From positions 9,420 to 73,419 of the forward strand of contig JBBTXR010000001.1 in NCBI GenBank assembly GCA_038062175.1: DNA of 64,000 nt, read 5' to 3'. Below the pieces are notes generated by a model that had not been told where the DNA came from, made no database searches, and worked only from the letters and a program-made list of their open reading frames with translations. This document shows positions 1 through 64,000 of this stretch, piece by piece. The translations under genes were made by a program, and so were the position numbers. Positions within the stretch are counted from its first letter, which is position 1. The number at the start of each line of letters is the position of its first letter. The stretch is from Patescibacteria group bacterium (lineage in GTDB: Bacteria; Patescibacteriota; Minisyncoccia; Phycocordibacterales; Phycocordibacteraceae).

Positions 1-33
1 AGGCCATTTCAGGCATGCTTCATGCTCTGTGCA

Positions 34-816
34 TTAGTTCCGAAGTGTTTGCGCAAGCGAAAGCCAATCATGAAGAGAAAGATCCTCCGCACGCACCTTT
101 TCAGGAAGAGAAAGTGACTTCAAGACTGCCGCTACCTCCCCTCGCGGAACCAGTGCCTCAAGATTTTTGACCAACTGCTTTCGCTTATGTCCAAAGCCGG
201 TACGGAGCACGGCAAAGAACCAATCCTCCTCAGCCTGGGTCGGAAAGGCATCTTTTGAGATGTTCTGTATTGAAAGGACGGCCGAATCTACCTTTGGTGC
301 AGGCACAAAAGCACCACGGGGCACGGTGAACCTATATATAGGAGTGCCATATACCCGTACGGCAATGGAAAGCAGGCTTCCCTTGGGGTCCCGAACGATG
401 CGATCCGCTACCTCTTTTTGCACCAAAAGGGTCATAGACCGAGGTTTTTGGCTACGGGAGAGGAACATCCGAAGCAATTCCCCAGTAATGTAGTACGGAA
501 TATTGGCGACTAGATGATAGTCCTCGGGAAGAATGGAGAGATCGACACTTCGGACGTCTCCTTGTACGAGACGGAGCCTCCCTTCTGCAACCTCATTCGC
601 AAACCGCTCTTCAAGGGTGGGGATGAGGGTATGATCAGCCTCAACGGCAACCACCGACATTCCCGTCGTTAGAAGTGCGCTCGTGAGCATGCCGGTACCC
701 GGCCCTATCTCAAGCACTACTGCCCTTTCCGGAAGCTCTGCTGCCTCAACAATACGCTGCGCCGTTTGCGCATGCATGAGGAAATTCTGCCCGAGTGACT
801 TCTTAGCAAATGCCAT
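34..816 (-). CDS. rsmA: 16S rRNA (adenine1518/1519-N6)-dimethyltransferase RsmA/KsgA
   Basis: 260-aa ORF. N-terminus has the KsgA signature (LGQNFL) and a SAM-binding motif (VLEIGPGTG). Start codon overlaps the upstream helicase stop by 1 nt. Confidence 0.9.
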   Translation of the reverse strand: MAFAKKSLGQNFLMHAQTAQRIVEAAELPERAVVLEIGPGTGMLTSALLTTGMSVVAVEADHTLIPTLEERFANEVAEGRLRLVQGDVRSVDLSILPEDYHLVANIPYYITGELLRMFLSRSQKPRSMTLLVQKEVADRIVRDPKGSLLSIAVRVYGTPIYRFTVPRGAFVPAPKVDSAVLSIQNISKDAFPTQAEEDWFFAVLRTGFGHKRKQLVKNLEALVPRGEVAAVLKSLSLPEKVRAEDLSLHDWLSLAQTLRN

Positions 817-2729
817 TAGTCTATTATCACCTCTCCCGACCCATCTGGGGGCACGGAATACATAAGCCCCTCGTCGATGTCATAGAGGAAGTGCGAAGGC
901 TCGGCGAAGTAGTCAGTGCCATAAAGACGGCGAACGCGCGCAAGGGTGAGCGTGAGACGCTTCCTTGCGCGGGTGACGGCGACATAAAAAAGGCGGCGCT
1001 CTTCTTCCTCATCGCGCTCCCCCTCCCCCATTCCCTCATGTGGGAAGAGTCCCTGCTCCATGCCGGTCACAAACACGCTATCGAACTCAAGTCCCTTAGC
1101 TGCGTGTACGGTCATGAGGGTGACGCCGGTCTCTCCGGGCTTCCGGTCGAGCTCGTCTTGATCTCCTGCAAGCGCGGTATCTGCAAGAAATGCCGCGATT
1201 CCCTCTTCTCCCGGCGTGAGGTCATAGCGGCTGGCAAGCGTTGCAAGCTCGCGTGCGTTTTCAAGGCGATCCAGATCCTCCTCCCCTCCCTTTTGAAGAC
1301 TCGTTGCGAGTCCACTCTTCTCAATGACTGAACGAACAAACACTGAAGGAAGTGCGGTCTTCGCCTCTTCATGCAGTTCTTGTACGAGTCGCTCGAATGC
1401 TTCTACCTTCGTGCGCTCCCCCGCTTTCAGCTCATCGCGCTTCCCAGCGACAAGCTTGCCGAGGGTTACCTTTCCAATGCCACGAGGCGGCGACTGCACT
1501 GCGCGCATTCGATCCGCTTCACGCGTTGGTTCAAGCGAAAGCTTGATCCACGCAAGAACATCTTTAATCTCCTTACGATCGAGAAACCGCGTACCTAGGA
1601 GTTTATACGGTACTCCTGCATGCAGAAATGCTTCCTCGATCGCTCTCGATTGAAAGTTAGTTCGATACAGCACAGCAATCTCGGACGCAGGGGTGCCGCG
1701 CGCGATCTCAGAACGTGCCTGTCGCGCAACATAGCGAGCCTCTTCTTCTGCAGTGTCTGCCACGTACATGCGGATTGGGTCACCATCCGGGTTGTCCGTT
1801 ACTGAAATCTTTTCTTTACGGTTGTGGTTCTTCTCGATGATCTGGTTAGCGGCCTCAACGATCGTTCTTGTAGACCGGTAGTTATGTGCAAGCACGATCG
1901 TGCGTGCTGATGGGTAGGTCTGTTCAAAAGAAAGAAGGTTTTCGATCGTTGCACCACGCCAGGTGTAGATCGTCTGATCGATGTCACCGACGACGAAGAT
2001 GTTTCCGTGATTTGCAGCTAGATATCCCGCGAGCTCCCCCTGGAGTGCGTTAGTGTCCTGGTACTCATCAACATGTACGTATGAGAACAGATCTGCTGCC
2101 TGTGCACGCACGTCGTCATGTGCTTTCAAAAGCTGCACCGGAAGACAGATGAGGTCATCGAAATCGAGTGACTTCTCCTTCTTGAGAGTATTGTCGTATT
2201 TCTCCCACACTTCAGAAGTAACACGATTCCGGAAACTATCGCGGCCATGCTTTTCCTTAAACGCCTGCGCAGTCATTCCCTCCCCCTTCGCCTTGCTGAT
2301 GCGCGACAGAATTGTCCGAGGAGGCACTTCCTTTGGATCCACATCAAGCGCTTTAAGCGCTTCTTTGATTGCGCGCTCCGAATCATCTCGATCGAAGATG
2401 CTGAAGTAGCGGGGTACGCCAATCCGAGAACCAAATCGCTCAAGGAGTACTCTGCCGAGTCCGTGGAACGTGACTACGAGCGGAAGCGGTGAGTCACCGA
2501 GCCTCTGTGCAAGACGCTCCCGCATCTCTCTCGCTGCCTTATTGGTAAAGGTCACCGCAAGTATCTTCTCCGAGGGCACACCCTGCTTAATAAGGTGGTA
2601 GATACGGGTGGTCAGCACACGTGTTTTCCCTGATCCGGCCCCAGCCAAGACCGAGATCGCTCCCTCGGTTGCGAGCACTGCGTCTCGCTGTGCGTCATTC
2701 AAGCCTTCAAGGTGCTGCATGTCGCTCAA
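816..2729 (-). CDS. uvrD: ATP-dependent DNA helicase, UvrD/PcrA family
   Basis: 637-aa ORF with Walker A (GAGSGKT) and UvrD motifs (VTFTNKAAREMRERL, VDEYQDTN). Confidence 0.9.
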   Translation of the reverse strand: MSDMQHLEGLNDAQRDAVLATEGAISVLAGAGSGKTRVLTTRIYHLIKQGVPSEKILAVTFTNKAAREMRERLAQRLGDSPLPLVVTFHGLGRVLLERFGSRIGVPRYFSIFDRDDSERAIKEALKALDVDPKEVPPRTILSRISKAKGEGMTAQAFKEKHGRDSFRNRVTSEVWEKYDNTLKKEKSLDFDDLICLPVQLLKAHDDVRAQAADLFSYVHVDEYQDTNALQGELAGYLAANHGNIFVVGDIDQTIYTWRGATIENLLSFEQTYPSARTIVLAHNYRSTRTIVEAANQIIEKNHNRKEKISVTDNPDGDPIRMYVADTAEEEARYVARQARSEIARGTPASEIAVLYRTNFQSRAIEEAFLHAGVPYKLLGTRFLDRKEIKDVLAWIKLSLEPTREADRMRAVQSPPRGIGKVTLGKLVAGKRDELKAGERTKVEAFERLVQELHEEAKTALPSVFVRSVIEKSGLATSLQKGGEEDLDRLENARELATLASRYDLTPGEEGIAAFLADTALAGDQDELDRKPGETGVTLMTVHAAKGLEFDSVFVTGMEQGLFPHEGMGEGERDEEEERRLFYVAVTRARKRLTLTLARVRRLYGTDYFAEPSHFLYDIDEGLMYSVPPDGSGEVIID

Positions 2730-2892
2730 ATATACCTTGAGCAGACACTATCCACGGCATTTCTTGACCTTTTTACCAAAAATTGGCTCTCAACAGTCTG
2801 TGTATTGTCGAGGTTGACCTCAGTTCCCTACCCTTTATACTGGCTTCATCGAGTGAGATGCTGATACGCAAGGATGGCTTATATAAGCCATT

Positions 2893-4035
2893 TTGTATTC
2901 TGAAGAAACGCTGAATCAACCCCCTGGTTTCCTTATTTCAAATCCTCAACAGCCTTCCCGTTCAACCGCGAATGTCGCAAACGGAAATGCATATCGTGCG
3001 ATCGCCGTATTAATTGCGGCAGGCCTTACTCTTAGCCTCATCGCGCTTCTTATCCCACGTGCCGCGGGCGCCTTTTGGCCATTTAGGGGTGCTCAGGCCC
3101 AGGTTTCAGACACCCTTACGCATGACGCAAGCATGGAATTGCTTGCTGCGGCGGTGAACTCAGACCCCAATCCTAATAAAGGAGGGGGTGACCTCGCCCT
3201 TTCTGGTGACTCTGCCCTTCTCGCGAAGATGGGTCCCGAAGGCGCCATCTCACCAAAGCAGGCTGCAAAGACTGCCGCAAATGGTGGTGGCCAGATTTCT
3301 AGCTATACCGTTAAGGAGGGCGACAGTCTTTCTGAGATCGCCGAGCGCTTTGGTGTCACCGTAAATACCATCCTCTGGGCTAACGACATTAAGAGCGCAA
3401 ACCTCGTAAAGCCAGGTGACGATCTCCTCATCCTCCCTGTTTCAGGCCTTCAGTACACGGTGCGCGCAGGCGACACAATTTCCGGTATCGCAAAGAAATA
3501 CGGTGCAGATCCTGAAGAAGTCGCACTTTTCAATGGTCTTGAGTCTTCTGCCGACCTTAAGGCGGGTTCTGACATCATTGTCCCTGGTGGCGCCCTTCCA
3601 ACCACCAAGGCAAAGGTAGCTACCAAGTCTTCTACTGCTGCAAAGAGCTCAGGCGCAGCTGCTTCCCGTTCCCTCCCTGCTATCTCTGGTTACTTTGGTA
3701 ACCCCGTCCCAGGCGGCAAGATCAGTCAGGGCGTTCATGGTTATAACGGTATCGACGTTGCAGCGCCATCCGGCACCCCAATCTATGCAGCAGCCGCAGG
3801 TACGATTGTGGTCGCAAAGAATAACGATGGATACAACGGTGGCTACGGTAACTACATCGTAATCAGTCATGACAACGGTACCCAGACCCTGTACGCACAC
3901 ATGACGAGGACGGCAGTCTCAGGTGGCTCAGTCGGCAAGGGAGAACTCATCGGCTACGTAGGTAACACCGGACGCTCCACTGGTAACCATCTCCACTTTG
4001 AAGTACGCGGTGCGAAGAACCCGCTCGCAAACTAA
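2893..4035 (+). CDS. Secreted/membrane-anchored peptidase M23 with two LysM domains
   Basis: N-terminal TM segment, two LysM repeats (YTVKEGDSLSEIA..., YTVRAGDTISGIA...), C-terminal M23 motifs (HxxxD ... GNTGRSTGNHLHFE). Confidence 0.9.
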   Translation: MYSEETLNQPPGFLISNPQQPSRSTANVANGNAYRAIAVLIAAGLTLSLIALLIPRAAGAFWPFRGAQAQVSDTLTHDASMELLAAAVNSDPNPNKGGGDLALSGDSALLAKMGPEGAISPKQAAKTAANGGGQISSYTVKEGDSLSEIAERFGVTVNTILWANDIKSANLVKPGDDLLILPVSGLQYTVRAGDTISGIAKKYGADPEEVALFNGLESSADLKAGSDIIVPGGALPTTKAKVATKSSTAAKSSGAAASRSLPAISGYFGNPVPGGKISQGVHGYNGIDVAAPSGTPIYAAAAGTIVVAKNNDGYNGGYGNYIVISHDNGTQTLYAHMTRTAVSGGSVGKGELIGYVGNTGRSTGNHLHFEVRGAKNPLAN

Positions 4036-4036
4036 G

Positions 4037-4066
4037 AAAACCCGCAAAAGCGGGTTTTCTCTTTGT
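4037..4066 (+). terminator. Rho-independent terminator after the M23 peptidase gene
   Basis: aaaacccgc-aaaa-gcgggtttt hairpin followed by a T-rich tract, right after the stop codon. Confidence 0.7.
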
Positions 4067-4082
4067 GGGTGATGACAGTTCG

Positions 4083-4595
4083 CTATCCAATTAGTCCTCT
4101 TACTTGTTTATAGACCTCCTCGGGACTTAGGATACTTGCATCGATAAAGACTGCGTTAGGCCTGGTCTCCTTTAAGGCCTGCGATAGATTCCATAAGTGC
4201 TCGACTCCTTCAAGAGTAAGCAAACCATTAGGATTGAATCCCCTCTTTTGCGCTCTATCCATTACGATCTCCTTCTCTGCGGTAATTACGATTTCGTATA
4301 TATCAGCGCTATGTTTTTCTCCAACACTAACCAGTGCGTCGAGAGTTTGGTCATCGTTAAGTATTGCCTTATCAATGATGACGTCATGACCCTCTAAAAG
4401 GTATGTATCGACTGCTGCCAACGTCATCTTATAGGCCAAAACCTGACTTTCTCTCCTGTGTTCTCTCCATTCACTAATCTGTTTACGCCACGTGTCCACA
4501 ACGATCAGTAGAGACAATGGCATGTCTGCATGGAGTTTCTCGGCAACGGTAGATTTTCCGACACCGGGAGGTCCATTGAGGATTATCAATTTCAT
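4083..4595 (-). CDS. P-loop NTPase, AAA_33/kinase-like, function unknown
   Basis: Walker A at the N-terminus (ILNGPPGVGKST). About 170 aa, the size of small nucleotide/nucleoside kinases. Confidence 0.65.
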   Translation of the reverse strand: MKLIILNGPPGVGKSTVAEKLHADMPLSLLIVVDTWRKQISEWREHRRESQVLAYKMTLAAVDTYLLEGHDVIIDKAILNDDQTLDALVSVGEKHSADIYEIVITAEKEIVMDRAQKRGFNPNGLLTLEGVEHLWNLSQALKETRPNAVFIDASILSPEEVYKQVRGLIG

Positions 4596-4664
4596 AGGTG
4601 AATCTTAGCAAAGTCGCCGCTAGAGCAGATTTCGAAAACAGGACCGGTTTCCCGGTCCTGTTCG

Positions 4665-5342
4665 TTACACTACTGCTTCTTCAGTCGGTACTAACGAGAG
4701 TGTCTCCGACAGCGTTCGATACGCGTGCACCATCGCAAGTACAGTGGTTGGAATCGTCACCAGGAGTCCAATCACGAGTGCGAGGAGGCCCAGAAGGTTG
4801 ATACCGATAACCGCGAGAAGGAGGAAGAAGATCTGGAGGCGATGTCCCTTGGTTATGCGAGCGCTTTCTTTAAGTGCATCGATTGGTCCCAGGTCCTTAT
4901 CAACTACGAGATAGAGTGCAAACCCGAACACGAGTGACACGACGAGTGCAGGAATTATGAGGATGGCGAGCACCACGTCCGGTAGCTTCAGAAGAACAAG
5001 GGCGAGATATGGAAGGCCAATGAAGAGCCATAGGAGGACCGAGGTGCAGAGGAATCTCCAGTAGGCCTTCGGGTACCAAAGATCCTTAACACGTGCGGCT
5101 GCAGGAGCGTCATGTGCCTTTAGGAATAGGTGCGTGTGCCCCACTGCATACACCATAGAAATAAGGAGGGCGACCAAAATGCCGAGCGTTGCTGCAACAA
5201 CGTCTCCCGCAGTTGCCTCCTCAATCATTGTTGTGACGCCTTCAATGACGACACCGATGGCGAGCGCAAGGATAAGGAGCCAGGGACGCTTTTTAAAGGT
5301 CTCCCATCCAAACCGAAGGCAGTCTTTAATGGAAAGCGTCAT
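4665..5342 (-). CDS. Integral membrane protein (multi-TM), hypothetical
   Basis: 225-aa ORF with at least five hydrophobic helices. Tightly packed next to neighbouring genes. Confidence 0.6.
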   Translation of the reverse strand: MTLSIKDCLRFGWETFKKRPWLLILALAIGVVIEGVTTMIEEATAGDVVAATLGILVALLISMVYAVGHTHLFLKAHDAPAAARVKDLWYPKAYWRFLCTSVLLWLFIGLPYLALVLLKLPDVVLAILIIPALVVSLVFGFALYLVVDKDLGPIDALKESARITKGHRLQIFFLLLAVIGINLLGLLALVIGLLVTIPTTVLAMVHAYRTLSETLSLVPTEEAVV

Positions 5343-5344
5343 AT

Positions 5345-5698
5345 CTATGCATTTAGGTGTGCCTTGCAGGTCTTTGCTGCAGGCTCCGCTTCAAGACGAT
5401 CCTCTTCAATGAGCTCCCCTCCTTCCGTGCAGGTGCCGTAGGTTCCGTTCTCTACGCGTGCAAGCGCAGCAACGACGTCGTTGTATCGATTCTCAAGATC
5501 AGTAAGGATGGCGCTGTTATCACCATACCCTTCCATAAGGTCAGCCTGATCGTTCGGGTCTGCCTCCTGCCCCACCTCGGGCGGTACTGCCTCCCAGTCT
5601 GCAGGGTTTGAAGGGTTGCGGCGACCAACGGTTGCAAGCTCTGCCTCAAGTGTTGCCTTCTCGCTCTGAAGTCGCTCTTTGAAGTGTTCGATGTTCAT
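5345..5698 (-). CDS. DksA/TraR-family protein with a degenerate (2-Cys) zinc finger
   Basis: C-terminus YGTCTEGGELIEEDRLEAEPAAKTCKAH aligns to the DksA zinc finger ([28 protein letters not shown]), but only 2 of the 4 Cys are retained. N-terminal coiled-coil. Confidence 0.55.
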   Translation of the reverse strand: MNIEHFKERLQSEKATLEAELATVGRRNPSNPADWEAVPPEVGQEADPNDQADLMEGYGDNSAILTDLENRYNDVVAALARVENGTYGTCTEGGELIEEDRLEAEPAAKTCKAHLNA

Positions 5699-5719
5699 GA
5701 AGCGTACTTTATCACACTC

Positions 5720-6961
5720 CTACTTCCCTGCGGAAAGACGGGAGACGAGGTTTTCATACGCTGCCTCATCCCGAGCGAGGATAAGGAGATCCTTGGTGAC
5801 GTAGCCGTAGAGCATGAGTGTCTGCCCTGCTGTATCTTTAAGCACTCGTACATCGTGGTTGGCGACGATTGCGTCTGCAAAGGTTGGGAGTGGACGAACA
5901 GGTTCTGCAAACGTTGGTGTTGAAGTGGCGATAGGTTCGCTTGTCCCTGTAGGCGCAAGACTACCTGCGTTCTTTGCGGGGTACAGAGTCATCAGATCCT
6001 GCGCCATGCTGACCTCCCAGGCGAGCATGCCTGCGAATGTTCGCTCGTAGGAGGAGACCTTGAACACAAAGAAGGGTCTCGTTTCACTACCGGCATGGAT
6101 GATACCCACCGTGCTCTCACTGGTGACATTTCTAAGCAGAATCTCAGGAGCAGGAAGCTGCATGGCGCTTACAAGTGCGCCACCGGAGAGTGGTGTCTCG
6201 ATCACCTTCCCTTTCGGTGTGGTGGTTGATTCAGAGAGGTAGAGCACCAGTACGTGACCATCGGGCACTGGTTCGTTAGCAAGTGCGGCTATCTCACTCA
6301 TGAGGTCAGGTCCAGCACTCGTAAGACGCACCTGTTCATCAGCGAACACGAGTGAGGGTGCGGAAAGTACTCCGCCCGGTAACGTATTTGAGCGAATGAC
6401 ATACCAGGCAGCTGTACCAAGACCTGCACCGCCGAGCACGATCATTGCAACCGCTGCGGTGACCATAAGCATGTTCTTCTTTTTTGCAGGCGCTATAGAA
6501 GCAACGGGCTTTGCATCCTGTTGCGCTGCAAGTACGGAGAACGTAGACGCACCCTTTTGGTCGATGTGATCAGCAAAGTCGCTCTTATACGTGTGGATTG
6601 GAGAGGCGGTCGTAGATTCTCTCGTAACAGGCGGCACGGGAGGAGGTGGAGGGGCGGGCGGCTCAAATACTGACTTAGGAGGTGGAGGTGGCGCCTCAGC
6701 ACGCATTTTCCGATCCTCCTCTACCTTTTGTCGCAAGCGCGCAAGTGTCGCTTCACGCTCTGGGTCGACCGCAGGCGTTGGCGGTACGTACGCAGATACT
6801 TCCCTCCTAGGTTGTGGAGATGGAAGAGGTTGAACTGTTGATGGCGAGACACGCTGTGGTTCTGGTGCGTTGTTCTGTGACCCGGTAAGTGCAGCAACAT
6901 CCTTCGCATAGGTGCGAATGAACTTCGACTTATCATTTCGTGGCTGCTGCGTATCACTCAT
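5720..6961 (-). CDS. Hypothetical membrane-anchored protein with a proline-rich N-terminal region
   Basis: 413-aa ORF with poly-Pro stretches (PPPPPK..PPAPPPPPVPP), a single TM segment (LMVTAAVAMIVLGGAGLG) and a large C-terminal domain. Confidence 0.55.
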   Translation of the reverse strand: MSDTQQPRNDKSKFIRTYAKDVAALTGSQNNAPEPQRVSPSTVQPLPSPQPRREVSAYVPPTPAVDPEREATLARLRQKVEEDRKMRAEAPPPPPKSVFEPPAPPPPPVPPVTRESTTASPIHTYKSDFADHIDQKGASTFSVLAAQQDAKPVASIAPAKKKNMLMVTAAVAMIVLGGAGLGTAAWYVIRSNTLPGGVLSAPSLVFADEQVRLTSAGPDLMSEIAALANEPVPDGHVLVLYLSESTTTPKGKVIETPLSGGALVSAMQLPAPEILLRNVTSESTVGIIHAGSETRPFFVFKVSSYERTFAGMLAWEVSMAQDLMTLYPAKNAGSLAPTGTSEPIATSTPTFAEPVRPLPTFADAIVANHDVRVLKDTAGQTLMLYGYVTKDLLILARDEAAYENLVSRLSAGK

Positions 6962-7024
6962 GCGCTATATCAAAGTATAACCGGAACAGCCCCCGCACGT
7001 TTGTGCGGGGGCTGTTCTTCTTTC

Positions 7025-7546
7025 TTATATTGCTCCTCGATGTCCGATGATGAACTTCTTTGGGTTCTCGCACATGTCAGTGAATGCGTGTGCGGCCTCT
7101 TTGAGTTTCTGTGAGGAAGACTTCCCGAAGGAGATCACTTCCACCTGACAACCCTCGTTCATATCGAGGTATTCAATGAGCGGAACGAAGTCACCGTCGC
7201 CTGATGCGATGATGACGGTATCGAGCTTGGGTGCGAGCTTTACGGCGTCGATAGCAAGTCCGACGTCCCAGTCAGCCTTCTTGGCACCATCGGAGAAGAC
7301 CTGAAGGCCTTTCACCTTGGTTTCGATACCAATTTTAGTGAGTGCCTCAAAGAAGTTCTTCTCGTCACCTGCCTCTGTCGAGATGACGTAGGCGATGGCT
7401 CGCACGAGGACGCGGTTGCCGACTGCCTCTTCGAGGACGTTGGCGAAGTTTACGCGAGATTTATAAAGGTGCTTGGCGCTGTGGTAGAGGTTCTGAGTGT
7501 CTATGAAAACCCCGACACGCTGCGCCGGATGTTTGATCACGGGCAT
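7025..7546 (-). CDS. NYN/LabA-like domain protein (predicted RNase/PIN-like)
   Basis: 173-aa ORF with conserved acidic motifs (VFIDTQN ... IIASGDGDF) typical of the NYN/LabA family. Confidence 0.75.
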   Translation of the reverse strand: MPVIKHPAQRVGVFIDTQNLYHSAKHLYKSRVNFANVLEEAVGNRVLVRAIAYVISTEAGDEKNFFEALTKIGIETKVKGLQVFSDGAKKADWDVGLAIDAVKLAPKLDTVIIASGDGDFVPLIEYLDMNEGCQVEVISFGKSSSQKLKEAAHAFTDMCENPKKFIIGHRGAI

Positions 7547-7589
7547 AGCGGTAACGTATTAAAAATAAGTAACAAAGTAATGATAGCAC

Positions 7590-7626
7590 CTGCTTAGAAA
7601 CGAAAATCGCGGGTGGCCCCGCGATT
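7590..7626 (-). terminator. Rho-independent terminator downstream of rpsO
   Basis: aatcgcggg-tggc-cccgcgatt hairpin (9-bp stem). On the minus strand it is followed by a U-rich tract. Confidence 0.65.
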
Positions 7627-7628
7627 CC

Positions 7629-7904
7629 CTACTTCTTCAAACCGAGCTTCTTGATGAGGGCGTTGTATCCCCTCTTGTTGCTCTTCTCAAGGTAGCGAAG
7701 ATGGCTCCTTCGGTCAGCAACCATCTGAAGTAGGCCGCGACGTGAATGGAAATCCTTCTTATTCTTCTTAAGGTGAGCAGTTAGCTCTTCGATTTTACGG
7801 GAGAGGACAGCGATCTGGACCGAGGCAGAGCCGGTATCGGTCGCATGAGCCGCTACATCCTTGATGACGCCCGTCTTTACGCGTTTCGTAAGCATTGGCA
7901 CCAC
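7629..7904 (-). CDS. rpsO: 30S ribosomal protein S15
   Basis: 91-aa ORF with S15 signature (LTKRVKTGVIKD...HLKKNKKDFHSRRGLL...RR..LRYL). True start may be the second Met. Confidence 0.9.
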   Translation of the reverse strand: MVPMLTKRVKTGVIKDVAAHATDTGSASVQIAVLSRKIEELTAHLKKNKKDFHSRRGLLQMVADRRSHLRYLEKSNKRGYNALIKKLGLKK

Positions 7905-7999
7905 CTTACCACATCTTGATTAAAAGCGCAAGTGTTGTGGGGTGTTGTTGAGCTTTCCCGAGGAATATTGTGCGAAGTTCTGAATGGTAGAATCTCGCT

Positions 8000-8905
8000 A
8001 TGGATACTCGCTCAATGCTTCGCCAATTCCTCGAATATACCGAGATCGAGCGCGGCCGAGCGGTGAAAACCGTCGAAAACTACGAGCATTACCTCACTCG
8101 TTTCTTTGATCAGATGGAAATTAAGGAGATTTCCGACATTACCGAGGAGAAAATACGCGAATTCAGGCTCTGGCTGAATCGTCAGCCGGGCACGTCAGGT
8201 ACGATGAAGCGACGAACGCAGAACTATTACCTCATTGCGCTTCGTGCCTTTCTCAAATTCCTTCGGAAGCGCGGCATAGAAGGTCTAAATCCTGAGCGAA
8301 TCGAGCTTGCCAAGCTTCCTGAGCGTCAGATCGATCTTATTTCAAGCACTGAGCTTGAGCGATTGATTACTGCGACTGATGGTGTGGGAGAAAAAGCGTT
8401 ACGCGATAAGGCTATTCTTGAACTTCTCTTCTCTACCGGACTTCGTGTGTCTGAGCTTTGCGCCCTTAATTCAGATATCGATCTCTCGAGGGATGATCTG
8501 TCAGTGCGCGGTAAGGGAGAGAAGGTGCGGGTGGTATTTCTCTCAGAAGCAAGCAAACAGGCCGTGCGAGAGTACTTGAAGGTCAGGAAAGATATGGAGG
8601 AGGCGCTTTTTGTGAATATTCCCCGTGTCGGTACTGACTCCAAGAAGACCCCTACCCGCCTCACTCCTCGCGGTGTTCAGCTCACCATCAAGTACTACGC
8701 GACTAAGGCCGGCATTACTAAGAAGGTCACTCCGCACGTGCTCAGACACTCTTTTGCCACTGACCTCCTTTCAAACGGAGCTGATCTACGTTCGGTACAG
8801 GCGCTGCTTGGGCATGCGTCTATCAATACGACCCAGATCTATACGCATGTCACCGATGCCCATCTTCGGGAGGTACATAAGCGGTTTCATTCGAGACAGA
8901 AATAA
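8000..8905 (+). CDS. xerC: Tyrosine site-specific recombinase XerC/XerD
   Basis: 301-aa ORF with the C-terminal catalytic box (HVLRHSFATDLLSNGADLRSVQALLGHASINTTQIYTHV) and an N-terminal SAM-like domain. Confidence 0.85.
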   Translation: MDTRSMLRQFLEYTEIERGRAVKTVENYEHYLTRFFDQMEIKEISDITEEKIREFRLWLNRQPGTSGTMKRRTQNYYLIALRAFLKFLRKRGIEGLNPERIELAKLPERQIDLISSTELERLITATDGVGEKALRDKAILELLFSTGLRVSELCALNSDIDLSRDDLSVRGKGEKVRVVFLSEASKQAVREYLKVRKDMEEALFVNIPRVGTDSKKTPTRLTPRGVQLTIKYYATKAGITKKVTPHVLRHSFATDLLSNGADLRSVQALLGHASINTTQIYTHVTDAHLREVHKRFHSRQK

Positions 8906-8946
8906 ATGCGGCCGCCTTCCGGCAGCCGCACCGATGCTGACTTACG

Positions 8947-9639
8947 TTATGTAATTAGCGCCTCTCTCCGCTGTACTTCTGCGAACCACGATGTTGGGTA
9001 CTCGAGGATCTCAACGCCGAGCTTCTTGAGCAGTTCCCTTTCCCAAGACGCTCCGTGGGAACTTTCCCAATCAGGAAGAAAGATCGCTGTAGTAATTAGG
9101 CCGGAATGAAAGACGGGTCCATAGAAGCCTTCGAGGATCTGAACGTTGTACTCTTCGACCGGCATGCCAGGCCTAAAACCCGTTATGCGGATCATCATGT
9201 CCTGGAACACCATCTGGTTGAATACTTGTACTCCGTGCTCATGCATCACCTCCATGGCAATACGAAAGCGTGCCATATTCAGGTCGATGTGCCCGCGCCC
9301 TCCTGTCGACATGGGTCCGCAAAGCTGGACGACGTTTCCTCCGAGCTCGTAGAGGCGGCCTATGCAGGTGACCGCTATTGCTGCAGCCTTTTCTAAGTCC
9401 ATGAGTTCGGAAAGAGAAGCGAGCTCCTCCTCCGTCAGTTGGTCATGCATTGGAATCCCCTTTTGGTCTGCCAAGAGGATATATGTTTGTGTACCATCAA
9501 ACAAGTTGCTGTCAGCATTTGGTACTATGCGCGTATGCGCATCATGTCCTGGAACGTAAACGGGATTCGAGCCGTCCATAGGAAGGACGAGTTCATGCCG
9601 TTCATTAAGAAATACAAACCAGACATCCTCTGTCTCCAA
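8947..9639 (-). CDS. Hypothetical protein, weakly nucleoside 2-deoxyribosyltransferase-like
   Basis: 230-aa ORF. C-terminal S-x-G...E...LG pattern is reminiscent of NDT/DUF4406 Rossmann folds. Start uncertain because the 5' end overlaps the divergent xth start. Confidence 0.4.
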   Translation of the reverse strand: METEDVWFVFLNERHELVLPMDGSNPVYVPGHDAHTRIVPNADSNLFDGTQTYILLADQKGIPMHDQLTEEELASLSELMDLEKAAAIAVTCIGRLYELGGNVVQLCGPMSTGGRGHIDLNMARFRIAMEVMHEHGVQVFNQMVFQDMMIRITGFRPGMPVEEYNVQILEGFYGPVFHSGLITTAIFLPDWESSHGASWERELLKKLGVEILEYPTSWFAEVQRREALIT

Positions 9640-10329
9640 GAAACCAAAGCGGAACAGGAGCAGTCCCCTCTCGATCTCACTGACTACGAGGAATACTGGA
9701 GTTCTGCGAAGAATAAGAAAGGATATAGCGGCACCGCCATCTTTACTAAGATGACGCCAAACGACGTCGTATACGGCATGCCCGAAGACATAGCCAAGAA
9801 GTACGGTCTTTCTGACGATAGCTATGGTGATCCAAACGAGGAGGGGCGTATCGTGGCCGCTGATATGTTCGATTTCTGGGTGGTATCGGTATATACCCCG
9901 AACGCTAAGGACGACCTCTCTCGCTTATCACTTCGGCATAAGCAATGGGATCCAGCATTCCTTGAATATATGAAGCGGCTTGAGGAGGAGAAACCCGTTA
10001 TTTTCTGCGGTGATTTGAATGTTGCCCACACTCCAGAGGATCTTGCTCGACCTGACGCTAATGTCGGAATGAAGGGCTTTACTGATGAGGAGCGAGAAGG
10101 CATCGACCAGGCTCTAAAAGCCGGGTTCATCGATACGCTCCGACTCTTCAAGAAAGAGGGCGGTTTATATACTTGGTGGAGTCCCTGGGGAAATGCGCGA
10201 GAACGTAATGTGGGCTGGCGCATCGATTACATCTTCGTTTCAAAGACATTTGCTAAGCACGTAAAGGCTGCAGACATTCACCCCGAGGTAATGGGCTCGG
10301 ACCACTGCCCTGTCTCAATCGATATATAG
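9535..10329 (+). CDS. xth: Exodeoxyribonuclease III (AP endonuclease family 1)
   Basis: Xth N-terminus (MRIMSWNVNGIRA...KPDILCLQETK) and C-terminus (DYIFVS...SDHCPV). The ORF-track start at 9439 is an upstream extension; Met at 9535 fits the family. Confidence 0.9.
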   Translation: MRIMSWNVNGIRAVHRKDEFMPFIKKYKPDILCLQETKAEQEQSPLDLTDYEEYWSSAKNKKGYSGTAIFTKMTPNDVVYGMPEDIAKKYGLSDDSYGDPNEEGRIVAADMFDFWVVSVYTPNAKDDLSRLSLRHKQWDPAFLEYMKRLEEEKPVIFCGDLNVAHTPEDLARPDANVGMKGFTDEEREGIDQALKAGFIDTLRLFKKEGGLYTWWSPWGNARERNVGWRIDYIFVSKTFAKHVKAADIHPEVMGSDHCPVSIDI

Positions 10330-10759
10330 GACATCCTAAAGGACAGGTTATACACATCCATGTCCTTTACTCTGTCCTATAGAAACCCTAGTATTATCTA
10401 TGGACGTGGGGCGTCGAGCATCTTTCCAAGATAGAACGGCGCAGCCACGCTTCGATGGTTGTTCTTTGCTAGCTCTTTTCAGATCAAACGCATAACGTAA
10501 GGTTCAGGACCTCCCAACGAACTCCGGAGCGTATCTCCCAAAATAAAAACGGGTTAGGTCCGGTTCCACGTGAAAGCGTACACAAGAAGCATCATGCGAA
10601 ACGCGATCCCCGCTTTTCTCCAGTAGGACACTCACATAGCCCCAAGCCCCATTTATCGTCCTACACAAAACGGATCGCAAAGTAGCCAACGTTCGTCAAA
10701 GGGCCTCGTCTTTAGCTCGGAACTTCGATTCTAAGCTGAAAACGAGGCCCTTTCTTATA

Positions 10760-10805
10760 TCCTTTCACGTGAAATGTTGCTTTTAGGCCATTTCACGTGA
10801 AAGAC
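10760..10805. repeat. 16-bp inverted repeat pair built from TTTCACGTGAAA palindromes
   Basis: cctttcacgtgaaatg ... ccatttcacgtgaaag, with each arm itself palindromic. Sits between the convergent xth and cca genes. Confidence 0.6.
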
Positions 10806-12275
10806 CTAGGATACGTGGTGTTTCTTGAGGATTTCTTGAACTTCCCTCTCCTCCTCCATTTCCTGTCGTTTTTTACCCGAATCCCCTAATTCTTTGAGTT
10901 CCTGATCATTAAGTGCAAGTAACTCATTTGTGCGTGCATCTAGGTATTCCTCAGTGTTCTTCTTTGGGTCCTCAAGTACTTCCTCAAGCAGTGCATGGAG
11001 AATATGACCGATCCTGGGGCCAGGTTGCACATGAAACTGAGTCATAATCCGGTTTCCATCGGTCCTGAGCATGGCTACGGAGATTGGATCCCGGAGCGCC
11101 TCCTCGACCATAGCCTTGTATCGGCGGAATCTAAATGGTTGTTCCTTTGGTCGTCCGGTACCAATACGGTCGCAGATCCGGAGATTGAGAAGATCCCATA
11201 TGTTCTCCTCTCCCACATTAGCGATCATTCTCCTCACGGCTGAGAGGGTAATCTGGTCTGGATCTGAGAAAAACATGTGCCAGCGAACCATTTTGCTCAC
11301 TTTCTCAATTGTTTCCCGTGAAAAGCGTAGATCCTCAAGCGCCTTCTTGGTCACTCGTGAGCCAACAACCTCATGTCCGTGGAAGGTCCAGTCTCTTTTC
11401 TCGTCAGACCAATAGCGAGTCTCAGGCTTTGCGACATCATGGAAGAGGGCAGAGAGCCGGATATCAAGTGGCCAGCCCTTATCAGCTGCATGCTGGAGGG
11501 CACGCATATTGTGCTCGAATACGTCGTAGCTATGAGCTTGGTTCTGATCCACGCCGATACCACGGATAAGGTCAGGGGCGATATATTCAAGGATCCCAAG
11601 CCGATGGGCCATAACCAGAGCAATCATTGGCTGATCTGACTCAAGAATGCGTACGAACTCATCCTTAATCCTTTCACGTGAAATGTGCTTGAGGTTACCA
11701 GCCTTTGTTTGAATAGCTGCAGCAGTATCAGTATCGAGCGCGAAGCCTAGTTCAGCCATCAAGCGGACTGCACGCATAAGACGGAGACCATCCTCCTCAA
11801 ATCGAGCTTCAGGATTACCTACTGTCCTTAATACCCGAATCTCAATGTCCGTTTGTCCTTTATAAGGGTCAACCAATTGTCCTTTAGAATCCTCAAGGGC
11901 AATGGCGTTAATGGTGAAGTCGCGGCGGGCGAGATCGTCCTCAAGACTGTCCCCAAAGCTAACTTCATCCGGGCGTCGCTTATCTGAATATCCCGTCTCC
12001 GTGCGGTAGGGAGTAACCTCAACCACAGCTAGCCGCGGATCCTCAGATTCGGTCTTTACGCCGACTGTCCCGAAGTCGTTTTCATAGAAGGAGTTAGGGA
12101 AGATCCTCTGAATGTCTTCAGGCTTTGCGTTAGTGGTCACGTCCCAGTCCTTAGGGGTGCGATCAAGAACTAGGTCGCGAACACAGCCGCCAACTAGATA
12201 TGCCTCGTAGCCTTCCTTGCGGAGCCCGTCAGTGACAGCCTGTACCTCAGGCGGAATAGGGAAGTGCATACACAA
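10806..12275 (-). CDS. cca: CCA-adding tRNA nucleotidyltransferase with HD domain
   Basis: 489-aa ORF with a Pol-beta head domain (GGCVRDLVLDRTPKDWDVTT) and HD motif (HD...FHDVAKP). Confidence 0.85.
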   Translation of the reverse strand: MCMHFPIPPEVQAVTDGLRKEGYEAYLVGGCVRDLVLDRTPKDWDVTTNAKPEDIQRIFPNSFYENDFGTVGVKTESEDPRLAVVEVTPYRTETGYSDKRRPDEVSFGDSLEDDLARRDFTINAIALEDSKGQLVDPYKGQTDIEIRVLRTVGNPEARFEEDGLRLMRAVRLMAELGFALDTDTAAAIQTKAGNLKHISRERIKDEFVRILESDQPMIALVMAHRLGILEYIAPDLIRGIGVDQNQAHSYDVFEHNMRALQHAADKGWPLDIRLSALFHDVAKPETRYWSDEKRDWTFHGHEVVGSRVTKKALEDLRFSRETIEKVSKMVRWHMFFSDPDQITLSAVRRMIANVGEENIWDLLNLRICDRIGTGRPKEQPFRFRRYKAMVEEALRDPISVAMLRTDGNRIMTQFHVQPGPRIGHILHALLEEVLEDPKKNTEEYLDARTNELLALNDQELKELGDSGKKRQEMEEEREVQEILKKHHVS

Positions 12276-12302
12276 ATGCTAGCACAACGCGCCAACTGAA
12301 CC

Positions 12303-13001
12303 ATGATATCCTATGTACATATCATGAAAGCAAAGGTTTTAGAGAAGGAGAAGGCAATACTGCTTCGCAAGCAGGGGATGAGCTACAAAGATATCCTTGC
12401 TCAAATCCCCGTGGCAAAGAGCTCGCTCTCAATGTGGCTTCAAGATTTACCGCTAACAGAAGAGGAGAAGCATAATTTGAAGCGGAGGAAGGACGGTAAT
12501 ATTTCCCGTGGAAGAATTCGAGCGGCAACTTCACTGCATAGGTTGCGCGAGGCGAGGGATAGTGATCTTTACGAAATCTGTAGGAAAGAATTTGCGCAGT
12601 TTGCGCACGATCCATTTTTTCAAGTCGGGATATCTCTTTATTGGGCAGAGGGGGCGAAGAGAAGCTCTAATTTTGGCTTCACCAATTCTGATCCTGAAAT
12701 GGTCATGGTAATGATCAGGTGGATCAATAAATACCTCGATATTAAGACAAGTGATTTACGCTTACGTCTGTATACACATCGTCCTTTTGCATCTGAGAAT
12801 CAAGAAGAATATTGGGCTAAAGAAACGGGTATACCTCGGCAAAATTTCGGCAAAACTGTATATAAACCCACCGGACTACTCGTAAAAAAGAGACCAAACT
12901 ATAAAGGATGTATAAGAATTGAAATAGGAAAAGTGCTTTATCTACGTAAAATGCTCTTCTGGCAGCGTCTTCTGATTGAATACTATAGAAAAGAGCGCTA
13001 A
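12303..13001 (+). CDS. Low-GC hypothetical HTH-domain protein (possible degenerate LAGLIDADG-like fold)
   Basis: 232-aa ORF, markedly AT-rich versus its flanks. N-terminal HTH-like segment (MSYKDILAQIPVAKSSLSMWL). LYWAEGAK resembles a degenerate LAGLIDADG motif. Lies directly upstream of the tRNA cluster. Confidence 0.45.
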   Translation: MISYVHIMKAKVLEKEKAILLRKQGMSYKDILAQIPVAKSSLSMWLQDLPLTEEEKHNLKRRKDGNISRGRIRAATSLHRLREARDSDLYEICRKEFAQFAHDPFFQVGISLYWAEGAKRSSNFGFTNSDPEMVMVMIRWINKYLDIKTSDLRLRLYTHRPFASENQEEYWAKETGIPRQNFGKTVYKPTGLLVKKRPNYKGCIRIEIGKVLYLRKMLFWQRLLIEYYRKER

Positions 13002-13012
13002 GGTTCAGGAAG

Positions 13013-13085
13013 GCGCCTGTAGCTCAACGGATAGAGCACTTGCCTTCGAAGCAAGGGGTTGGGGGTTCGAGTCCCTCCGGGCGCA
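13013..13085 (+). tRNA. tRNA-Arg (anticodon TCG)
   Basis: Manual cloverleaf: acceptor GCGCCTG/CGGGCGC, anticodon stem CTTGC/GCAAG, loop CTTCGAA, T-loop GGTTCGAGTCC. Confidence 0.8.
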
Positions 13086-13126
13086 CTAGAAAGAAAGGTG
13101 GCTCTCGTGCTAGTATTTCGAACGAA

Positions 13127-13197
13127 GCGGCTATAGTTTAGTGGTAGAACGGGACCTTGCCAAGGTTCAGATTCGGGTTCGATTCCCGGTAGCCGCA
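13127..13197 (+). tRNA. tRNA-Gly (anticodon GCC)
   Basis: Manual cloverleaf: acceptor GCGGCTA/TAGCCGC, anticodon loop TTGCCAA, T-loop GGTTCGATTCC. Confidence 0.8.
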
Positions 13198-13205
13198 CAG
13201 GTAGC

Positions 13206-13232
13206 AAAACAGCCCGAAAGGGCTGTTTTGCG
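13206..13232 (+). terminator. Rho-independent terminator after tRNA-Gly(GCC)
   Basis: aaaacagccc-gaaa-gggctgtttt hairpin with T tract. Confidence 0.7.
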
Positions 13233-13379
13233 TTGGGGACAAAGGTGTTAGTACTGGGGATAAAGGACATAGGACATTACAGAAGAAACTCATCAATGTC
13301 CGCGAAATACTAAGTAAATACAGCGTATTTCTAATTAGATCTTCTTATCCACCTCTCGGACCTTTTCCACACTAGTTTG

Positions 13380-13450
13380 TCGGGGTGCGGAGAATTGAAC
13401 TCCGTCTATCTGCTCCCAAAGCAGACGTACTACCGGTATACGACACCCCG
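13380..13450 (-). tRNA. tRNA-Pro (anticodon TGG)
   Basis: Reverse complement folds with acceptor CGGGGTG/CACCCCG, anticodon stem TCTGC/GCAGA, loop TTTGGGA, T-loop GGAGTTCAATTCTCC. Confidence 0.75.
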
Positions 13451-13472
13451 AATGGAGAGAGAATACCACAGA

Positions 13473-14534
13473 TTATCGACTAAGTTCACGTACTAGGAGA
13501 ATTCCAAGGCGCTTTGAGTCATCGGTGAACACCTCTACAAAGTCTTTGGTCTTCCCGTTCTTGAAGTAGCTATCAAAATCCTCACCGCTATCCGCCTTAA
13601 AACTAGCTCGCATATGCGCAACAGTGACTGCGCGCGTTTCGCGGCTCGCAATGTCCCCAGTCTGTGTGCTGGTGGTGACAATCCCCACAAGCTCGCCTCG
13701 TCCGTTAGCTACAGCGCCTCCAGAAGAACCCTGCTGGGAGGCTGCACTTCCGGTGAGTGCAAGAAGATCGATTCTGCCGTTGTCGAAGCTGAATCGGTTC
13801 TTTACCTTGGCCAATACAAGGGTGGGGAAGAGAGAGCTTTGAATTTGCTTTGAAGATAGGGCTTGCGCGCCGTAGGTGCCAAGGGCGAGTTCCGTGCCCT
13901 GGGCAGTTTCTCCCTTAGTAAGCGGCATGTATGCAAAGCTTCCGGGGAGCGGAAGCGGTGTAGCGCTCTGGGTTATCGCGAGCACCGCAAAATCATGCTC
14001 TCCGGTGCCTTTGGCACCTAGAGACGCAAGAGTGCGCGGGTTAGCTGCTACCCACTGACTAGATACATACACCGGCTCAGCCTTATACGCAGCCTGTGCA
14101 GGGCTTCCAGTCCGTACGGTGCAGCTTATTGCTCCTTCAGGAAGCGCGTCACGGACAAGGTAGTACTGAGCAATATGGCTATTGGTCAGAATAAGTCCTT
14201 TAGAATCGAAAATGACCCCACTCCCGCTCATGGAGCGCACCTTAGGGTCCTTCGAGGTGCAGATAATGTTTACGATGGCTCCTCGGAGCTTGGTAAGTGT
14301 GATGCCAAGGTCCGACTCAGGGGCTTTGGGGAGCAGTGGAGCCAACGCTGAAGGAACGGATGGCTTAGTAGGTGTCAGTGGCTTTATAGGCGCTACAGGA
14401 ACGCTTGAGGTGGCAACCGGACCAAAGAGACCGGTTACTTGTGGGGTGGAACTGCCCATCTGTATCCCATAAAGCGAATTAAGGGTGATGATGAGGGCTG
14501 AAAGCGCCGAGATGACACCCTGGAGAGCAGGCAT
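13473..14534 (-). CDS. Trypsin-like serine protease (S1 family, HtrA-like protease domain without PDZ)
   Basis: 353-aa ORF with an N-terminal signal/TM segment, catalytic Ser motif (GSSGGAV) and His/Asp regions (LTNSHI..., DFAVL). Confidence 0.75.
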   Translation of the reverse strand: MPALQGVISALSALIITLNSLYGIQMGSSTPQVTGLFGPVATSSVPVAPIKPLTPTKPSVPSALAPLLPKAPESDLGITLTKLRGAIVNIICTSKDPKVRSMSGSGVIFDSKGLILTNSHIAQYYLVRDALPEGAISCTVRTGSPAQAAYKAEPVYVSSQWVAANPRTLASLGAKGTGEHDFAVLAITQSATPLPLPGSFAYMPLTKGETAQGTELALGTYGAQALSSKQIQSSLFPTLVLAKVKNRFSFDNGRIDLLALTGSAASQQGSSGGAVANGRGELVGIVTTSTQTGDIASRETRAVTVAHMRASFKADSGEDFDSYFKNGKTKDFVEVFTDDSKRLGILLVRELSR

Positions 14535-14602
14535 ATCTAAACGCTACACTGGAGCTGCTTAAAAATACAGAGCAGAAGGTATTATGGTATTCTCCTACCG
14601 AA

Positions 14603-14673
14603 GCGGGGTTAGTTTAATGGTAGAACAGTAGGTTTCCAACCTTCTAGCAGGAGTTCGATTCTCCTACCCCGCA
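14603..14673 (+). tRNA. tRNA-Gly (anticodon TCC)
   Basis: Acceptor GCGGGGT/ACCCCGC, anticodon stem GTAGG/CCTTC, loop TTTCCAA, T-loop AGTTCGATTCTCC. Confidence 0.8.
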
Positions 14674-14676
14674 CAT

Positions 14677-15555
14677 TTAGATGGCGACCGATATTTTAAT
14701 GTGAGGATGAGATTGATACCCATCAAGACGAGTATCTGTGTGTGCCCACGTCAGCACTGAAACTGGTTGCGATGTAGAAGTGCGCGGTAATGCAGAATGC
14801 GGCTCTCGAGAAAGTATCTCATCCGCTTGATCTTCATGCGTAACGTAAAGCTCCACATTTCCAAAGAAGGCTGTGACCGTACCAGGAATATAACCAGTCT
14901 CCTGCGCAAGGAGATGGAGAAGGAGTGCATATTGAGCGAGGTCGAAAGGGAATCCCAGCATGATATCTATCGACCTTTGGAAGAGAAATAGATGCATTGT
15001 GTTCTCGAATACGCTTACTTTAAACGCGAACGGACAGGGTGGGATTGCCTGTTGAGTAAGGTGCTGAGGGTTCCAACAACTTACCACCATTCGCTTACTA
15101 TTCGGATCGGTCTTAATCGTCTCCAGAAGCCAGGTGATCTGATCAACTCCTTGGCCGGAATAGTCATTTGCATATCCCTCGTACTTCGCTCCAAAGTGTC
15201 GCCATTCAAATCCGTAGAGCGGACCGAGATCCCTTTCTTCATGCATGCGACGTCTTGTCGCGGCATCGCGCGCGTAGGGTACGAGCGATGGATTACACCA
15301 CTCGTCCCAGATATGATTTCCGCGCTCCTGTAACCACCGCTTGTCAGTAATACCTTGAAGATTGAATTCGAGCTCTGAAGCTATGAGATGGAAAGGGATA
15401 GTGCGCAGGGTGGTAAGCGGAAAGCCCTCAGAAAGATCGTGCACGAACGTTGCTCCAGGAAGCATGTGTGCATCGACACCAGACCGAGTCGACTTTATGG
15501 GAGCATGACGCACTTCGCTAAGAAGGCTTTGATATTTGAAATCAAAGGAGCTCAT
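14677..15555 (-). CDS. thyA: Thymidylate synthase ThyA
   Basis: 292-aa ORF with ThyA motifs (GFPLTT, IWDEW, PPCPFAFKVSVF, QRSIDIMLGFPFD). Confidence 0.9.
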   Translation of the reverse strand: MSSFDFKYQSLLSEVRHAPIKSTRSGVDAHMLPGATFVHDLSEGFPLTTLRTIPFHLIASELEFNLQGITDKRWLQERGNHIWDEWCNPSLVPYARDAATRRRMHEERDLGPLYGFEWRHFGAKYEGYANDYSGQGVDQITWLLETIKTDPNSKRMVVSCWNPQHLTQQAIPPCPFAFKVSVFENTMHLFLFQRSIDIMLGFPFDLAQYALLLHLLAQETGYIPGTVTAFFGNVELYVTHEDQADEILSREPHSALPRTSTSQPVSVLTWAHTDTRLDGYQSHPHIKISVAI

Positions 15556-16844
15556 GACTTCCTTGGACGAATCTTATAGTTACGGGTATCTGCGATTGTG
15601 TCCTCATTATCAAGCGTAATGATCTCGTAGACATAACCATAGTGTTCTAGACCCTTCTTGAGGAGTTCAAGCGAATCGAGATCCTTATTCGAGAAGTTGA
15701 GATAGATCACACCCTTTGGACTCAGGTAATCCTTAGCTGACTGCAGGAATTTGGTGAGTACGCTCTCGTCGTCTCCTTGCGTCTTGAATGCGTGCGCAAG
15801 GCTCACATCGGTCTTCTTCAGTCGTTCGTTATGGAAGGGAGGATTGAAGTAGATGATGTCGAAGTATCCCTTATAGATCGAAGGTATTTTCTCGAACAGG
15901 CTACTTTCAAAGACAACACCCTTATCTGCGTGCTTTGAATGATCGAGATTGTACTTTGCGTTTGCGACTGCAGTTGGATTGATATCGCTCATTACCACTT
16001 CCTTTGCATCAGCATCAAGCGCGACTAGACCCATAGCGCCATGGCCACAGGCAAGATCGAGTACTTTCTTGCCGCGTGCAGTGGTGCGCACGAACTGAGC
16101 GAACAGACGGGATGATCGAAATCGATTCGAAGGATATACGCCAGGGAACACGGTCATGACGAGCTTCTCAAAGCAGATCAGATAATTCGAAGTGTTCTTA
16201 AGGATGTGTTGGTAAATCTGCTCTGATGTAAGTGCGGGATAGAAGGTGGGTGGGTAGTAATCCCTTTCGACCAAGCTATCGAAGTAATCGATGACGATGC
16301 GTGCTGCCTCATCCCCATCTTTCGCATAGAAGAGGGGAGTGTGGTCTTCATGCATGAGGTTCTCAGCGATGAACGAATCGATAAGGTTCTTGTATCGATC
16401 AAAGTAATCCCCAACCAGAACAGTCGGTTTATCGCACTCCTTGAGGATGTTTAGGATATGTACCTCCAGAATCTCGTGGAAGGTACCCACGGCACCCGGT
16501 AGAGCGATGTAAGCGTCTCCAAGCTCGATAAGCCTGCGCTGTCGGTCATGATGATCGGTATAGGCCTCGTACTCATCCAGATAGGCATGCGGTTTGGGAT
16601 CGTGGTTCGCAAGAGCGATACCGAATACATGGCCACCGGCTTTCTTAGTTGCCTTCGCGACGACGCCCATGAGGCCGGATGAGCTCCCGCCATTGTTTAT
16701 GCCGAATCCTGCCTCACTCAGATTCCTGGCCACCGTCTCAGCATCCCGAATGTAGAGCGGGTTTGTGGTCTCATTGCGACTTGAGAATACGGTCGCCCGC
16801 GGGGTATACCCCGACTTCGTTTTCTTCAATGCGATATTTGTCAT
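15552..16844 (-). CDS. Fusion protein: LOG-like (TIGR00730) domain plus SAM-dependent methyltransferase with NPPF motif
   Basis: N-terminal half has LOG family motifs (GGSSSGLMG ... PGAVGTFHE). C-terminal half has a class I MTase motif I (VLDLACGHG) and FNPPFH (RsmC/RlmG/HemK-like). Overlaps the thyA start by 4 nt. Confidence 0.7.
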   Translation of the reverse strand: MTNIALKKTKSGYTPRATVFSSRNETTNPLYIRDAETVARNLSEAGFGINNGGSSSGLMGVVAKATKKAGGHVFGIALANHDPKPHAYLDEYEAYTDHHDRQRRLIELGDAYIALPGAVGTFHEILEVHILNILKECDKPTVLVGDYFDRYKNLIDSFIAENLMHEDHTPLFYAKDGDEAARIVIDYFDSLVERDYYPPTFYPALTSEQIYQHILKNTSNYLICFEKLVMTVFPGVYPSNRFRSSRLFAQFVRTTARGKKVLDLACGHGAMGLVALDADAKEVVMSDINPTAVANAKYNLDHSKHADKGVVFESSLFEKIPSIYKGYFDIIYFNPPFHNERLKKTDVSLAHAFKTQGDDESVLTKFLQSAKDYLSPKGVIYLNFSNKDLDSLELLKKGLEHYGYVYEIITLDNEDTIADTRNYKIRPRKS

Positions 16845-16907
16845 ATGCGCAAAAGTATTGTCTAACTAGCTCTGCCTGTCAAACACTGTCAGACAGTAGT
16901 TGACAAC

Positions 16908-17696
16908 ATGTCCGAACAGACTTACATTTTGAGTATGGAATTGAATAAGGCGCTAGAAACGCTCGGGTTTTCAGCTAAGGAAATACAGGTCTATTTGACC
17001 GTTCTTAAGCTCGGGAAGACAACCCCTGCTGAGGTCGCAAAGATCACCAAGATTGGGCGCCCAACGGTCTACAACATCGCCAAAAGCCTCCTAACAAAAG
17101 GGGTTATAGCTGAAGACAAGGCAGATTCAGTCCTTCATTTGGTTGCACTTCCACCTGAAGGACTTAAGGCTTCGCTCGAACAAACCAGGGTAGAGCTTGC
17201 AAAACGTGAGGAAATCATTGAGGAGACGATCGAACAACTCGCAGTTATGCGTTCGGAGGATACCTACCCAGTCCCAAAGCTCCGTTTTATAGAAGAAGGA
17301 GAGCTACGGGACCATCTCTTTCAAAATGCAGTGAAATGGAACGAGAGCACGCTCGGTAAGGACGGTGTCTGGTATGGGTTTCAGGACCACAGTTTTGTTG
17401 AGAACTATGCCGATTGGATTGACTGGACCGTGAGGAAATTCAAGGATACGGATTATAAAGTACGCCTTTTTAGTAACGCGTCGAAGATCGAAGAGCGACT
17501 TGAGGGCAAGATTCCTACACGAACCATTAAGTTCCTTAAGGATTCACGCTTTACAGCAACTACCTGGGTCGTCGGAGACTATCTGGTTATGATTTCATCA
17601 CGAAAATCACCCTTTTATCTCGTGGAAATCCACGATGCCCTCATGGCAGAGAATATGAGGGAGGTGTTTAAGAATATGTGGGCGGTAAGCGAATAG
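16908..17696 (+). CDS. TrmB-family transcriptional regulator (N-terminal wHTH)
   Basis: TrmB-type HTH (LTVLKLGKTTPAEVAKITKIGRPTVYNIAKSL) plus a C-terminal TrmB-like domain. Divergent from the LOG-MTase gene, with TGTCA repeats in the intergenic region. Confidence 0.6.
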   Translation: MSEQTYILSMELNKALETLGFSAKEIQVYLTVLKLGKTTPAEVAKITKIGRPTVYNIAKSLLTKGVIAEDKADSVLHLVALPPEGLKASLEQTRVELAKREEIIEETIEQLAVMRSEDTYPVPKLRFIEEGELRDHLFQNAVKWNESTLGKDGVWYGFQDHSFVENYADWIDWTVRKFKDTDYKVRLFSNASKIEERLEGKIPTRTIKFLKDSRFTATTWVVGDYLVMISSRKSPFYLVEIHDALMAENMREVFKNMWAVSE

Positions 17697-17791
17697 GCCT
17701 TGAAATCAGAGTTCTTCATTGATTCTCCAGGGATTTGTTGTAATGTCCGTAGTAGGACTAGGGCGAAAGATTAATAAATGGCTTATTTACT

Positions 17792-18718
17792 ATGCAGAAC
17801 GTAATTTCTAAGACGGGTTTTATTGCGATTGCCGCAGTTGCGGGTGCTTTTGCGGTGCTTGGCCTTGCCACACCAGCTGAGGCTCAGTTCACATCGCAGC
17901 CAACGCAGTGTGTCTTTACTCGGGACCTCTACCTCGGTGCCTTTGGTGAGGATGTACGCTGCCTCCAGCGCTACCTAAACGCCTCTGGTTATCCAGTCGC
18001 ATACAGTGGTGTTGGTTCGTACGGACGTGAGGGATACAACTATGGACCTCTCACTGCAGCAGCTGTCGCCCGCTGGCAGACTGCTACCGGTCAGCAGGCA
18101 TCTGGATACTTCCGCGTTGCTGCGCTTTCCGGAAACAGCTCCAATCCGTTCGTAAACACACCGATTGGTAACGATGACTGTAACTGTGATGGCGACAACG
18201 ATCGGGATCGTGACGATGCCCGTGAGGCGATCGATGACGCGGATGAGGCGATCGATGACGCTCGAGAAGAGATCGATGATGCGGATGATGCAAACAAGGA
18301 TGTCGATGAGGCCGAGGATCTTCTTGATGAGGCTCGCGACGATCTTCGTGATGCCCGCCGTGCATACAAGGAAGGCGACTATGACGATGCAGTAGACTTC
18401 GCAGAGGATGCGGAGGACAACGCCGAAGAGGCAGTCGATGAGATCGGCTCTACTGGTGGCAGCTCTGCAACCGAGGCGAACGCTCGTCGCGCGCTCGAGG
18501 ACGCCGATGACGCTATCGATGATGCTTGGGATGAGATCGATGAGGCCGAGGACGACGGTTATGACACCGATGACGCTGAGGATCTTCTCGACGAGGCAGA
18601 GGATGCCTATGACGACGCGAAGGATGCCTTTGATGACAAGAACTACGCAAAGGCTATTCGTGAAGCTGAGGACGCCGAAGAGCTCGCTGACGACGCAGTC
18701 GACGAGATCGAGGACTAA
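17792..18718 (+). CDS. Secreted protein: N-terminal PG_binding_1-like domain plus hyper-acidic tandem repeats
   Basis: Signal/TM segment (FIAIAAVAGAFAVLGLA). Peptidoglycan-binding-like motif (CLQRYLNASGYP...GPLTAAAVARWQ). The C-terminal half has two ~47-aa Asp/Glu/Ala-rich repeats (DEAEDLLDEARDDL... and DDAEDLLDEAEDAY...). Confidence 0.7.
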   Translation: MQNVISKTGFIAIAAVAGAFAVLGLATPAEAQFTSQPTQCVFTRDLYLGAFGEDVRCLQRYLNASGYPVAYSGVGSYGREGYNYGPLTAAAVARWQTATGQQASGYFRVAALSGNSSNPFVNTPIGNDDCNCDGDNDRDRDDAREAIDDADEAIDDAREEIDDADDANKDVDEAEDLLDEARDDLRDARRAYKEGDYDDAVDFAEDAEDNAEEAVDEIGSTGGSSATEANARRALEDADDAIDDAWDEIDEAEDDGYDTDDAEDLLDEAEDAYDDAKDAFDDKNYAKAIREAEDAEELADDAVDEIED

Positions 18719-18740
18719 GTCACTCACCACTCTCCTAATT

Positions 18741-18771
18741 GAAAACACCCGCTTCAGGCGGGTGTTTTCAT
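18741..18771 (+). terminator. Rho-independent terminator after the acidic repeat protein gene
   Basis: gaaaacacccgc-ttca-ggcgggtgttttc hairpin. Confidence 0.75.
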
Positions 18772-18791
18772 AGTGGTGCTATGCTTTTGGT

Positions 18792-19088
18792 ATGGAACAT
18801 TCGCCAAGATGGCATCGAGAAATTAAGAAGGCTCCTCAAGAGCAATTCAAAGTCGAGCCGATCGGTAGTCACTATGTGCAGCGAGCACTTATCCTCATGA
18901 TGGACCCCGCTGATCCTCACAGGGCTGCAGAACTTTGGACAAACGAGGATGTGGGAGGCGAATCACTTGCGAAGCGATACCGGGATTATGTTGAGTTGCC
19001 AGTGAATAAGGATCGAGTAGTTGATCTCTCTGATGAGGCAGGGGTGACCAGGCTCTTTCAGGAGATTACAGGCCCTACCGTCCATTAG
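18792..19088 (+). CDS. Hypothetical small protein
   Basis: 98-aa ORF between a terminator and rarA. No recognisable motif. Confidence 0.35.
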   Translation: MEHSPRWHREIKKAPQEQFKVEPIGSHYVQRALILMMDPADPHRAAELWTNEDVGGESLAKRYRDYVELPVNKDRVVDLSDEAGVTRLFQEITGPTVH

Positions 19089-19130
19089 TCTCTTCATTGA
19101 TTTTCATCCCCGCAAGCGTACGCTTCTAGT

Positions 19131-20279
19131 ATGGAGCCACTCGCTAATCGCATACGTCCCCAAACCATCGACGAGGTCGTGGGTCAGGAGCATTTGGTGG
19201 GGGAGGGTAAACCACTTCGAGTCGCCATGGAGAAGAAACACCGCTTCTCCTTCGTTCTGTGGGGACCACCCGGTACTGGTAAGACCACCATCGCTCGCAT
19301 CTATGCGAGAGCACTTGATGCTGAGCTGCATGAGCTATCGGCAGTATCAGCCGGCAAAGACGACATTAGGAAGATCGTTGGAGAAGGGAAGGGGCCGACC
19401 TTAGGTCTTCGACCCAAGGTGCTCTTCCTTGATGAGATACACCGTTTCAACAAGGCGCAGCAGGATTTCCTCCTACCATACGTTGAGAGTGGCGAACTCA
19501 CCCTTGTTGGCGCTACCACTGAGAATCCTTCCTTTGAGGTGATTCCGGCTCTTCTCTCACGTGCACGAGTATTTGTACTAGAACCTCTTTCAGAAGAGTC
19601 ACTTCGAGCAATCGTCGCACGAGCAAAGATAAAGCTTGGGAAGGATGCGTTTGAATGGCTCTTGGGTTACGCCAATGGGGACGCTCGTCGGGCGCTCACG
19701 CTCCTTGAGGGCGCCAAGACGCTCTATGGGAAGGTAACGGTGGAAGCACTTAATAAAGCGCTTGAGGACCCGCACCTACGCTATGACAAGAAGGGCGAGG
19801 AACACTACGACACCATCAGCGCTTTCATTAAAAGCATGCGGGCCAGTCAGCCTGACGCGGCTATCTACTACCTCGCTCGCATGGTTGAGGCGGGGGAGGA
19901 CCCGCTCTTCATCGCACGAAGAATGGTGATCTTTGCCTCTGAAGACATTGGACTGGCTCAGCCCACCGCACTGGTAGTTGCAAACTCAGTATTCAGGGCC
20001 TGTGAAGTAATTGGATACCCTGAGTGCGCTATTAATCTTGCGCATGGCGTTGCGTATCTTGCGAACGCCACAAAGGATCGCTCTGCCTATGACGCGCTTA
20101 TGGCAGCGCAGTCAGACGTGCGCAGGACCGGTAATCTGCCGATACCAAAGAAGATACGCAATGCTCCCACCAAGCTCATGAAAGACCTTGGATACCACAA
20201 GGGATACAAGAAATATGATGAGGAGAGCTATCTGCCGGAGAAGCTGAAGGATAAGAAATACTTCCCTGAGAATAAGTAA
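19131..20279 (+). CDS. rarA: Replication-associated recombination protein A (AAA+ ATPase RarA/MgsA)
   Basis: Walker A (LWGPPGTGKTT), Walker B (LFLDEIHRF) and a C-terminal MgsA helical domain (YYLARMVEAGEDPLFIARRM). Confidence 0.9.
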   Translation: MEPLANRIRPQTIDEVVGQEHLVGEGKPLRVAMEKKHRFSFVLWGPPGTGKTTIARIYARALDAELHELSAVSAGKDDIRKIVGEGKGPTLGLRPKVLFLDEIHRFNKAQQDFLLPYVESGELTLVGATTENPSFEVIPALLSRARVFVLEPLSEESLRAIVARAKIKLGKDAFEWLLGYANGDARRALTLLEGAKTLYGKVTVEALNKALEDPHLRYDKKGEEHYDTISAFIKSMRASQPDAAIYYLARMVEAGEDPLFIARRMVIFASEDIGLAQPTALVVANSVFRACEVIGYPECAINLAHGVAYLANATKDRSAYDALMAAQSDVRRTGNLPIPKKIRNAPTKLMKDLGYHKGYKKYDEESYLPEKLKDKKYFPENK

Positions 20280-20280
20280 A

Positions 20281-20304
20281 AGCCCTGGTTTCCCAGGGCT
20301 TTTA
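20281..20304. terminator. Bidirectional terminator between rarA and hup
   Basis: agccctgg-tttc-ccagggct hairpin with T tracts on both strands. Confidence 0.65.
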
Positions 20305-20321
20305 CTTATTAAACCAATGAT

Positions 20322-20594
20322 TTACTTAACTGCGTCCTTGAGCGCCTTTGCTGCGCGGAACTTTGGAGTGCGGGTTGCAGCAATCTTGATGGTCTCGCCA
20401 GTGCGAGGGTTGCGGCCAGTGCGAGCTGGGCGAGCCTTTGCGCTGAAGATACCAAGACCTGCGATCGAAACCTCGTCGCCTGACTTAAGGCCGCCGGTGA
20501 TGGATTCGATAACAGTCTCGACTGCGCGTTCTGCGTCAGCCTTGGTGCTGCCGAGGGTTTCCTGCACCTTAGCTGCGATATCTGCTTTGTTCAT
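20322..20594 (-). CDS. hup: DNA-binding protein HU
   Basis: 90-aa ORF with HU/IHF signature (GFGTF-like arm: LGIFSAKARPARTGRNPRTGETI). Confidence 0.9.
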   Translation of the reverse strand: MNKADIAAKVQETLGSTKADAERAVETVIESITGGLKSGDEVSIAGLGIFSAKARPARTGRNPRTGETIKIAATRTPKFRAAKALKDAVK

Positions 20595-20763
20595 TGTTAT
20601 GTAATTAGGGGTAATCCCTTGTAGGGCTTAGGTAAGCCCTACCGAGAGGGCTACGGTGAAAAGTATAGGAAATGAGCCATTTTACGCAATAGGCTAGGAT
20701 TTTGGCCGTGGATAGCGAAAAGTCGCCAATTAGGCGACTTTTCAAAGCACACGTCAATCCGTG

Positions 20764-22293
20764 CTATCTGGCAAACTCCACCACGCGGTTCTCACGAATC
20801 ACATTCACCTTAATTTCTCCCGGATATTTAAGCTCTGCCTGCACGCGTTCAGCAATTTGACGAGCAAGTTTGTGCATCTGGAGGTCAGAAACCTTACCTG
20901 GATTCACAAAGATACGTATCTCGCGTCCAGCGGAGATGGCGTACACCTTCTCAACGCCCTCAAAGCCCTTAGCAATGCGCTCAAGGTCTCCCAGTCGCTC
21001 AAGATATCGCTCAACCGTGTCACGGCGCGCACCCGGGCGTCCTGCGGAGATCGCGTCTGCCACCTGCACGATGATTGATTCAGGTGTTTCATACGGATAT
21101 TCCTCATGATGCGACTGCATCGCCTGAATGATTTCCTTCTTCACCCCGAACTTCTCAAGGATTCTGCGGCCAATTTCCACATGTGTGCCCTGCACCTCAT
21201 GATCAACGGCCTTACCAATGTCATGCAGAAGCGCTCCGGCTCTCGCGGTGTCCGCGTCCGCACCAAGCTGCTCAGCGAGCATGCCGGCGATATGTGCCAT
21301 CTCAATTGAGTGCTGGAGCACATTCTGTCCATAGCTCGTACGGAAGTGGAGGCGGCCGAGAAGGGTGATCAGCTTTGGATCAAGTCCTACCACGCCTACC
21401 TCATACGCTGCCTCCTCACCTTTTTGCTTTACCGTCTCCTGCACCTGCTGCTTAGCTTTCTCAACGGTTTCCTCAATCTTTGCAGGCTGTATACGACCGT
21501 CTTCAAGCAGGCTTTCAAGCGCAATCTTTGCGATATGGCGCCGAAGCGGATCGAAAGACGAGAGCGAGATCTTGTCAGGAGCATCGTCGATGATCACATC
21601 AACACCCGTTGCGCGTTCAAACGCCTTGATATTCCTGCCTTCTTTTCCGATGATCTTGCCCTTCGCCTCTTCAGAAGGGAGGGTGACAGAAAGCGTCATG
21701 ATGTCAGCGTTTACCGCTGAGCCAAGGCGGTGAATGGTCGAAAGGAGAATGCCACGAGCCTTTTCTTCAAGCTGCTTGCGACCATGTGCCTCAAGCTTTT
21801 GAATGCGCGCGAGAAGCGCCTCGGTCTCAGTCTCTTCAAGATCCTTCATGAGCATAGTGCGCGCTTCTTCTTCAGACAGGCGTCCCATACGCACCAGATC
21901 AAGCCTTCGCTGCTGCAGAAGCTTTTCCGCCTCACGCTTTATATTTGCAGCCTCATTCTCACGATTACGCACGTCCTCGCTTTCAGTTGAGAGTGTACGC
22001 TCGCGCTCATCAAGAAACTCTTCACGCTTAGCAAGACGCTCAGCTGCCTTTGAAAGTGCTAGTTCACGCTCCTTAAGAGGTTCCTGCTTCTGACTCTCGA
22101 GTTTCTCTGCGCGCTCTTCCGCTTCGCTAATGATGCGACTAGCGCGCTCTTTAGCCTCAAGAAGCTTTTGCTTTACCTCAAGCTCAAGAGAGCCGCGTTG
22201 GCCAAGCGCAATCAAAAGCCTGAGCACATACCCAAGCGCGATACCTGCAAGGCCTGAGAAGGCCAGGAGGCTCAGTATTAGTTTTATGGACAT
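20764..22293 (-). CDS. rny: Ribonuclease Y
   Basis: N-terminal TM, coiled-coil, KH domain (IIGKEGRNIKAFE) and HD domain (HSIEMAHIAGMLA...HDIGK). Confidence 0.9.
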   Translation of the reverse strand: MSIKLILSLLAFSGLAGIALGYVLRLLIALGQRGSLELEVKQKLLEAKERASRIISEAEERAEKLESQKQEPLKERELALSKAAERLAKREEFLDERERTLSTESEDVRNRENEAANIKREAEKLLQQRRLDLVRMGRLSEEEARTMLMKDLEETETEALLARIQKLEAHGRKQLEEKARGILLSTIHRLGSAVNADIMTLSVTLPSEEAKGKIIGKEGRNIKAFERATGVDVIIDDAPDKISLSSFDPLRRHIAKIALESLLEDGRIQPAKIEETVEKAKQQVQETVKQKGEEAAYEVGVVGLDPKLITLLGRLHFRTSYGQNVLQHSIEMAHIAGMLAEQLGADADTARAGALLHDIGKAVDHEVQGTHVEIGRRILEKFGVKKEIIQAMQSHHEEYPYETPESIIVQVADAISAGRPGARRDTVERYLERLGDLERIAKGFEGVEKVYAISAGREIRIFVNPGKVSDLQMHKLARQIAERVQAELKYPGEIKVNVIRENRVVEFAR

Positions 22294-22483
22294 ACCAGTA
22301 GGGCCGGATCACCTCTAAGGATGAAACGGATTAATGCAATGTAAGGTTAGCCGGAAATTCAGTCGGATAATCGTTTCGGTCGCGGCTTGCGGCAACGATA
22401 CACCTATTAGAAAGGGGGCGCAAAAAGTAGACGTAAGGGGATATTGGCGGTATATCTTCTTCAGAAGTGAGGGGAGTACGTTC

Positions 22484-22915
22484 ATGCCGAAGCGTAACAA
22501 GTATGACTGGGACTGGACCTCCACGCGGGTAGAGTTCCTAGCTGCGCGCATCGAGGAGAATCTGAGCTGCGGCGAGATCGCAAGGAAATTCAACAGCGAG
22601 TATGCCGAAGAATGCCCCGATCTTGCACTCGATAAGAACTTCATTCTGAAGTCGGTGAAGAGCAGGACAGTGCAAGCCTTACTCGTCGAGCTCTATGGCA
22701 AAGAGAGAAGGGACGAGCTTGTTGCGCAAGTATGCCAACCACGACTCACGGGGCGCCCTCGGCGCGAAGGTCCGCCACCACCTAAGAAACGTGGTCCGCC
22801 AAAGACGCCGCGTACTGTGCATCGGGCACCTGCTCAGTCTCCCCGTCCTGGACGGTTAGTGACTATGGCAGACGTTCTGGCCTTTCGGGAGAAAAACAAA
22901 ACCCCCGCGCAGTGA
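22484..22915 (+). CDS. Hypothetical protein with a basic/proline-rich C-terminus
   Basis: ORF-track entry is 22334-22915, but the internal Met at 22484 (MPKRNKYDW) is the more likely start. No recognisable domain. Confidence 0.35.
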   Translation: MPKRNKYDWDWTSTRVEFLAARIEENLSCGEIARKFNSEYAEECPDLALDKNFILKSVKSRTVQALLVELYGKERRDELVAQVCQPRLTGRPRREGPPPPKKRGPPKTPRTVHRAPAQSPRPGRLVTMADVLAFREKNKTPAQ

Positions 22916-22932
22916 TGCGCGGGGCCTTGTTT
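22899..22932. terminator. Bidirectional terminator between the hypothetical gene and clpP
   Basis: cccgcgc-agtgat-gcgcggg 8-bp GC stem flanked by A and T tracts. Confidence 0.6.
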
Positions 22933-22937
22933 ACTAC

Positions 22938-23534
22938 TTATTTCTTATACACCTGATCGATGATGCCGTACTTCTTCGCGTCATCCGCCATCATGAAGTA
23001 GTCACGCTCAACGTCCTTCTCGATCTTTTCAAGTGGCTGACCGGTATTCTTCGAGAGAATCTTATTCAACCGATCGCGTGTCGCAAGGATGTGCTTTGCG
23101 GTGATTTCAATATCGGTTGCCTGTCCCTGCGCACCGCCCCATGGCTGATGGATCATGACCTCTGCGTTTGGGAGTGCGTAGCGCTTGCCCTTTTCTCCTG
23201 CTGAGAGAATCACCGCTGCAGCTGACGCTGCCATACCCACACAGACGGTCGAGACCGCTGGCTTCACATGGTTCATGGTGTCGAGGATCGCAAGACCTGC
23301 GGTTACTGAGCCACCAGGAGAATTAACGTAGAGGGATATGTCCTTCTTTGGGTCCTCTGCCTCAAGGAAGAGAAGCTGCGCGATGATGAGGTTCGCCACG
23401 TCATCATCGATACCACCGCCAAGGAACACGATGCGGTCTTTGAGGAGACGGGAATAGATGTCATAGCCGCGCTCACCGAACTGCGACTTTTCGACGACCA
23501 TCGGTACGAGCATAGATGATTTAGGCTTATTCAT
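22938..23534 (-). CDS. clpP: ATP-dependent Clp protease proteolytic subunit
   Basis: ClpP motifs ([20 protein letters not shown], catalytic Ser/His region MIHQP). Start chosen at MNKPKSS. Confidence 0.9.
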
Positions 23535-23573
23535 AGTGTGCGCATAGTAGCAAAAACACCGCACCCGCGCACG

Positions 23574-23831
23574 CTATTCAGCGGTTACTTCAGGTGTTGC
23601 TGTCTGTGTCGCAAGGCGCTCGCCCCAACTATAGAAGGCAGCGGTGACGATGAGACCAACGATGAGAATGATGCCGATGACTCCACCCCAGCCACCCTTG
23701 GCTGCAGGCACTGCTTCAGGAGTCTCTACGATAGGTGCAGCGGCCATGACTGGTGGAATCACTGGTACTGTCTCTGCGACAGGCACCACCTCCTTTTCGC
23801 GCATAAACGGTATTGGCGAATCACTATCCAT
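23574..23831 (-). CDS. Small membrane protein, hypothetical
   Basis: 85-aa ORF with a proline/valine-rich N-terminus and one C-terminal TM helix (VIGIILIVGLIVTAAFY). Confidence 0.4.
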   Translation of the reverse strand: MDSDSPIPFMREKEVVPVAETVPVIPPVMAAAPIVETPEAVPAAKGGWGGVIGIILIVGLIVTAAFYSWGERLATQTATPEVTAE

Positions 23832-23869
23832 ACCAGGAGTATACGGCTAAGCGAAGCGATATGCGAAAG

Positions 23870-23906
23870 ATGGGGAAAAGAAACAGCCCGCGCAGGCGGG
23901 CTGTTT
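23870..23906 (-). terminator. Rho-independent terminator downstream of ppa
   Basis: aaacagcccgc-gca-ggcgggctgttt hairpin with a U tract on the minus strand. Confidence 0.7.
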
Positions 23907-23924
23907 CTTACAGGAAGTAGTGGG

Positions 23925-24443
23925 TTACTTCTTCTCTGCGTACATCTGGCAGGCGCGGGTAAAGGCTGCCTGTGCCTCCGCCTTACCCTTGAAGCCGTGA
24001 ACGGTAACCTCCTTGTTCTGGAGTTTCTTGTAGGTTGAGTAGAAGTGTTCCATCTCCTTGAGCCAGTGCTTGTTGAGGTCGGAAAGATCCTTAACGTCAT
24101 CAAAGCGCGGGTCATCAACGGGAACGGCGATGATCTTCGCGTCAGAGTCACCACTATCGGTCATATCCATGATCGCAACAGGACGAGCGCGGACCAAGAT
24201 ACCCGGTAGAAGGGGGTAGGTAGTCAGAAGCGCCACATCAAGCGCGTCACCGTCGTCCCAGAGTGTCTGCGGCACGAAGCCGTAGTCAAACGGGAAGTCC
24301 TGGGCAGTATGCGCCACTCGGTCGAGTGCGATGATGCCGGTCTCCTTATCAATCTCGTACTTATTCTTTGAGCCCTTGTTGATCTCGACGATGACGTTCA
24401 TCTGATCAATGCTGCCTGCTGGAATATCGTGAAGAAGATTCAT
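23925..24443 (-). CDS. ppa: Inorganic pyrophosphatase (family I)
   Basis: 172-aa ORF with the PPase metal-binding pattern (EINKGSKNKYEIDKETG...DGDALDV). Confidence 0.9.
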   Translation of the reverse strand: MNLLHDIPAGSIDQMNVIVEINKGSKNKYEIDKETGIIALDRVAHTAQDFPFDYGFVPQTLWDDGDALDVALLTTYPLLPGILVRARPVAIMDMTDSGDSDAKIIAVPVDDPRFDDVKDLSDLNKHWLKEMEHFYSTYKKLQNKEVTVHGFKGKAEAQAAFTRACQMYAEKK

Positions 24444-24445
24444 GG

Positions 24446-25912
24446 TTAGGCTTGGTTATCGCTCTGGCTCTCTGTCGTGACGTCACGGTCCTCAGGGTTC
24501 ACCGGAGTACCGTCGTCTGAGATAGCTGTTTCGTCCTCAACGGTGAGTGCGCCTGACTCGTCAGTAGCATCCTCTTCTGAGGTGATAACGGAGTCGCTTT
24601 CGTTTGGTGCAATGCCTGCTTCAATTGAAGGACTGTCAGCTGCACCTGCCTCCTCAGCTTCAATCTGAGCTTCGGCAGCAATCGTTGAGTCATGTGCCTT
24701 CTGCTTGTCGAAGGAGATCTCATCGCTTGCAGCGCCACCAACGGAGCCACCGCCGGTCGATTCGATATCGATGTTCCAGCCGGTGAGCTTTGCGGCAAGG
24801 CGTACGTTCTGGCCGCCGCGGCCAATTGCGAGCGACTGCTGATCTTCCGACACGGTCACCTTTGCCCGGTGATTTGCCTCATCAAGTGCCACCTCAACAA
24901 CGGTTGCGGGAGAAAGCGACTCTTTAATGAATGCTGACTGGTCTTCAGACCACTCGATGATGTCGATGCGCTCGCCACCAAGCTCGCTCATTACGGTCGA
25001 GACACGGACACCGCGCTGACCAACGAGGGAACCAACCGGATCTACATGCGGATCAACGGATGCAATTGCAATCTTGGTGCGGCTTCCAGGCTCACGAGCT
25101 ACACCCTTCACTTCAATGGATCCAGAAGCAAGCTCCGGTGCCTCCATCTCAAAGAGACGGATCAAGAAACGAGGATGACTACGGGAAAGGCGAAGGTATA
25201 CGCCACGGAACCCTTCGTCTACCGCGTAGAGGTAGGCACGAAGACGTTCGCCAGTGCGGTATCGCTCTCCGGGGATCTGCTCCTCGTAGGGGATGATGCC
25301 GGTTGCGCGACCAAGGTCGACAAAGATCGCACCACGCTCAATGCGCTGCACGATACCCGAGACAATCTCACCCTTCTTGTGGGCGAACTCATCGAGGATA
25401 GAGAGCTTCTCGGCCTCACGAATCTTTTGGATGACGACCTGCTTTGCAGTTTGTGCAGCAATGCGGCCGAAGTCGTCCTGCGGCTCAAGAGGGAAGATGA
25501 TCTCTTCACCAAGGGCGGCGTTACGCTTAATGCGTGCCGCATCCTCAAGAAGGATGTGCTTCTCCGCGTCGTAGCGAGGGAGTTCTCCCTCAGCAACCTC
25601 CTCCTCACGGTCATGGTGCGGGTGGTGGGCAGGGAGCTCTTCGATTTCCTCGTCTTCGTCAGGGAAACGCACCATGGTGTCGTCCACCACAGTCTTTACC
25701 TGCTCGAAGATGACGGTACCCGTATTCATGTCGAGCTTGCCGCGAACCACCTGGCCGCGCTTTCCGTATTCCTTCTTATAGGCGGTCGCCATCGCGCTTT
25801 CGATAGCGTCGATCATGGTTTCCTTGGTGATGCCCCGCTCCTCGAATTCAGTGAGCACTGAGTTGATTGTCTTCAAGTCCAACATAGTTCCGATATTTAA
25901 TTGTGTATTCAA
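24446..25912 (-). CDS. nusA: Transcription termination/antitermination factor NusA with an acidic C-terminal extension
   Basis: NusA N-terminal domain, S1 and two KH domains (VDPVGSLVGQRGVRV, GRGGQNVRLAAKLTGW), then an acidic tail. Confidence 0.85.
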   Translation of the reverse strand: MNTQLNIGTMLDLKTINSVLTEFEERGITKETMIDAIESAMATAYKKEYGKRGQVVRGKLDMNTGTVIFEQVKTVVDDTMVRFPDEDEEIEELPAHHPHHDREEEVAEGELPRYDAEKHILLEDAARIKRNAALGEEIIFPLEPQDDFGRIAAQTAKQVVIQKIREAEKLSILDEFAHKKGEIVSGIVQRIERGAIFVDLGRATGIIPYEEQIPGERYRTGERLRAYLYAVDEGFRGVYLRLSRSHPRFLIRLFEMEAPELASGSIEVKGVAREPGSRTKIAIASVDPHVDPVGSLVGQRGVRVSTVMSELGGERIDIIEWSEDQSAFIKESLSPATVVEVALDEANHRAKVTVSEDQQSLAIGRGGQNVRLAAKLTGWNIDIESTGGGSVGGAASDEISFDKQKAHDSTIAAEAQIEAEEAGAADSPSIEAGIAPNESDSVITSEEDATDESGALTVEDETAISDDGTPVNPEDRDVTTESQSDNQA

Positions 25913-26135
25913 TTGTCCGCCCTTTAAAAAGAAAGGTCCGCGGGTGCGGACATTTCAGATGCTAGGAACATACCATATATAGGTAGGGGTGGTCAATGCA
26001 ACCAAACAGGCGTATTTGACAGTTATATCCCTCAGGTGTGTAATAGAGAAAATCGACTTTCGCTTGGGATGACCACGAAAGCACCGTTCTTTCGCATCGT
26101 CTCAATAACCCATGGTCAGACACGGAGAGATTGCC

Positions 26136-26270
26136 ATGACCCAAGATACTGCCTCGGACACCAAGGAGTACCCTTTCACCTGGCAGGCCGTCATCGCCGT
26201 GATCGCCCTCCTCATTCTGGTGGGTGTCGCTGCGCTCTTCATGTTCGGTTCGCCGGACATGAGCCGCTGA
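26136..26270 (+). CDS. Putative 44-aa single-TM peptide
   Basis: ATG preceded by GGAGAG. Hydrophobic core (AVIAVIALLILVGVAALFMF). Immediately followed by a strong terminator. Too short to appear in the ORF track. Confidence 0.35.
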   Translation: MTQDTASDTKEYPFTWQAVIAVIALLILVGVAALFMFGSPDMSR

Positions 26271-26295
26271 GGCCCTCTGAAGGAGACATGAGACG

Positions 26296-26333
26296 AAACG
26301 CCCCTGCATCTACTACAGGGGCGTTTTCTGTTG
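26296..26333 (+). terminator. Rho-independent terminator
   Basis: acgcccctg-(9-nt loop)-caggggcgt followed by ttttctgttg. Confidence 0.7.
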
Positions 26334-26389
26334 CATAATCAATAAATTACGTATACTATAAGCTCAGGTGTCAACCAGGAGAGTGTTAT

Positions 26390-26983
26390 ATGAGCGTCAG
26401 TCAGCAGCGAGACGATCAGCCGCCCGGCAAGCGGGTGCTTGCCAAACAAGCTACGAAAACAAGGATACGCACAGTAGCAAGGAAGCTGTTTACGGAGCGG
26501 GGGTACGGAGGTGCGGCGATCAGCCGCATTGCTGGTGCGGCCGGTATCTCTACCAAGACAGTTTCCTCAAACTTCTTCGATAAAGAGGATCTCCTCTTTG
26601 CGGTGATCGGGAAGGAGCACGAGGCATATCACGCCGCCTTCCGAAAAGGTGGTCGCGCTGCTCCTCTTCACGAGAAGATCGTGAACGCGCTCGCCATCGA
26701 TTACGAGCCTCGTCGTCGCTCGCTCGTGGTTGCCGAGATGGAGCACTCCTGGGCGTCGAAGGAGAGCGGTCACTGTGTCCGTATGAATTGTCTTCGGGAT
26801 CTCCTGAAGACTGAGGCGTTTCGGCGATCGAAGCCGTCTGTGTTCGATGCCTTCTTTCTGATGGTCTGGGGCGCGCATGTGGAGCTCTGTCGTCCCGACG
26901 GATTCGGACGCAAGATGTCCGAGGCAGGTCGACGGGCACACGTCGAGCGCGTGGTGAAAATCGCTCTCGCCGCGATCGAGTAG
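26390..26983 (+). CDS. TetR-family transcriptional regulator
   Basis: N-terminal TetR HTH (TRIRTVARKLFTERGYGGAAISRIAGAAGISTKTVSSNF). Confidence 0.85.
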   Translation: MSVSQQRDDQPPGKRVLAKQATKTRIRTVARKLFTERGYGGAAISRIAGAAGISTKTVSSNFFDKEDLLFAVIGKEHEAYHAAFRKGGRAAPLHEKIVNALAIDYEPRRRSLVVAEMEHSWASKESGHCVRMNCLRDLLKTEAFRRSKPSVFDAFFLMVWGAHVELCRPDGFGRKMSEAGRRAHVERVVKIALAAIE

Positions 26984-27138
26984 CACGAACGCTACTCAAG
27001 TACCTTAATTCTATACAACGCCGCGCGGGTAACTGCGCGGTGTTTTATTTTCCTCGGCATCTCCACAATGACGTATTGATCTTCCTGTTGCGCCCTGTCC
27101 CATACGCACGTAAGGTGGGGGCGGACAAGGAGGTTCCC

Positions 27139-27636
27139 ATGATCCACGATCTAACTCGTCCACCTACGGATGAGGAGCTGGCAGAGATACTCGACAGCTC
27201 TGACTATCGCAGATGGAAGATCACTGAGTACGAGCACTGGGCGCTCTATCTCAACCCAAGCGATCAGACGCTGCTCGGACGGTCATATGCCTGGCTTTCA
27301 AAGCGTCACGTCGATCGGATGAGTATGAGTGAGCTTATGTCTGACGAGCTCGGTGAGCTTGTCTATGCAGTGCTCAGAGACTACGAGCAGGCGGTTAAGC
27401 GCTGCTGGCCTGGCGTAACGACCGTCAATGCGGAATGGCTTGGCAACACCACCACGCATCATCGTGGGCATGGTCACCTGCATCTTATTCCGAGATATAG
27501 GGGTAAGGTCGACTTTGCGGGTGTGAAGTTCATCGATCCCGATCACGAGAAGCGTCGCACCTCGGCACGAATCGAGGTGTCAGACGATGTGCTTGAGCAA
27601 ATTCGTTTCTCACTCAAGAGTGCACTCGGCCGGTGA
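27139..27636 (+). CDS. HIT-family (histidine triad) protein
   Basis: HxHxHxx motif (HGHLHLIPR). Perfect SD (AAGGAGG) 6 nt upstream of the ATG at 27139; the ORF-track start at 27040 lacks an SD. Confidence 0.7.
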   Translation: MIHDLTRPPTDEELAEILDSSDYRRWKITEYEHWALYLNPSDQTLLGRSYAWLSKRHVDRMSMSELMSDELGELVYAVLRDYEQAVKRCWPGVTTVNAEWLGNTTTHHRGHGHLHLIPRYRGKVDFAGVKFIDPDHEKRRTSARIEVSDDVLEQIRFSLKSALGR

Positions 27637-27742
27637 CTATGCTGCAAGGCGCCGCGATCAACATCGCGGTGCTTTTGTTTTCCCCTCACACACGTATTCA
27701 TATATAGGTACATACACGCAACAAGCTATACTCTTACTAGCT

Positions 27743-29497
27743 ATGCAGGTATCAGAAAGCGAACTCAAAGAATTTATCCTCGACTCCGGTCTTGTTGCCC
27801 GGAAGGACGTTGAGGATGCGGCCAAAGAAGCAGAAGAGAAGAAGCAGTCGGTCGGAGACATTCTCGTTTCTCGCGGCACGCTTTCTTCTGACGCACTTCG
27901 CCGCATCAAGGCATACGTCCTTGGTATTCCGTTTGTGAATCTTAAGGACCGCAAGATTCCGCTCGACATCCTCTCTCTGATTCCCGAGCCGATCGCGCGC
28001 ACGCATTCGATCGTCGCGTTTAGGAAGAACGGTAACGACCTCGAGGTTGCCATGCTCGATACCGAGGATATCGCCTCAATCGATTCGGTGAGAAAGAAAA
28101 CCGGTCTCAAGATTCTTCCACGTCTGACCGACGACGAGTCACTCAAGTCTGTTCTTGTGCAGTACCAGAAATCCTTGAAGGAAGAATTCGGTGACCTCAT
28201 TTCAACGGAGGCTGGAAAGTTGAATCTCGTTAAAGAGGGAGGAGGTGATGACGTGTCGGGAGACGACCTTAAGAAGATGGCGGAGGATCTTCCAATTGTC
28301 CGCATCGTCGACACTCTCCTTCGTCACGCAATCATCCAGGGCGCATCCGACATTCATGTCGAGCACTCAGAGACGGAAGTCATCGTTCGCTACCGAATCG
28401 ACGGGGTGTTGCACGATGCGATGACGCTCCCGAAAAATGCGGCAGCGGGTCTTGTTGCACGCATCAAGGTCTTGGCAAATCTGAAGCTCGATGAGAAGCG
28501 TCTTCCACAAGACGGACGTTTCAAGATGGAGACGGAGGCGGAGACGGTCTCGTTCCGCGTTTCACTTCTTCCAACCTACTACGGTGAGAAGATCGTCATG
28601 CGTCTTCTTCGAGAAACCGGCGGCGAAGGTTTCACTCTCGATGTGCTCGGTTTCCATGGCGAGACGATGGAGCGCATCCACAAGGCAACGAAGCAGACGA
28701 CCGGCATCATCTTGGTCTCGGGTCCAACCGGTTCCGGAAAGACGACGACCTTGTACACGATCCTCGATATTTTGAATACGCCTGACGTGAACATCTCAAC
28801 GATCGAAGATCCGATCGAGTATCAGATGAAGCGCGTGAATCAGACGCAGGTGAATCCCGCGATCGGTTTCAACTTCTCAAACGGACTTCGTGCACTCGTG
28901 CGTCAGGATCCAGACATCATCATGGTCGGTGAGATTCGTGACGGCGAGACTGCCGCACTTGCAATCAATGCTGCACTCACCGGACACTTGGTCTTGTCTA
29001 CCATTCACACCAACTCTGCTGCAGGTGCGATTCCTCGTTTGATCGATATGGGTGTGGAACCCTTCCTTCTTGTGTCGACCCTTCGTGTCATCGTGGGTCA
29101 GCGTCTGGTGCGTCGTCTCTGCGACAACAAAGAAGAGTACAAACTTGATAAAGAGGAACGAGCAAAAGTTGCGCATGACGATAAGTTCGACGCGGTACTC
29201 AAATCCCTTCAGGACGAGAAGCTTGTGAAGGCAAGTACGAAGGTCGATGACCTCTCGTTCTACAAGCCGGTCCCAAGTGCCGAGTGTGAAGAGGGATACA
29301 AGAGTCGTATTGGTATCCACGAAGTGCTCGCGGTTTCTTCTGCAACCCGTGAGTTGATTCTCCATAGTGCGACTTCAGAAGCGATCGAAGCGCAGGCTCG
29401 CAAGGAAGGCATGCTCACCATGCTTGAAGACGGACTCTACAAAGCAGCGAAGGGAACGACCTCGATCGAGGAGGTGTTGCGAGCAGTGACGGAATAA
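27743..29497 (+). CDS. pilB: Type IV pilus assembly ATPase PilB (GspE family)
   Basis: Walker A (GPTGSGKTTTL), Asp and His boxes, N-terminal GspE_N-like domain. Start at MQVSESEL. Confidence 0.9.
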   Translation: MQVSESELKEFILDSGLVARKDVEDAAKEAEEKKQSVGDILVSRGTLSSDALRRIKAYVLGIPFVNLKDRKIPLDILSLIPEPIARTHSIVAFRKNGNDLEVAMLDTEDIASIDSVRKKTGLKILPRLTDDESLKSVLVQYQKSLKEEFGDLISTEAGKLNLVKEGGGDDVSGDDLKKMAEDLPIVRIVDTLLRHAIIQGASDIHVEHSETEVIVRYRIDGVLHDAMTLPKNAAAGLVARIKVLANLKLDEKRLPQDGRFKMETEAETVSFRVSLLPTYYGEKIVMRLLRETGGEGFTLDVLGFHGETMERIHKATKQTTGIILVSGPTGSGKTTTLYTILDILNTPDVNISTIEDPIEYQMKRVNQTQVNPAIGFNFSNGLRALVRQDPDIIMVGEIRDGETAALAINAALTGHLVLSTIHTNSAAGAIPRLIDMGVEPFLLVSTLRVIVGQRLVRRLCDNKEEYKLDKEERAKVAHDDKFDAVLKSLQDEKLVKASTKVDDLSFYKPVPSAECEEGYKSRIGIHEVLAVSSATRELILHSATSEAIEAQARKEGMLTMLEDGLYKAAKGTTSIEEVLRAVTE

Positions 29498-29584
29498 TCC
29501 CAGCCACGTTCCACGCGCGCGAACGACGCATTCATCGCACTAAGGATCAGGAATCGCGTTCCACGAAACGATTCCAGTACTAAG

Positions 29585-29625
29585 AGCCGGTTCTCCAATG
29601 GAGACCCGGCTCAAAGTCTTTTGCG
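29585..29625 (+). terminator. Hairpin plus T tract between pilB and pilC (possible attenuator)
   Basis: gagccgg-(15-nt loop)-ccggctc followed by aaagtcttttg. Confidence 0.4.
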
Positions 29626-29643
29626 TGCTAAGATTTTTATGAA

Positions 29644-30864
29644 ATGAAGTACCGCGTAATTCTGAAAAATAGTTCAAATAATTCTGAAGAAAAGATAACG
29701 TTGGATGCGCCGTCACGTTTCGCGGTGTATGCGGAAGCGGAGAAGCGAGGTGCCACGGTCGTCAGTATGCGAGAGGGTGGTGGGATGCCACCATTCCTCA
29801 GTCGCCTCTCGAACATTCAGTTCGGAAGCGGTGTGAAGATGGAAGAGCGTATAACCTTCACAAAAAATCTATCCGCCATGCTTTCGGCGGGTCTCTCACT
29901 CTCCCGTGCGCTCTCCGTGATTGAGCGACAGTCGACCAATAAGTCCCTGAAACGAATCGTCTCGGATATTTCTGAGAAGGTGAAAACCGGTCAGGCGTTT
30001 CATGAAACGCTTGAGGCGCATAAAAACGTCTTCTCGGATCTTTTCATCGCGATGACAAAAGCAGGTGAGGAGTCAGGAACACTCGCGGAGGCCTTGAAGG
30101 TCGTGGCACGTCAGATGGATCGATCGAACTCTCTCAATAAGAAGATCAAGGGAGCGATGATTTACCCCTCGATCATTTTGGTTGCGGTGATTCTCATCGG
30201 TATCCTCATGCTGATCTATGTGGTGCCGACTCTCTCAAACACCTTCCGTGAACTTGGTGTGGAACTTCCGGCGGCAACTAAGGCGGTGATCGGTGCGTCC
30301 GACTTTATGGCGAGTCATCCGATTCTTGTGCTCACCCTCTTCGGAATCTTTGTGTTCGGTTTCATTCTCTTTACCAAGACCAGAGTCGGCGCGAGCATGA
30401 TGGTGGGGATCGCGCTCCACGTGCCGGTCATCGGTAACCTGGTCAAGGAGACCTACAGTGCACGAGCAGCGCGTGCACTCGCGTCACTTCTTGCGGCGGG
30501 TGTTGAGATGCTCTCTGCACTTTCAATTGCAGCGGAGGTGGTGGGAGAAAAGAAATTCTCGAAGGTGATCACGGAGGCAGAGGAACGGGTGAGAAAGGGT
30601 GAGTCACTCTCCGCAACGTTTAATGATTATCCAAAACTGTATCCAGTCTTTATCGCTGACATGATCGCGGTGGGGGAGGAGACGGGTAAGGTCGCAGACA
30701 TGCTCGGACAGGTCGCCGAGTACTATGAGACGGATGTGGAGGATCGAACAAAAGATCTCTCAACAATCATTGAACCGGTTCTCATGCTTTTCATTGGAGG
30801 GGTGGTGGGTATATTTGCGCTCTCGATGATCTCACCGATCTACTCGCTGTCAGATAAAATTTAG
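29644..30864 (+). CDS. pilC: Type IV pilus inner-membrane platform protein PilC (GspF family)
   Basis: 406-aa ORF with two GspF repeats and 3-4 TM helices. Confidence 0.9.
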   Translation: MKYRVILKNSSNNSEEKITLDAPSRFAVYAEAEKRGATVVSMREGGGMPPFLSRLSNIQFGSGVKMEERITFTKNLSAMLSAGLSLSRALSVIERQSTNKSLKRIVSDISEKVKTGQAFHETLEAHKNVFSDLFIAMTKAGEESGTLAEALKVVARQMDRSNSLNKKIKGAMIYPSIILVAVILIGILMLIYVVPTLSNTFRELGVELPAATKAVIGASDFMASHPILVLTLFGIFVFGFILFTKTRVGASMMVGIALHVPVIGNLVKETYSARAARALASLLAAGVEMLSALSIAAEVVGEKKFSKVITEAEERVRKGESLSATFNDYPKLYPVFIADMIAVGEETGKVADMLGQVAEYYETDVEDRTKDLSTIIEPVLMLFIGGVVGIFALSMISPIYSLSDKI

Positions 30865-30948
30865 GCCCGAGATCGGGCCGTCAGTAATTGACAAATATAT
30901 CTCAGACGATAGTTTCAGTTCAGAATATTTTCCCTGGGAGAGTTCAAG

Positions 30949-31113
30949 ATGACATTCGGCACAATCGTACGGATGGTAAGCGGGGTGCTAGTTGCGGCAG
31001 GTCTATTCATTGCGGCGGATAATCCGGAAGATCTTTCGACCGGTCTTCGCATCGCCGGCTTCTCATTTCTCGTGTTCATGACCTCCGTGCTTATGAAGAT
31101 TGAATCAAAATAG
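30949..31113 (+). CDS. Putative 54-aa membrane peptide within the pilus cluster
   Basis: SD-like GGAGAG upstream. Two hydrophobic segments. Not in the ORF track (<60 aa). Confidence 0.35.
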   Translation: MTFGTIVRMVSGVLVAAGLFIAADNPEDLSTGLRIAGFSFLVFMTSVLMKIESK

Positions 31114-31224
31114 TTTCTACTGGAGAGCCCGCGATAGCATCAAAGGCTTTTCTCTTTGGTGCGAAGAGTCTTCGTGGTCTCGGGTGCTAGTAACTTTTAA
31201 GTACAAAAATGTGTTCCACCTTAT

Positions 31225-31533
31225 ATGACCCCGCACCCACTCAAGAACGCGACCGCAGCCGCACTCTATATCGCACTCATCGTCTCAGGTATCTTCCTTG
31301 GCGGTCCGCTTCTTGAGCCGCTTGAAGAAGCAATCCTCCTTCCTATGATGATGCTCGGCGTCCTCGTGTTCTCGGTTGCGGCCATGGCATTTCTGTTCTT
31401 CGCAGAACCCGTACGACTCCTTACCGAAGGTAAGGCACAGGACGGCATGCAATTCTTCCTTCGGACTCTTGGGGTGTTTGCGTTCTATGTGGTGCTTGCG
31501 ATAGCACTCGCATTCTTCTTCTCGACCCGATAG
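31225..31533 (+). CDS. Small integral membrane protein (3 TM), hypothetical
   Basis: 102-aa hydrophobic ORF between pilC and the pseudopilin genes. Confidence 0.5.
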   Translation: MTPHPLKNATAAALYIALIVSGIFLGGPLLEPLEEAILLPMMMLGVLVFSVAAMAFLFFAEPVRLLTEGKAQDGMQFFLRTLGVFAFYVVLAIALAFFFSTR

Positions 31534-31561
31534 CGCACATTCGGTGCGCTATCATACCCAT

Positions 31562-33283
31562 ATGTTCCCTCGAGGTCCGCTTCGCGGCATGTCGCTCATC
31601 GATGTCCTGGTTGGTTCAGCGATCACGCTGATTATTTTTGTTGCGCTCTTTGGTCTCCTGCGCGCTTCGTTCACGGTCTCGTCGCTTACGAAGTCTAAGG
31701 CGATCGCAACGACGATCGCCGCAGCGCAACTTGAGCTCGTCCGCTCGCTTGAGTATGACGATGTTGGGACGGTCGGCGGTATTCCAAACGGCGCAATTGA
31801 GCAAACGGCAACCTCGACACACAACGGCCTTACCTTCGTGACCCGTACCTTTATTAGGTACATTGATGATCCTTCTGATGGATTGGGCGCCTCTGATGAG
31901 ACGGGAATCATCACTGACTATAAGCAGGTGAAGGTTACCGTGAGCTATACGATCAATAATCAGGAGCGTTCGGTTGAGCTTATTTCCAATCAGTCACCGG
32001 TGGGTCTTGAGACCACGGTCGGGGGCGGTACACTCCAGGTGAATGTGGTGAATGCCGTCGGGGTCGCCATTGCGGGCGCCGAAGTACATATCCAGAACTC
32101 GAGCCTTACGCCTGCTGTCGATCTCACCACCTTCACGAACGCAGCAGGTCTCGTATTCCTACCGGGTGCGGCGACTTCGACCGACTACCGCATCACCGTT
32201 ACCAAGGATGGGTACTCAACGGCGCAGACCTACGCGCGTGATACGACGAACCAGAACCCAACGCCTGGGTACTTAACGGTCGCTGAGAATCAGACTACGA
32301 GCGCAACCTTTGCAATCGATCTCCTCGCCGATCTCACCATTCGCACCCTCACTCCTCCCGAGACGAGTACCTGGGAGGATAGCTTTGATGATGCGTCGAA
32401 CATCGCGAGCGCATCGAATGCAGGTGCTTCTGGAGGTGCCATCAAGCTTATTGATAGTGGGGCGGGCTATCCGGGGAGCGGAAGTGTGGTTTCCGTTACG
32501 CTAACCCCGTCCGGGCTTGCGCAGTGGCTTGCACTCGATGCTGACCTCAATCCGTCAGCAAGCACGCAGGTGAGTGTGCAGGTGGTGAATGCGTCAGGGA
32601 CACTTCTGCCAGATGACGTACTTCCGGGTAATAGCACCGGCTTCACGAGCTTCCCGGTGAGTCTTGCGGGGGTTGCGACCTCGACCTATCCCGCGCTTGC
32701 GCTGCGAGCGGTACTTGAAAGTTCGGCACCGGCCGAGACCCCTGACCTCACTCGATGGTCTCTCTCGTATGAAACGAACGCAACACCAATACCAAACGTC
32801 AGTCACACGCTTCGGGGCGCCAAGACGGTTGGTTCGACTGGTGCCGGTGCGGCGATTTATAAGACGACGGTATCGGATACGACTGGGGCGTCCGGTGCTA
32901 CAACACATTCGCTTGAATGGGATGCGTACGACCTCACTCTTAACGGCTACGATATTGTTGATGCCTGCTCTTCACCGCCCTATGCGCTTTCACCGGGCGT
33001 TACGATCGATTCGAGCTTGTATCTGGGTACCGATTCGGCGCACATGCTCCTCGTCACGGTCAAAGATACTGCTGGTGCCGTCGTCGCAGGAGCGGACGTG
33101 ACACTCTCGCGGACCGGGTATAGCGAGACTGTGCAAACTTCGTCCTGCGGCACGGCCTACTTTGGCGATCTTGCGGCGGGAAGTGCGTATACGATCAGTC
33201 TCTCGAAGGCGGGATATAGCGACACTTCATTTACGGGCGTTTCAGTGTCAGGCAATACCTTCTATGTGGCGCCCTTCGAATAG
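31562..33283 (+). CDS. Pilin-like protein: prepilin-type N-terminus plus a large beta-rich C-terminal domain
   Basis: Prepilin leader and hydrophobic helix (RG/MSLIDVLVGSAITLIIFVALFG), then about 540 aa rich in T/S/G/A with CarbopepD_reg-like segments. An alternative GTG start lies at 31544. Confidence 0.6.
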   Translation: MFPRGPLRGMSLIDVLVGSAITLIIFVALFGLLRASFTVSSLTKSKAIATTIAAAQLELVRSLEYDDVGTVGGIPNGAIEQTATSTHNGLTFVTRTFIRYIDDPSDGLGASDETGIITDYKQVKVTVSYTINNQERSVELISNQSPVGLETTVGGGTLQVNVVNAVGVAIAGAEVHIQNSSLTPAVDLTTFTNAAGLVFLPGAATSTDYRITVTKDGYSTAQTYARDTTNQNPTPGYLTVAENQTTSATFAIDLLADLTIRTLTPPETSTWEDSFDDASNIASASNAGASGGAIKLIDSGAGYPGSGSVVSVTLTPSGLAQWLALDADLNPSASTQVSVQVVNASGTLLPDDVLPGNSTGFTSFPVSLAGVATSTYPALALRAVLESSAPAETPDLTRWSLSYETNATPIPNVSHTLRGAKTVGSTGAGAAIYKTTVSDTTGASGATTHSLEWDAYDLTLNGYDIVDACSSPPYALSPGVTIDSSLYLGTDSAHMLLVTVKDTAGAVVAGADVTLSRTGYSETVQTSSCGTAYFGDLAAGSAYTISLSKAGYSDTSFTGVSVSGNTFYVAPFE

Positions 33284-33284
33284 T

Positions 33285-33866
33285 ATGCGGGGATTCACAC
33301 TCATTGAGACCATCGTCGTTGTCGCGATCGTGACGATGGTGGGTGTTGCGCTCACCGGTTCAATCCAGTATTTCTACCGGAGCAATGCCTACATTCTTGA
33401 GCAGACCGCTGCGCTTGAGAGTGTGCGGCGCGGTCACACCTTCACACTCCAGAACCTCCGTGAGGCCACCTATGGCGACGATGGGTCCTACCTTATCACT
33501 GCTGCAGGCACATCGACCGTCACCTTTTATGGCGATATCGATCAAGACGGCGGCATTGAACGGGTGCGAGCGTATTTAACTAACGGTACGCTCTACCGGG
33601 CGATTGCAAACTCATCCGGAAATCCAGCAAGCTACAGCGGGCAGCCCGAGATACTTGAAACGATTGCTGTCTATGTGCGTAATGCGACCTCGACACCCAT
33701 TTTCACCTACTACAACAGTGAAGGCGCTGAGCTTACGTATCCGATCGATCTCACGGCGATCACGGCAGTCGGTGTGCATCTGGCTGTCGACATCAATCCA
33801 AACCGTCTCCCGAACATCTTCACACTTACGGGTCGTGCGACGCTGCGTAACCTACCGACAGAGTAG
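33285..33866 (+). CDS. Pseudopilin with prepilin-type cleavage/methylation N-terminus
   Basis: MRGFTLIETIVVVAIV at the N-terminus. ATG sits 1 nt after the upstream stop. The ORF-track start at 33162 is an overlapping extension. Confidence 0.8.
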   Translation: MRGFTLIETIVVVAIVTMVGVALTGSIQYFYRSNAYILEQTAALESVRRGHTFTLQNLREATYGDDGSYLITAAGTSTVTFYGDIDQDGGIERVRAYLTNGTLYRAIANSSGNPASYSGQPEILETIAVYVRNATSTPIFTYYNSEGAELTYPIDLTAITAVGVHLAVDINPNRLPNIFTLTGRATLRNLPTE

Positions 33867-33875
33867 AATAGAGGG

Positions 33876-35288
33876 ATGCAGAAAGCGCCGCGTGGCTACC
33901 TCCTCCTTCTGGGACTCGTATTCGGTACGATCTTTATCACGGTGCTCGGCAGTCTTGCGAGCTTCGTTCTCATCTCCAATCGTGCACAGACGGTGAACAC
34001 CGAACGTGCGATGGCCTTTGCGATCGCGGAGGCAGGGCTTGAGTACTACCGCTGGTTCCTTGCGCATAATCCGGGCGACATAACCAATGGCACAGGAGCG
34101 CCTGGCCCCTATGTAATTCCGTATGAGGATCCTGAATCATCGACCGAGGGCACGATCACGCTCGATATCGAAGGGAACACTCAGTGCGGTCAGTTGACTT
34201 CAATCGACATCAACTCAACTGGGCAGGCAGAGGGGGCTGATGTTTCTCGCACGCTTACCGTACGCTATACGCGTCCTTCGGTTGCGCTCTACTCCTATAT
34301 ATTGAACGACACGGTATGGGCAGGAGCCGATCGTGTCATCAATGGGCCCTACCACAGCAACGGCGGCATCCGTATGGATGGAACAGCGAATGCGCCTGTG
34401 ACCAGTTCGCTATCTTCGTGGCTCTGTACCTCGACCTTCGGCTGCTCACCCAATCAGACTAAAAATGGCGTCTGGGGTGCAGGACCTAATCAGACCCTCT
34501 GGAGCTTCCCGGTACCCCAGGTCGATTTCGCCGGTATCTCTGCCGACTTCGGAAGTTTGAAGACGATCGCACAATCCGAGGGGGTATATCTTCCACGCTA
34601 TTCAACGGGAAACAGTAATGGCGCTGCGTATTGGCACGGCTATCATCTTATTTTCAATGCAAACGGCACGATCACGGTACGTCGTGTATCGGCAACGACA
34701 CAGCTGAATGTGACACCGATCAATCCATCCGATAGTGGAACCGATCGCGCCCTCATTCAAAACGAGACCTTCTATCAGACCATCACGCCACCAGCAGGCT
34801 GCAAGCTCATCTTCATTGAAGATAATGTTTGGATTGAAGGAACGGTGTCGGACAAATACACGGTAGTTGCAGCGAATGTGACCACGAGCGGCATTGCACC
34901 TAATGCGTATCTCCGCGGCAACACGATGTATCAGACGACGGACGGTTCGGATGGGCTCACGGTCATCGCCGAGCACAACATCCTCGTCACGCCGGACTCT
35001 CCGAGCACTATGACTCTAAACGGTATCTTCATTGCGCAGGGAGGGGCATTTGGTCGGAACTACTATTCGAGCTGTAATAGCGCGTATGAGCCAAAGTCCT
35101 CACTTACCATCCGTGGCACAACGGTTTCGAACAAGCGTACCGGCACGAAGTGGATAAATGGGTGTGGCAACTACGCAGGCTACAACAATCGTGTTGATGC
35201 TTATGACCGGCAGCTGGCGACCGATCCCCCGGCATTCACCCCGGTCGTGTCCACCGACTATCAGTTCGTCGATTGGCGGGAGGAGTAG
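33876..35288 (+). CDS. PilX-like pilus assembly/minor pilin protein
   Basis: N-terminal TM helix followed by a PilX_N-like motif (AFAIAEAGLEYYRW), then a large beta-rich C-terminal domain. Confidence 0.55.
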   Translation: MQKAPRGYLLLLGLVFGTIFITVLGSLASFVLISNRAQTVNTERAMAFAIAEAGLEYYRWFLAHNPGDITNGTGAPGPYVIPYEDPESSTEGTITLDIEGNTQCGQLTSIDINSTGQAEGADVSRTLTVRYTRPSVALYSYILNDTVWAGADRVINGPYHSNGGIRMDGTANAPVTSSLSSWLCTSTFGCSPNQTKNGVWGAGPNQTLWSFPVPQVDFAGISADFGSLKTIAQSEGVYLPRYSTGNSNGAAYWHGYHLIFNANGTITVRRVSATTQLNVTPINPSDSGTDRALIQNETFYQTITPPAGCKLIFIEDNVWIEGTVSDKYTVVAANVTTSGIAPNAYLRGNTMYQTTDGSDGLTVIAEHNILVTPDSPSTMTLNGIFIAQGGAFGRNYYSSCNSAYEPKSSLTIRGTTVSNKRTGTKWINGCGNYAGYNNRVDAYDRQLATDPPAFTPVVSTDYQFVDWREE

Positions 35289-35544
35289 GGGGGGTTGTTT
35301 TATTGACTCCTTCTCGCTACCCGGATACCGTAAGAACGTTCGAGCACCACTGGGCTGCGTAGTGTCTACGAGCGGTGCAAGGGTTCAAACCCCTACCAGT
35401 AACCAGAGATTGAAGAAGCTTGCTCTGCGACTCCGCCACCTTTAAATAGGTACGCTCCTGAGAGCAGTGCGTCGTTCTCAGATTTGATCTAGGGATTGCA
35501 TACGTTCCTGGTAACAAATCTCTCGGTGCTCGAGCACACATCTT

Positions 35545-35572
35545 AAAGACCGCCCCGGGCGGTCTTTCTTTG
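35545..35572. terminator. Strong GC hairpin terminator upstream of tpiA
   Basis: gaccgcc-ccg-ggcggtc followed by tttctttg. Closes a 340-nt intergenic region. Confidence 0.65.
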
Positions 35573-35628
35573 ATTGCTGGCAGACTAGGTATCGAACCAT
35601 CGCTATCTAACATGCTACGATTCCATAC

Positions 35629-36369
35629 ATGTTGATCGTCTCGAACTGGAAGGCATACGTAGAAAAGCTTGATAAGGCAAAGGCGCTTTTAGCAGCTGCT
35701 AAGCGCGCGGCAGGGAAGGGTGGGCATGAGCTGGTGCTTGCGCCACCTGCACCATTCCTTGGCTTATTGACGGGCGTACGAACGAAAGTTCGATTTGCCT
35801 CTCAGGATCTCTCCCTTAGTACGGGAGGAGCACATACCGGAGAAGTGACCGCTGCGGCGGTTGTTGGGGCAGGGGCCTCCTATGCCATCATCGGACACTC
35901 TGAGCGCCGTGCTGCGGGAGAAACGGACGAGCAAGTGCTTGAAAAAGTACGGCATGCGATTGCGCACAAGCTGACTCCCATTGTTTGTATCGGAGAGCGT
36001 GAGCGGGATGAGGATGCGCAGTATTTGAAATTCGTTCGTGAACAGATTGGTGCCGTCTATGCTCCGCTTAGTCCTAAAGAGCGGCTCCAGGTGGTGATTG
36101 CGTATGAGCCGGTGTGGGCGATTGGGAAAGCGGCAGCAGATGCGATTACCTCAACCGATCTTGCAGAGATGATTGCGTACATCCGCAAAGTACTCGCTGA
36201 CTATATTCCTGGTAAGGGGAATCAGAAGGTCAGGATCATATACGGTGGTTCGGTAGAGCCAGGCAACATCCGCATGCTTGCAGGTGGAAGCGGGGTGGAT
36301 GGGTTCTTGATTGGGCATGCGAGCGTTGATGTGCCGACGTACTCGGCCTTGGTGAAGGCGCTTTCGTAG
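35629..36369 (+). CDS. tpiA: Triosephosphate isomerase
   Basis: TIM active-site motifs (NWK, IGHSERR, AYEPVWAIG, GGS). Confidence 0.9.
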   Translation: MLIVSNWKAYVEKLDKAKALLAAAKRAAGKGGHELVLAPPAPFLGLLTGVRTKVRFASQDLSLSTGGAHTGEVTAAAVVGAGASYAIIGHSERRAAGETDEQVLEKVRHAIAHKLTPIVCIGERERDEDAQYLKFVREQIGAVYAPLSPKERLQVVIAYEPVWAIGKAAADAITSTDLAEMIAYIRKVLADYIPGKGNQKVRIIYGGSVEPGNIRMLAGGSGVDGFLIGHASVDVPTYSALVKALS

Positions 36370-36403
36370 TGGTATTGTCTGCCTGGGTTTGTAGGGGAGA
36401 GTC

Positions 36404-36736
36404 ATGATCTGCATTGAAGATCGCGTACGCTTCCTCGAGGAGCGGTGCGAGCGCATTTATTCGCGCTCAAGATCGAAGGTGATATGGCGGGGAGACCAGT
36501 GGCCGAACATTATGCGTGCCTGTATTGCGACCAGGTTTGTCTATTACCCTAACCGAAGTGCGGTTCGGGAGGCGCCGACAATGGAAGCAGTAGAGTCTTG
36601 CGTCCGATATCTCGAACGTCGTCGCAGCATACATTTACGCATGCCGACGTTAGAGCGGGAGCATGAGCTTAAGGAGCTACTCAAGGTCTGGCATATCCAA
36701 CAATGGAGGAAGAAACGTAAAAAAGCGGCGGAGTAA
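36404..36736 (+). CDS. Hypothetical basic protein
   Basis: 110-aa ORF between tpiA and pgk. C-terminal Lys/Arg tract. Confidence 0.35.
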   Translation: MICIEDRVRFLEERCERIYSRSRSKVIWRGDQWPNIMRACIATRFVYYPNRSAVREAPTMEAVESCVRYLERRRSIHLRMPTLEREHELKELLKVWHIQQWRKKRKKAAE

Positions 36737-36772
36737 CATCCGCCGTTTCCCTTTGCGCGGTATGATGCATGC

Positions 36773-37906
36773 ATGCATCTACTTCGTGACATCCCTCATC
36801 TTGAAAACGCGCCGGTACTCGTGCGCGCAGCACTGAATGTACCGGTCGCAAGTGGGAGAGTGACTAACACCTTCCGATTGCGTAGTGCGCTTCCAACCAT
36901 TGAGTATCTGAGAAAGAAACATGCGCGCATTATTCTCATTGGGCACCTGGGTGACGGCGGCACGGAAAGTTTTGTGCCGGTGTATGAGGCACTTAAGGAA
37001 CTTGTTCCGGGCATCAAGTTCTGTGATCAGGCGATTGGCGCTAAGGCTCGTCAGGCAGTACGAGATTTGGTGCCAGGCGAAGTGCTGCTGCTTGAGAACC
37101 TGAGGAGACATAAAGGAGAGAAAGAAAACGATCCTGCGTTTGCTGCAGAACTCGCCTCACTTGCCGACGTGTTCGTGCAAGATTCCTTTGATGTCTGCCA
37201 TCGCACACATGCATCAGTGGTGGGGGTGCCGGAGCTGCTTCCTTCTTATGCGGGATTTCAGGTCTCAAAAGAGCTCGAAGAGCTTTCAAAGGCAGTCACC
37301 CCAAAGCGTCCTTCGCTTGCGATCATTGGAGGTGCGAAGTTTTCTACCAAAGAAGCGCTTCTTTCCGTACTGCTTCAATCCTACGATCATGTGTTTGTGG
37401 GTGGCGCACTCGCGAATGATTTTATGCAGGCCTTAGGGAAACCGGTGGGTGCCTCACTTGTTTCAAATGGAGACCATGAAGGTATTGAAGAACTCCTGGA
37501 GAACAAGAAGCTTCGTCTCCCGGTTGACTATGTGGTTGCTCCTAAAGGAAGTCAGAGGGAAGAGGGGCATCTGTCAGGGGTGACGGTGGTCGCACCGAAT
37601 GAGGCCATTTTAGATAACGGACCAAAGACCATCGAGATGCTCGCTGAGCTTGTTGGTAGCGCTAAGACGGTGCTGTGGAATGGGCCACTTGGAAACTACG
37701 AGCATGGGTTTACGGAAGGCACCGAGGCACTCGCGAAGGTAATTGCGTACTCGAAGGCGCATTCAATCGTGGGTGGGGGAGACACGATCGCGGCTATCGA
37801 GAAGCTTGGCCTCGATGATCACTTCTCCTTTATCTCAACGGGAGGTGGCGCGATGCTTGATTACCTTGCCGACGGATCTCTGCCCGGCATTGAGGCGTTA
37901 CAGTAG
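36773..37906 (+). CDS. pgk: Phosphoglycerate kinase
   Basis: PGK motifs (VRAALNVP, ILIGHLG, GGGAM). Confidence 0.9.
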   Translation: MHLLRDIPHLENAPVLVRAALNVPVASGRVTNTFRLRSALPTIEYLRKKHARIILIGHLGDGGTESFVPVYEALKELVPGIKFCDQAIGAKARQAVRDLVPGEVLLLENLRRHKGEKENDPAFAAELASLADVFVQDSFDVCHRTHASVVGVPELLPSYAGFQVSKELEELSKAVTPKRPSLAIIGGAKFSTKEALLSVLLQSYDHVFVGGALANDFMQALGKPVGASLVSNGDHEGIEELLENKKLRLPVDYVVAPKGSQREEGHLSGVTVVAPNEAILDNGPKTIEMLAELVGSAKTVLWNGPLGNYEHGFTEGTEALAKVIAYSKAHSIVGGGDTIAAIEKLGLDDHFSFISTGGGAMLDYLADGSLPGIEALQ

Positions 37907-38305
37907 CGCGCGGATCTTTGCGGCGACACTGTCTGCCTCACCTTCGCCATAGCTACCTGCCGGAAAGTGCGTAAACCCGTCTCCTTCGTGGCGGGGAATG
38001 ATATGGACGTGTGCGTGGAAGACGACCTGTCCTGCTGCTGGTTCGTTATTCATGGCGATATTGATGCCGTCTGCGTCTACAGCCTCTTTAATAACAGGAG
38101 CGAGCTTATGGACTGTTTTCATGACGGCAAGCCAGGAATCCTCAGAAATATCGAGAATGTTACGAGTGTGTACTTTGGGGATCACGAGCGTGTGTCCTGG
38201 GTTGTTGGGCGCAATATCAAGGAACGCGAGCGTTGCCTCGTCTTCATAAATGATGGTGGCAGGGATCTCGCGGGCAATGATCTTCTCAAAGATAGTAGGT
38301 TCCAT
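37898..38305 (-). CDS. HIT-family protein (HinT-like)
   Basis: Histidine triad (HAHVHIIPR) and N-terminal IFEKIIAREIPA. Start at MEPTIFEK (38305) rather than the ORF-track 38341. Confidence 0.85.
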   Translation of the reverse strand: MEPTIFEKIIAREIPATIIYEDEATLAFLDIAPNNPGHTLVIPKVHTRNILDISEDSWLAVMKTVHKLAPVIKEAVDADGINIAMNNEPAAGQVVFHAHVHIIPRHEGDGFTHFPAGSYGEGEADSVAAKIRALL

Positions 38306-38350
38306 ACCTGAAAAGCATAGCGCATAGCAACTCTGATACAATCACCCCAC

Positions 38351-40072
38351 ATGTTTCCGCTCCATGACGTTCTTGATGAGAAATTACGCGACGAGCTTGC
38401 TGCGTATGATGATTTCACGGCCTCGCTTCTAGCCAGAAGAGGGGTCACGAGCGCTAAAGAGGCAGAAGCCTTTCTTTCTCCCTCCTACGACGAGCACATT
38501 CATGACCCTATGCTCATGACTGATATGCCTAAAGCAGCTGAACGGCTTGCGCGTGCCATTTCAAACAAGGAAAAGATCACCGTCTGGAGTGACTATGACT
38601 GTGACGGGATTCCGGGAGGGGTGGTGCTCCATGATTTTCTTAAAAAAGCCGGAGCTGATTTTACGAACTACATTCCGCACCGACATGACGAGGGGTACGG
38701 CGTGAACTTGAAAGGTATTGAGAAACTTGCCAAGGAAGGAACCAAGCTCGTCGTTACCGTTGATGTGGGTATTGTCGACAATGAAGCGGTCGCACTCGCG
38801 AACGAACTTGGTATGGAGGTGATCGTTACTGACCATCATCTTCCGTCAGGCGACCTTCCGCCTGCGTATGCAGTCGTTGACCCGAAGGCGCGTGCGGATG
38901 AGACGTACCCGTTTAAGGATCTGTGTGGAGGGGGAATTGCATGGAAGCTTGTTTGTGCAACACTCCAGCACGGATTTACCGGTCGCGAGAACATTGCACC
39001 AGGATGGGAGAAGTGGCTTTTGGATATGGCAGGACTTTCAACCATTGCAGATATGGTGCCACTCAAGGGAGAGAACCGAGTGATCGCAAAGTACGCACTC
39101 TTGGTTATGCGGAAGTCACCTCGTCTGGGGCTGCAGCGACTTTGTAAGGTTGCGCGCGTGAATCAGCGCCTGATCACTGAAGACGATGTCGGCTTTATGA
39201 TCGCGCCCCGAGTGAATGCGGCTTCACGCATGGGAGATCCGCGTGATGCGTTTCAACTCTTCACGACTGAAGACGAAGTTGAGGCAGACGAGCTTTCAAA
39301 GAAGCTTGAAGCGATCAATCGGTCACGGCGAGCGGTTGCGGGAGCGACGACGCGTGAAGTACACGAACGACTTGAGGAGCGAAAGCTTCAGGGAGAGTTG
39401 CCTTCAGTACTTGTGTTCGGGAACCCTGACTGGAGGCCGGGACTTTTGGGGCTCGTTGCAAACGGCATAGCAGAAGAATACGGACGACCGGTGTTCCTTT
39501 GGGGACGAGAGGGGAACGATACCCTTAAAGGATCATGTCGCGCTGGCGGGAAGGTGAGTGTGAATGCACTTATGCACGCAGCGACCGATGCGTTTCTTGA
39601 GTTCGGTGGACATGCAGCGTCGGGTGGTTTTTCTATCGCACCAGAGCAGGTCTCGTATCTTGAAGCGCGATTGGTAGAGGCGCTTGCCACCTTGCCTCCA
39701 GAGACGGCGGAAGAGTCGAGAGCGGATCGTGAGCTCTCGCCACAAGAAGTGTCTCCGCGGCTCCTCCTGTCGCTTGAGAAGTTTGCACCGTTTGGTATGG
39801 GAAACACGAAGCCATCGTTTGCGCTCCACAGTGTGCTCGTGACTGAGGTGTCGTGGTTTGGGAAGGCAGGGGAACATCTTAGGCTTCGGATTCTGCGGGA
39901 TGAGTTTGATGACACGACGATCGAAGCGATCTCGTTCTATGCAAAGCGAGAGCTCGGAAAGAGTTGCGAGAAGGTGGTGGCAGGGGAGCGAGCATCACTT
40001 CTGGCGCATGTGGAGCGAGATACGTTTTCGAGGAAGAGCCCGGTGAGGCTTCGGATTGTGGCGATTAAGTAA
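38351..40072 (+). CDS. recJ: Single-stranded-DNA-specific exonuclease RecJ
   Basis: DHH motifs (VWSDYDCDGI, VIVTDHH) and a DHHA1 domain. Confidence 0.9.
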   Translation: MFPLHDVLDEKLRDELAAYDDFTASLLARRGVTSAKEAEAFLSPSYDEHIHDPMLMTDMPKAAERLARAISNKEKITVWSDYDCDGIPGGVVLHDFLKKAGADFTNYIPHRHDEGYGVNLKGIEKLAKEGTKLVVTVDVGIVDNEAVALANELGMEVIVTDHHLPSGDLPPAYAVVDPKARADETYPFKDLCGGGIAWKLVCATLQHGFTGRENIAPGWEKWLLDMAGLSTIADMVPLKGENRVIAKYALLVMRKSPRLGLQRLCKVARVNQRLITEDDVGFMIAPRVNAASRMGDPRDAFQLFTTEDEVEADELSKKLEAINRSRRAVAGATTREVHERLEERKLQGELPSVLVFGNPDWRPGLLGLVANGIAEEYGRPVFLWGREGNDTLKGSCRAGGKVSVNALMHAATDAFLEFGGHAASGGFSIAPEQVSYLEARLVEALATLPPETAEESRADRELSPQEVSPRLLLSLEKFAPFGMGNTKPSFALHSVLVTEVSWFGKAGEHLRLRILRDEFDDTTIEAISFYAKRELGKSCEKVVAGERASLLAHVERDTFSRKSPVRLRIVAIK

Positions 40073-40165
40073 TGCTTCGCTTAGTTCAGGACGTTAGAAT
40101 CTTCATATAAAACAGAAGACCCGCTCGGCAGGAGCCAAGTGGGCTTCTGCTCGAACGGGTCGTAT

Positions 40166-40849
40166 TTAAGTTAGGGCAGAGAGGGAGCGCTTGAGATTCT
40201 CTCGAGCGCGGGCCTCATACTTGCGCTGGAAGTACTGGAGGTTGTAGATGGTTGTTCGATCGAGGAATCGTTGTAGGACAGCTGCTCTCCCGGATCGGAA
40301 TGCGTCGGCTGGTACCCACTCATACTCCAGTCGGATCTGCCGCTCGTATTCGTCGAACGCCTCTTCTGGTTGTCCGAGGATGGCGAGATCGACATCGAGC
40401 ACCAGCTTTTCGTCGAAGAAGAGAGGCTCTTTGGTGTGGGCGGTGACGCGGATGTAGGACGCGACAAGGCCAGGGTTCGCATAGAAGCAGCGGGCTTCGG
40501 TGAGAACCTGTTCGGCAAACAGAGCACTACGCTCCTCGTTGTCGTTTGCTCGTGTATCGTAGAACACGTCGTGGTACCAGAGCGCCAGTTCAACGGTGAC
40601 TCGCGCATTTGAACCGAGCGAGATGCCGTCGTCATCTCTGAAAGCCTCGTTCAGTTCCCGGAAGCAGTGCTCGAGGTGAGCAAGGGTGTGGTACGCCCGG
40701 TGCGGCTCAGAATAGCGCCGCTCCAGGTCTTCGTAGAGAGCGAGTGCATCACCTTCATATCCGAGGCCGCTCCAGAGCTGGAGCCACCGATCTCTCAATA
40801 CTGTGTTCATCTCCAACTCCTGTGGAAGTCTGAAAGAGTTATAGCACAC
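40166..40849 (-). CDS. Predicted HD-superfamily metal-dependent phosphohydrolase
   Basis: RYSEPHRAYHTLAHLEH plus a later HD-like motif (WYHDVFYD). Start is possibly the internal Met at 40809. Confidence 0.55.
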   Translation of the reverse strand: MCYNSFRLPQELEMNTVLRDRWLQLWSGLGYEGDALALYEDLERRYSEPHRAYHTLAHLEHCFRELNEAFRDDDGISLGSNARVTVELALWYHDVFYDTRANDNEERSALFAEQVLTEARCFYANPGLVASYIRVTAHTKEPLFFDEKLVLDVDLAILGQPEEAFDEYERQIRLEYEWVPADAFRSGRAAVLQRFLDRTTIYNLQYFQRKYEARARENLKRSLSALT

Positions 40850-40917
40850 GATATGAATTTGTCAGCTGCCGCTGGCAGGACTCGAATCCTCTGGATTCAT
40901 TGCGCTATAGTACGCAT

Positions 40918-41340
40918 ATGAATTTCACTCTCTACGCAGACGGCGGTGCACGCGGGAATCCGGGTCCTGCAGGAGCTGGTGCAGTTGTTTTCGATAGTCT
41001 CGGCAAGCGCGTTGTTGAGGTCTCGGATTATCTTGGTGTAGCGACCAACAACATCGCTGAGTATGAGGCAGTGATCCGAGGCCTTCGGAAACTCGCTGAA
41101 GAATATCCAATAGACATACTTAAGTCTGCTCCGCTTACCATCCGCATGGACTCAAAGCTCGTGATTGAGCAATTGAAAGGTGCGTACAAAGTGAAGCATC
41201 CCAACCTCGTTCCTCGGCACTTTGAGGTGAAGAATATTCTTGCGCGCTCATTCGGTACCGTTGCCTTCGAGCACGTGTATCGCGAGAAGAACAAAGACGC
41301 GGACGAACTCGCCAATCGAGCGATGGATGCAGGGAAGTAG
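40918..41340 (+). CDS. rnhA: Ribonuclease H (type 1)
   Basis: RNase H catalytic pattern (LYADGGARGNPGPAG...NNIAEYEA...DADELAN). Start at MNFTLY. Confidence 0.85.
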   Translation: MNFTLYADGGARGNPGPAGAGAVVFDSLGKRVVEVSDYLGVATNNIAEYEAVIRGLRKLAEEYPIDILKSAPLTIRMDSKLVIEQLKGAYKVKHPNLVPRHFEVKNILARSFGTVAFEHVYREKNKDADELANRAMDAGK

Positions 41341-41380
41341 TCTTCAGGTTTCTCCTATCTTCAAGTGGTAGCGTCGCGGC

Positions 41381-42823
41381 ATGAGCCGCTTGTTTCTTTT
41401 AGGTATCGGAGCGTTTGCGCTTGGCGTTGCGATGCAGTCGCTGTATCCCGTGTCGCTGCCACTAATCGCATTTGCTGCACTCGCTGGCATGGTGCTTATT
41501 TTCTTTGCGCGAACAGACTGGTCGATGGGTGTGGGTGTCGTGCTAGTGCTGTGTGCGCTTGGGGTAGGGAGGGTGGCATTCATGCCAAGCAGCCCTCCTC
41601 CTGTATTCCTACCGCTCTTTGATACGAAGGTGGAGTTACTTGGTGTGGTGGTGGGCGATCCAGACATTCGAGAAACTACCCAACGCGTAACGGTTGAAGT
41701 CGCACATGAGGATGCGCGAATGCGAGTGCTCGTGGTGGCATCCTTGTATCCCGAACTTGCGCATGGCGAGGGAGTAGCAGTCATCGGAAAACTTGAACAC
41801 CCTGAACCCTTCGACACGGATGGTGGCCGTGTTTTTCGCTACGACACATTCCTCGCAAAAGACGGCGTGTTCGGGATTGTGAGTTATGCAAACGTCGAAG
41901 TGGTGAGTAAACCATCCACACTCGATACATTTCGAAGTTCTTTGTACGCAGTGAAGCACTGGTTCACGCGTGGACTTGAATACGCACTTCCAGAACCCTA
42001 TGCCGCGCTTGCTGCAGGCATCATCACGGGCGGGAAGCAGGGTCTTGGGAAAGAACTCCTTGATGCGTTTACGACTGCCGGACTCATACATATCGTGGTC
42101 CTCTCTGGATACAACGTAATGATTGTGGCGGAGGCAGTGCTCCGGATGTGTGGGTTTCTAAAGAAGCGTAGCGCTGCAGTAGTGGCAGGGATCGTGATCG
42201 CACTCTTTGTTATGGCAGCGGGAGCAGGAGCGGCAAGCATTCGTGCAGGCGTGATGGCAGGGGTCGCGCTCTTTGCGAGAGCGTCCGGGCGTACCTATGA
42301 CGCACTTCGAGCACTTCTCTTTGTGTTTGTGGCTATGCTCCTCATCAATCCGCTTCTGCTTATACATGATCCGGGATTTCAATTCTCCTTTGCAGCAACG
42401 CTCGGACTCATCCTTGCAGCTCCCTCGATTGAGGCGCGATTTGCAAGGGTGCGTCCCGCCTTTGTGCGCGATATTGCTGCTACTACTATTGCCGCGCAGC
42501 TATTTGTCTTACCGCTTCTGTTGTATCAGACAGGTAATCTTTCGTTTATCGCGTTTCCCGCAAACATTCTCGCGCTTCCGGTTGTTCCGCTTGCCATGCT
42601 TTTCTCAGCCATTGCAGGGGTGGCGGGAATTCTCGTTCCTTTCATTGCTCCCGTTATTGCTGTCCCCGCACTTCTTTTACTTGCGTATCTTATTGAGCTC
42701 GCGCAGATTGCCGCGTCACTTCCATACGCCACGAGTGTCGTCCCGGTATTTCCGTTTATTCTGGTACCCGTTATGTATGCAGGCCTTGCGGGCCTTATCT
42801 ATCTTCTAAAGAGAAGTGGCTAG
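41381..42823 (+). CDS. comEC: ComEC/Rec2 competence channel, membrane part (DUF4131 + Competence domain), no MBL domain
   Basis: 480-aa polytopic membrane protein with the Competence-domain signature (AAGIITGGKQGLGKELLDAFTTAGLIHIVVLSGYN). Confidence 0.8.
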   Translation: MSRLFLLGIGAFALGVAMQSLYPVSLPLIAFAALAGMVLIFFARTDWSMGVGVVLVLCALGVGRVAFMPSSPPPVFLPLFDTKVELLGVVVGDPDIRETTQRVTVEVAHEDARMRVLVVASLYPELAHGEGVAVIGKLEHPEPFDTDGGRVFRYDTFLAKDGVFGIVSYANVEVVSKPSTLDTFRSSLYAVKHWFTRGLEYALPEPYAALAAGIITGGKQGLGKELLDAFTTAGLIHIVVLSGYNVMIVAEAVLRMCGFLKKRSAAVVAGIVIALFVMAAGAGAASIRAGVMAGVALFARASGRTYDALRALLFVFVAMLLINPLLLIHDPGFQFSFAATLGLILAAPSIEARFARVRPAFVRDIAATTIAAQLFVLPLLLYQTGNLSFIAFPANILALPVVPLAMLFSAIAGVAGILVPFIAPVIAVPALLLLAYLIELAQIAASLPYATSVVPVFPFILVPVMYAGLAGLIYLLKRSG

Positions 42824-43422
42824 GTGGCTGCGTTTGCGAAGCGTTCGTTCACGAGTTTCCAGTTCACGTTGTCGAGGAAGGCATCGACATAGTCTTTCTT
42901 CTCTGCAGGGACGTAGTCGATCATGAACGCATGCTCCCAGAGATCGATAGCAAGGATGATGGGAAGACCGGCAAGCTGCCCCAGCTCATGATCATTTACA
43001 AAGGCGGTGTGGAGGGTGTTCGCACGAGGATCGAAATAGGTCACCACCCAGCCGATGCCGCGGGTGCCCGCAACTTCTTTCAAGTGGGTGAGGAAACTGG
43101 CCCAGTTGCCGTACTTTTCTGAAGCGGCGTTCCCAAGCGCAGAGTCCTCTTCGCTCTCGGTGGCACCTCCCTCAAATTGCTCGAAGTAGTACTCGTGCAT
43201 GCGCATGCCATCGAACTCGAAGCCGAGACGGCGGCGTAGCTCATTAATGACGAAGGCGTTCTTCTCAGCGTCCTCCTCCTTAAGGCGCTTGATGGTATCG
43301 AGGATGAGGTTTGTGTGCTTTACGTAGCCCTCGTAGAGCGCGAGGTGCACGTCGATTTGTTTCTTTGAAAGTCCTTTGAGTTCTGGAAGGGTGAAAGTGC
43401 GTGGGGTGTAGGTCATAGTCAT
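42820..43422 (-). CDS. sodA: Superoxide dismutase (Fe/Mn)
   Basis: Fe/Mn-SOD signature (DLWEHAFMIDY) and N-terminal LPELKGLSKKQIDVH. Confidence 0.9.
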   Translation of the reverse strand: MTMTYTPRTFTLPELKGLSKKQIDVHLALYEGYVKHTNLILDTIKRLKEEDAEKNAFVINELRRRLGFEFDGMRMHEYYFEQFEGGATESEEDSALGNAASEKYGNWASFLTHLKEVAGTRGIGWVVTYFDPRANTLHTAFVNDHELGQLAGLPIILAIDLWEHAFMIDYVPAEKKDYVDAFLDNVNWKLVNERFANAAT

Positions 43423-43431
43423 GTGGTTAGT

Positions 43432-43674
43432 TTAGAAATTGCGATAGGTGGTGTCATCTCGTCGCCCAACATCAAGTATGCGAATCTGCTCGTCTTTCCT
43501 ATGGAATATGACGCGTATACTGCTGATCCGCAATCGATAGATATCATCGTGGCCCTTGAGCTTTTTGATGTCGAGCTCGTCTATGTTTCCTGCAAACAGG
43601 GCAGCAAGCGTTTTTTGAAGGTGACCCCGTTCCTTCAGATCTAGTTTCTTGAAAAACTTTGCGAGTTTATCCAT
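43432..43674 (-). CDS. relE: Type II toxin, RelE/ParE family
   Basis: RelE-like C-terminus (IYRLRISSIRVIFHRKDEQIRILDVGRR). Start chosen at MDKLAKFF, giving an 8-nt overlap with the antitoxin. ORF-track upper bound is 43743. Confidence 0.7.
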   Translation of the reverse strand: MDKLAKFFKKLDLKERGHLQKTLAALFAGNIDELDIKKLKGHDDIYRLRISSIRVIFHRKDEQIRILDVGRRDDTTYRNF

Positions 43675-43912
43675 CGAGTTTCTTAAGAGAAGCAAGAACT
43701 TCTTCAATAGGGACACCTCGCGGATCGATCTTCGTGAAATCAATCACCGTCTCCCATCCCATCTCTTCCTCATCTACAGGCGTGAGTCGGAATAGGGGAG
43801 TCGAACGGCGCATGACCGTGATTGATTCTCCCTTATTCACGCGCTTGATGTACGTCTCCGTGTTCTCACGGAGCTCTTTAAGTCCTATGATGTTCTTTGC
43901 TTTGGTAGCCAT
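43667..43912 (-). CDS. Type II antitoxin, Phd/YefM family
   Basis: 81-aa ORF with the Phd/YefM fold pattern (LKELRENTETYIKRVNKGESITVMRRSTPLFRLTPVDE), overlapping the toxin start. Confidence 0.7.
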   Translation of the reverse strand: MATKAKNIIGLKELRENTETYIKRVNKGESITVMRRSTPLFRLTPVDEEEMGWETVIDFTKIDPRGVPIEEVLASLKKLDG

Positions 43913-43913
43913 A

Positions 43914-43943
43914 CTCTAAGATTATCTTAAGATAATCTTAGAG
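43914..43943. promoter_or_regulatory. 30-bp perfect palindrome directly upstream of the antitoxin start (putative TA operator)
   Basis: ctctaagattatctt|aagataatcttagag, a perfect dyad ending 1 nt before the phd start codon. Confidence 0.55.
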
Positions 43944-43959
43944 TCAACAGGCTGAATGT

Positions 43960-44283
43960 TTAATGAGGGGTCTCGCGGGCTGAGGTATACCGATCCTTAT
44001 CCCGTTCCGTCACCTTATCGATACTCTTTCTCATCGCGTCATCGAGATTGATGTTGTGTGCGTTCGCAAAGCAGATCAGGGTGTAGATGATGTCGCCAAG
44101 CTCTTCCTCCATATCCTGCACCTCCTCCTCAAGCTTCTTTTTCTTTGGTCCGTAGACATGGTTCACGAGGCGGGCAAACTCACCACACTCTTCAAAGAGT
44201 CGGGTGGTAATGGCAAGGGGTTCCCAGTAGCCCCAGCCCTTTTGCTTAAACCATGCATCGACTTCCTCCTGGTACTGTTTCAT
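43960..44283 (-). CDS. MazG-like nucleotide pyrophosphohydrolase (small, single-domain)
   Basis: EExxE-type motif (ECGEFARL ... EEELGDIIYTLI). Confidence 0.8.
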   Translation of the reverse strand: MKQYQEEVDAWFKQKGWGYWEPLAITTRLFEECGEFARLVNHVYGPKKKKLEEEVQDMEEELGDIIYTLICFANAHNINLDDAMRKSIDKVTERDKDRYTSARETPH

Positions 44284-44309
44284 ACCCCTATACTATGGCA
44301 TAGCTACTT

Positions 44310-45164
44310 ATGTGCGCACTTCAGTCCTGGCCCTTGGCCCTCCTCATCGTTTCGCTCCTTGTGGCGCTTAATGCTGCTGTTGCGTATGCCATCTTCGAGC
44401 CTCGTGACGAGACCCTCAAGGTGTCGTTTCTTGATGTGGGGCAGGGAGATGCGATTCTAATTGAAAGTCCTGAAGGTATAGAGCTTCTGATCGATGGCGG
44501 TCGGGACCGCTCGGTGCTTCGCGAGCTTCCGCGGGTTATCGGACCCTTAGATCGATCTATTGATATGGTGCTTGCAACCCATCCGGATGCCGATCATATC
44601 GGCGGACTTCCTGATATATTCTCTCGCTACCGTGTCTCGTACTATCTCTCGTCCGGGATTGAAAACGATACGAGTCCTACGGAGCGTCTCGAGGCGTATG
44701 CGTCTGCAGAAAAGGGGATGCAATCGTTTATCGCACGCCGTGGCATGCGCATCCATCTTGGGAAAGACGTATATGCAGACGTGCTATATCCCGATCGGGA
44801 CGTATCCAAAGGAGAAACGAATGCCGGATCGGTAATAGTGCGACTGGTGTATGGCGAGACCTCGTTTTTGTTAACGGGAGATGCGCCCGACACCGTCGAG
44901 AATTATGTGGCTACACTAGGGGTCGTTGATAGCGATGTGCTGAAGGCCGGACACCATGGCTCGCGCAATTCCACGAGTGCCGTATTCCTTTCTGCAGTTA
45001 CGCCCGATACGGTGGTTGTATCAGCAGGTAAAGATAACTCATACGGTCACCCACATGCGGAGGTGGTACAGCGAGTACGAGAGAGTGGGGCAGAGCTCGT
45101 ATCGACTAGTGAGGAGGGGGCGATTACTTTCGTCTCAAACGGGATAGATATTGTACGGAAGTAA
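44310..45164 (+). CDS. ComEC-type metallo-beta-lactamase domain protein (membrane-anchored)
   Basis: N-terminal TM, then MBL motifs (LDVGQGDAILIE, HPDADHIGG, GHHGS) matching the C-terminal domain of ComEC. Confidence 0.8.
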   Translation: MCALQSWPLALLIVSLLVALNAAVAYAIFEPRDETLKVSFLDVGQGDAILIESPEGIELLIDGGRDRSVLRELPRVIGPLDRSIDMVLATHPDADHIGGLPDIFSRYRVSYYLSSGIENDTSPTERLEAYASAEKGMQSFIARRGMRIHLGKDVYADVLYPDRDVSKGETNAGSVIVRLVYGETSFLLTGDAPDTVENYVATLGVVDSDVLKAGHHGSRNSTSAVFLSAVTPDTVVVSAGKDNSYGHPHAEVVQRVRESGAELVSTSEEGAITFVSNGIDIVRK

Positions 45165-45485
45165 GTACGTGCTACTGTTGACTAAGGTTAGTTGTGGGAG
45201 GGTTCAGATGCGTTGTCCATGCGTGATTAAGGCAGACTTTATGTTCACTGCCATTTCGCAGGGCAGTGTCGGCAGCGATCTTGGTTGGCTGCGTGATCTA
45301 CGGAAGCTCATCGATGCGGACCTTGCGAACATGCCGCCCCCGAGCACGATTTCCAGCGCTGTATTCGCTGAGATGTCCCAGGAGCTCGAAGTTCTCTGTG
45401 ATGTCGATAGGCGTGTGGTGCTCGCCATGCTCGGCGAACGCATTGATGGTCGGCTTGCCGTCGTCTAACGTCGCCGATAAATAAA

Positions 45486-45524
45486 GAAAGCGCCCGGATC
45501 CAGATGGACCCGGGCGTTTCTTCT
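45486..45524 (-). terminator. Rho-independent terminator downstream of rpmB
   Basis: gcgcccgg-(loop)-ccgggcg hairpin with a U tract on the minus strand. Confidence 0.65.
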
Positions 45525-45531
45525 GCCCTGC

Positions 45532-45777
45532 TTACTTAACGATTCCTGCCTTTTTCAGGGTGGCGTAGGCGCCGTTCTTCTTGATGATGCGCATGCCCTT
45601 GGTGGAGATGTCGACGAGGATCATCTTGCCAAGCTCGGGGACAAAGATGCGGCGCTTGGTGAGGTTGGCGCTGCGGCGAACCTTACCCGTTGGGTTGAAC
45701 TGGGTAGCACGGGTGCGGTTAGAATACCGCCCGCCAATCTGCGTGCTCTTTCCGGTTACTTCGCAAGCTCGTGCCAT
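45532..45777 (-). CDS. rpmB: 50S ribosomal protein L28
   Basis: 81-aa ORF with the L28 N-terminus (MARACEVTGK...NRTR..FNP). Confidence 0.85.
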   Translation of the reverse strand: MARACEVTGKSTQIGGRYSNRTRATQFNPTGKVRRSANLTKRRIFVPELGKMILVDISTKGMRIIKKNGAYATLKKAGIVK

Positions 45778-45822
45778 AGTCCCCGCATGCTAGCATAGGG
45801 ACACGTAAATCGGCAACTTTCT

Positions 45823-46452
45823 ATGGAATTCATCATATTCGGCGTCATTGTGCTCATTCTTTCGATCATCGTGCATGAGGTGGCTCACGGGTATGCCGCC
45901 TACGCGCTTGGGGACCCGACCGCAAAGCTTGAGGGCAGGCTTACCTTGAACCCTATACCGCATGTGGATCCTATAGGATCGATCATTTTGCCTGCGCTTT
46001 TGGTCATGACGAACGCAGGGATTCTCTTTGGTTGGGCAAAGCCCGTTCCATATAACCCGTATAACCTGAAGAATCAGCGATGGGGTGAGGCGATTGTGGG
46101 AATCGCAGGAGTCGCGACCAACCTCTTTCTCGCGGTCCTCTTTGCGTTTGTTGCGCGCTATGCGTATGGCGCAGGGATGACTGAGTTTGGGGATCTCGCA
46201 GCGATCGTGACTCTAACGAACCTTTCGCTCGGGCTCTTTAACTTGATTCCGTTTCCTCCGCTTGATGGGTTTACGGTGCTTCGTGGCCTCTTGCCGTTCA
46301 AGGCATCCATGGCGATGCGTGAGTTTGAGGACCGTATGCGTGCCGGGAGCATCTTCACGCTCGTTGCCTTCCTCTTTATATTCAGCTATCTGTTTGCAAA
46401 GCCCTTCTACGCCGTCATCACCTACCTATTTAAGATGTTGGTCGGCGCATAA
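45823..46452 (+). CDS. Site-2 protease-family zinc metalloprotease (peptidase M50)
   Basis: HExxH in a TM helix (IVHEVAHGYAAYALGD), multiple TM segments, and the second motif (LFNLIPFPPLDG). Confidence 0.8.
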   Translation: MEFIIFGVIVLILSIIVHEVAHGYAAYALGDPTAKLEGRLTLNPIPHVDPIGSIILPALLVMTNAGILFGWAKPVPYNPYNLKNQRWGEAIVGIAGVATNLFLAVLFAFVARYAYGAGMTEFGDLAAIVTLTNLSLGLFNLIPFPPLDGFTVLRGLLPFKASMAMREFEDRMRAGSIFTLVAFLFIFSYLFAKPFYAVITYLFKMLVGA

Positions 46453-46455
46453 CAT

Positions 46456-47112
46456 ATGGAGAAAAAAGTAACTCCCGCGGTAGTCGATAAAACGCTGGAG
46501 CTTGCATCTCTCATGCTTGCGTTCGGGCGAACGCTCCGTGCAACCCATCATGAGGATGGTGAACGCAGAGAAACCGATAGCGACCATACCGTCATGCTCG
46601 GTGTTATGGCGTGCGCCTACGCCGATGTGTTCGCGCCACAACTCGATAAAGGAAAGATCGCGCAGTATGCACTCGTGCATGACTTGGTTGAAGTGTATGC
46701 GGGGGACACAGTTACCTTCGGTAAGCTCGACGGAAGCGGCGACAAGGAGAAGGAAGAGCGGGAGACAGCAGCGCTCGTGCGTATCAGGGAAGAGTTCGAT
46801 GTGGTATATCCGTGGATTGGTAAGACGATCGAGGAGTACGAGAGCCTCAACTCTTACGAAGCGCGCTTCGTGAAGGTGATCGATAAGGTGATGCCGAAGC
46901 TCGTACATATATTGAATAAGGGTGCGACAGTGCGAGCACTCAATCACGACGATAAGAGCACAAAGGAATTCCATGACTATCAGTTCAACAGGCTCACACA
47001 AACCTATGGTGCGGACCAGGCGGAGGCGATGGAACTCCTTAAGTGCGTAAATGAGGCAGTGCAGAAGGCGCGGAAAGACTGGGACGACGAGCTTGAAACT
47101 GCCTGCACCTAG
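46456..47112 (+). CDS. HD-domain hydrolase (YfbR-like 5'-deoxynucleotidase family)
   Basis: HD motif (ETDSDHTVMLGVMA ... LVHDLVEVYAGD). Confidence 0.75.
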   Translation: MEKKVTPAVVDKTLELASLMLAFGRTLRATHHEDGERRETDSDHTVMLGVMACAYADVFAPQLDKGKIAQYALVHDLVEVYAGDTVTFGKLDGSGDKEKEERETAALVRIREEFDVVYPWIGKTIEEYESLNSYEARFVKVIDKVMPKLVHILNKGATVRALNHDDKSTKEFHDYQFNRLTQTYGADQAEAMELLKCVNEAVQKARKDWDDELETACT

Positions 47113-47259
47113 ATTTGGTTCTAACAGGTAATGAAGCACCTCATTGCCGCAGTCGCACTCCTGGTTCTAGGCTATATCCTCGGCCGACAGCAGAGGTAGC
47201 TCACGCATACTTCAGTCTCGCTGCGTAAGACTGCGCATGTAGCAGCTAATAAGGCGCGT

Positions 47260-47544
47260 ATGACACAGATACAGACCAATGGCACAAAGCGCACGACCGA
47301 CCATGACGAGATCGAGCGCTGGGCAGAAGAGCGACAGGGCACGCCTGCGATCGTGGAATCGACGTGGGATGGAAACACTGCAGTGCTTCGAATTGACTTC
47401 GGCGAGCCGAACGAAACGCTTATGGAAATAGGGTGGGATCAATTCTTCCAGATCTTTGATGAGGCTGATCTTGAGTTCCACTACCAGGGATATACCGCAG
47501 ATGGAGACATCAGCCGCTTTCATCGGTTTGTTGAGCAGGAATAA
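47260..47544 (+). CDS. Hypothetical acidic small protein
   Basis: 94-aa ORF with no recognisable motif. Confidence 0.4.
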   Translation: MTQIQTNGTKRTTDHDEIERWAEERQGTPAIVESTWDGNTAVLRIDFGEPNETLMEIGWDQFFQIFDEADLEFHYQGYTADGDISRFHRFVEQE

Positions 47545-47567
47545 GCTGTAATGGCTATACTGTCGTT

Positions 47568-48206
47568 ATGGAGATAACGAAGTACGGACATGCTTGCCTC
47601 CTTGTTGAGGAAGGGAATGCCACGATCCTCCTTGATCCGGGGGTGTGGAATCCCATGCCTGATGCAACGGGTATCGATGCCGTGCTGATTACCCACGAGC
47701 ATCAGGACCATATCGATATTGAGCAATTGAAGGAGGTGTTAGAGAGAAACCCTGATGCCGTCGTATATACGCACGAGGCTGTCGGGAAGTTGCTTGAAGA
47801 AGCGGGTATTGCATACACTCTGATTACAGAAGGGGAGGTGGTGTCCGTGCAAGGTGTTTCCATACAGAGCTTTGGTCATGACCACGCCGTTATATATGGA
47901 GGCGTGTCTCCCTGCAGGAATACCGGGTATTTGATAGCGGAGAAGCTGTATGTGCCGGGAGATGCGTTGCATGATGTGCCTTTGAAACAGGTAGAGGTGC
48001 TCGCGCTTCCGACCGGGGCGCCTTGGATGAAGCTTTCTGAGGCTATTGATTATGCGAAGAAAGTACGGCCAAGAGTCGTATTCCCCATACATGACGCTAT
48101 GTATACGGAGGACTATCAGCGCGGCCTAGTTCCAAGGATTATCGCTAGCAATATAGGTGATATCGAGTTTAGAGACATGCCCATGGGAGCGGTGGAAGAG
48201 TTTTAG
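47568..48206 (+). CDS. MBL-fold metallo-hydrolase
   Basis: HxHxDH motif (LITHEHQDHID). Confidence 0.8.
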   Translation: MEITKYGHACLLVEEGNATILLDPGVWNPMPDATGIDAVLITHEHQDHIDIEQLKEVLERNPDAVVYTHEAVGKLLEEAGIAYTLITEGEVVSVQGVSIQSFGHDHAVIYGGVSPCRNTGYLIAEKLYVPGDALHDVPLKQVEVLALPTGAPWMKLSEAIDYAKKVRPRVVFPIHDAMYTEDYQRGLVPRIIASNIGDIEFRDMPMGAVEEF

Positions 48207-48286
48207 GTAAGTGGAAAGAGTACAAAACGTCCCCATAAGAGCGATACACTGTCTCTACGACACTGTGTGTCCATTACACTAACCAT

Positions 48287-49186
48287 TTGCAATCCATGAT
48301 GAAAGTATTGGTAGCATCGGGTGTTGCGCTCGGCCTTTTGATTTCGGCCGTGCCAGCACCGGTGTTTGCGCAGACCTCGACATCGAACACGGTGCAGGTT
48401 GAGACGCTCTTGAAACAGATCAAGCAGCTGCAGGATCAGCTCGCAGAACTTAGCAAGCAGCGCGCTGAAGTCGGCGTTGAACTTAAGGACGCCCTTGCGC
48501 TCGCTGCTGATCTTCGTCAGGGCATGACTAGCGAAGAGGTGAAGGCACTTCAGGAGATCCTTGCCGCTGACCCTGAGATATACCCTGAGGGTGTAGTGTC
48601 TGGTTTCTACGGTCCGTTGACCGCGAAGGCCGTCGCTAAGTTCCAGAAGAAGCATGGTATTGAAGGTGAGGCTGCAGTCGGCATGAAGACTCGCGCTCGC
48701 ATCAACGCACTCGCTGATGATAAGGACTTCCGCTGTAAGGCGTGGGGCAAGCTTATCGCTCCTGGCCAGATGAAGAAGCGTCTTGGTAATGCAACCATCG
48801 ACCTCTCTATGTGCGGAAAGGTTCCTGAGGGCATTCAGAAGAAACTTGATGGTGACTGGAGGACGGGTACGTCATCGACCGCTACCTCGACCGATCGATT
48901 TGCGCCGGTTATCTCACGCGTCGACATTGATGACATCACTGATGATTCAGCGATGCTTACGTTCTGGACGAGCGAGCCTGCACAGGCTGCTATCTGGTAC
49001 AGCACCGAGAACGATCTCGATGACGCGGAGGTGGAGGAAAACACGAAGTTTGTGAAGGAGCATGAATTCGAATTTGAGGATCTTGAAGCGGATACGGACT
49101 ACTACTACCGTATCGTCGTAACGGACAAGGCAGGCAACAGTGCCACCTCAACCATCCGAGACTTCGAGACTGAAGAGGAGGATTAA
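48287..49186 (+). CDS. Secreted protein with PG_binding_1-like domain and C-terminal Fn3-like domain
   Basis: Signal peptide, PG-binding motif (GFYGPLTAKAVAKFQKKHGI), then an Fn3-like segment (DTDYYYRIVVTDKAGNSAT). Confidence 0.6.
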   Translation: MQSMMKVLVASGVALGLLISAVPAPVFAQTSTSNTVQVETLLKQIKQLQDQLAELSKQRAEVGVELKDALALAADLRQGMTSEEVKALQEILAADPEIYPEGVVSGFYGPLTAKAVAKFQKKHGIEGEAAVGMKTRARINALADDKDFRCKAWGKLIAPGQMKKRLGNATIDLSMCGKVPEGIQKKLDGDWRTGTSSTATSTDRFAPVISRVDIDDITDDSAMLTFWTSEPAQAAIWYSTENDLDDAEVEENTKFVKEHEFEFEDLEADTDYYYRIVVTDKAGNSATSTIRDFETEEED

Positions 49187-49206
49187 TCGATTGTAGTGAA
49201 GAAAGG

Positions 49207-49236
49207 TAAAAGCCCCGCTCACGCGGGGCTTTTACT
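49207..49236 (+). terminator. Rho-independent terminator
   Basis: aaaagccccgc-tcac-gcggggctttt. Confidence 0.75.
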
Positions 49237-49306
49237 ATCCACTCCCTCGAGGAAAAAATCATAAAATCTTTATATAAATTTTATCGCTCTTGGGTAGAGT
49301 GCGGGC

Positions 49307-51844
49307 ATGAAACTCAATCAACTTTCTGCCTCTGCACTTATCGGTGTACTTATTATTCTTCCGTTCGCGGCGCATGCCGATATCATTCCGGGTGATCCCG
49401 TGCTCTCTACCTTCGAGAATCAGCAGGGACTCATGGTCTCGCTTGAGGTGGGTGGCGAAGTGATTACTGATGCAGCCTCAAGTTCACTTCCCGTAGGTAC
49501 GCCACTAGAAATTGAGTATCAGATCAAACTCGGGAGCAGAAACTATCCAAATGATTCTGAAGAAGTACGAACAGAAATACTGTTGAGTATCCTTGAAGAC
49601 ACGCGAACGTATCTCGAGCTGTGGCGGGGCACACCGTTTACTGCCGACGCAACATTCATCGATTCAAGAGAGTTGTCGGCTACACCTGAGGGTACGGTGA
49701 GCATGAGTGTGCCGGAAGCTGGGGAGTACTTCTTCTTACTCTATGCGGGAGATCAGATACGGGATATGGATGCGTATTGCGAAAAGTATCAGGTCGAACC
49801 AGAAAACTGTGCTGACCCTGAGTTCATACAGCAACATACTCCCGAAGAAGTGCATCCGTACTTCACCTATGAACTCGACTCAGATCCATGGAATGAGTTT
49901 CAGTTTCCGCCTATATGGGGAGGAGTACGTTTTGCAATTGATGCGCCGTCGGTAGGGGCACCGAATATTCTTTTCATTCCAGGATTCACCGCAAGCCGGC
50001 TGTATATGACAGATACCGATGGTGATGAGGAGCCCTTGTGGGAGCCGCTGGGGAGCGAGGACATCAAGAGGCTCGCTTTTACGCCTGAAGGTACGAGCAA
50101 GGAGGTTGTGTATACGCGCGATATCGTTGATTCGATTAAGAATCTTCCGTTTGGGTTTACGGTCCACGAGGAATTTATGGAATATCTCGATGACCTTAAG
50201 GAAGACGAGAAGATCGCTGACTGGAAGGGATATCCATACGACTGGCGGTATGACGTGTTTGATGTGGTCGATAACGGTGCACTGAAGGAGAACGGTTCGC
50301 GCGAATACCTTATTGATGTTGTCGAAGAGCTCGCAGCATCTTCAAAGAATGGAAAGGTAGCGATCGTTGCTCATTCAAATGGTGGACTTGTCGCAAAGGC
50401 GCTTATGGTGCGACTTGAAGCGCAGGGGAAGGCAGATCTTGTAGATAAGATTGTATTGATTGCATCACCGCAGGCGGGGACGCCCAAAGGCATGTTCAGT
50501 CTCCTGCATGGGCGTGAGAAGCTCCTCAACTTCATCGTTCCGGCAGGCGTACTTCGCTCTGTGCTTGCGACCCTTCCGGGCGCATATTCACTCGCGCCTT
50601 CAGGGATGTACTTCGAACAGGAATCTGAGAAGCTTGCCGAATTCAAGAGTGGATCGAAGACTGATGCTTTGGTGGCAGCGTTCGGATCTGCAATTGATTC
50701 AGCAGTAGAAGCACGGGGATTTGCACTCAATACACCAGAGACAAGATCGACTCCAACCGAAAGGGATTCGGGCACACCGCTCCCACTTTCTCCAGAATTA
50801 ATCGCAAAGACTGAAGCGACGCACGCAATCCTAGATGCGTGGGTGCCACCCGCAGGCGTAACGGTGCATGAGATTGCGGGATGGGGCCAGCCGACCGTCA
50901 GTACTGGTTCCTACTACACGCTTAACAAAACCTGCTTGCTTGGAATATTCTTCTGCAGCCAACCAACTATTGAATACAAGCCACTCACTTCTAGTGATGG
51001 AGATGAGACGGTGATGTCATCGAGTGCATTGATGGGGGAGGGTGGGGTGTATTTCAACCTGCATGAATTGAGGGATCAGTTTAGAGAAAACAAAAAGCAC
51101 CATAACCTTACCGATTCTAAGTTCCTGCATCCATACATATCTAATTTGCTTGTCGGTACGACTCCGTTTGAAACAGATTTATTCCCTTATGAAAAACCCG
51201 ATACAAATCTTGCAAACACAGTCGTTGGTATCCACTCTCCTGCACTTATATCGGCAGAAGATACAGAAGGTAATGTGACAGGCATATTCCCACTCACGAA
51301 TAGTGATCTGATGTACGTGCGTGAGGAAATACCAGGCAGTAGTGTCGAGTTGGGAGGAGAAGGTAAATACCTTGTTCTTCCTAAAGAAGGTGCGTACGAC
51401 CTTACTATTGATGGAACTGGTGCCGGGACATTCGGTGTTTCCTTCTCAGATGAGGACGGGAATGTATTTAAGGAGTTAAAAGATCTACCCATTTCGACTT
51501 CTACTGAAGCAACTCTCACCATTGATGACGGAAGTGCAGGATCGCTCATTCTGGATCTCGATGGAGATGGAAAGACAGATGGTGTCGTAAAAGACAAGCT
51601 CGCCCGAAAAGATGCTATAGCTATCTGTAAGAAAGAAATAGGCCTCGTCCGTACTGTGTTCGTGAAATTGTACATAGCTCTTGTTATAGGCAGTATCGAA
51701 TCTCAGGGAAAGGACAATGCAAAGTTTCAGAAGTTCGTCACAGAACTCAAGAAATATGTTCAGGCACACCTGAGCTCTATCCCCCCTGAGCGTGCTGCAG
51801 CTATTGCTACCTGCATCCATGCGCTGGAGAATAGTAAGAAATGA
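49307..51844 (+). CDS. Large secreted alpha/beta-hydrolase (lipase/PGAP1-like) protein
   Basis: Signal peptide (LIGVLIILPFAAHA). GxSxG-type nucleophile elbow (IVAHSNGGLVA). 845 aa with beta-rich C-terminal extensions. Confidence 0.55.
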   Translation: MKLNQLSASALIGVLIILPFAAHADIIPGDPVLSTFENQQGLMVSLEVGGEVITDAASSSLPVGTPLEIEYQIKLGSRNYPNDSEEVRTEILLSILEDTRTYLELWRGTPFTADATFIDSRELSATPEGTVSMSVPEAGEYFFLLYAGDQIRDMDAYCEKYQVEPENCADPEFIQQHTPEEVHPYFTYELDSDPWNEFQFPPIWGGVRFAIDAPSVGAPNILFIPGFTASRLYMTDTDGDEEPLWEPLGSEDIKRLAFTPEGTSKEVVYTRDIVDSIKNLPFGFTVHEEFMEYLDDLKEDEKIADWKGYPYDWRYDVFDVVDNGALKENGSREYLIDVVEELAASSKNGKVAIVAHSNGGLVAKALMVRLEAQGKADLVDKIVLIASPQAGTPKGMFSLLHGREKLLNFIVPAGVLRSVLATLPGAYSLAPSGMYFEQESEKLAEFKSGSKTDALVAAFGSAIDSAVEARGFALNTPETRSTPTERDSGTPLPLSPELIAKTEATHAILDAWVPPAGVTVHEIAGWGQPTVSTGSYYTLNKTCLLGIFFCSQPTIEYKPLTSSDGDETVMSSSALMGEGGVYFNLHELRDQFRENKKHHNLTDSKFLHPYISNLLVGTTPFETDLFPYEKPDTNLANTVVGIHSPALISAEDTEGNVTGIFPLTNSDLMYVREEIPGSSVELGGEGKYLVLPKEGAYDLTIDGTGAGTFGVSFSDEDGNVFKELKDLPISTSTEATLTIDDGSAGSLILDLDGDGKTDGVVKDKLARKDAIAICKKEIGLVRTVFVKLYIALVIGSIESQGKDNAKFQKFVTELKKYVQAHLSSIPPERAAAIATCIHALENSKK

Positions 51845-52275
51845 AGCAAAAGCTCTTATTAGTAGGTGTAGCAACTCTGGGCGTAATTGCCGTTACTTAT
51901 TTGATTTGGCCCGAATGGTTCGGTTTTTGCGAGAAAATCAAAACCGTCACTCGCGGTGATATATGTCGCGCACCATACGCTGCCCTAGTAGGTAAGCCAC
52001 TGTTGCCGTTCACATTAGGTTTTCTGCTAGCCTCACTCTTTGCCTTCTTCGTTACCCGAAAGACTCACCACCACTGGGCCTGGTTTACCCTCTGGTACAG
52101 CATTGTAGCTGCCATTCTCATGCTCCTGGCTATCGCTTCTGAGATTGATGTAGGCATGCTTACCATTCAGCTCTTTGATATAGAGAAGGTGGCCTGGTTC
52201 CTGGCGGGTATATACGCCGTTATCTCAGTCCTTCTCCTCGGTATCTCCGACTTTCTGATCCGTCGGAAGCGATAG
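51841..52275 (+). CDS. Integral membrane protein (4 TM), hypothetical
   Basis: 144-aa hydrophobic ORF overlapping the upstream stop (ATGA). Confidence 0.5.
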   Translation: MKQKLLLVGVATLGVIAVTYLIWPEWFGFCEKIKTVTRGDICRAPYAALVGKPLLPFTLGFLLASLFAFFVTRKTHHHWAWFTLWYSIVAAILMLLAIASEIDVGMLTIQLFDIEKVAWFLAGIYAVISVLLLGISDFLIRRKR

Positions 52276-52286
52276 GAAGGATGTAT

Positions 52287-52315
52287 TTGCATTAATCTAG
52301 GCCTTTCTATATAGT
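52287..52315 (+). promoter_or_regulatory. Sigma-70-like promoter upstream of rpsL (TTGCAT-N17-TATAGT)
   Basis: Near-consensus -35 and -10 with 17-bp spacing, about 36 nt upstream of the rpsL ATG. Confidence 0.5.
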
Positions 52316-52351
52316 GTGCCTAACTCCCACGGGGGAGTTTTCATTTACGAC

Positions 52352-52762
52352 ATGGCAACCATCCAGCAGCTGACAAAGTCTCCTCGGAGCAAGAACAAGC
52401 GAAAATCAAAAGTCGTGGCTCTTGGTCGTGGTTTCAACACCTTGAAGAATCGTCCAACCTTCTACCCAGCGCCATTTAAGCGCGGTGTTTGTGTGAAGGT
52501 GACGACGAAAACCCCCCGCAAGCCTAACTCGGCTATTCGTAAGATCGCCCGTGTCCGCCTTACTAACGGTATGGAGGTTACTGCCTACATCCCAGGTGAG
52601 GGTCACAACCTCCAGGAGCACTCAGTGGTCATGCTCCGTGGTGGTCGCGTGAAGGACATTGGTGTCCAGTACACCATCGTTCGTGGACGCCTTGATACCG
52701 CCGGTCTTGATAAGCGTCGCCGTGGTCGCTCACGTTATGGTGCTAAGCGCCCGAAGGCATAA
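52352..52762 (+). CDS. rpsL: 30S ribosomal protein S12
   Basis: S12 signature (PKKPNSALRK-like: [20 protein letters not shown]). Start at MATIQQL. Confidence 0.9.
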
Positions 52763-52771
52763 TTTTAGAAC

Positions 52772-53236
52772 ATGCGTCACCCTGTAAAGAACAAGTACCC
52801 ACGCCGCCCTGACCTCGTCTACGGATCCGAGGCTATCTCACGCTTCATCAACACGGTCATGTGGGACGGTAAGAAGGACACGGCTCGTAAGCTCGTGTAT
52901 GGAGCGCTCGACAAGATCAAGGAGCAGGAGATGGATCCGCTTGAGACCTTCGAGACCGCCATCCGCAACGTCGCTCCCCTTATGGAGGTTCGTTCCCGCC
53001 GTGTCGGTGGCGCTAACTACCAGGTGCCTCGCGAGGTTCCTCAGCAGCGCCGTATCGCTCTTGCATACCGCTGGCTCATCAACGCTGCCCGCAACAAGAA
53101 GGGGAAGCCTATGGCCGAGAAGCTCGCAGAGCAGATCCTCCTTGCCGCAAAGAACGAGGGTGACGCAATTAAGAAGAAGGACGACATGCACCGCATGGCA
53201 GAAGCAAACAAGGCATTTGCTCACTTCGCGTGGTAA
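52772..53236 (+). CDS. rpsG: 30S ribosomal protein S7
   Basis: S7 motifs ([32 protein letters not shown]). Confidence 0.9.
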
Positions 53237-53307
53237 TTCCTTACCAATAGGAACTGAGAAAGGCGCTCCGTACGGAGCGCCTTTCGCGTCGTATATACTA
53301 AGGAAAC

Positions 53308-53571
53308 ATGAGTGATGAGGTGATATTCGATGGAGAGAAAGATCCGGTGGCATCGCGCCGCTCAAACAATCAGCGTACTGGCAGATCCATAGCCGAACTC
53401 ATTACCCCAGGACCGCGTAAAGAGCAGGGCATGAGCGACAAGGTCGTGCTTGGTGTCCTAGGAACGGTACTTATAGCCTCAATCCTTATTGCGGTTAAGA
53501 CAGCACCCAAAGAAATCGTGCTGCTGACGCCCATGGACGCGCCGCTGGTTAATCCGCCACCGCGCCAATAG
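53308..53571 (+). CDS. Hypothetical small single-TM protein
   Basis: 87-aa ORF with one hydrophobic helix ([18 protein letters not shown]), immediately upstream of and nearly abutting the pilin gene. Confidence 0.4.
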
Positions 53572-53573
53572 TT

Positions 53574-54041
53574 ATGAAACAATCTCCACGCGGATTCACG
53601 CTTATTGAGCTCCTGGTCGTCATTGCGATCATCGGGATCCTGTCTTCGGTCGTGCTCGCGTCATTGAATGTGGCGCGTAACCGGGCGAATGACGCAAAGA
53701 GAAAGTCTGACGCAGGTCAACTTGTTCGGGCAATCGCTAACTTCTACAGCACTAACGGTTCACTTCCGCAGGTTACTAACTTCTGCTCAACGGTGACGCA
53801 TACGACGGGTGGCCCGCTTCTTACGTCAGACCTGGTGCCAGGCTATATAGCAAAGCTTTCAAGTGATCCGACTCGTGGGGGTGGGGCAGGTGACTATATC
53901 TACAGAAATAGAGATGATCATAATGGCGGATATACGGTGTGCGCTGCTCTTGAAACCGATCCGGGTACGGAGGAGCCTTCTGATATGTCGTCATGTGCAG
54001 GTTGGTCGGCTTCGTATAACCACTGTATTACGCAGCGGTAA
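53574..54041 (+). CDS. Type IV major pilin (PilA-like), inside the str operon
   Basis: Classic prepilin N-terminus ([26 protein letters not shown]) and a C-terminal Cys pair. Confidence 0.85.
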
Positions 54042-54045
54042 AAGT

Positions 54046-54080
54046 GAGCGCGCCCCGGAAAGGGCGCGCGAAGCATAAAT
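54046..54080. terminator. Bidirectional GC hairpin between the pilin gene and the antisense ORF
   Basis: gcgcgccc-cggaaa-gggcgcgc 8-bp stem. T-rich on the minus side. Confidence 0.55.
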
Positions 54081-54083
54081 TTC

Positions 54084-54380
54084 TCAGTGACGTTTCGGTC
54101 GTAGTCCGAGTTGTTCACTCACGGTCCGGACCCTCGCCGATGTGTTTTTAAAGCCAAGACTGGTCAGGTCATGGCTACCTACCGCTGTCCAGGATTGTCC
54201 CGTCTCATCTGTCGCAAAAGTAACTTCAGGCATGGCACTGAACGTCGGGCCATACTTTGCTTTCTCAGCCTTTGATCGTGCGATGCTTGGCATGTGGGAG
54301 AAACCGAGTTCGCGAAGCTTTGCGGCGTGTTTACTCTCTGCGTCCATGAATTTATCTCCTTCTGTCGAAGACCGTACCAT
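54084..54380 (-). CDS. Hypothetical protein (antisense to the str operon direction)
   Basis: 98-aa ORF with no motif. Coding status uncertain. Confidence 0.3.
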   Translation of the reverse strand: MVRSSTEGDKFMDAESKHAAKLRELGFSHMPSIARSKAEKAKYGPTFSAMPEVTFATDETGQSWTAVGSHDLTSLGFKNTSARVRTVSEQLGLRPKRH

Positions 54381-54458
54381 CCCGTTTGCTTTTTGTCCCC
54401 CAGTTCCGTATCTTATGGGTAACGCAACTGCGGGCTTTTTTATTTACTTTCACACCTT

Positions 54459-56606
<2,148 letters not shown>

Positions 56607-56650
56607 GTATCTGCTACCTCAAAAGAACATAGCGCTGTCCTGCGACAGCG

Positions 56651-57523
56651 CTATGTTCTTTTATATGCCTCTCGTAACGCAACTACGTCGTCACTTACGT
56701 TCTTCAGCGTAGGAACGAGGTGGTCGTAGAGTATATCGATGAGTTTGAATGTCTCTTCGAAAGCAGTGCGAGATTGAGGGAGGCTATGGAGTGAGAAGAT
56801 GTAGATCTTTGTTCCTACACACTCAAATCCATACGAGCCAAACGAATCCATATATGAGGCCATGAATGCAGGATCCAGCACCGTGAGTGCCTCCACTTCC
56901 ATCTCGTGAGAGGTGTACACATCAAATTGGTCATTAAATGGTCCTTCAAGCCGAAGGATTCTTGTTCCATGAGGGCTCCAATCTCTAGCTCCACTCCAAC
57001 GTTTTGGTCGCACTAGCAGATCGAGCATGGGAACTGCGCACTCTACCTCCCATACGAGCATCTGATGATATGTCCTGTGCTTGTGGCTACCGGTGGTGTA
57101 GTGGAAGGTGAAGAAGCGTGTCGGACGACCTTCGTAGGTTCCTGAGAACACGTCGGCGAGTCTGCGACTGTGCCCGAATGAAAAGATCTGTCCGGTAACG
57201 GTATTCATGGCAGCGGATTCGCTGTACGCGAAGCCGTAGGATGCGGCAATCTCCTTATAAAATTGTTTCTGGACGACACGTCGCGCAAGTCCGTATGCAA
57301 TCAAAAAGGGTGCGATAGGTAACGAAAGTACGAGGACCACACCCGTTGCGTTGCTTACGAAGGTTTCTAGAGATCCTAGTGCGAATGCGGCTACGACGAG
57401 CCCTGCAATAGCACAGAGTTCAAAGACTATGGCGATAGTGGCGAGTACCTGTGTCCGTCTGCGGTGTGTCACCCACAGATGCGTCATAAGGGCATCCTCA
57501 ACGCTTTCTATGCGAGATTCCAT
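56651..57523 (-). CDS. Hypothetical membrane protein (2 N-terminal TM helices plus cytoplasmic domain) between fusA and tuf
   Basis: 290-aa ORF on the opposite strand to the ribosomal cluster. Confidence 0.5.
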   Translation of the reverse strand: MESRIESVEDALMTHLWVTHRRRTQVLATIAIVFELCAIAGLVVAAFALGSLETFVSNATGVVLVLSLPIAPFLIAYGLARRVVQKQFYKEIAASYGFAYSESAAMNTVTGQIFSFGHSRRLADVFSGTYEGRPTRFFTFHYTTGSHKHRTYHQMLVWEVECAVPMLDLLVRPKRWSGARDWSPHGTRILRLEGPFNDQFDVYTSHEMEVEALTVLDPAFMASYMDSFGSYGFECVGTKIYIFSLHSLPQSRTAFEETFKLIDILYDHLVPTLKNVSDDVVALREAYKRT

Positions 57524-57622
57524 GATTTCCTCACAGTACCTTGATTCATATGGACGACCTTCTCTTATGCACAGGATTTCTCATGCTATGCTCAGCCGCA
57601 GAACAGTAGGAGGAAGGTTTCA

Positions 57623-57859
57623 ATGGCAACCTATTTCTTCGAGACGATCACAGACGGACAGGCACTGAGATTCAATGATGATGACGTACTCGTCTTCGGG
57701 GCAGTCAACAATGATCGATTTCCCTTCAGCGAGGTCTGCATCTTGGCTCGACCGCGACTTCCAGCACCGCCACCCGTACTCGGCAAACGGCTCCTGATGA
57801 CGCAGACGGTGCTCCGCAGACCTGAACTGTGGCAGAAAAGGACACGAGGCGACCCCTAG
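57623..57859 (+). CDS. Small hypothetical protein with strong SD and its own terminator
   Basis: AGGAGGAAGG sits 5 nt upstream of the ATG. 78 aa. The stop is embedded in a GC hairpin terminator. Confidence 0.45.
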   Translation: MATYFFETITDGQALRFNDDDVLVFGAVNNDRFPFSEVCILARPRLPAPPPVLGKRLLMTQTVLRRPELWQKRTRGDP

Positions 57860-57880
57860 GGTCGCCTTTCCTTGACCTTT
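57848..57880 (+). terminator. Rho-independent terminator
   Basis: ggcgaccc-cta-gggtcgcc followed by tttccttgaccttt. Confidence 0.7.
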
Positions 57881-58078
57881 CATTTCACGGCCTGTATCTT
57901 TACCCCTAACGCGAGTACGGCGCTCTTTTTAGTATTCCTTCTCCATAGGGGACAGGGGTTTCTGAAAGGCGCTGCGCGGGGAAATCGCCCAACGCCTTGG
58001 TCGCCTGCCATTCTCTGAGGGGAAGCAGGCAGGCGCGGCAAAAAGTTATAACTTTAGCTACCAGTAATTTACGTACCT

Positions 58079-59281
58079 ATGGCAGATGCATTCGATCGCA
58101 GCAAGCCGCACATGAACGTAGGAACCATCGGTCACGTTGACCATGGTAAGACCACGCTCACGGCTGCTATCCTCAACGTCCTTAACCTTAACTCTGGTGC
58201 CGGCTACAAGGCTCGCGCTGAGAAGGTTGAGAATATCGACAACGCGCCTGAAGAGAAGGCTCGTGGTATTACCATCGCGCTCCACCACTCGGAGTACGAG
58301 TCACCGAACCGCCACTACGCGCACATCGATGCGCCGGGCCACGCTGACTACATCAAGAACATGATCACTGGTGCCGCCCAGATGGACGGCGCAGTCCTCG
58401 TGGTTGCTGCAACTGACGGCGCAATGCCTCAGACCCGTGAGCACATCCTTCTTGCAAAGCAGGTTGGTGTGCCAAAGCTCATCGTCTTCCTCAACAAGGT
58501 GGACATGGTTGATGACAAGGACATGGTGGACCTCGTTGAAGAGGAAATCCGCGAACTTCTCACCAAGCAGGGCTTCGACGGTGCTGCTACCCCCGTTGTT
58601 AAGGGTTCAGGTTTGAAGGCACTTGAGGCAACCTCAGCAGATGACGAGTACGCACTCAAGGTGAAGGAGCTCATCGACACGATGGACTCATACTTCCCAG
58701 ATCCTGTTCGTGAGACCGACAAGCCGTTCCTTATGGCAATTGAGGACATCTTCTCGATTGAAGGACGCGGTACGGTGGTCACCGGTCGTATCGACCGCGG
58801 CATCGTAAAGGTGGGTGAGGAAGTCGACATCGTCGGTCTTCATGACACCGCCAAGACGACTGTCACCGGTATCGAGATGTTCAACAAGCAGCTCCAGGAG
58901 GGTCAGGCAGGCGACAACGCAGGTATTCTTCTTCGCGGTACGAAGAAGGAGGACGTGCATCGCGGCCAGGTGCTCGCAAAGACTGGTTCTGTGAAGCCAC
59001 ACACCGAGTTCGAGGCTGAGGTCTACATCCTCTCCAAGGACGAGGGTGGTCGCCACACCCCATTCTTCTCAGGTTACAAGCCTCAGTTCTACGTTCGTAC
59101 AACCGACGTGACTGGTGAAGTGACCCTTCCAGACGGAAAGGAAATGGTTATGCCAGGTGACACCGTGACCTTCAAGGTCAAGCTCACCGCGCCTATCGCC
59201 ATGGAGGAGCAGATGCGCTTTGCTATCCGCGAGGGTGGCAAGACGGTTGGTGCCGGCGTCGTGACGAAGATCACCGTCTAA
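58079..59281 (+). CDS. tuf: Elongation factor Tu (divergent)
   Basis: [18 protein letters not shown] motifs with full EF-Tu length. Unusual substitutions versus the canonical sequence ([12 protein letters not shown]). Confidence 0.95.
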
Positions 59282-59312
59282 GGTATCATTCTCACAACGC
59301 ACATTGACTCGT

Positions 59313-59678
59313 ATGGCAACCGCAACTAAGAAAGTATCCAAGAAGAAGGTCGCTGAGGCAGGTCCTGCCGCAGAGCCCAAGCTTCGCATCCGTGTGCGCG
59401 CCTACGAGCACAAGATTCTCGACCTTTCGGTGAAGCAGATCATGGATACGGCTAATCGCTTCGATGCGAAAATCGTCGGTCCGATCCCGCTCCCGACCGA
59501 GATCAAGCGCTGGACCGTGAACCGCTCCACGTTCGTGCACAAGGACGCACGCGAGCAGTTCGAGATGCGCATCCACAAGCGCCTCATCGACATCATGTCG
59601 CCGAACCCTAAGGTTATCGAGGCTCTCACGAACCTCAACCTTCCTTCAGGAGTCACGATTGATGTGAAGATGGCGTAA
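59313..59678 (+). CDS. rpsJ: 30S ribosomal protein S10
   Basis: S10 core (RIRVRAYEHKILD...KDAREQFEMRIHKRLIDI) with a Lys/Ala-rich N-terminal extension. Possible alternative TTG start at 59304. Confidence 0.9.
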   Translation: MATATKKVSKKKVAEAGPAAEPKLRIRVRAYEHKILDLSVKQIMDTANRFDAKIVGPIPLPTEIKRWTVNRSTFVHKDAREQFEMRIHKRLIDIMSPNPKVIEALTNLNLPSGVTIDVKMA

Positions 59679-59695
59679 GTCAAAAGATGCAAAGC

Positions 59696-59726
59696 AAAGC
59701 GCCCCGAAAGGGGCGTTTTGCTTTTG
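59696..59726 (+). terminator. Hairpin H1 of a conserved terminator-like repeat family (after rpsJ)
   Basis: aaagcgcccc-gaaa-ggggcgtttt followed by GCTTTTG. Shares the GGGGCGTTTTGCTTTT tail with H2-H4. Confidence 0.7.
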
Positions 59727-59764
59727 TCTGTCGCTAATGATTATCTATCGATAGGAGGTGTCTC

Positions 59765-60040
59765 ATGTTCTTGATCTATTTTTTATCTCCCCATGAAAGG
59801 TGGCGGCGATTCTGTGAAAGAAATCGTGAGTTCCAGCGGGCGCGTCGTAGATGGTTGCGGCAAACTCCTGGCACGCCAGAGGAGAGAGCTGCGGGCAGAG
59901 AACTGAGTCGAATTAGAAAGAAGCTTCACCGACTTGGGGCATCGCTCGGTATGGCAGAAGTCGCCACTGAGCTCCTGCTTCCGCGGGAGTTTCGTTCACG
60001 CGGCACGCCCCCGATTCCCAGGTGGATTCTTGCACGTTAG
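59765..60040 (+). CDS. Array ORF A: 91-aa Arg-rich hypothetical protein
   Basis: GGAGGTG SD 4 nt upstream of the ATG. Bounded by hairpins H1 and H2. Confidence 0.5.
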   Translation: MFLIYFLSPHERWRRFCERNREFQRARRRWLRQTPGTPEERAAGRELSRIRKKLHRLGASLGMAEVATELLLPREFRSRGTPPIPRWILAR

Positions 60041-60047
60041 TTAGCAA

Positions 60048-60078
60048 GGGCGCCTCGGAAACGGGGCGTTTTGCTTTT
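60048..60078 (+). terminator. Hairpin H2 of the repeat family
   Basis: gggcgcctcg-gaaa-cggggcg followed by TTTTGCTTTT. Confidence 0.7.
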
Positions 60079-60125
60079 ATATATTTATGTGTTATTATTG
60101 ACCTGAATTATTTGGAGGTCTTTAG

Positions 60126-60434
60126 ATGAGCACGTTTTGGGTTTCTGAAGCAGTGATCAAGGAGACGGTTCGGAAATACCAACTTCCCGAACACGAGGTC
60201 AGATGCCGGTTCATTCAGATTGATGGGTACCTGAAGGACGCGACCAGGTTGAGCGATGCAACGCTCAAGAGCACGATGTGGGACTATCGCCTCCGTGGAG
60301 ATCACTACCAGGCCTCACTTCTCTGGACGGTCTGGACCTGTAGAGCCTTGGGCTTCACGGAACAAGAGATGGTCGACCTGATCATCCCACTGACGGTCTA
60401 CCCAGCTGATGACCTGGTTCAAAGGGTCGCGTAG
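60126..60434 (+). CDS. Array ORF B: 102-aa hypothetical protein
   Basis: GGAGGT SD 6 nt upstream of the ATG. Bounded by H2 and H3. Confidence 0.5.
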   Translation: MSTFWVSEAVIKETVRKYQLPEHEVRCRFIQIDGYLKDATRLSDATLKSTMWDYRLRGDHYQASLLWTVWTCRALGFTEQEMVDLIIPLTVYPADDLVQRVA

Positions 60435-60452
60435 TCCCTCAAGATCAACGTG

Positions 60453-60485
60453 CGACGCCTCGAGCAATCGGGGCGTTTTGCTTTT
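60453..60485 (+). terminator. Hairpin H3 of the repeat family
   Basis: gcgacgcctcg-agcaat-cggggcg followed by TTTTGCTTTT. Confidence 0.7.
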
Positions 60486-60528
60486 ACCCATGCGCATGCG
60501 ATAGTCGCCACAGAAGAGGAGGTGATCC

Positions 60529-60927
60529 ATGACTGGATTCATCAAGACGCACGAGCGACTGTCAGCATTTGCGGAAGTGATCAAGCCGAGACATATCGCG
60601 GTTCCTTTCCACGCCTTCGGCAAGGCGGAGATCGACGAGAATGCAGGTCACCTCGTGAGTTTCTTCCAGGAGCAAGACGCATGGGTGCCGTTCGAAATGT
60701 CGGCCTTCAAGGAGTTTTGCACACGCTTCAGGCCGAATGGCAGTCCCATCTTCTACGGTCTTGTCGGTGACGGGTTCGATGAGGGTGATCCTACTATCCA
60801 TTACGATCCGCATCTCATCCGGCTTCTCGATGATGGTCGATTGATTGTGACCGACCGATTCATCCTCCGTTGTAGCGGCATGAGTTCGGATCGGATTAGC
60901 GGTCTGACGCGAGAAATTGCAGCCTGA
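60529..60927 (+). CDS. Array ORF C: 132-aa acidic hypothetical protein
   Basis: GGAGGTG SD 4 nt upstream of the ATG. Bounded by H3 and H4. Confidence 0.5.
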   Translation: MTGFIKTHERLSAFAEVIKPRHIAVPFHAFGKAEIDENAGHLVSFFQEQDAWVPFEMSAFKEFCTRFRPNGSPIFYGLVGDGFDEGDPTIHYDPHLIRLLDDGRLIVTDRFILRCSGMSSDRISGLTREIAA

Positions 60928-60934
60928 TCCTAAG

Positions 60935-60967
60935 CGACGCCCCGAGCAATCGGGGCGTTTTGCTTTT
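60935..60967 (+). terminator. Hairpin H4 of the repeat family
   Basis: gcgacgccccg-agcaat-cggggcg followed by TTTTGCTTTT. Near-identical to H3. Confidence 0.7.
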
Positions 60968-61023
60968 CTCTTCATGTGAAATGCGATATTCTCATCCTCT
61001 GTTCTTTCGAAAGGAGGTGATAT

Positions 61024-61406
61024 TCGTGAGCAGAAGACCAATCGGATCTCGTGTCCTGTGGGGTGAAGCTAGGAGTGCTGCACAACATCTCGATGCTGCG
61101 ATGGTTCAGTTTTACCCTGATCCTACAACGTATAAAGGATTTGACGGTAAGCTAGACGATTCCAGTCTTCCCCAAAAGAAGAACTTCGCGCGTTGGAAAC
61201 GTCCAAAGCGTAAGGATGGAACCCGTAAACGGGGAACTCAAGTTCGGCCTCTCGTCATTCGCGAAATCAGAAACGCGAAGGATGAGAAGGGAAGATCGGT
61301 GCGTGGGAGATTCGTCTCTCTTGCTGACTACGAGCAACGCGCTGCGAAATACCGTGAAGATGTGAAGAAATATTTTGAAGAAAACAAGAGGCGGTCGCGG
61401 AGATAG
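61024..61406 (+). CDS. Array ORF D: 127-aa Lys/Arg-rich hypothetical protein (GTG start)
   Basis: GGAGGTG SD 6 nt upstream of the GTG at 61024. The ORF-track ATG at 60960 lies inside hairpin H4 and lacks an SD. A GC hairpin (ggtcgcgg...ccgcgacc) overlaps the 3' end. Confidence 0.45.
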
Positions 61407-61418
61407 GTCCGCGACCGT

Positions 61419-61452
61419 AACGCCCTCGAGCAATCGAGGCGTTTTCTTTTCC
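61419..61452 (+). terminator. Hairpin H5 of the repeat family (compensatory variant)
   Basis: acgccctcg-agcaat-cgaggcgt followed by TTTTCTTTT. The stem keeps base pairing through paired substitutions relative to H3/H4. Confidence 0.65.
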
Positions 61453-61520
61453 ATAGATACAAATTACGGTATGCTCTTCGTCTGTTCCTTGTTCTAGAAA
61501 CGAGATTAGGGGAGTCGATA

Positions 61521-61652
61521 GTGACGAAAAAGATCAAGAAAGAATTGAGCGCCGAGGAGCGCAGAGATTGGCGGGAAAACAGTCAGAATGCAGCGCCCAA
61601 ACCGCCGGTAGGGGTCCTCAAAGATCTCAAAGAGTCTAACCCTCGTGATTGA
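61521..61652 (+). CDS. Array ORF E: 43-aa basic peptide (GTG start)
   Basis: GGGGAG SD 5 nt upstream of the GTG. Followed by a distinct GC hairpin terminator. Not in the ORF track. Confidence 0.3.
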   Translation: MTKKIKKELSAEERRDWRENSQNAAPKPPVGVLKDLKESNPRD

Positions 61653-61661
61653 GTGCTCAGT

Positions 61662-61697
61662 GGCCGCCTCGCAAGGGCGGCCTCCATTTTATTCTTG
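61662..61697 (+). terminator. Rho-independent terminator after ORF E
   Basis: ggccgcc-tcgcaag-ggcggcc followed by tccattttattcttg. Confidence 0.65.
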
Positions 61698-61984
61698 CGG
61701 TATATCTAACTCTGCGTTTAAATAGATGAAGGTGCTCTTTGTGCCACACGCCGCAAACGCGGCGATTCCGCGTTTCTACGAGGGGTTTGTGTGTTTCGAA
61801 GACTGCAAATGCGAGTCGAACAACGGCTAGTCGATCTTGAGTGTGAGCATCGTGTTGTGAAGCGCTTCTCGCACGTTGCGAGACATCCGAGCGATATACA
61901 GTATCGACGCGCGTTCTGGTACTTCGTATGCAGATGCTTCGGCATCTGCCCAGAAAAAACGCTCGCAGGAGCGTAAAAGAGAAT

Positions 61985-62021
61985 GGGCTCCGCGATTTCT
62001 CGCGGAGCCCTTCTTGGTTTG
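61985..62021. terminator. Bidirectional terminator at the end of the antisense membrane-protein gene
   Basis: gggctccgcg-atttct-cgcggagccc 10-bp stem with T-rich flanks on both strands. Confidence 0.7.
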
Positions 62022-62063
62022 ACCTATCAGTTGGTGGCTAGCGACACCCTGTGTCTCAGATGA

Positions 62064-62678
62064 CTACATCGCGTCGAGAAGATCGTCTTCCGTGTTCCAG
62101 GCGCCGATATAGACGCGATCGAAGCCTCGAACGGCGAGAACGAACGGATCCTTGAGTGTATATTCGACGAGCACATACGCTCCGGCTGCTTCTGCCGCCC
62201 TGATCCTTCGATCGAAGCGCGCTGGCGGCTCGATGATCCAATCCTTTCGTGCCGCTGATAGGTGCAGCTGCCGCCAGCTCCAGGTGGTTCTCGGACCTTT
62301 CCGCTCCGCATAGATCCATAGGCAGAACGTTAGAATGCAGCCGATGGCGGGAGTGAGAAGGAGAGCCGCGTGTAGTTGCAGACCAGGCATCGAAAGACAG
62401 GCCAAGCCGGCAACAGTCATCGCGACGACGACGTAGAGATAGTTGTTCGAGTACTGCCGGCCGGTGTACCGCTCGATTATCCTCGGCACGAAGTAGAGTC
62501 TCGGTAGCCAGAGCAGGTAGTAGAGGGTCTGGAGCAAGGCTGGCAATCGGTCCTTGCGCTGATGTGCCTGCACGAGGTGCTTTGGAATAACCGGCACCCC
62601 TTGTGCACGCAGCTCGCTCTCAAGCTTGCTGCAGGTTCTTGCGCCCTTCTCGAAGGCGCGTACTGCATCCATCTTCAT
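62064..62678 (-). CDS. Hypothetical membrane protein, antisense to the ribosomal cluster
   Basis: Two or three TM helices (YLYVVVAMTVAGLACL, LLLTPAIGCILTFCLWIY). Start chosen at the Met preceded by AGAGGT SD (62678). The ORF-track maximal extent to 62996 would overlap rplC. Confidence 0.5.
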   Translation of the reverse strand: MKMDAVRAFEKGARTCSKLESELRAQGVPVIPKHLVQAHQRKDRLPALLQTLYYLLWLPRLYFVPRIIERYTGRQYSNNYLYVVVAMTVAGLACLSMPGLQLHAALLLTPAIGCILTFCLWIYAERKGPRTTWSWRQLHLSAARKDWIIEPPARFDRRIRAAEAAGAYVLVEYTLKDPFVLAVRGFDRVYIGAWNTEDDLLDAM

Positions 62679-62772
62679 GAGAACCTCTAGTGCTATGGGG
62701 GAGAGGCACCCAATGTGCTTCTCCAGAACTCCCGTGGTAGTTGTAGCCGGAAAGCCTCGTAGAGACAAGAAG

Positions 62773-62801
62773 TTGCATTGCCTGAAGGCTTCGTGTAGAG
62801 T
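62773..62801 (+). promoter_or_regulatory. Sigma-70-like promoter for rplC-rplD (TTGCAT-N17-TAGAGT) with a structured ~90-nt leader
   Basis: Same architecture as the rpsL promoter. Leader contains GC hairpins (cccctcgggg, ggccgggaagcccttcgggg) before the rplC ATG. Confidence 0.45.
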
Positions 62802-62892
62802 GCCCCTATCGCTACGTATCCCCTCGGGGAGACCAATGGCCGGGAAGCCCTTCGGGGACGAACGCGCTGTTGAGGCGCGCTTTATTTTTTTC

Positions 62893-63504
62893 ATGAAATT
62901 CCTACTCGCCAAGAAAGGTCGTATGACCCAGATCTTCGATACCGATGGTCGGGTCTTTGCTGGTACCGTCCTTACGACTGCTCCGATGACCGTCACCCAG
63001 GTGAAGACGGTTGAGTCTGACGGGTATGAGGCGGTTCAGGTTGGTTTTGGCGAGAAGAAGGAGAGTCGCGTGAATAAGGCCGTCCTTGGACACACCAAGG
63101 GTAAGGGCTTCCAGACCATCAAGGAGTTCCGCACCGAAGCAGGAGACCTTGCGGTAGGTTCTGAGGTAACCGCAGACACCTTCGCTGAGGGTGATGTGGT
63201 TGAAGTCTCGGGCACCGTGAAGGGTAGGGGCTTTGCCGGAGTGGTGAAGCGCCATGGTTTCCATGGTGGTCGTCGCTCGCATGGTCAGAAGCACTCTGAG
63301 CGTGAGCCAGGATCGATTGGTGGCGGTGGTCGTGCCGGTGGTCGCGTCGCTAAGGGTATGCGCATGGGTGGCCGCATGGGTGGTAACCGCATCACGGTAA
63401 CCAACCTCAAGGTGCTCAAGGTCGATGCAGCTCGCGGCGAGATCATCATCTCAGGAGCCGTTCCTGGCGCTCCTGGTTCACTCGTCGAGATCGTCTCGAA
63501 ATAA
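62893..63504 (+). CDS. rplC: 50S ribosomal protein L3
   Basis: L3 N-terminus (MKFLLAKKGRMTQIFD) and a Gly-rich C-terminal region. The ORF-track start at 62626 is a spurious upstream extension. Confidence 0.9.
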   Translation: MKFLLAKKGRMTQIFDTDGRVFAGTVLTTAPMTVTQVKTVESDGYEAVQVGFGEKKESRVNKAVLGHTKGKGFQTIKEFRTEAGDLAVGSEVTADTFAEGDVVEVSGTVKGRGFAGVVKRHGFHGGRRSHGQKHSEREPGSIGGGGRAGGRVAKGMRMGGRMGGNRITVTNLKVLKVDAARGEIIISGAVPGAPGSLVEIVSK

Positions 63505-63515
63505 ATTTACGTACT

Positions 63516-64000
63516 ATGGCACCAGCTAAGAAAACCGTCGCAAAGAAGGCCGCTCCTAAGAAGGCAGTTGCTGCAAAGGCAACAGCTCCTAAGAAGGCAG
63601 TTGCATCTGAAGCGAATATTTACACCATGGCAGGGGGAGAGGCGGGTACTATCGCACTTCCTGCGGAGCTTTTCGCACAGCCTTGGAAGGCAGATCTCGT
63701 GCACCAGGTAGTTATCGGTATGCAGGCAAACGCACGCCCAACGGTCGCGAACACCAAGTTCCGCGGCGAAGTTGCTGGTGGTGGTAAGAAGCCATGGAAG
63801 CAGAAGGGTACTGGTCGCGCACGACACGGCTCTAACCGCTCTCCTATCTGGAAGGGAGGTGGTGTGACCCATGGTCCTCGCGCAGAGCGCGTCTACGCCG
63901 TGAAGATCAACCGCAAGATGCGTGCCGCAGCGCTTGCCTCTGTGCTCTCACGCAAGTGGGCAGATGGTCAGATTGTCTTCGTTGATTCTCTCGCGTTCAC
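63516..64000 (+). CDS. rplD: 50S ribosomal protein L4 (3'-truncated by the window end)
   Basis: Lys/Ala-rich N-terminal extension followed by L4 core motifs (KPWKQKGTGRARHGS...PIWKGGG). Confidence 0.9.
   Translation, partial: MAPAKKTVAKKAAPKKAVAAKATAPKKAVASEANIYTMAGGEAGTIALPAELFAQPWKADLVHQVVIGMQANARPTVANTKFRGEVAGGGKKPWKQKGTGRARHGSNRSPIWKGGGVTHGPRAERVYAVKINRKMRAAALASVLSRKWADGQIVFVDSLAF

Follow-up and report, generated by a model that had tools for sequence, protein, structure and literature searches.

The str/S10 cluster of this Patescibacteria genome, which belongs to a Kaiserbacteria-like member of the group, is best read (probability about 0.7) as a fragmented cluster whose permissive inter-unit slots are filled by ordinary gene turnover, with neither a targeted landing zone nor a mobile element. 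The cluster would here form a row of short units with separate promoters instead of two long operons, namely rpsL-rpsG, fusA, tuf-rpsJ, rplC-rplD-rplW-rplB and a further unit beginning with rpsS, each probably starting with a conserved sigma-70-type promoter and a leader. DNA added between the end of one unit and the promoter of the next would leave the expression of essential genes undisturbed, and lineage-specific genes with their own signals could build up in these slots and be replaced over time. The cargo would consist of pilins, small membrane proteins and orphan minigenes, joined in relatives by toxin-antitoxin pairs and enzymes. We infer that these genes most likely come and go through recombination that is illegitimate or uses short homology, perhaps following DNA uptake, and that a dedicated mobile element would not be involved. 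Selection would keep the core units adjacent and ordered, which would give the appearance of an ultra-conserved cluster with repeated interruptions.

The window, i.e. the whole 64,000-nt stretch of DNA that was analysed, contains the core genes in the collinear order rpsL-rpsG, fusA, tuf-rpsJ, rplC-rplD (Table 1). Using tblastn anchors, the three gaps were measured as 1222 nt at rpsG/fusA (slot 1; 1.22 kb), 1472 nt at fusA/tuf (slot 2; 1.47 kb) and 3214 nt at rpsJ/rplC (slot 3; 3.21 kb), and the other junctions are tight (rpsL/rpsG 9 nt, tuf/rpsJ 31 nt, rplC/rplD 2 nt). Gene calls and measured gaps agree with the original prediction of a kept gene order that is broken three times, and the ORFs found in all three gaps match its description. 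In relative L082 the fourth unit reads rplC-rplD-rplW-rplB.

Table 1. Core genes, predicted signals and insert ORFs of the str/S10 region, in window coordinates
Feature	Position	Strand	Details
Promoter-like site, rpsL-rpsG unit	52286-52315	+	TTTGCA-18-TATAGT; motif scan
Small leader hairpin after rpsL promoter-like site	52322-52339	+	
rpsL (unit 1)	52352-52762	+	PF00164/PF00177 matches for unit 1 genes
rpsG (unit 1)	52772-53236	+	PF00164/PF00177 matches for unit 1 genes
Unit 1 (rpsG) terminator hairpin	53258-53285	+	Perfect 14+14 palindrome; -24.3 kcal/mol, z -3.7
Slot 1 small ORF	53308-53571	+	87 aa, hydrophobic stretch; ORF call
Slot 1 type IV prepilin	53574-54041	+	PF07963, E 2.4e-9; TIGR02532
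Two-way hairpin, pilin gene/antisense small gene	54048-54069	.	-20.1 kcal/mol
Slot 1 antisense small protein	54084-54380	-	98-aa ORF (gene caller: 87 aa, 54084-54347); ORF call
fusA promoter-like site	54386-54414	+	TTGCTT-17-TATCTT; alignment with relatives; 44-nt leader to 54458
fusA (unit 2)	54459-56606	+	Gene call
fusA two-way hairpin	56621-56662	.	Perfect 19 bp, common to convergent membrane-protein gene; -30.8 kcal/mol, z -9.6
Slot 2 membrane protein	56651-57523	-	290 aa, weak DUF3137 match; ORF call and profile match
Slot 2 small ORF	57623-57859	+	78 aa; own hairpin 57847-57867, -23.0 kcal/mol
tuf promoter-like site	57872-57900	+	TTGACC-17-TATCTT; conserved leader of about 178 nt to 58078
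tuf (unit 3)	58079-59281	+	Gene call
rpsJ (unit 3)	59313-59678	+	Gene call
rpsJ terminator (U0)	59690-59725	+	First copy of repeated hairpin ...GGGGCGTTTTGCTTTT; -28.9 kcal/mol
Array minigene 1	59765-60040	+	91 aa; then hairpin copy U1, 60047-60078
Array minigene 2	60126-60434	+	102 aa; then hairpin copy U2, 60452-60485
Array minigene 3	60529-60927	+	132 aa; then hairpin copy U3, 60934-60967
Array minigene 4	61026-61406	+	126 aa; then degenerate hairpin copy U4, 61418-61451
Possible small ORFs	61521-61652, 61791-61976	+	Absent from the gene calls of public assemblies
Hairpins unrelated to array module	61662-61682, 61985-62010		Second hairpin two-way
Slot 3 antisense ORF	62064-62678	-	204 aa, membrane-like by eye; ORF call
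rplC promoter-like site	62773-62801	+	TTGCAT-17-TAGAGT; found by alignment with relatives
rplC leader	to 62892	+	91 nt; conserved CGCGC/GCGCG hairpin and T-run at its end, just 5' of ATG
rplC (start of unit 4)	62893-63504	+	Gene call
rplD (unit 4)	from 63507	+	Gene call; entry runs to 64000

A strong hairpin stands at the end of each of units 1 to 3, and the hairpins bounding rpsG, fusA and rpsJ are very stable (z-scores -3.7 to -9.6), as the claim that strong terminators bound the inserts had it; promoter-like elements were likewise recovered where they had been proposed, before rpsL and rplC. A promoter motif, scored as TTGNNN-N16-18-TANNNT at most 250 nt upstream of a gene in the window and its close relatives, precedes the first genes of units (rpsL in 26/26 loci, fusA in 20/31, tuf in 24/25 and rplC in 18/22) and is rare before unit-internal genes (rpsG 1/26, rpsJ 2/23, rplD 1/22). 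Alignment places the boxes in register whether or not a relative has inserts, and shows the fusA site to be kept in L044, L001, L002, L003, L006, L007 and L009. Since only 20 of the 31 loci have fusA boxes, some relatives (L004, L005, L008) may still transcribe rpsG and fusA together. Judged by sequence, these boxes and hairpins would act as promoters, terminators and unit boundaries.

DNA homology follows the same limits. A blastn comparison of the window with the five closest relatives gave only four homology blocks in the region (52285-53240, 54371-56606, 57856-59725 and 62773 to the end), each starting at or near a promoter-like site and stopping at the end of a gene or terminator. The first begins at 52285-52287 with L002 and L003, the second at 54371-54407, and the third at 57856 with L144 and 57891 with L044; downstream of rpsJ, homology with both L144 and L044 stops at 59724-59725 and resumes at 62773 with L144 and at 62794 with L044 and L002. 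Before fusA, tuf and rplC it thus resumes at the conserved promoter-like site or within about 35 nt of it, and with L144 the limits coincide exactly with unit 3 and the rplC promoter-like site. Because homology breaks at gene or terminator ends and at promoters, the gaps appear to be transcription-unit boundaries.

Junction lengths were compared in 80 related Patescibacteria loci, with denominators that differ per junction. At the variable junctions the shortest gaps measure a few bases and the longest 9 kb. Lengths above 300 nt occur at rpsG/fusA in 24/64 relatives (maximum 7385), at fusA/tuf in 49/56 (maximum 9243) and at rpsJ/rplC in 18/51 (maximum 4789), and are rare at rpsL/rpsG (1/63), tuf/rpsJ (1/53) and rplC/rplD (1/50), so that this synteny comparison leaves only the three interrupted junctions variable between rpsL and rplD. 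Just beyond the window, rplB/rpsS forms a fourth variable slot (more than 300 nt in 11/30), and the relatives' loci have no such length at rplD/rplW, rplW/rplB, rpsS/rplV or rplV/rpsC. The control for variability was one neighbouring backbone junction only, the non-ribosomal M50 peptidase/rpsL, which exceeds 300 nt in 18/53 loci and 1 kb in 11/53 and is as variable as the ribosomal slots. The idea of a preferred landing zone is supported in so far as the inserts are lineage-variable and, across the lineage, the three junctions act like places of repeated insertion and turnover; the equal variability of the control counts against it.

Nor did a mobile system targeting the cluster find support. 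Family and profile searches found no integrase or transposase in the three inserts, and no target-site duplications turned up when the outer junctions were searched for direct repeats; shared words reach 5-6 nt at most, as in shuffles. The GC content of the inserts is native (0.50-0.58; background 0.524 +/- 0.032). Codon adaptation is below average in several array minigenes (z -1.4 to -2.5), and codon usage is average in the third (ORF3; z +0.7). Among 156 gap ORFs of relatives there is one IS200-type transposase, the rest being ordinary cargo, and 117/155 gap ORFs are co-oriented with the core genes.

That the junctions are artefacts of a chimeric contig has next to no probability: it is true that public assemblies of the population break within tuf, where their few mutual differences are also concentrated, but L081 (GCA_964366495.1) equals window positions 42772-58325 at 100% and so covers rpsG/fusA and most of fusA/tuf, and L083, an independent ENA assembly (ERZ1292627) from a different sample, carries fusA/tuf and rpsJ/rplC in one piece, spanning 54474-64000 at 99.9% with all its differences inside tuf. 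With L082 and L084 confirming rpsJ/rplC, each of the three junctions recurs in assemblies made independently from this Hainich groundwater population, which rules out a chimera. It is also very improbable that the inserts are core-like but unannotated genes, anciently fixed in the cluster of this lineage. Their composition is native, and relatives do share some insert genes. The antisense small protein of slot 1 had no match in a family search, and L044 encodes a homolog of it at this junction (phmmer E 7e-21); pilin genes recur, in rpsG/fusA of L001 and L027, where they are putatively shared, and in fusA/tuf of L144; and a DUF3298 gene is conserved in rplB/rpsS of five relatives. The 290-aa membrane protein of slot 2, for which a search of 5.8 billion proteins gave only two homologs, one 71% and the other 64% identical, has the 64% homolog in L085 at the same position, convergent and directly 3' of fusA. 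The shared genes have, however, diverged much further than the core, with 64% for the L085 homolog against 94% for the adjacent end of fusA, and most insert genes, among them the 78-aa ORF of slot 2, have no counterpart in any of the 80 related loci. Slot length and content differ even at 87-98% core protein identity: the closest relatives (L044, L001, L002, L003 and L144, with fusA 87-91% identical) carry different inserts at the same junctions, and in rpsJ/rplC L144 (rpsJ 98% identical) has a GNAT and a MOSC gene; L044, L001 and L002 have other ORFs.

Slot 3 is less easily explained, as a repeated terminator module between unrelated ORFs is not accounted for by random gain and loss and points tentatively to some more specific process acting locally. 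The 16-mer GGGGCGTTTTGCTTTT has four exact copies, all in the array (0.05 expected in the 64-kb window), plus a degenerate one; the series begins with the rpsJ terminator. Neighbouring hairpins are the most alike: U0 and U1 have a GAAA loop in common, and U2, U3 and U4 a GAGCAATC loop and a TGCGATAKT box. The rpsJ terminator of L144, with its downstream TGCGATAGT box, matches U2 and U3. All four minigenes share one orientation, are mutually unrelated and are preceded by GGAGG, and searches for three of them gave no real homologs. One unlikely though conceivable origin, which concerns the array alone and is compatible with turnover in permissive slots, is local: duplication of the rpsJ terminator-promoter module by slippage or unequal crossing-over and homogenisation by gene conversion, the intervening sequences being captured or becoming coding de novo. 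The gradient of hairpin similarity, the orphan status of the minigenes examined, the low codon adaptation of several and the repeated terminators or promoters in slots of L053, L031 and L005 fit this origin, but no trace of coding-sequence duplication was found, and the average codon usage of ORF3, together with a strong GGAGG at all four ORFs and their filling most of the space between hairpins, suggests established genes.

Integron-like capture at the rpsJ terminator, with the short hairpin as site, a recombinase acting in trans or unrecognised, and minigenes inserted singly so that every insertion adds one more copy of that site, is improbable. Co-oriented, unrelated, mostly orphan small ORFs between near-identical hairpin-forming repeats do recall chromosomal integron arrays (Vibrio VCR) and integrase-less attC clusters, and the exclusive placement of the 16-mer and the match in L144 would suit such capture. 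However, no recombinase lies beside the array, the sole tyrosine recombinase seen in the window being Xer-like (8000-8905) and 51 kb away. With a length of 24-34 nt, GNRA loops and T-runs, the repeat hairpins have the shape of common intrinsic terminators, and they lack the boxes (GTTRRRY) and the 55-140 nt length of attC sites. Each array ORF, moreover, appears to own a -10 box and a ribosome-binding site, and this is the one array seen: neither a second array with the same module, in the 80 related loci or the metagenome contigs searched, nor the cassettes outside this array were found. The antisense ORF of slot 3 had no match in family searches. A 310-aa reading of it was rejected as an over-extension into the rplC leader, its apparent matches in L002, L006 and L144 being that leader read in antisense.

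The rplC leader itself may be compared with the E. coli S10 leader, an L4-controlled attenuator upstream of rpsJ. Both are conserved leaders ending in a hairpin and T-run directly 5' of the first gene of the rplD-containing unit, but here the leader precedes rplC rather than rpsJ, and an Rfam search gave no match to it. Linkage of tuf and rpsJ, with S10 last in a str-type unit, is known from cyanobacteria, plastids, Thermotoga and archaea. The window resembles these in that rpsJ closely follows tuf, a strong hairpin ends the unit and rplC opens a separate one, whereas here rplC is still downstream on the same strand and the gap holds variable cargo, the parts not being dispersed. A plastid study describes a conserved inverted repeat 3' of rps10 (PMC2410131). 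In Gammaproteobacteria and Bacilli, insertions between units of this translation-gene cluster are documented, mostly at the canonical operon borders rpoBC/str and str/S10, with no evidence of distant horizontal origin and only occasional involvement of transposable elements (PMC8046335). Both of the latter points hold here too, and small sets of unrelated genes likewise lie between collinear translation operons with the core order kept. In contrast, the canonical str/S10 border (tuf/rpsJ) is tight here, the breaks fall within canonical operons (rpsG/fusA, fusA/tuf, rpsJ/rplC, rplB/rpsS), each with its own conserved predicted promoter, and the same slots are variable throughout a whole clade.

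The translation cluster belongs to a Kaiserbacteria-like member of the Patescibacteria from the groundwater of well H51 at Hainich, whose nearest fusA genes (87-90% identical) occur in the species-representative genomes L044, L001, L002 and L003. The canonical gene order is kept from rpsL through rplD, with every core gene on the forward strand. Anchoring by tblastn separates tight junctions (rpsL|rpsG 9 nt, tuf|rpsJ 31 nt, rplC|rplD 2 nt) from wide ones (rpsG|fusA 1222 nt, fusA|tuf 1472 nt, rpsJ|rplC 3214 nt). All three wide junctions were recovered in independent assemblies; the arrangement is therefore real, a chimeric assembly is ruled out as its cause, and the intact order with three interruptions described in the original prediction is correct and reproducible. 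When two independent assemblies of the population are compared with the window, every difference falls in two short patches of tuf (58327-58333 and 58633-58642), and public assemblies of this population are broken within the same gene (L081 ends at 58325, L082 starts at 58350 and L084 at 58820), which suggests co-assembled strain or species variants at a very conserved gene. Exact-protein look-ups for tuf and the 136-aa rpsL returned no match. Long fusA matches in some related loci were not accepted as inserts within fusA, since fusA lies at 10001-12145 and tuf at 12560 in one of them, L006; these matches probably reflect the GTPase-domain similarity of fusA and tuf, merged with the neighbouring tuf.

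Features of the translation cluster and its upstream junction in the window
Feature	Position	Strand	Description
M50|rpsL junction	46453-52351		HD-domain, metallo-beta-lactamase-fold and peptidoglycan-binding proteins, 845-aa LCAT-like lipase, 144-aa membrane-like ORF
Hairpin with T-run	52322-52339		between rpsL promoter-like site and start codon
rpsL	52352-52762	+	gene call
rpsG	52772-53236	+	gene call
Type IV prepilin	53574-54041	+	cargo of rpsG|fusA
fusA	54459-56606	+	gene call
Candidate tuf leader	57901-58078		about 178 nt
tuf	58079-59281	+	gene call
rpsJ	59313-59678	+	gene call
U0	59690-59725		rpsJ terminator hairpin
ORF1	59765-60040		array minigene
ORF2	60126-60434		array minigene
ORF3	60529-60927		array minigene
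ORF4	61026-61406		array minigene
Candidate rplC leader	62802-62892		
rplC	62893-63504	+	gene call
rplD	from 63507	+	gene call

Alignments of upstream regions show sigma-70-type boxes conserved in register directly upstream of fusA (TTGCTT-17-TATCTT), tuf (TTGACC or TTGCAT-17-TATCTT or TATAGT) and rplC (TTGCAT-17-TAGAGT with a TG extension), and these are kept even where relatives carry no insert. Such motifs were counted upstream of the unit starts rpsL (26/26), fusA (20/31), tuf (24/25) and rplC (18/22), against 1/26, 2/23 and 1/22 for rpsG, rpsJ and rplD, which lie inside units. Nucleotide homology to the five closest relatives is restricted to four blocks, at 52285-53240, 54371-56606, 57856-59725 and 62773 onwards. 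In the nearest relative here, locus L144 (rpsJ 98%, tuf 95%), it ends at the last base of the rpsJ terminator (59725) and resumes at the first base of the rplC -35 box (62773). From the conserved boxes and the four-block homology we infer that the gaps are spaces between separately promoted units, namely rpsL-rpsG, fusA, tuf-rpsJ and rplC through rplB, whose borders are predicted from conserved promoter boxes and hairpins. A very stable hairpin closes each of the first three units, and the predicted intrinsic terminators consist of a GC-rich stem-loop and a T-run just past the stop codon (-13 to -31 kcal/mol). The core units are collinear and intact and the extra genes sit between predicted transcription units, the pattern of inter-operon insertion. 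No border falls at tuf|rpsJ, the canonical boundary between str and S10; rpsJ is grouped with tuf. The same grouping occurs in cyanobacteria, plastids and archaea. A plastid study described a conserved inverted repeat 3' of rps10 (PMC2410131).

The comparison set comprised 80 related loci in which core proteins were anchored by tblastn. The same three junctions are variable across this set (rpsG|fusA 3-7385 nt, fusA|tuf 101-9243 nt, rpsJ|rplC up to 4789 nt), while at each of rpsL|rpsG, tuf|rpsJ and rplC|rplD no more than one locus has a gap above 300 nt. Gaps above 300 nt at rpsG|fusA and rpsJ|rplC are concentrated in the closer clade (15/24 and 11/23, respectively, compared with 3/24 and 3/15 in the most distant third), unlike fusA|tuf, which is wide at all distances. 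All three gaps also exceed 1 kb in loci L014 and L017, and the presence of inserts differs between close relatives at species or genus distance. A fourth break of about 2.4 kb, at rplB|rpsS, was found downstream of the window end in the same population (L082:7150-9630), where it holds a 2OG-Fe(II) oxygenase-like gene on the forward strand and, on the reverse strand, a DUF3298 gene and a 173-aa ORF. This junction exceeds 300 nt in 11/30 relatives, with tight junctions beside it, and the DUF3298 gene is kept in the slot in five of them (L002, L004, L005, L009 and L044).

The str/S10 cluster is a textbook case of gene order preserved across bacteria, and its ribosomal protein genes are routinely taken as one syntenic block when uncultured lineages are binned or placed in phylogenies. 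In a large Patescibacteria clade this cluster is cut at non-canonical positions, with slots holding up to 9 kb of variable genes, which affects the extraction of ribosomal marker blocks and suggests that selection for long co-transcribed ribosomal operons is relaxed in small, probably slow-growing cells. The slots also provide fixed, easily found addresses for comparing lineage-specific genes (pilins, surface proteins, toxin-antitoxin pairs and orphans) between populations. Insertions between units of the translation cluster are known in Gammaproteobacteria and Bacilli (PMC8046335), and our literature search found no report of such breaks in Patescibacteria. What is new is the position of the breaks inside canonical operons and their recurrence across the clade; the result is a refinement of known principles of genome organisation rather than a new system.

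The rpsG|fusA slot of the window carries a forward-strand pair (first an 87-aa ORF that includes a hydrophobic stretch, then a type IV prepilin), followed by a two-way hairpin and a small antisense gene. In fusA|tuf, a 290-aa membrane protein converges on fusA and shares with it a perfect 19-bp hairpin, and a 78-aa ORF has a hairpin of its own. In rpsJ|rplC, four minigenes in one orientation (91, 102, 132 and 126 aa) come first, followed by two small ORFs of doubtful status and a 204-aa ORF, antisense and membrane-like by eye, so that the minigene array is bounded by tuf-rpsJ on one side and by the 204-aa ORF and rplC on the other. Searches of the ten insert proteins against Pfam, PHROGs, PADLOC and NCBIfam recognised a single family, the pilin, with no integrase, transposase or other mobility gene; as PHROGs and PADLOC gave no match apart from the pilin, a phage or defence origin of the cargo was rejected. 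No known RNA family was found in the gaps, the only matches being a weak one to an sraL-like terminator and a palindrome, and the region contains no tRNA.

Some of this cargo has homologs in relatives. For the small antisense protein of rpsG|fusA, one lies at the corresponding junction in L044 (E 7e-21). A short contig from a different sample encodes, convergent to fusA, a homolog with 64% identity to the 290-aa membrane protein. Thus the slots hold genes of different ages, and judging by these homologs part of the window cargo is older than its appearance suggests. Among 156 gap ORFs of relatives, three quarters of them oriented as the core genes, Pfam identified toxin-antitoxin genes (YafQ, ParE, and HepT with its nucleotidyltransferase), peptidoglycan-binding and surface proteins, subtilases, and enzymes of NAD salvage and nucleotide synthesis. 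One IS200-type transposase and no integrase were among the families listed. L144 carries a GNAT acetyltransferase and a MOSC-domain gene in rpsJ|rplC and a pilin in fusA|tuf (5853-6359). Type IV pilins also lie in rpsG|fusA, as in the window, in L001 (9077-9925) and L027 (9229-9876). Similarity between these pilins is confined to the N-terminal prepilin segment, and their recurrence may reflect either a single orthologous gene that evolves fast or arrivals on several occasions. In the complete Kaiserbacteria chromosome OY969413.1 (L008:12131-12943), a 22-nt direct repeat, ATCGCGTCCAGAAAGTAAACCA, surrounds a 0.8-kb insert and equals the fusA 3' end including the stop codon; no other direct repeat observed flanking an insert at these junctions copies the end of a core gene. 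The insert holds a nucleotidyltransferase-like ORF and a neighbour, assigned by eye as MNT/HepT toxin-antitoxin-like; Polbeta, NTP_transf_2 and HepT-like families occur among the fusA|tuf gap ORFs in Pfam, not tied to this locus.

The original prediction had regarded the inserts as accessory DNA in a preferred landing zone, possibly targeted by a mobile system. The composition of the inserts is native, with a GC content of 0.50-0.58 against a window gene background of 0.524 +/- 0.032, and a foreign composition was not found; their codon adaptation is average to somewhat low, and that of the core genes is high, as expected for highly expressed genes. Direct repeats or target-site duplications above chance were not found at the six outer junctions, where the longest words common to both ends are 5-6 nt against a shuffle mean of about 6. 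A control junction lies upstream of rpsL, where a conserved backbone encodes ComEC, superoxide dismutase, a metallo-beta-lactamase-fold protein and an M50 peptidase. The M50|rpsL junction spans 53-6748 nt in relatives (above 300 nt in 18/53 and above 1 kb in 11/53), with the same length distribution as the ribosomal slots; it is 5.9 kb in the window and only 53-300 nt in many relatives. L001 and L044 likewise have an LCAT-like gene beside rpsL, there on the opposite strand. Because M50|rpsL is equally variable, variable slots appear general to the borders of conserved units in these genomes and are not a peculiarity of the translation cluster. Targeting by a mobile system is hence unsupported, given the lack of mobility genes and repeats and the equally variable control junction. 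Of the landing zone, recurrent insertion at the same junctions stands, and a preference beyond permissive spaces between short units does not.

The terminator-module array of orphan minigenes in rpsJ|rplC is a structure deserving follow-up. The rpsJ terminator ends in the 16-mer GGGGCGTTTTGCTTTT, which has four exact copies and one degenerate copy in the 64-kb window, all in the array (0.05 expected by chance); with up to 2 mismatches it is likewise confined to the array within the window, and it is absent from the 80 related loci. Dispersed REP/BIME- or MITE-like repeats are defined by many copies across a genome. Each copy of the 16-mer lies in a GNRA-loop hairpin, of which it makes up the 3' arm and the tail. 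These hairpins (U0 and the later copies U1-U4, of which U4 is degenerate) sit 5-20 nt past stop codons, with energies from -28.9 to -13.3 kcal/mol along the array. The repeats measure 24-34 nt; a stem of 9-11 bp is closed by a GNRA tetraloop and followed by the tail TTTTGCTTTT, the full 34-nt module being GCGACGCCYCGAGCAATCGGGGCGTTTTGCTTTT. Downstream, U2 and U3 also have a TGCGATAKT box and a GGAGG site in common, and in L144 this module is found 3' of rpsJ. A 22-mer of the hairpin module was absent from JGI metagenome contigs, and a 17-mer proved a common terminator word with more than 120 matches, mostly single, one informative match among them being the close relative L144. Loci with two copies (L125, L138 and L181) represent an unrelated family of repeats. 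A separate widespread family, GAAAAGTGCGCCCCGA-N6-TCGGGGCGTTTTGCTTTTTAGGGC, occurs among the 17-mer matches, sometimes twice per contig, in soil and groundwater metagenome contigs (L125, L138, L143, L183 and others) and appears unrelated to the lineage of the window. The 9-mer TTTGCTTTT has five copies in the 64 kb, four in array-hairpin tails and one in the fusA -35 box (54385-54393). The rpsG terminator tail likewise overlaps the fusA -35 box in the related loci L007, L009 and L006, which suggests that composite terminator-promoter elements are typical of the lineage.

The minigenes are co-oriented and show no similarity to each other, so tandem duplication of whole cassettes is excluded. 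The three that were searched have no credible homologs among billions of proteins: ORF3 and ORF4 matched only themselves, and the matches of ORF2 to three giant repeat proteins were regarded as spurious because their scores were summed from a 28-residue segment over 10-11 repeats. Structure prediction of ORF3 without an alignment was unusable (pLDDT 34). Co-oriented, unrelated ORFs are also a trait of integrons, whose cassettes are mostly promoterless; here each ORF is preceded by a terminator-like hairpin and then by a TGn-type extended -10-like box of its own, so the array ORFs do not look promoterless. Integron attC sites are imperfect palindromes of 55-140 nt with R''/L''-L'/R' boxes and a GTTRRRY core, whereas the array repeats are 24-34 nt and the sequence after their stem, GTTTTGC, does not match that core. 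An integron also has an IntI-type tyrosine recombinase with attI and a cassette promoter beside its array; no integrase adjoins this one, and the sole protein of the Phage_integrase family found in the window is Xer-like and lies 51 kb away (8000-8905). The array was therefore rejected as an integron. An undescribed, integrase-independent form of gene stacking, an integron-like cassette system in Patescibacteria, is improbable. Under such a system a composite of terminator and promoter would act as a recombination site, made up of a hairpin with the terminal TTTTGCTTTT, the TGCGATAKT -10 box and a ribosome-binding site; unrelated orphan minigenes would be captured there successively, directly downstream of one of the cell's most highly expressed units. 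Local duplication of the module with gene conversion is a possible origin of the array, as is recombination at the module.

Candidate new leaders are flagged upstream of tuf and rplC, with no Rfam match for the rplC leader or for either type of tuf leader. The rplC leader comprises a CGCTAYGT box, a variable hairpin and a conserved CGCGC/GCGCG hairpin with a T-run abutting the ATG, with no obvious ribosome-binding site. Across nine aligned sequences, 4/6 pairs of its stem show changes on both sides, and, in analogy with the S10 leader of E. coli, this element could attenuate the rplD-containing unit. The tuf leader shows conservation across L044, L002 and L144; its predicted fold contains two long hairpins (consensus -34 kcal/mol), with little covariation among four sequences. 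Loci L004-L009 have a different, yet also conserved, type (TAACGCATCTTGGCGTCGCTCTTTGG...). The rpsL-rpsG unit may have a leader element in the small hairpin and T-run upstream of rpsL.

Follow-up and report, generated by a model that had tools for sequence, protein, structure and literature searches.

A type IV prepilin gene and a small membrane-protein open reading frame (sORF) directly upstream of it, which an earlier note on this DNA had placed between rpsG and fusA, are indeed found there, and we interpret the two, with somewhat better than even confidence, as an autonomous bicistronic unit in an insertion-tolerant spacer between an rpsL-rpsG unit and a fusA unit. The pilin (53574-54041, plus strand, 155 aa) is of an ordinary type IV kind; its location is unusual but can be explained, and current understanding is not overturned by it. 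What does not hold well is the reading of the pilin as a gene inside the highly transcribed str operon, against which a hairpin after rpsG, a box of the pair's own, a fusA promoter motif, an opposite-strand gene (rev87) and ordinary CAI values all argue; nor did we find support in the sequence for the suggestion that operon coupling makes pilin level track growth rate. Throughout, "the window" means the whole 64-kb stretch of DNA that was analysed.

Along the plus strand, the locus begins with a promoter-like element recognised by motif match (TTGCAT-N17-TATAGT, 52287-52315) and followed by TAAC, a hairpin and a U-rich leader, after which come rpsL for ribosomal protein S12 (52343-52762; PF00164, 2.9e-32) and rpsG for ribosomal protein S7 (52772-53236; PF00177, 4.5e-56). 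Behind rpsG lie a hairpin with a 12-bp stem and a 4-nt loop by fold calculation (53258-53285), a conserved box, CGTATATACT (53290-53299, plus strand), that ends 8 nt before the sORF ATG and is the putative -10 element of the sORF-pilin unit, the sORF itself (53308-53571, plus strand), predicted to encode an 87-aa bitopic membrane protein of an orphan family, and then the pilin gene. A GC-rich hairpin (54048-54069) separates the pilin from rev87 (54084-54347, minus strand), an 87-aa gene with homologs elsewhere that is convergent with the pilin and divergent from fusA. The plus strand continues with a promoter-like element conserved in relatives (TTGCTT-N17-TATCTT, 54386-54414), a fusA leader (54415-54458) made up of TAAC, a short GC hairpin and TTTTTTATTTAC without a Shine-Dalgarno sequence, and fusA itself, carrying the Pfam EF-G domains (54459-56606). 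Farther on are a DUF3137-like gene (56651-57523, minus strand), tuf (58079-59281, plus strand) and rpsJ (59304-59678, plus strand). The order of rpsL, rpsG, fusA, tuf and rpsJ is intact and on a single strand, and the cluster is also interrupted between fusA and tuf (1.5 kb, with a reverse gene inside) and between rpsJ and rplC (about 3.2 kb). Neither the rpsG hairpin nor rev87 nor these two further interruptions had been mentioned in the earlier note.

The nearest relatives of the window's S7 protein carry the labels Kaiserbacteria, Paceibacterota or Parcubacteria, and a groundwater Patescibacteria MAG (GCA_964366495.1) contains the window sequence. The arrangement at the pilin locus is identical in an NCBI MAG, an ENA Hainich assembly (well H51) and two Logan run assemblies, and since these are four independent assemblies the locus is not a chimera. 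A full-text literature search returned no published case of a pilin located between rpsG and fusA, nor of an sORF partner upstream of one.

With the canonical str operon, which runs rpsL-rpsG-fusA-tuf in E. coli, Bacillus and most other bacteria, the window shares the gene order and the single strand, but here the cluster is split by a terminator-like hairpin after rpsG and a separate putative fusA promoter, opposite-strand genes stand in both the rpsG-fusA and the fusA-tuf gaps, and rpsJ and rplC are about 3.2 kb apart. A member of such an operon would be contiguous with it on the same strand, with no terminator, promoter or opposite-strand gene in between, and this is not what surrounds the pilin gene. 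Because of the terminator-like hairpins after rpsG and the conserved fusA promoter motif, rpsL-rpsG and fusA are apparently separate units. The earlier note had itself named what would count against its reading, namely a promoter of the pilin's own together with a terminator after rpsG, or a conserved inherited position; by inference from sequence, this is largely what the locus displays. Rfam models run over the whole window at gathering thresholds returned tRNAs alone, with no leader or riboswitch, and none was returned for 52200-54500 at E <= 1 either.

The element TTGCTT-N17-TATCTT ends 44 nt before the fusA ATG. Its generalised form, TTGC.T-N16-17-TAT..T, precedes fusA in 40 of 68 relatives, for the most part with a constant spacing of 39-45 nt to the start codon, and occurs in none of 60 control windows. 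In the 64-kb window this form occurs only twice on both strands taken together, before rpsL and before fusA, and the leaders of the two genes are alike (TAAC, a short GC hairpin and TTTTxATTTAC, without a Shine-Dalgarno sequence). Where relatives have a short gap, the -35 of the fusA promoter shares sequence with the 3' arm and T-tract of the rpsG terminator. Upstream of the sORF, each of the four carrier lineages has the sequence GTATA(TA)CT 6-9 nt from the ATG, in differing upstream context, and the window's version, CGTATATACT, has its sole exact copy in the 64 kb here. A -35 was not recognisable upstream of the box, and a generic sigma-70 scan, whose 4-of-6 rule made it miss the fusA promoter as well, returned no promoter in the rpsG-sORF spacer. 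We infer that the box is the -10 of a dedicated sORF-pilin promoter with a very short leader; a site acting in translation or bound by a regulator is an alternative.

The hairpin after rpsG is perfect, GAAAGGCGCTCC GTAC GGAGCGCCTTTC, and terminator-like with a weak U tract, CCUUUCGCG. The 71-nt spacer between rpsG and the sORF that contains it (53237-53307) folds at -33.5 kcal/mol (z = -6.5). Of 68 relatives, 35 have a hairpin of -18 kcal/mol or stronger in the 90 nt that follow the rpsG stop, as against none of 120 control windows taken inside fusA; this threshold was used because one of -10 kcal/mol was non-discriminating (passed by 52 of the 120 controls). Many of the relatives' hairpins have the A/T-tract flanks typical of intrinsic terminators; the orthologous hairpin of the lineage L091 carries a UUUUU tail and that of L093 also has a full U tract. 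In the window, only three U follow the hairpin, and the sORF ATG is 22 nt away; some transcription from rpsG into the sORF-pilin pair is therefore possible, and it might be considerable. A possible pairing in read-through RNA between UUCCUUA, after the rpsG stop, and UAAGGAA, before the sORF ATG, was given no weight because its context is not shared by the other lineages. The hairpin reported after the pilin gene was confirmed at 54048-54069: it is GC-rich and folds at about -20 kcal/mol on either strand, with a T-run on the minus strand only and a U-poor tail on the plus strand. The promoter and terminator functions assigned at this locus are putative throughout.

The reported small transmembrane ORF upstream of the pilin also stood up to scrutiny, with a single predicted TM helix at residues 38-64 of its product and low-confidence flanks. 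Its frame is kept in four lineages despite in-frame indels, and pN (0.19-0.49) is well below pS (0.51-0.83), on which grounds we take it to be a real gene. Homologs are very few: 8 among 5.8 billion proteins, while an sORF profile run against 1.84 billion representatives retrieved its own cluster, the L091-type cluster and one repeat-protein match, which falls on the first strand of the Ig-like repeats of P0135 and is not taken as homology. A metagenome scan with the same profile added only one further contig, from the already known L088 lineage, and neither the sORF nor rev87 has a Pfam or NCBIfam match. By these searches the sORF product is an orphan protein. In every carrier lineage the sORF stop falls 2-4 nt before the pilin start codon (2 nt in the window), and this spacing suggests that the two genes are translationally coupled.

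Conservation of the pair was assessed in the related genomes, revealing pilin orthologs that are 77% (L085), 60% (L088-90 and L096) and 53% (L091/92) identical to the window's, every one in the rpsG-fusA gap with the sORF in front of it. Their neighbours vary. The window has the hairpin alone upstream of the pair and rev87 downstream; in L085 and L088 an opposite-strand gene comes between rpsG and the sORF, and the pilin is followed by a KGG gene; and in L091/92 the sORF is set off from rpsG by about 400 bp that include a reverse ORF, such that 400-1000 bp and an opposite-strand ORF separate the pair from rpsG in L085, L088 and L091/L092. A neighbour-joining tree built from S7 and 395 EF-G residues (about 550 residues together, no support values) shows the four carrier lineages as monophyletic. 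Between the window and L085, the pilin (77% amino acid identity, pS 0.76) has diverged as have neighbouring ordinary genes, an MBL-fold gene (81%, 0.72) and a PG-binding gene (74%, 0.63), and vertical inheritance rather than transfer therefore fits. Allelic replacement or horizontal transfer of the pilin, raised by its high pS relative to S7, was dropped, as the flanking ordinary genes are equally diverged. No flanking repeats or recombinase genes were found at the cassette, and its GC content is native (pilin 51.9%, sORF 54.2%, local 1-kb windows 53-54%).

Beyond the carriers, the closest sister lineages have no pilin at the rpsG-fusA junction. A 45%-identical pilin without the sORF stands directly after the rpsG terminator in L093, on a separate branch, and another pilin, 46% identical, lies elsewhere next to uvrC. 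There was either one older insertion, L093 included, that was lost several times, or two independent insertions. The proposed comparison of pilin locations in related genomes gave a divided answer: the position is inherited in four lineages, and most close relatives lack a pilin there. The persistence of the cassette through the turnover of its neighbours, together with the L093 pilin, could reflect selection for position.

The spacer itself is variable. Among relatives, rpsG and fusA lie anywhere from 39 to 4376 bp apart, and fusA and tuf from 180 to 3363 bp. As cargo the rpsG-fusA junction can carry peptidases (M15-like and NlpC/P60), KGG stress proteins, small membrane proteins, EamA/UDG/SulP genes, transporters among them, and various opposite-strand ORFs. 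From this gene content we interpret the junction as an insertion-tolerant hotspot in this clade. Five homologs of rev87 were found; one, 49% identical, is also divergent to fusA in L097-99, as is a homolog in L023, and the homologs are limited to L023 and the proteins P0130-P0133. Opposite-strand ORFs by rpsG in L085, L088, L017 and others, which share the pattern "FDPLTG..W..DL", were considered as further rev87 homologs, for which phmmer and hmmsearch gave no support. We likewise dropped the idea that pilins are recurrently enriched in the gaps of the str cluster, given that an 80-genome S7 survey, which did not sample the sORF-pilin lineages, had gap pilins in L014 (LamG-type), L008 and L010 alone, about chance level, and that these are not orthologs of the window's pilin.

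The prepilin call was borne out by the class III signal, two family models and pilin-like fold matches. The N-terminus, MKQSPRG|, comprises a 7-aa basic leader with G-1, F+1 and E+5, the cleavage and methylation motif, followed by a hydrophobic stretch. PF07963 matches at 36.8 bits (2.4e-9; cut-off 21.2) and TIGR02532 at 37.8 bits (1e-9; cut-off 16.3), while the GspG model TIGR01710 matches residues 6-131 at 50.9 bits (1.5e-13), below its equivalog cut-off of 88.85. With that score, and as the window has neither a secretin nor any other Gsp gene, the protein was not assigned to GspG; its context consists of pilB/pilC and minor pilins as opposed to a T2SS secretin with GspC-M. By sequence, its matches in the PDB are pilins and GspG alone, mainly through the N-terminal helix. 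In an AF2 model (pLDDT 78.8) computed from 40 aligned sequences, residues 10-61 form a helix (52 residues), and a small beta-sheet of four or five strands comes after it, which is the lollipop fold of an N-terminal helix and a C-terminal beta-sheet. A Foldseek search of the PDB with this model had pilins or pseudopilins as all of its top 11 matches, with weak E-values (best 0.02, probability 0.92), among them gonococcal pilin, PulG, EpsG and C. difficile PilA1.

We conclude that the gene does encode a prepilin and that several of its features resemble those of major pilins. The mature protein is small (148 aa) and the leader short, and four cysteines (71, 123, 141 and 151) are conserved in close orthologs; C141 and C151, 10 residues apart, have the spacing of the C-terminal disulfide loop of type IVa major pilins and may pair in the same way. 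Its Gly+Ala+Ser+Thr (GAST) content, a signature used for exposed pilins (PMC11623550), is 37%, compared with 22-30% for the window's cytoplasmic proteins. Codon usage is in the range of ordinary genes and unlike that of highly expressed ones: CAI is 0.43 and GC3 0.52 for the pilin and CAI is 0.35 for the sORF, against CAI of 0.63-0.81 (0.63-0.80 leave-one-out) and GC3 of 0.57-0.75 for the translation genes and CAI of 0.23-0.61 for ordinary genes. The signs of a major pilin's abundance are mixed in this respect, the GAST content being pilin-like and the CAI ordinary. The pilin is most likely a structural subunit and probably the major one; its features are compatible with what the earlier note called "the major structural pilin", although other pilin paralogues may lie in the genome beyond these 64 kb.

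Set beside type IVa PilA/PilE and T2SS GspG/PulG, the protein has the same class III signal with a 7-aa basic leader, the same long N-terminal helix with a beta-sheet head and C-terminal Cys pair, and a similar mature size of about 150 aa, with PilE (1ay2), PulG (1t92), EpsG and C. difficile PilA1 as its best sequence or fold matches. It differs from them in that all of its NCBIfam equivalog scores are under the cut-offs, its head domain is only weakly similar to solved structures (Foldseek E >= 0.02), a dedicated orphan membrane ORF precedes it and the host is one of the Patescibacteria; secretin, pilD, pilT and pilMNO were not seen in the window.

The remaining pilus genes had been placed about 20 kb away, and we recovered them 18-26 kb upstream of the pilin, all on the plus strand: a pilB-type assembly ATPase (27743-29497; TIGR02538 at 1.1e-159, under the equivalog cut-off), a pilC/gspF-type platform protein (29644-30864; TIGR02120, 2.7e-89) and three large prepilin-like, or minor pilin, genes (31544-33283, 33285-33866 and 33876-35288), of which the middle one matches PF07963 and the other two have readable hydrophobic prepilin-like N-termini. 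This pilB/pilC cluster contains large minor-pilin-like genes alone, and the pilin at 53574-54041 is the only small pilin in the window. A comEC gene lies at 41381-42823. The suggested check for a prepilin peptidase could be made for the ORFs scanned in the 64-kb window, among which PF01478 and PF06750 had no match; pilT and pilMNO were absent from the same set. Such scattering has precedent, in that Patescibacteria typically have many pilin paralogues over several loci, orphan pilins included, and in Nanosynbacter lyticus TM7x (pilA2, pilJ, pilK) pilin genes are scattered away from the assembly genes as they are here (PMC11623550). We liken the present locus to TM7x-type sets, in which small, highly expressed major pilins occur beside large minor pilins (PMC11623550), although the host here is Paceibacteria/Kaiserbacteria-like and not one of the Saccharibacteria.

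Other readings of the locus were weighed against the autonomous unit. One would have the gene as an orphan or minor pilin, or as a pseudopilin of a short competence or secretion pseudopilus, with the true major pilin elsewhere in the genome. The best family-level match, to the GspG pseudopilin model under its cut-off, the comEC gene in the window, the many paralogues and orphans typical of Patescibacteria (PMC11623550), the ordinary codon usage and a view limited to 64 kb all lean that way, but the 148-aa mature size, short leader, C141/C151 pair and raised GAST content are major-pilin-like, and no other small pilin accompanies the large minor-pilin-like genes of the pilB/pilC cluster, leaving us to regard it as somewhat unlikely. 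We judge it unlikely that the pair is effectively part of the rpsL-rpsG transcript, reached by read-through of a leaky hairpin and kept in position by growth-rate coupling. The poor U tract (CCUUUCGCG) so close to the sORF ATG, the retention of the position in four lineages with a distant pilin ortholog right after rpsG in L093, and the place of pilins among the most highly expressed genes of cultivated Patescibacteria (PMC11623550) would fit such a transcript. Against it, cassette and box are conserved in L085, L088 and L091/L092 across 400-1000 bp and an opposite-strand ORF, the orthologous hairpins of L091 and L093 have full U tracts, codon usage is unlike that of highly expressed genes, and most close relatives have no pilin at the site.

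A more elaborate form of this idea, which we consider quite unlikely, makes the pair a lineage-specific module in which the sORF product is the pilin's dedicated partner, as a membrane chaperone, anchor or assembly regulator. Selection would then keep the pair behind rpsG, despite heavy turnover of the genes around it, because incomplete termination there would let the supply of pilin follow the translation capacity of an ultrasmall cell that lives obligately attached to a host. A recent horizontal or mobile insertion, or an assembly artefact, is exceedingly improbable: the site is a hotspot with variable cargo, but the arrangement is identical in four independent assemblies, GC content is native, flanking repeats and recombinase genes were not found, the carriers are monophyletic and divergence equals that of the flanking ordinary genes.

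Under the autonomous-unit reading that we prefer, the orphan 87-aa single-pass membrane protein would be translationally coupled to the type IV prepilin as a two-gene cassette, and the pilin would be a structural subunit, probably the major one, of a pilus built by the unlinked pilB/pilC/minor-pilin cluster. The cassette would occupy the spacer of two units, rpsL-rpsG (putative promoter at 52287, putative terminator at 53258-53285) and fusA (putative promoter at 54386). Presumably it arrived there once, in the common ancestor of the few lineages that form the monophyletic carrier group, and was passed on vertically afterwards. Its transcription would probably start mainly from the -10-like box GTATATACT, 8 nt upstream of the sORF ATG, and the bicistronic mRNA would end at the 54048-54069 hairpin, with some read-through from rpsG possible.

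These results show how an apparent "gene inside a ribosomal operon" can be cargo of a terminator/promoter junction, and they describe Kaiserbacteria-like lineages in which the str/S10 block is split into units with variable inserts. For these uncultivated bacteria the analysis yields a consensus of promoter and leader that can be tested, and it draws attention to a small orphan membrane protein whose gene is strictly linked to a single pilin lineage. Attachment and DNA uptake in Patescibacteria depend centrally on type IV pili, and the identity and expression of the structural pilin bear on their host-dependent lifestyle.

In this genome the block of ribosomal genes is broken at several junctions. 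Although rpsJ and rplC are neighbours in the usual gene order, they are separated in the window by approximately 3.2 kb (59679-62890) filled with unannotated ORFs, among them those at 60529-60927 and 60960-61406, for which Pfam returned no match. A further 1.5 kb between fusA and tuf (56607-58078) holds a DUF3137-like gene on the minus strand. At the other end of the str cluster (rpsL-rpsG-fusA-tuf), rpsL is adjoined by the gene for a large, 845-aa secreted lipase of LCAT/PGAP1-like type (49307-51844), with homologs upstream of rpsL in the relatives L005-L017 and L088. Its orientation, which agrees with that of rpsL in the window and L088 but is reversed in the majority of the remaining close relatives, indicates local inversions around the cluster.

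The rpsG-fusA gap of relatives (L005, L006, L009, L027, L032, L093; L010, L028, L085, L088) carries recurrent cargo families, including a pair of an SH3/NlpC-P60-like protein and an M15-like peptidase, a KGG-repeat stress protein and a small His-rich membrane protein. Since these families appear in differing combinations, their distribution suggests an old gene pool followed by differential loss or shuffling. Independent of the other gap content, an 87-aa gene that we call rev87 is placed divergently from fusA in three or more distinct lineages (window 54084-54347, minus strand; L023 6596-6844, minus strand; L097 2298-2576), its product conserving the pattern ESKHAxxLRELGF...DETGQxW...HDLTSLGF.

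Within the window the gap also contains a small membrane-protein gene (sORF) and the prepilin gene that follows it. In the rpsG-sORF spacer (53237-53307), UUCCUUA directly 3' of the rpsG stop is complementary to UAAGGAA directly 5' of the sORF ATG, and their predicted pairing encloses the terminator-like hairpin between the two genes; in a read-through transcript this pairing would hide the stretch immediately 5' of the sORF start. This context was not seen in the other three sORF-pilin lineages. One of these, L091, has within 1311-1375 a relic -35-like sequence (TTGCTTATGTCC) 3' of the rpsG terminator and within 2449-2531 a complete copy (TTGCTTTTTGCC...TATCTT) 5' of fusA, and the cassette of sORF and prepilin may have inserted into the terminator/promoter junction or duplicated part of it. 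The sole match outside the sORF family among 1.84 billion representatives is P0135, an unrelated 565-aa protein with five Ig-like repeats in tandem, whose first strand (KPPAIIITSPSDNSLVNTP) is similar to the extracellular C-terminal tail of the sORF product (53500-53568); this likeness may reflect chance or a common strand motif.

Upstream of rpsL (52287-52342) and fusA (54386-54458, with a counterpart 5' of fusA in L005-L093) stands a common promoter-like form, TTGC(A/T)T-N16-17-TAT..T, followed in order by TAAC, a short GC hairpin, TTTTxATTTAC and the ATG, with no Shine-Dalgarno sequence in either leader. Kept in dozens of Kaiserbacteria-like genomes, this design offers a possible consensus of promoter and 5'-UTR for that uncultivated clade.

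Follow-up and report, generated by a model that had tools for sequence, protein, structure and literature searches.

In a groundwater Patescibacteria genome of the Paceibacteria lineage, the S10 operon is probably split after rpsJ, leaving between two transcription units a permissive, lineage-typical accessory slot that is occupied by chained small-gene units. According to this explanation, the tuf-rpsJ unit would end at a strong intrinsic terminator and rplC, preceded by a structured, attenuator-like leader and driven by a promoter of its own, would head a second unit, while the DNA from terminator to promoter would form a permissive slot that accumulates lineage-specific genes. Few gene adjacencies in bacteria are as conserved as the rpsJ-rplC junction, which is usually tight. 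This CPR subclade appears to have turned a highly conserved adjacency into a transcription-unit boundary that tolerates and retains extra genes. The objects not previously described are a protein family (C) with at least 83 cluster representatives (E<=1e-3) and a preference for the position after rpsJ, its basic partner family D, and a leader RNA of rplC.

Contents and punctuation of the rpsJ-rplC interval

The stretch of DNA analyzed, referred to as the window, is 64,000 nt in length. In it, rpsJ and rplC are separated by 3,214 nt that contain five small forward ORFs (A to E), a possible sixth, and a reverse-strand gene for a 204-aa membrane protein (Table 1). The original prediction had described five modules of Shine-Dalgarno (SD) sequence, ORF and hairpin inside this gap; all five are present and their coordinates were confirmed, but the inventory had omitted the possible sixth unit, the reverse gene, and the promoter and leader of rplC. 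Comparison of the sequences also bore out that proteins A to E are mutually unrelated, and the charges ascribed to three of them agree with pI values of 11.8 for A and 10.8 for D, both basic, and 5.6 for C, which is mildly acidic. For the 204-aa reverse-strand protein no family match was found in Pfam, PADLOC, PHROGs or NCBIfam. Other junctions that are interrupted in the source genome are rpsG|fusA, fusA|tuf and rplB|rpsS.

Table 1. Features of the rpsJ-rplC junction, in window coordinates
Feature	Coordinates	Strand	Description
rpsJ (uS10)	59316..59678	+	Pfam Ribosomal_S10, E=4e-34; final gene of the tuf-rpsJ unit
T0, rpsJ terminator	59691..59725	+	15-bp stem, GAAA loop, tail GTTTTGCTTTT; -30 kcal/mol, z=-6.7
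ORF A	59765..60040	+	91 aa; SD AGGAGGTG at 59753-59760; orphan
T1, hairpin 3' of A	60047..60078	+	16-nt tail identical to that of T0; -20.3 kcal/mol
ORF B	60126..60434	+	102 aa; SD GGAGGT at 60114-60119; hypothetical protein AAB582_00405
T2, hairpin 3' of B	60454..60485	+	97% identical to T3 over 34 nt
ORF C	60529..60927	+	132 aa; SD AGGAGGTG; uncharacterised Patescibacteria family
T3, hairpin 3' of C	60936..60967	+	orthologously conserved in L086 and L088
Conserved region 5' of D	60981..61025	+	-10-like ATGCGATATT, motif TCTGTTCTTTC, SD AGGAGGTG
ORF D	61026..61406	+	126 aa from GTG; SD AGGAGGTG; divergent member of a small basic family
T4, double hairpin 3' of D	61391..61451	+	second hairpin a diverged T3-type copy; -36.3 kcal/mol
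ORF E	61521..61652	+	43 aa from GTG; SD GGGGAG at 61509-61514; GGTATGCT upstream at 61468-61475
T5, hairpin 3' of E	61662..61692	+	sequence unrelated to T0-T4; -16.9 kcal/mol, z=-2.6
Possible sixth ORF	61791..61976	+	61 aa from GTG; GAGGGG upstream; doubtful
T6, bidirectional terminator	61985..62010	.	separates the forward array from the convergent reverse gene; -28.9 kcal/mol
Reverse gene	62064..62678	-	204 aa; two predicted transmembrane segments; hypothetical protein AAB582_00420
rplC promoter (putative)	62773..62801	+	TTGCAT-17-TAGAGT, read by eye; position and sequence conserved across species
Structured rplC leader	62802..62892	+	alignment A3, RNAalifold
rplC (uL3)	62893..63504	+	Pfam Ribosomal_L3; heads the rplC-rplD-rplW-rplB unit

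On its 3' side, every ORF from A to E is followed by a GC-rich hairpin and then a T-tract. Predicted free energies of the array hairpins lie between -17 and -36 kcal/mol (z-scores from -2.6 to -6.7 relative to shuffled sequences), and at seven sites between 59691 and 62010 a GC-rich stem-loop with a U-tract lies just past a stop codon, the arrangement of an intrinsic terminator. Terminator-like sites number 15 in 57.5-64 kb, compared with 5.8 expected. The tail GGGGCGTTTTGCTTTT is present in exactly four copies (at 59710, 60063, 60470 and 60952), with none elsewhere in the 64-kb window, a count reached by none of 100 shuffles. That four stem-loops have a common tail, as originally proposed, is correct in number, but one of them is the terminator of rpsJ itself and the remaining three follow A, B and C only; the hairpin after D (61421-61451) is a diverged copy, and that after E (61662-61682) is unrelated. 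That the hairpins might be generic genome-wide REP elements, the alternative against which the prediction was to be judged, was not borne out within the 64 kb. Within the window both tail and hairpin are confined to the array, and dispersal of the REP/MITE type was not seen in the 71 kb of genome examined, other terminators in the window having unrelated stems.

The intergenic units are paralogous throughout, each consisting of a hairpin followed by a -10-like ATGCGATAnT or GGTATGCT and then by AGGAGGTG. Since the tail of the rpsJ terminator includes a -35-like hexamer, TTGCTT, a fused terminator-promoter punctuation is suggested, in which the end of the hairpin doubles as the -35 element. The basis for this reading is the pattern TTGCAT/TTGCTT-17-TAnnnT found at promoters of ribosomal-protein units in the host; the -35 and -10 elements of the array were assigned by eye and were not called by a simple sigma-70 consensus scan. 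A unit would then begin with the hairpin, whose TTGCTT would serve as -35, and continue, after 16-19 nt, with a -10 box, followed by a short 5' UTR with a strong SD, the ORF and the next hairpin; such units are probably monocistronic. Alternatively, leaky termination could let transcription from the rpsJ promoter run on through the array. The identity of the 16-nt tails in four hairpins suggests recent duplication or gene conversion, as a terminator-promoter role alone would be an insufficient explanation.

The rplC leader and the junction in related species

At the 3' end of the rplC leader, a terminator-like hairpin (62863-62879) and its U-tract abut the ATG of rplC. A covariance model of the leader, R1, matched 29 of 84 sources, in every case immediately 5' of rplC, and the matches are restricted to a Paceibacteria subclade. 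Base pairing is maintained in 97.5% of cells of the alignment, with 48 compensatory changes as against 15.6 in shuffles and double changes at six pairs; controls in which the register was slid gave 29-44% pairing. No match at E<=5 was obtained with Rfam 15 over 59200-63000. A conserved, covarying structure thus stands directly 5' of a ribosomal-protein operon, the arrangement by which ribosomal-protein leaders are recognized.

We also compared the junction among 62 related Paceibacteria species; loci of related genomes are given here as L numbers. The distance from rpsJ to rplC ranges from 2 to 4,789 nt, being 20 nt or less in 16 species and greater than 300 nt in 24. The description of this junction as highly atypical therefore holds for bacteria generally but not for this clade. 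At 'empty' sites of 160-220 nt (L023, L025, L039, L042 and L057) there is a terminator, the TTGCAT promoter, the leader and nothing else. Filled sites carry genes for a short-chain dehydrogenase, a sugar transferase, NAMPT with NrtR, HicA, an amidase, NYN and NUDIX proteins, a PG-binding protein and many unknowns; the Pfam content of the gap is unrelated between species, with few families in common. The array in L089 has the same layout of one gene and one terminator as that of the source genome. Constant core flanks enclosing variable content in many genomes identify an accessory hotspot, and the lineage-specific accessory-gene hotspot offered among the original interpretations is borne out by the variable gap size and heterogeneous cargo.

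Several relatives carry duplications at the rpsJ side of the gap. An 88-nt duplication of the rpsJ 3' end brackets a HicA toxin gene and its upstream partner in L027, a 48-nt duplication that takes in the rpsJ end and terminator flanks one gene in L030, and the terminator is duplicated in L007. Duplication in the source window is confined to the hairpin tails. We infer that the highly conserved 3' end of rpsJ, together with its terminator, most likely serves as the recombination anchor for turnover of the cargo.

Families C and D and the status of the other ORFs

Judged from their sequences, C and D are demonstrably real protein families. The members of the C family share conserved motifs (alignment A2), and homologues are linked to rpsJ in at least six species (L016, L088, L089, L090-92 and L098/99). 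A search with 53 members gave no significant match in PADLOC, PHROG, Pfam or NCBIfam, and C gave none in the PDB. ORF D is annotated by NCBI in a 101-aa version. Its homologues lie at 9263-9610 in L006, 717-1055 in L086, 713-1030 in L089 and 589-918 in L094, and its counterpart in L088 has the N-terminus MSRRPIG in common with it. A homologue of D is found 3' of C in L086, L088, L089 and L094, and is the sole gene of the gap in L006, where the motifs upstream of D recur as well. The order C-D, the T3 hairpin and the spacer with its -10-like element and SD are conserved across L086, L088, L089 and L094; the C-D spacer is 69-76% identical to those of L086, L088 and L089 and 61% identical to that of L094, compared with 58-61% for the coding DNA of C. 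The finding of conserved, annotated housekeeping genes at this position in other genomes had been named as evidence against the original prediction. C and D are indeed kept at the position, but as unannotated hypotheticals rather than as housekeeping or ribosomal proteins.

Together with, probably, E and the 61-aa ORF, C and D would be vertically inherited residents of the slot that are common to related species and have diverged far more rapidly than the ribosomal proteins on either side. An E-like ORF was seen by eye after D in L086. The C-terminus of the 61-aa ORF is 58% identical over 12 aa (E=0.002) to the product of a 78-aa gene, the last before rplC in L089. Its match to uS10 is weak (NCBIfam E=7e-4, 19.9 bits versus a cut-off of 96), and an rpsJ-like remnant at 61791-61900 was not significant with a lineage HMM (E=0.12 to 1.4). 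ORFs A and B would be genome-specific additions upstream of C. Their punctuation copies that of their neighbors (T1 resembles T0, and T2 resembles T3), and they are therefore genes that were acquired recently, or else ORFs that are young or spurious. No homologue of A was found among the related loci compared, and B matched only itself among 5.8 billion proteins; the AF2 model of B is all-helical with a pLDDT of 60 and gave no match with Foldseek.

There is an appreciable chance, though short of even, that the array is in part non-coding, with A (and perhaps also B, E and the 61-aa ORF) being chance ORFs between tandemly duplicated terminator-promoter units in what is partly regulatory or junk spacer. 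Codon log-likelihoods are -0.15 for A, no better than that of another frame, -0.20 for the 61-aa ORF (poor), 0.04 for B (marginal) and 0.18 for E, the highest of its six frames, where the host mean is 0.32 (sd 0.13), and long ORFs in alternative frames overlap the region. NCBI omits A and E, and neither E nor the 61-aa ORF is called as a gene by any annotation source. The coding status of A is doubtful, its signal being limited to its SD and ORF length. However, a consensus SD lies 5-7 nt before each start, compared with about 4 of 47 long ORFs in the host (Fisher exact p=0.001), the ORFs occupy exactly the space from one hairpin to the next, and families C and D are real. The gene set of the host looks largely leaderless or SD-less, while the small genes of the array are strongly SD-led; the contrast bears on translation initiation in CPR bacteria.

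The position of C directly 3' of rpsJ in at least six species, and of D in the gap in at least five, would also fit lineage-specific proteins associated with the ribosome or translation, which C and D, perhaps with E and the 61-aa ORF, would be if they were kept near rpsJ for co-expression. D is small and very basic, as ribosomal proteins are, and CPR ribosomes lack some universal proteins. We nevertheless regard this as unlikely. Strong predicted terminators part each gene from rpsJ and from its neighbors; C is only about 40% identical between species in which uL3 is 77% and uS10 97% identical (the latter value being that of rpsJ against its counterparts in L088 and L089); L006 lacks C, L090 lacks D, and most relatives lack both; and distant members of the C family adjoin atpDC, topA, cell-wall (murein) synthesis genes or other small ORFs. 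With no ribosomal Pfam or NCBIfam match for any of A to E, the set of translation-associated small proteins that had been proposed was not supported. Also improbable is a more elaborate scheme in which the fused terminator-promoter-SD units would act as a nursery of small genes at a site that is highly expressed and prone to recombination, copies of the punctuation capturing or giving birth to ORFs such as A and B, and older residents such as the C and D families having become CPR-specific factors acting together with the translation apparatus.

Comparison with known arrays, hotspots and leaders

The organization of the array had been likened to a cassette array. Integrons and CALINs likewise have unrelated small ORFs in tandem on one strand, with a repeated imperfect palindrome after each and with cassette-like spacing. 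In a mobile array of gene cassettes, whether integron-like or of some other site-specific type, the hairpins would be the recombination sites and cassettes would be captured at the rpsJ terminator. The 16-nt 3' arm and tail shared by four hairpins, the near identity of T2 and T3, the unit spacing of 353-484 nt and the lack of relationship among the ORFs are all in keeping with this, as are the single genes of L027 and L030 lying between duplicates of the rpsJ 3' end or terminator, in the manner of attL/attR, and the duplicated terminator of L007. We consider it very unlikely. The sole tyrosine recombinase found in the 64 kb, in a Phage_integrase-domain scan that covered ten ORFs of 296-406 aa, is at 8000-8905, 51 kb upstream, and the 7 kb downstream contain, besides ribosomal protein genes, three genes for which no recombinase domain is recorded. 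The missing intI alone is not decisive, since CALINs are attC clusters without an integrase. Sites of the attC type are imperfect palindromes of 57-141 nt with R'' (RYYYAAC) and R' (GTTRRRY) cores and extrahelical bases, whereas the hairpins of the array are 26-34 nt in length and near perfect, have loops of 4-6 nt and U-tracts, and contain no RYYYAAC/GTTRRRY cores, the 3' arm GCGTTTTGC not fitting GTTRRRY. Moreover, each unit has promoter-like and SD elements, whereas cassettes are promoterless and vary in order and content among relatives; the tail is missing from the rest of the window; and L086, L088 and L089 retain the order C-D together with orthologous copies of T3 and the spacer.

A defence or anti-defence island at a highly expressed locus was also among the original suggestions; such an island, or one of toxin-antitoxin genes, would suit the small, fast-evolving and mostly orphan proteins, the acidic C adjoining the basic D, and the HicA toxin in the slot of L027, but it is extremely unlikely: A to E, the 204-aa protein and the 53 C-family members have no significant match in PADLOC, PHROG, Pfam or NCBIfam (the top PADLOC match, to D, is sub-threshold at E=0.024), the 61-aa ORF has no significant PADLOC or toxin-antitoxin match, C and D each occur without the other, and a separate terminator follows every gene, which is not the arrangement of bicistronic toxin-antitoxin pairs.

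Phage morons are autonomous promoter-gene-terminator units inserted between two genes. The units of the array are similar in having one small gene each, with its own promoter-like element and terminator, between functionally related genes. They differ in being chained, in the paralogous and apparently fused terminator and -35 element, and in having neither a prophage context nor matches to phage families.

The accessory slot that we favor has a parallel in the chromosomal hotspots of horizontal gene transfer (HGT) flanked by core genes, which Oliveira et al. reportedly described in 2017 by comparative genomics. As in these, the rpsJ and rplC flanks are fixed, the interval between them is variable and may include a toxin gene, and possible traces of recombination are seen at the conserved flank in some relatives. 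Unlike these, the slot sits within an otherwise single ribosomal operon, part of its cargo (C and D) is stably inherited, and its units are very small and have paralogous punctuation.

For the rplC leader, two known leaders offer a comparison. In E. coli, the leader of the S10 operon mediates L4-dependent transcription attenuation and translational control. In Archaeoglobi, a candidate L4 leader has been placed upstream of rplC-rplD-rplW-rplB (PMC7247131). The Paceibacteria leader differs from that of E. coli in preceding rplC rather than rpsJ and in having no Rfam match. Like both, it is a structured 5' UTR that opens an operon encoding L4, here with rplC as the first gene, and this covarying leader may be the lineage's counterpart of the L4-controlled S10 leader, for which it is a candidate.

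Accessory genes at the rpsJ-rplC junction

The locus belongs to a Patescibacteria (CPR) MAG from Hainich groundwater (ENA ERZ1292643; NCBI GCA_964366495.1, locus tags AAB582_…). Similarity of uL3 places the host lineage in Paceibacteria/Parcubacteria, the top hit in the GTDB species representatives being at 77%. Genes around the array run in the order rpsL, rpsG, pilin-like gene, reverse 98-aa ORF, fusA, reverse 290-aa gene, 78-aa gene, tuf, rpsJ, array, rplC, rplD. Since the rpsG/fusA, fusA/tuf, rpsJ/rplC and rplB/rpsS junctions all carry extra genes, the str/S10 cluster is broken at four junctions here. The array sequence is identical throughout five other assemblies of the locus, leaving no polymorphism for strain-level dN/dS. 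Two clusters of differences from the window occur in tuf in L001 and L002 (assemblies of the same population, with the whole array identical) and reflect either strain variation or an artefact of assembly. Among the ten 296-406-aa ORFs scanned in the window a single recombinase was found, a tyrosine recombinase 51 kb from the array that is probably Xer-type.

Related species (80) were fetched via uL3, and the gap was measured in the 62 that have both rpsJ and rplC. It ranged from 2 to 4,789 nt, being ≤20 nt in 16 species and >300 nt in 24. The original prediction called the insertion highly atypical; this is so for bacteria generally, but within the clade such gaps are typical. Content of the slot varies between species and includes a short-chain dehydrogenase (locus L007), a sugar transferase (L022), NAMPT with NrtR (L024), a HicA toxin, its upstream partner and an amidase (L027), an NYN-domain protein (L029), a NUDIX protein (L030), a PG-binding Ig-domain protein (L083) and many unknowns. 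Because the gap varies and its cargo differs over the 62 species, the junction is a hotspot in the class and not a one-off, which supports the earlier proposal of a lineage-specific accessory hotspot. The proposal is refined in one respect: some of the cargo is a set of conserved, fast-evolving resident genes, in probably autonomous mini-units.

Features of the window and of related loci, with codon log-likelihoods of the small ORFs
Feature	Locus	Coordinates	Codon log-likelihood	Remark
Tyrosine recombinase	window	8000-8905		301 aa; Phage_integrase and SAM-like N-terminal domain
rpsG/fusA interruption	window	53574-54380		pilin-like N_methyl protein, reverse 98-aa ORF
fusA/tuf interruption	window	56651-57859		reverse 290-aa gene, 78-aa gene
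tuf differences	window	58633-58642, 58327-58333		versus L001, L002
rpsJ	window	59316-59678
ORF A	window	59765-60040	-0.15	another frame equally good
ORF B	window	60126-60434	0.04	top among six frames, marginally
ORF C	window	60529-60927	0.25	top among six frames
ORF D	window	61026-61406	0.06	top among six frames, marginally
ORF E	window	61521-61652	0.18	top among six frames
61-aa ORF, possible sixth unit	window	61791-61976	-0.20	poor
Bidirectional terminator	window	61985-62010		closes the possible sixth unit
Convergent reverse gene	window	62064-62678		204 aa; two predicted transmembrane segments
rplC promoter and leader	window	62773-62895		leader of ~95 nt, at 62802-62892
rplC	window	62893-63504
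rplB/rpsS interruption	L001	7236-9510		weak 2OG-Fe(II) oxygenase match, DUF3298 protein, 173-aa gene
HicA gene and upstream partner	L027	4892-5727		between 88-nt direct repeats of rpsJ 3′ end, 93% identical
234-aa unknown	L030	6070-7726		between 48-nt direct repeats of rpsJ 3′ end and terminator
Run of N	L032	2492-2593		between 55-nt exact repeats of rpsJ 3′ end
Chain of seven small unknown genes	L093	1-5305		same strand; strong terminator after each

Coding status and punctuation of the array

All five forward ORFs were found where they had been predicted, as were their Shine-Dalgarno (SD) sites and the hairpins. Overlooked at that time were the possible sixth unit, the convergent reverse gene, and the promoter and leader of rplC. 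Codon usage was scored with a model that had 26 long ORFs of the window as its training set (host genes: mean 0.32, sd 0.13; Table). B, C and the 204-aa gene are in the NCBI annotation, as is D in a shortened form; A and E are absent from it. An SD core of ≥5 nt occurs in ∼4 of 47 long host ORFs, compared with a consensus SD in four of the five array ORFs (Fisher exact p = 0.001). Many host genes have a (G)GTAnAnT -10 box 6-9 nt 5′ of the ATG (for example at 8000, 33876, 38351, 47568 and 49307), a proximity that suggests mainly leaderless host mRNAs. Much of the slot cargo of relatives is SD-led, as are the array genes, and most long host ORFs have no SD. For CPR, a search of the literature on the S10 operon, on leaderless genes or on the use of SD sites found nothing relevant.

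The array hairpins have folding energies of -17 to -36 kcal/mol (z = -2.6 to -6.7 versus shuffles), each followed by a T-tract. A tail shared by four of the stem-loops had been predicted, and the 16-nt GGGGCGTTTTGCTTTT indeed occurs exactly four times, within the array only in the 64-kb window; however, one copy belongs to rpsJ's own terminator (T0) and the others to T1-T3, the hairpins after A, B and C. T2 and T3 are 97% identical across 34 nt, T4 (after D) is a diverged T3-type copy, and T5 (after E) is unrelated in sequence. Alignment of the spacers extended the paralogy beyond the tail to the entire punctuation unit, consisting of the hairpin, a -10-like ATGCGATAnT or GGTATGCT motif and AGGAGGTG. 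An exact scan of metagenomes for the T3-type hairpin gave no match. The 3′ arms agree with one another in this genome but differ from the orthologous hairpins of relatives, a pattern indicative of duplication or gene conversion at the locus, with T1 apparently copied from T0 and both T2 and T4 from T3. Such copying would fit A and B having joined on the upstream side of a C-D-E core that is older.

The hexamer TTGCTT lies within the shared tail GTTTTGCTTTT, and in spacers IG0-IG3 of the array a -10-like box lies 16-19 nt 3′ of it. The arrangement of a TTGCAT or TTGCTT -35 element, 17 nt and TAnnnT is also found before rpsL, fusA and rplC. The hairpin tail may supply one unit with its U-tract and the next with its -35 element; it would be conserved beyond a simple U-run because it would serve both roles. 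As originally stated, the array is not a CRISPR, its repeats being terminators and the segments between them ORFs. Neither a tRNA nor a known ncRNA was found in the array.

Gene families and probable turnover of cargo

Searches of Pfam, PHROGs, PADLOC and NCBIfam with A-E, the 61-aa ORF and the 204-aa protein gave no significant match, the best being D against PADLOC at a sub-threshold E = 0.024. Of the other readings first offered, a defence island had no significant PADLOC match, and like the integron-like array and the ribosomal-protein assignment it failed tests or lacked support. No homologue of A or B was found in related loci. The possibility that either is a degraded copy of C, D, S10 or the Arg-rich L016/L089 family gave no signal by six-frame HMM, tblastx or blastn. 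For B, a word-seeded search of 5.8 billion proteins returned only itself; its single-sequence AlphaFold model has a pLDDT of 60, and Foldseek against the PDB gave nothing at E ≤ 1.

The same word-seeded search with C returned only C, and its single-sequence AlphaFold model was unusable (pLDDT 34). Full HMMER against 1.84 billion cluster representatives recovered 83 proteins at E ≤ 1e-3. Family C proteins (∼125-145 aa) carry the motifs IRPxDI, FGKxEVExxAGxL, FFQxRGxWxxF, GLxGxW and VTxxFIxRC and have no relative in Pfam, PHROG, NCBIfam or the PDB; named members are from Patescibacteria or Paceibacterota. A homologue lies immediately 3′ of rpsJ in L088 (uS10 97% identical), L089 (uL3 77% identical), L090-92, L098 and L099, being the sole gap gene in L090-92, and L016 has a member within the gap. 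C retains only ∼40% identity between species that share 97% in uS10. Distant members lie elsewhere, beside atpDC, topA and cell-wall (murein) synthesis genes, and a metagenome scan for the C subfamily gave a single distant member, beside topA. Another distant member is found within the gene chain of L093. That segment has 21 terminator-like sites versus an expectation of 6.3. A layout of one terminator per gene is recurrent in these genomes.

A family of small basic proteins with the core WKRxKxxGxRPxG…RDxxGRF, present in L006, L086, L089 and L094, has D as a divergent member; D and its L088 homologue share the N-terminus MSRRPIG. The homologue follows C in L086, L088, L089 and L094 and is the sole gap gene in L006. 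The C-D spacer, consisting of a hairpin, GCGGTATGCTCT, TCTGTTCTTTC and AAGGAGG, is more conserved than C itself, with 69-76% identity in L086, L088 and L089 and 61% in L094, compared with 58-61% for C coding DNA.

The direct repeats in L027 and L030 look like integration anchored on rpsJ, and L007, like L030, has a smaller duplication of this kind than L027. In L027 the terminator of the left rpsJ-end copy resembles that of L030, which suggests that DNA of a foreign species recombined into the slot with rpsJ as homologous anchor. The repeat in L032 is most likely a scaffolding artefact and was left out of the duplication count. In the window, the candidate rpsJ remnant at the 61-aa ORF is below significance. 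NCBIfam gave this ORF a sub-threshold hit to the C-terminal portion of uS10 (E = 7e-4). A decayed rpsJ 3′ duplicate could not be substantiated there, the lineage S10 HMM giving E = 0.12 to 1.4 and codon-by-codon identity being lost beyond 30 nt. The C-terminus of this ORF has a weak similarity to the 78-aa protein of the gene preceding rplC in L089 (E = 0.002).

Promoter and leader RNA of rplC

The most useful leads are families C and D and the rplC leader. At the 3′ end of rpsJ lies a 15-bp terminator. The rplC promoter, TTGCAT-17-TAGAGT, and the leader that follows it are both conserved across species. In leader-bearing species without cargo, gaps of 160-220 nt consist of terminator, promoter and leader alone; therefore all cargo is bounded by the rpsJ terminator on one side and the rplC -35 box on the other. 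The outer helix of the leader, GCUAcGU/ACcAAUGGC, encloses a hairpin with many compensatory changes, and at the 3′ end a terminator-like hairpin and U-tract abut the ATG of rplC. A covariance model found the leader in 29 of 84 related sources, always directly 5′ of rplC and never before rpsJ. In the alignment 97.5% of cells are paired (29-44% in slid-register controls), with 48 compensatory cells versus 15.6 in shuffles. The leader has no match in Rfam 15, and the only candidate L4 leader before rplC in a published survey is archaeal (PMC7247131); the leader described here may be an L4- or L3-responsive attenuator.
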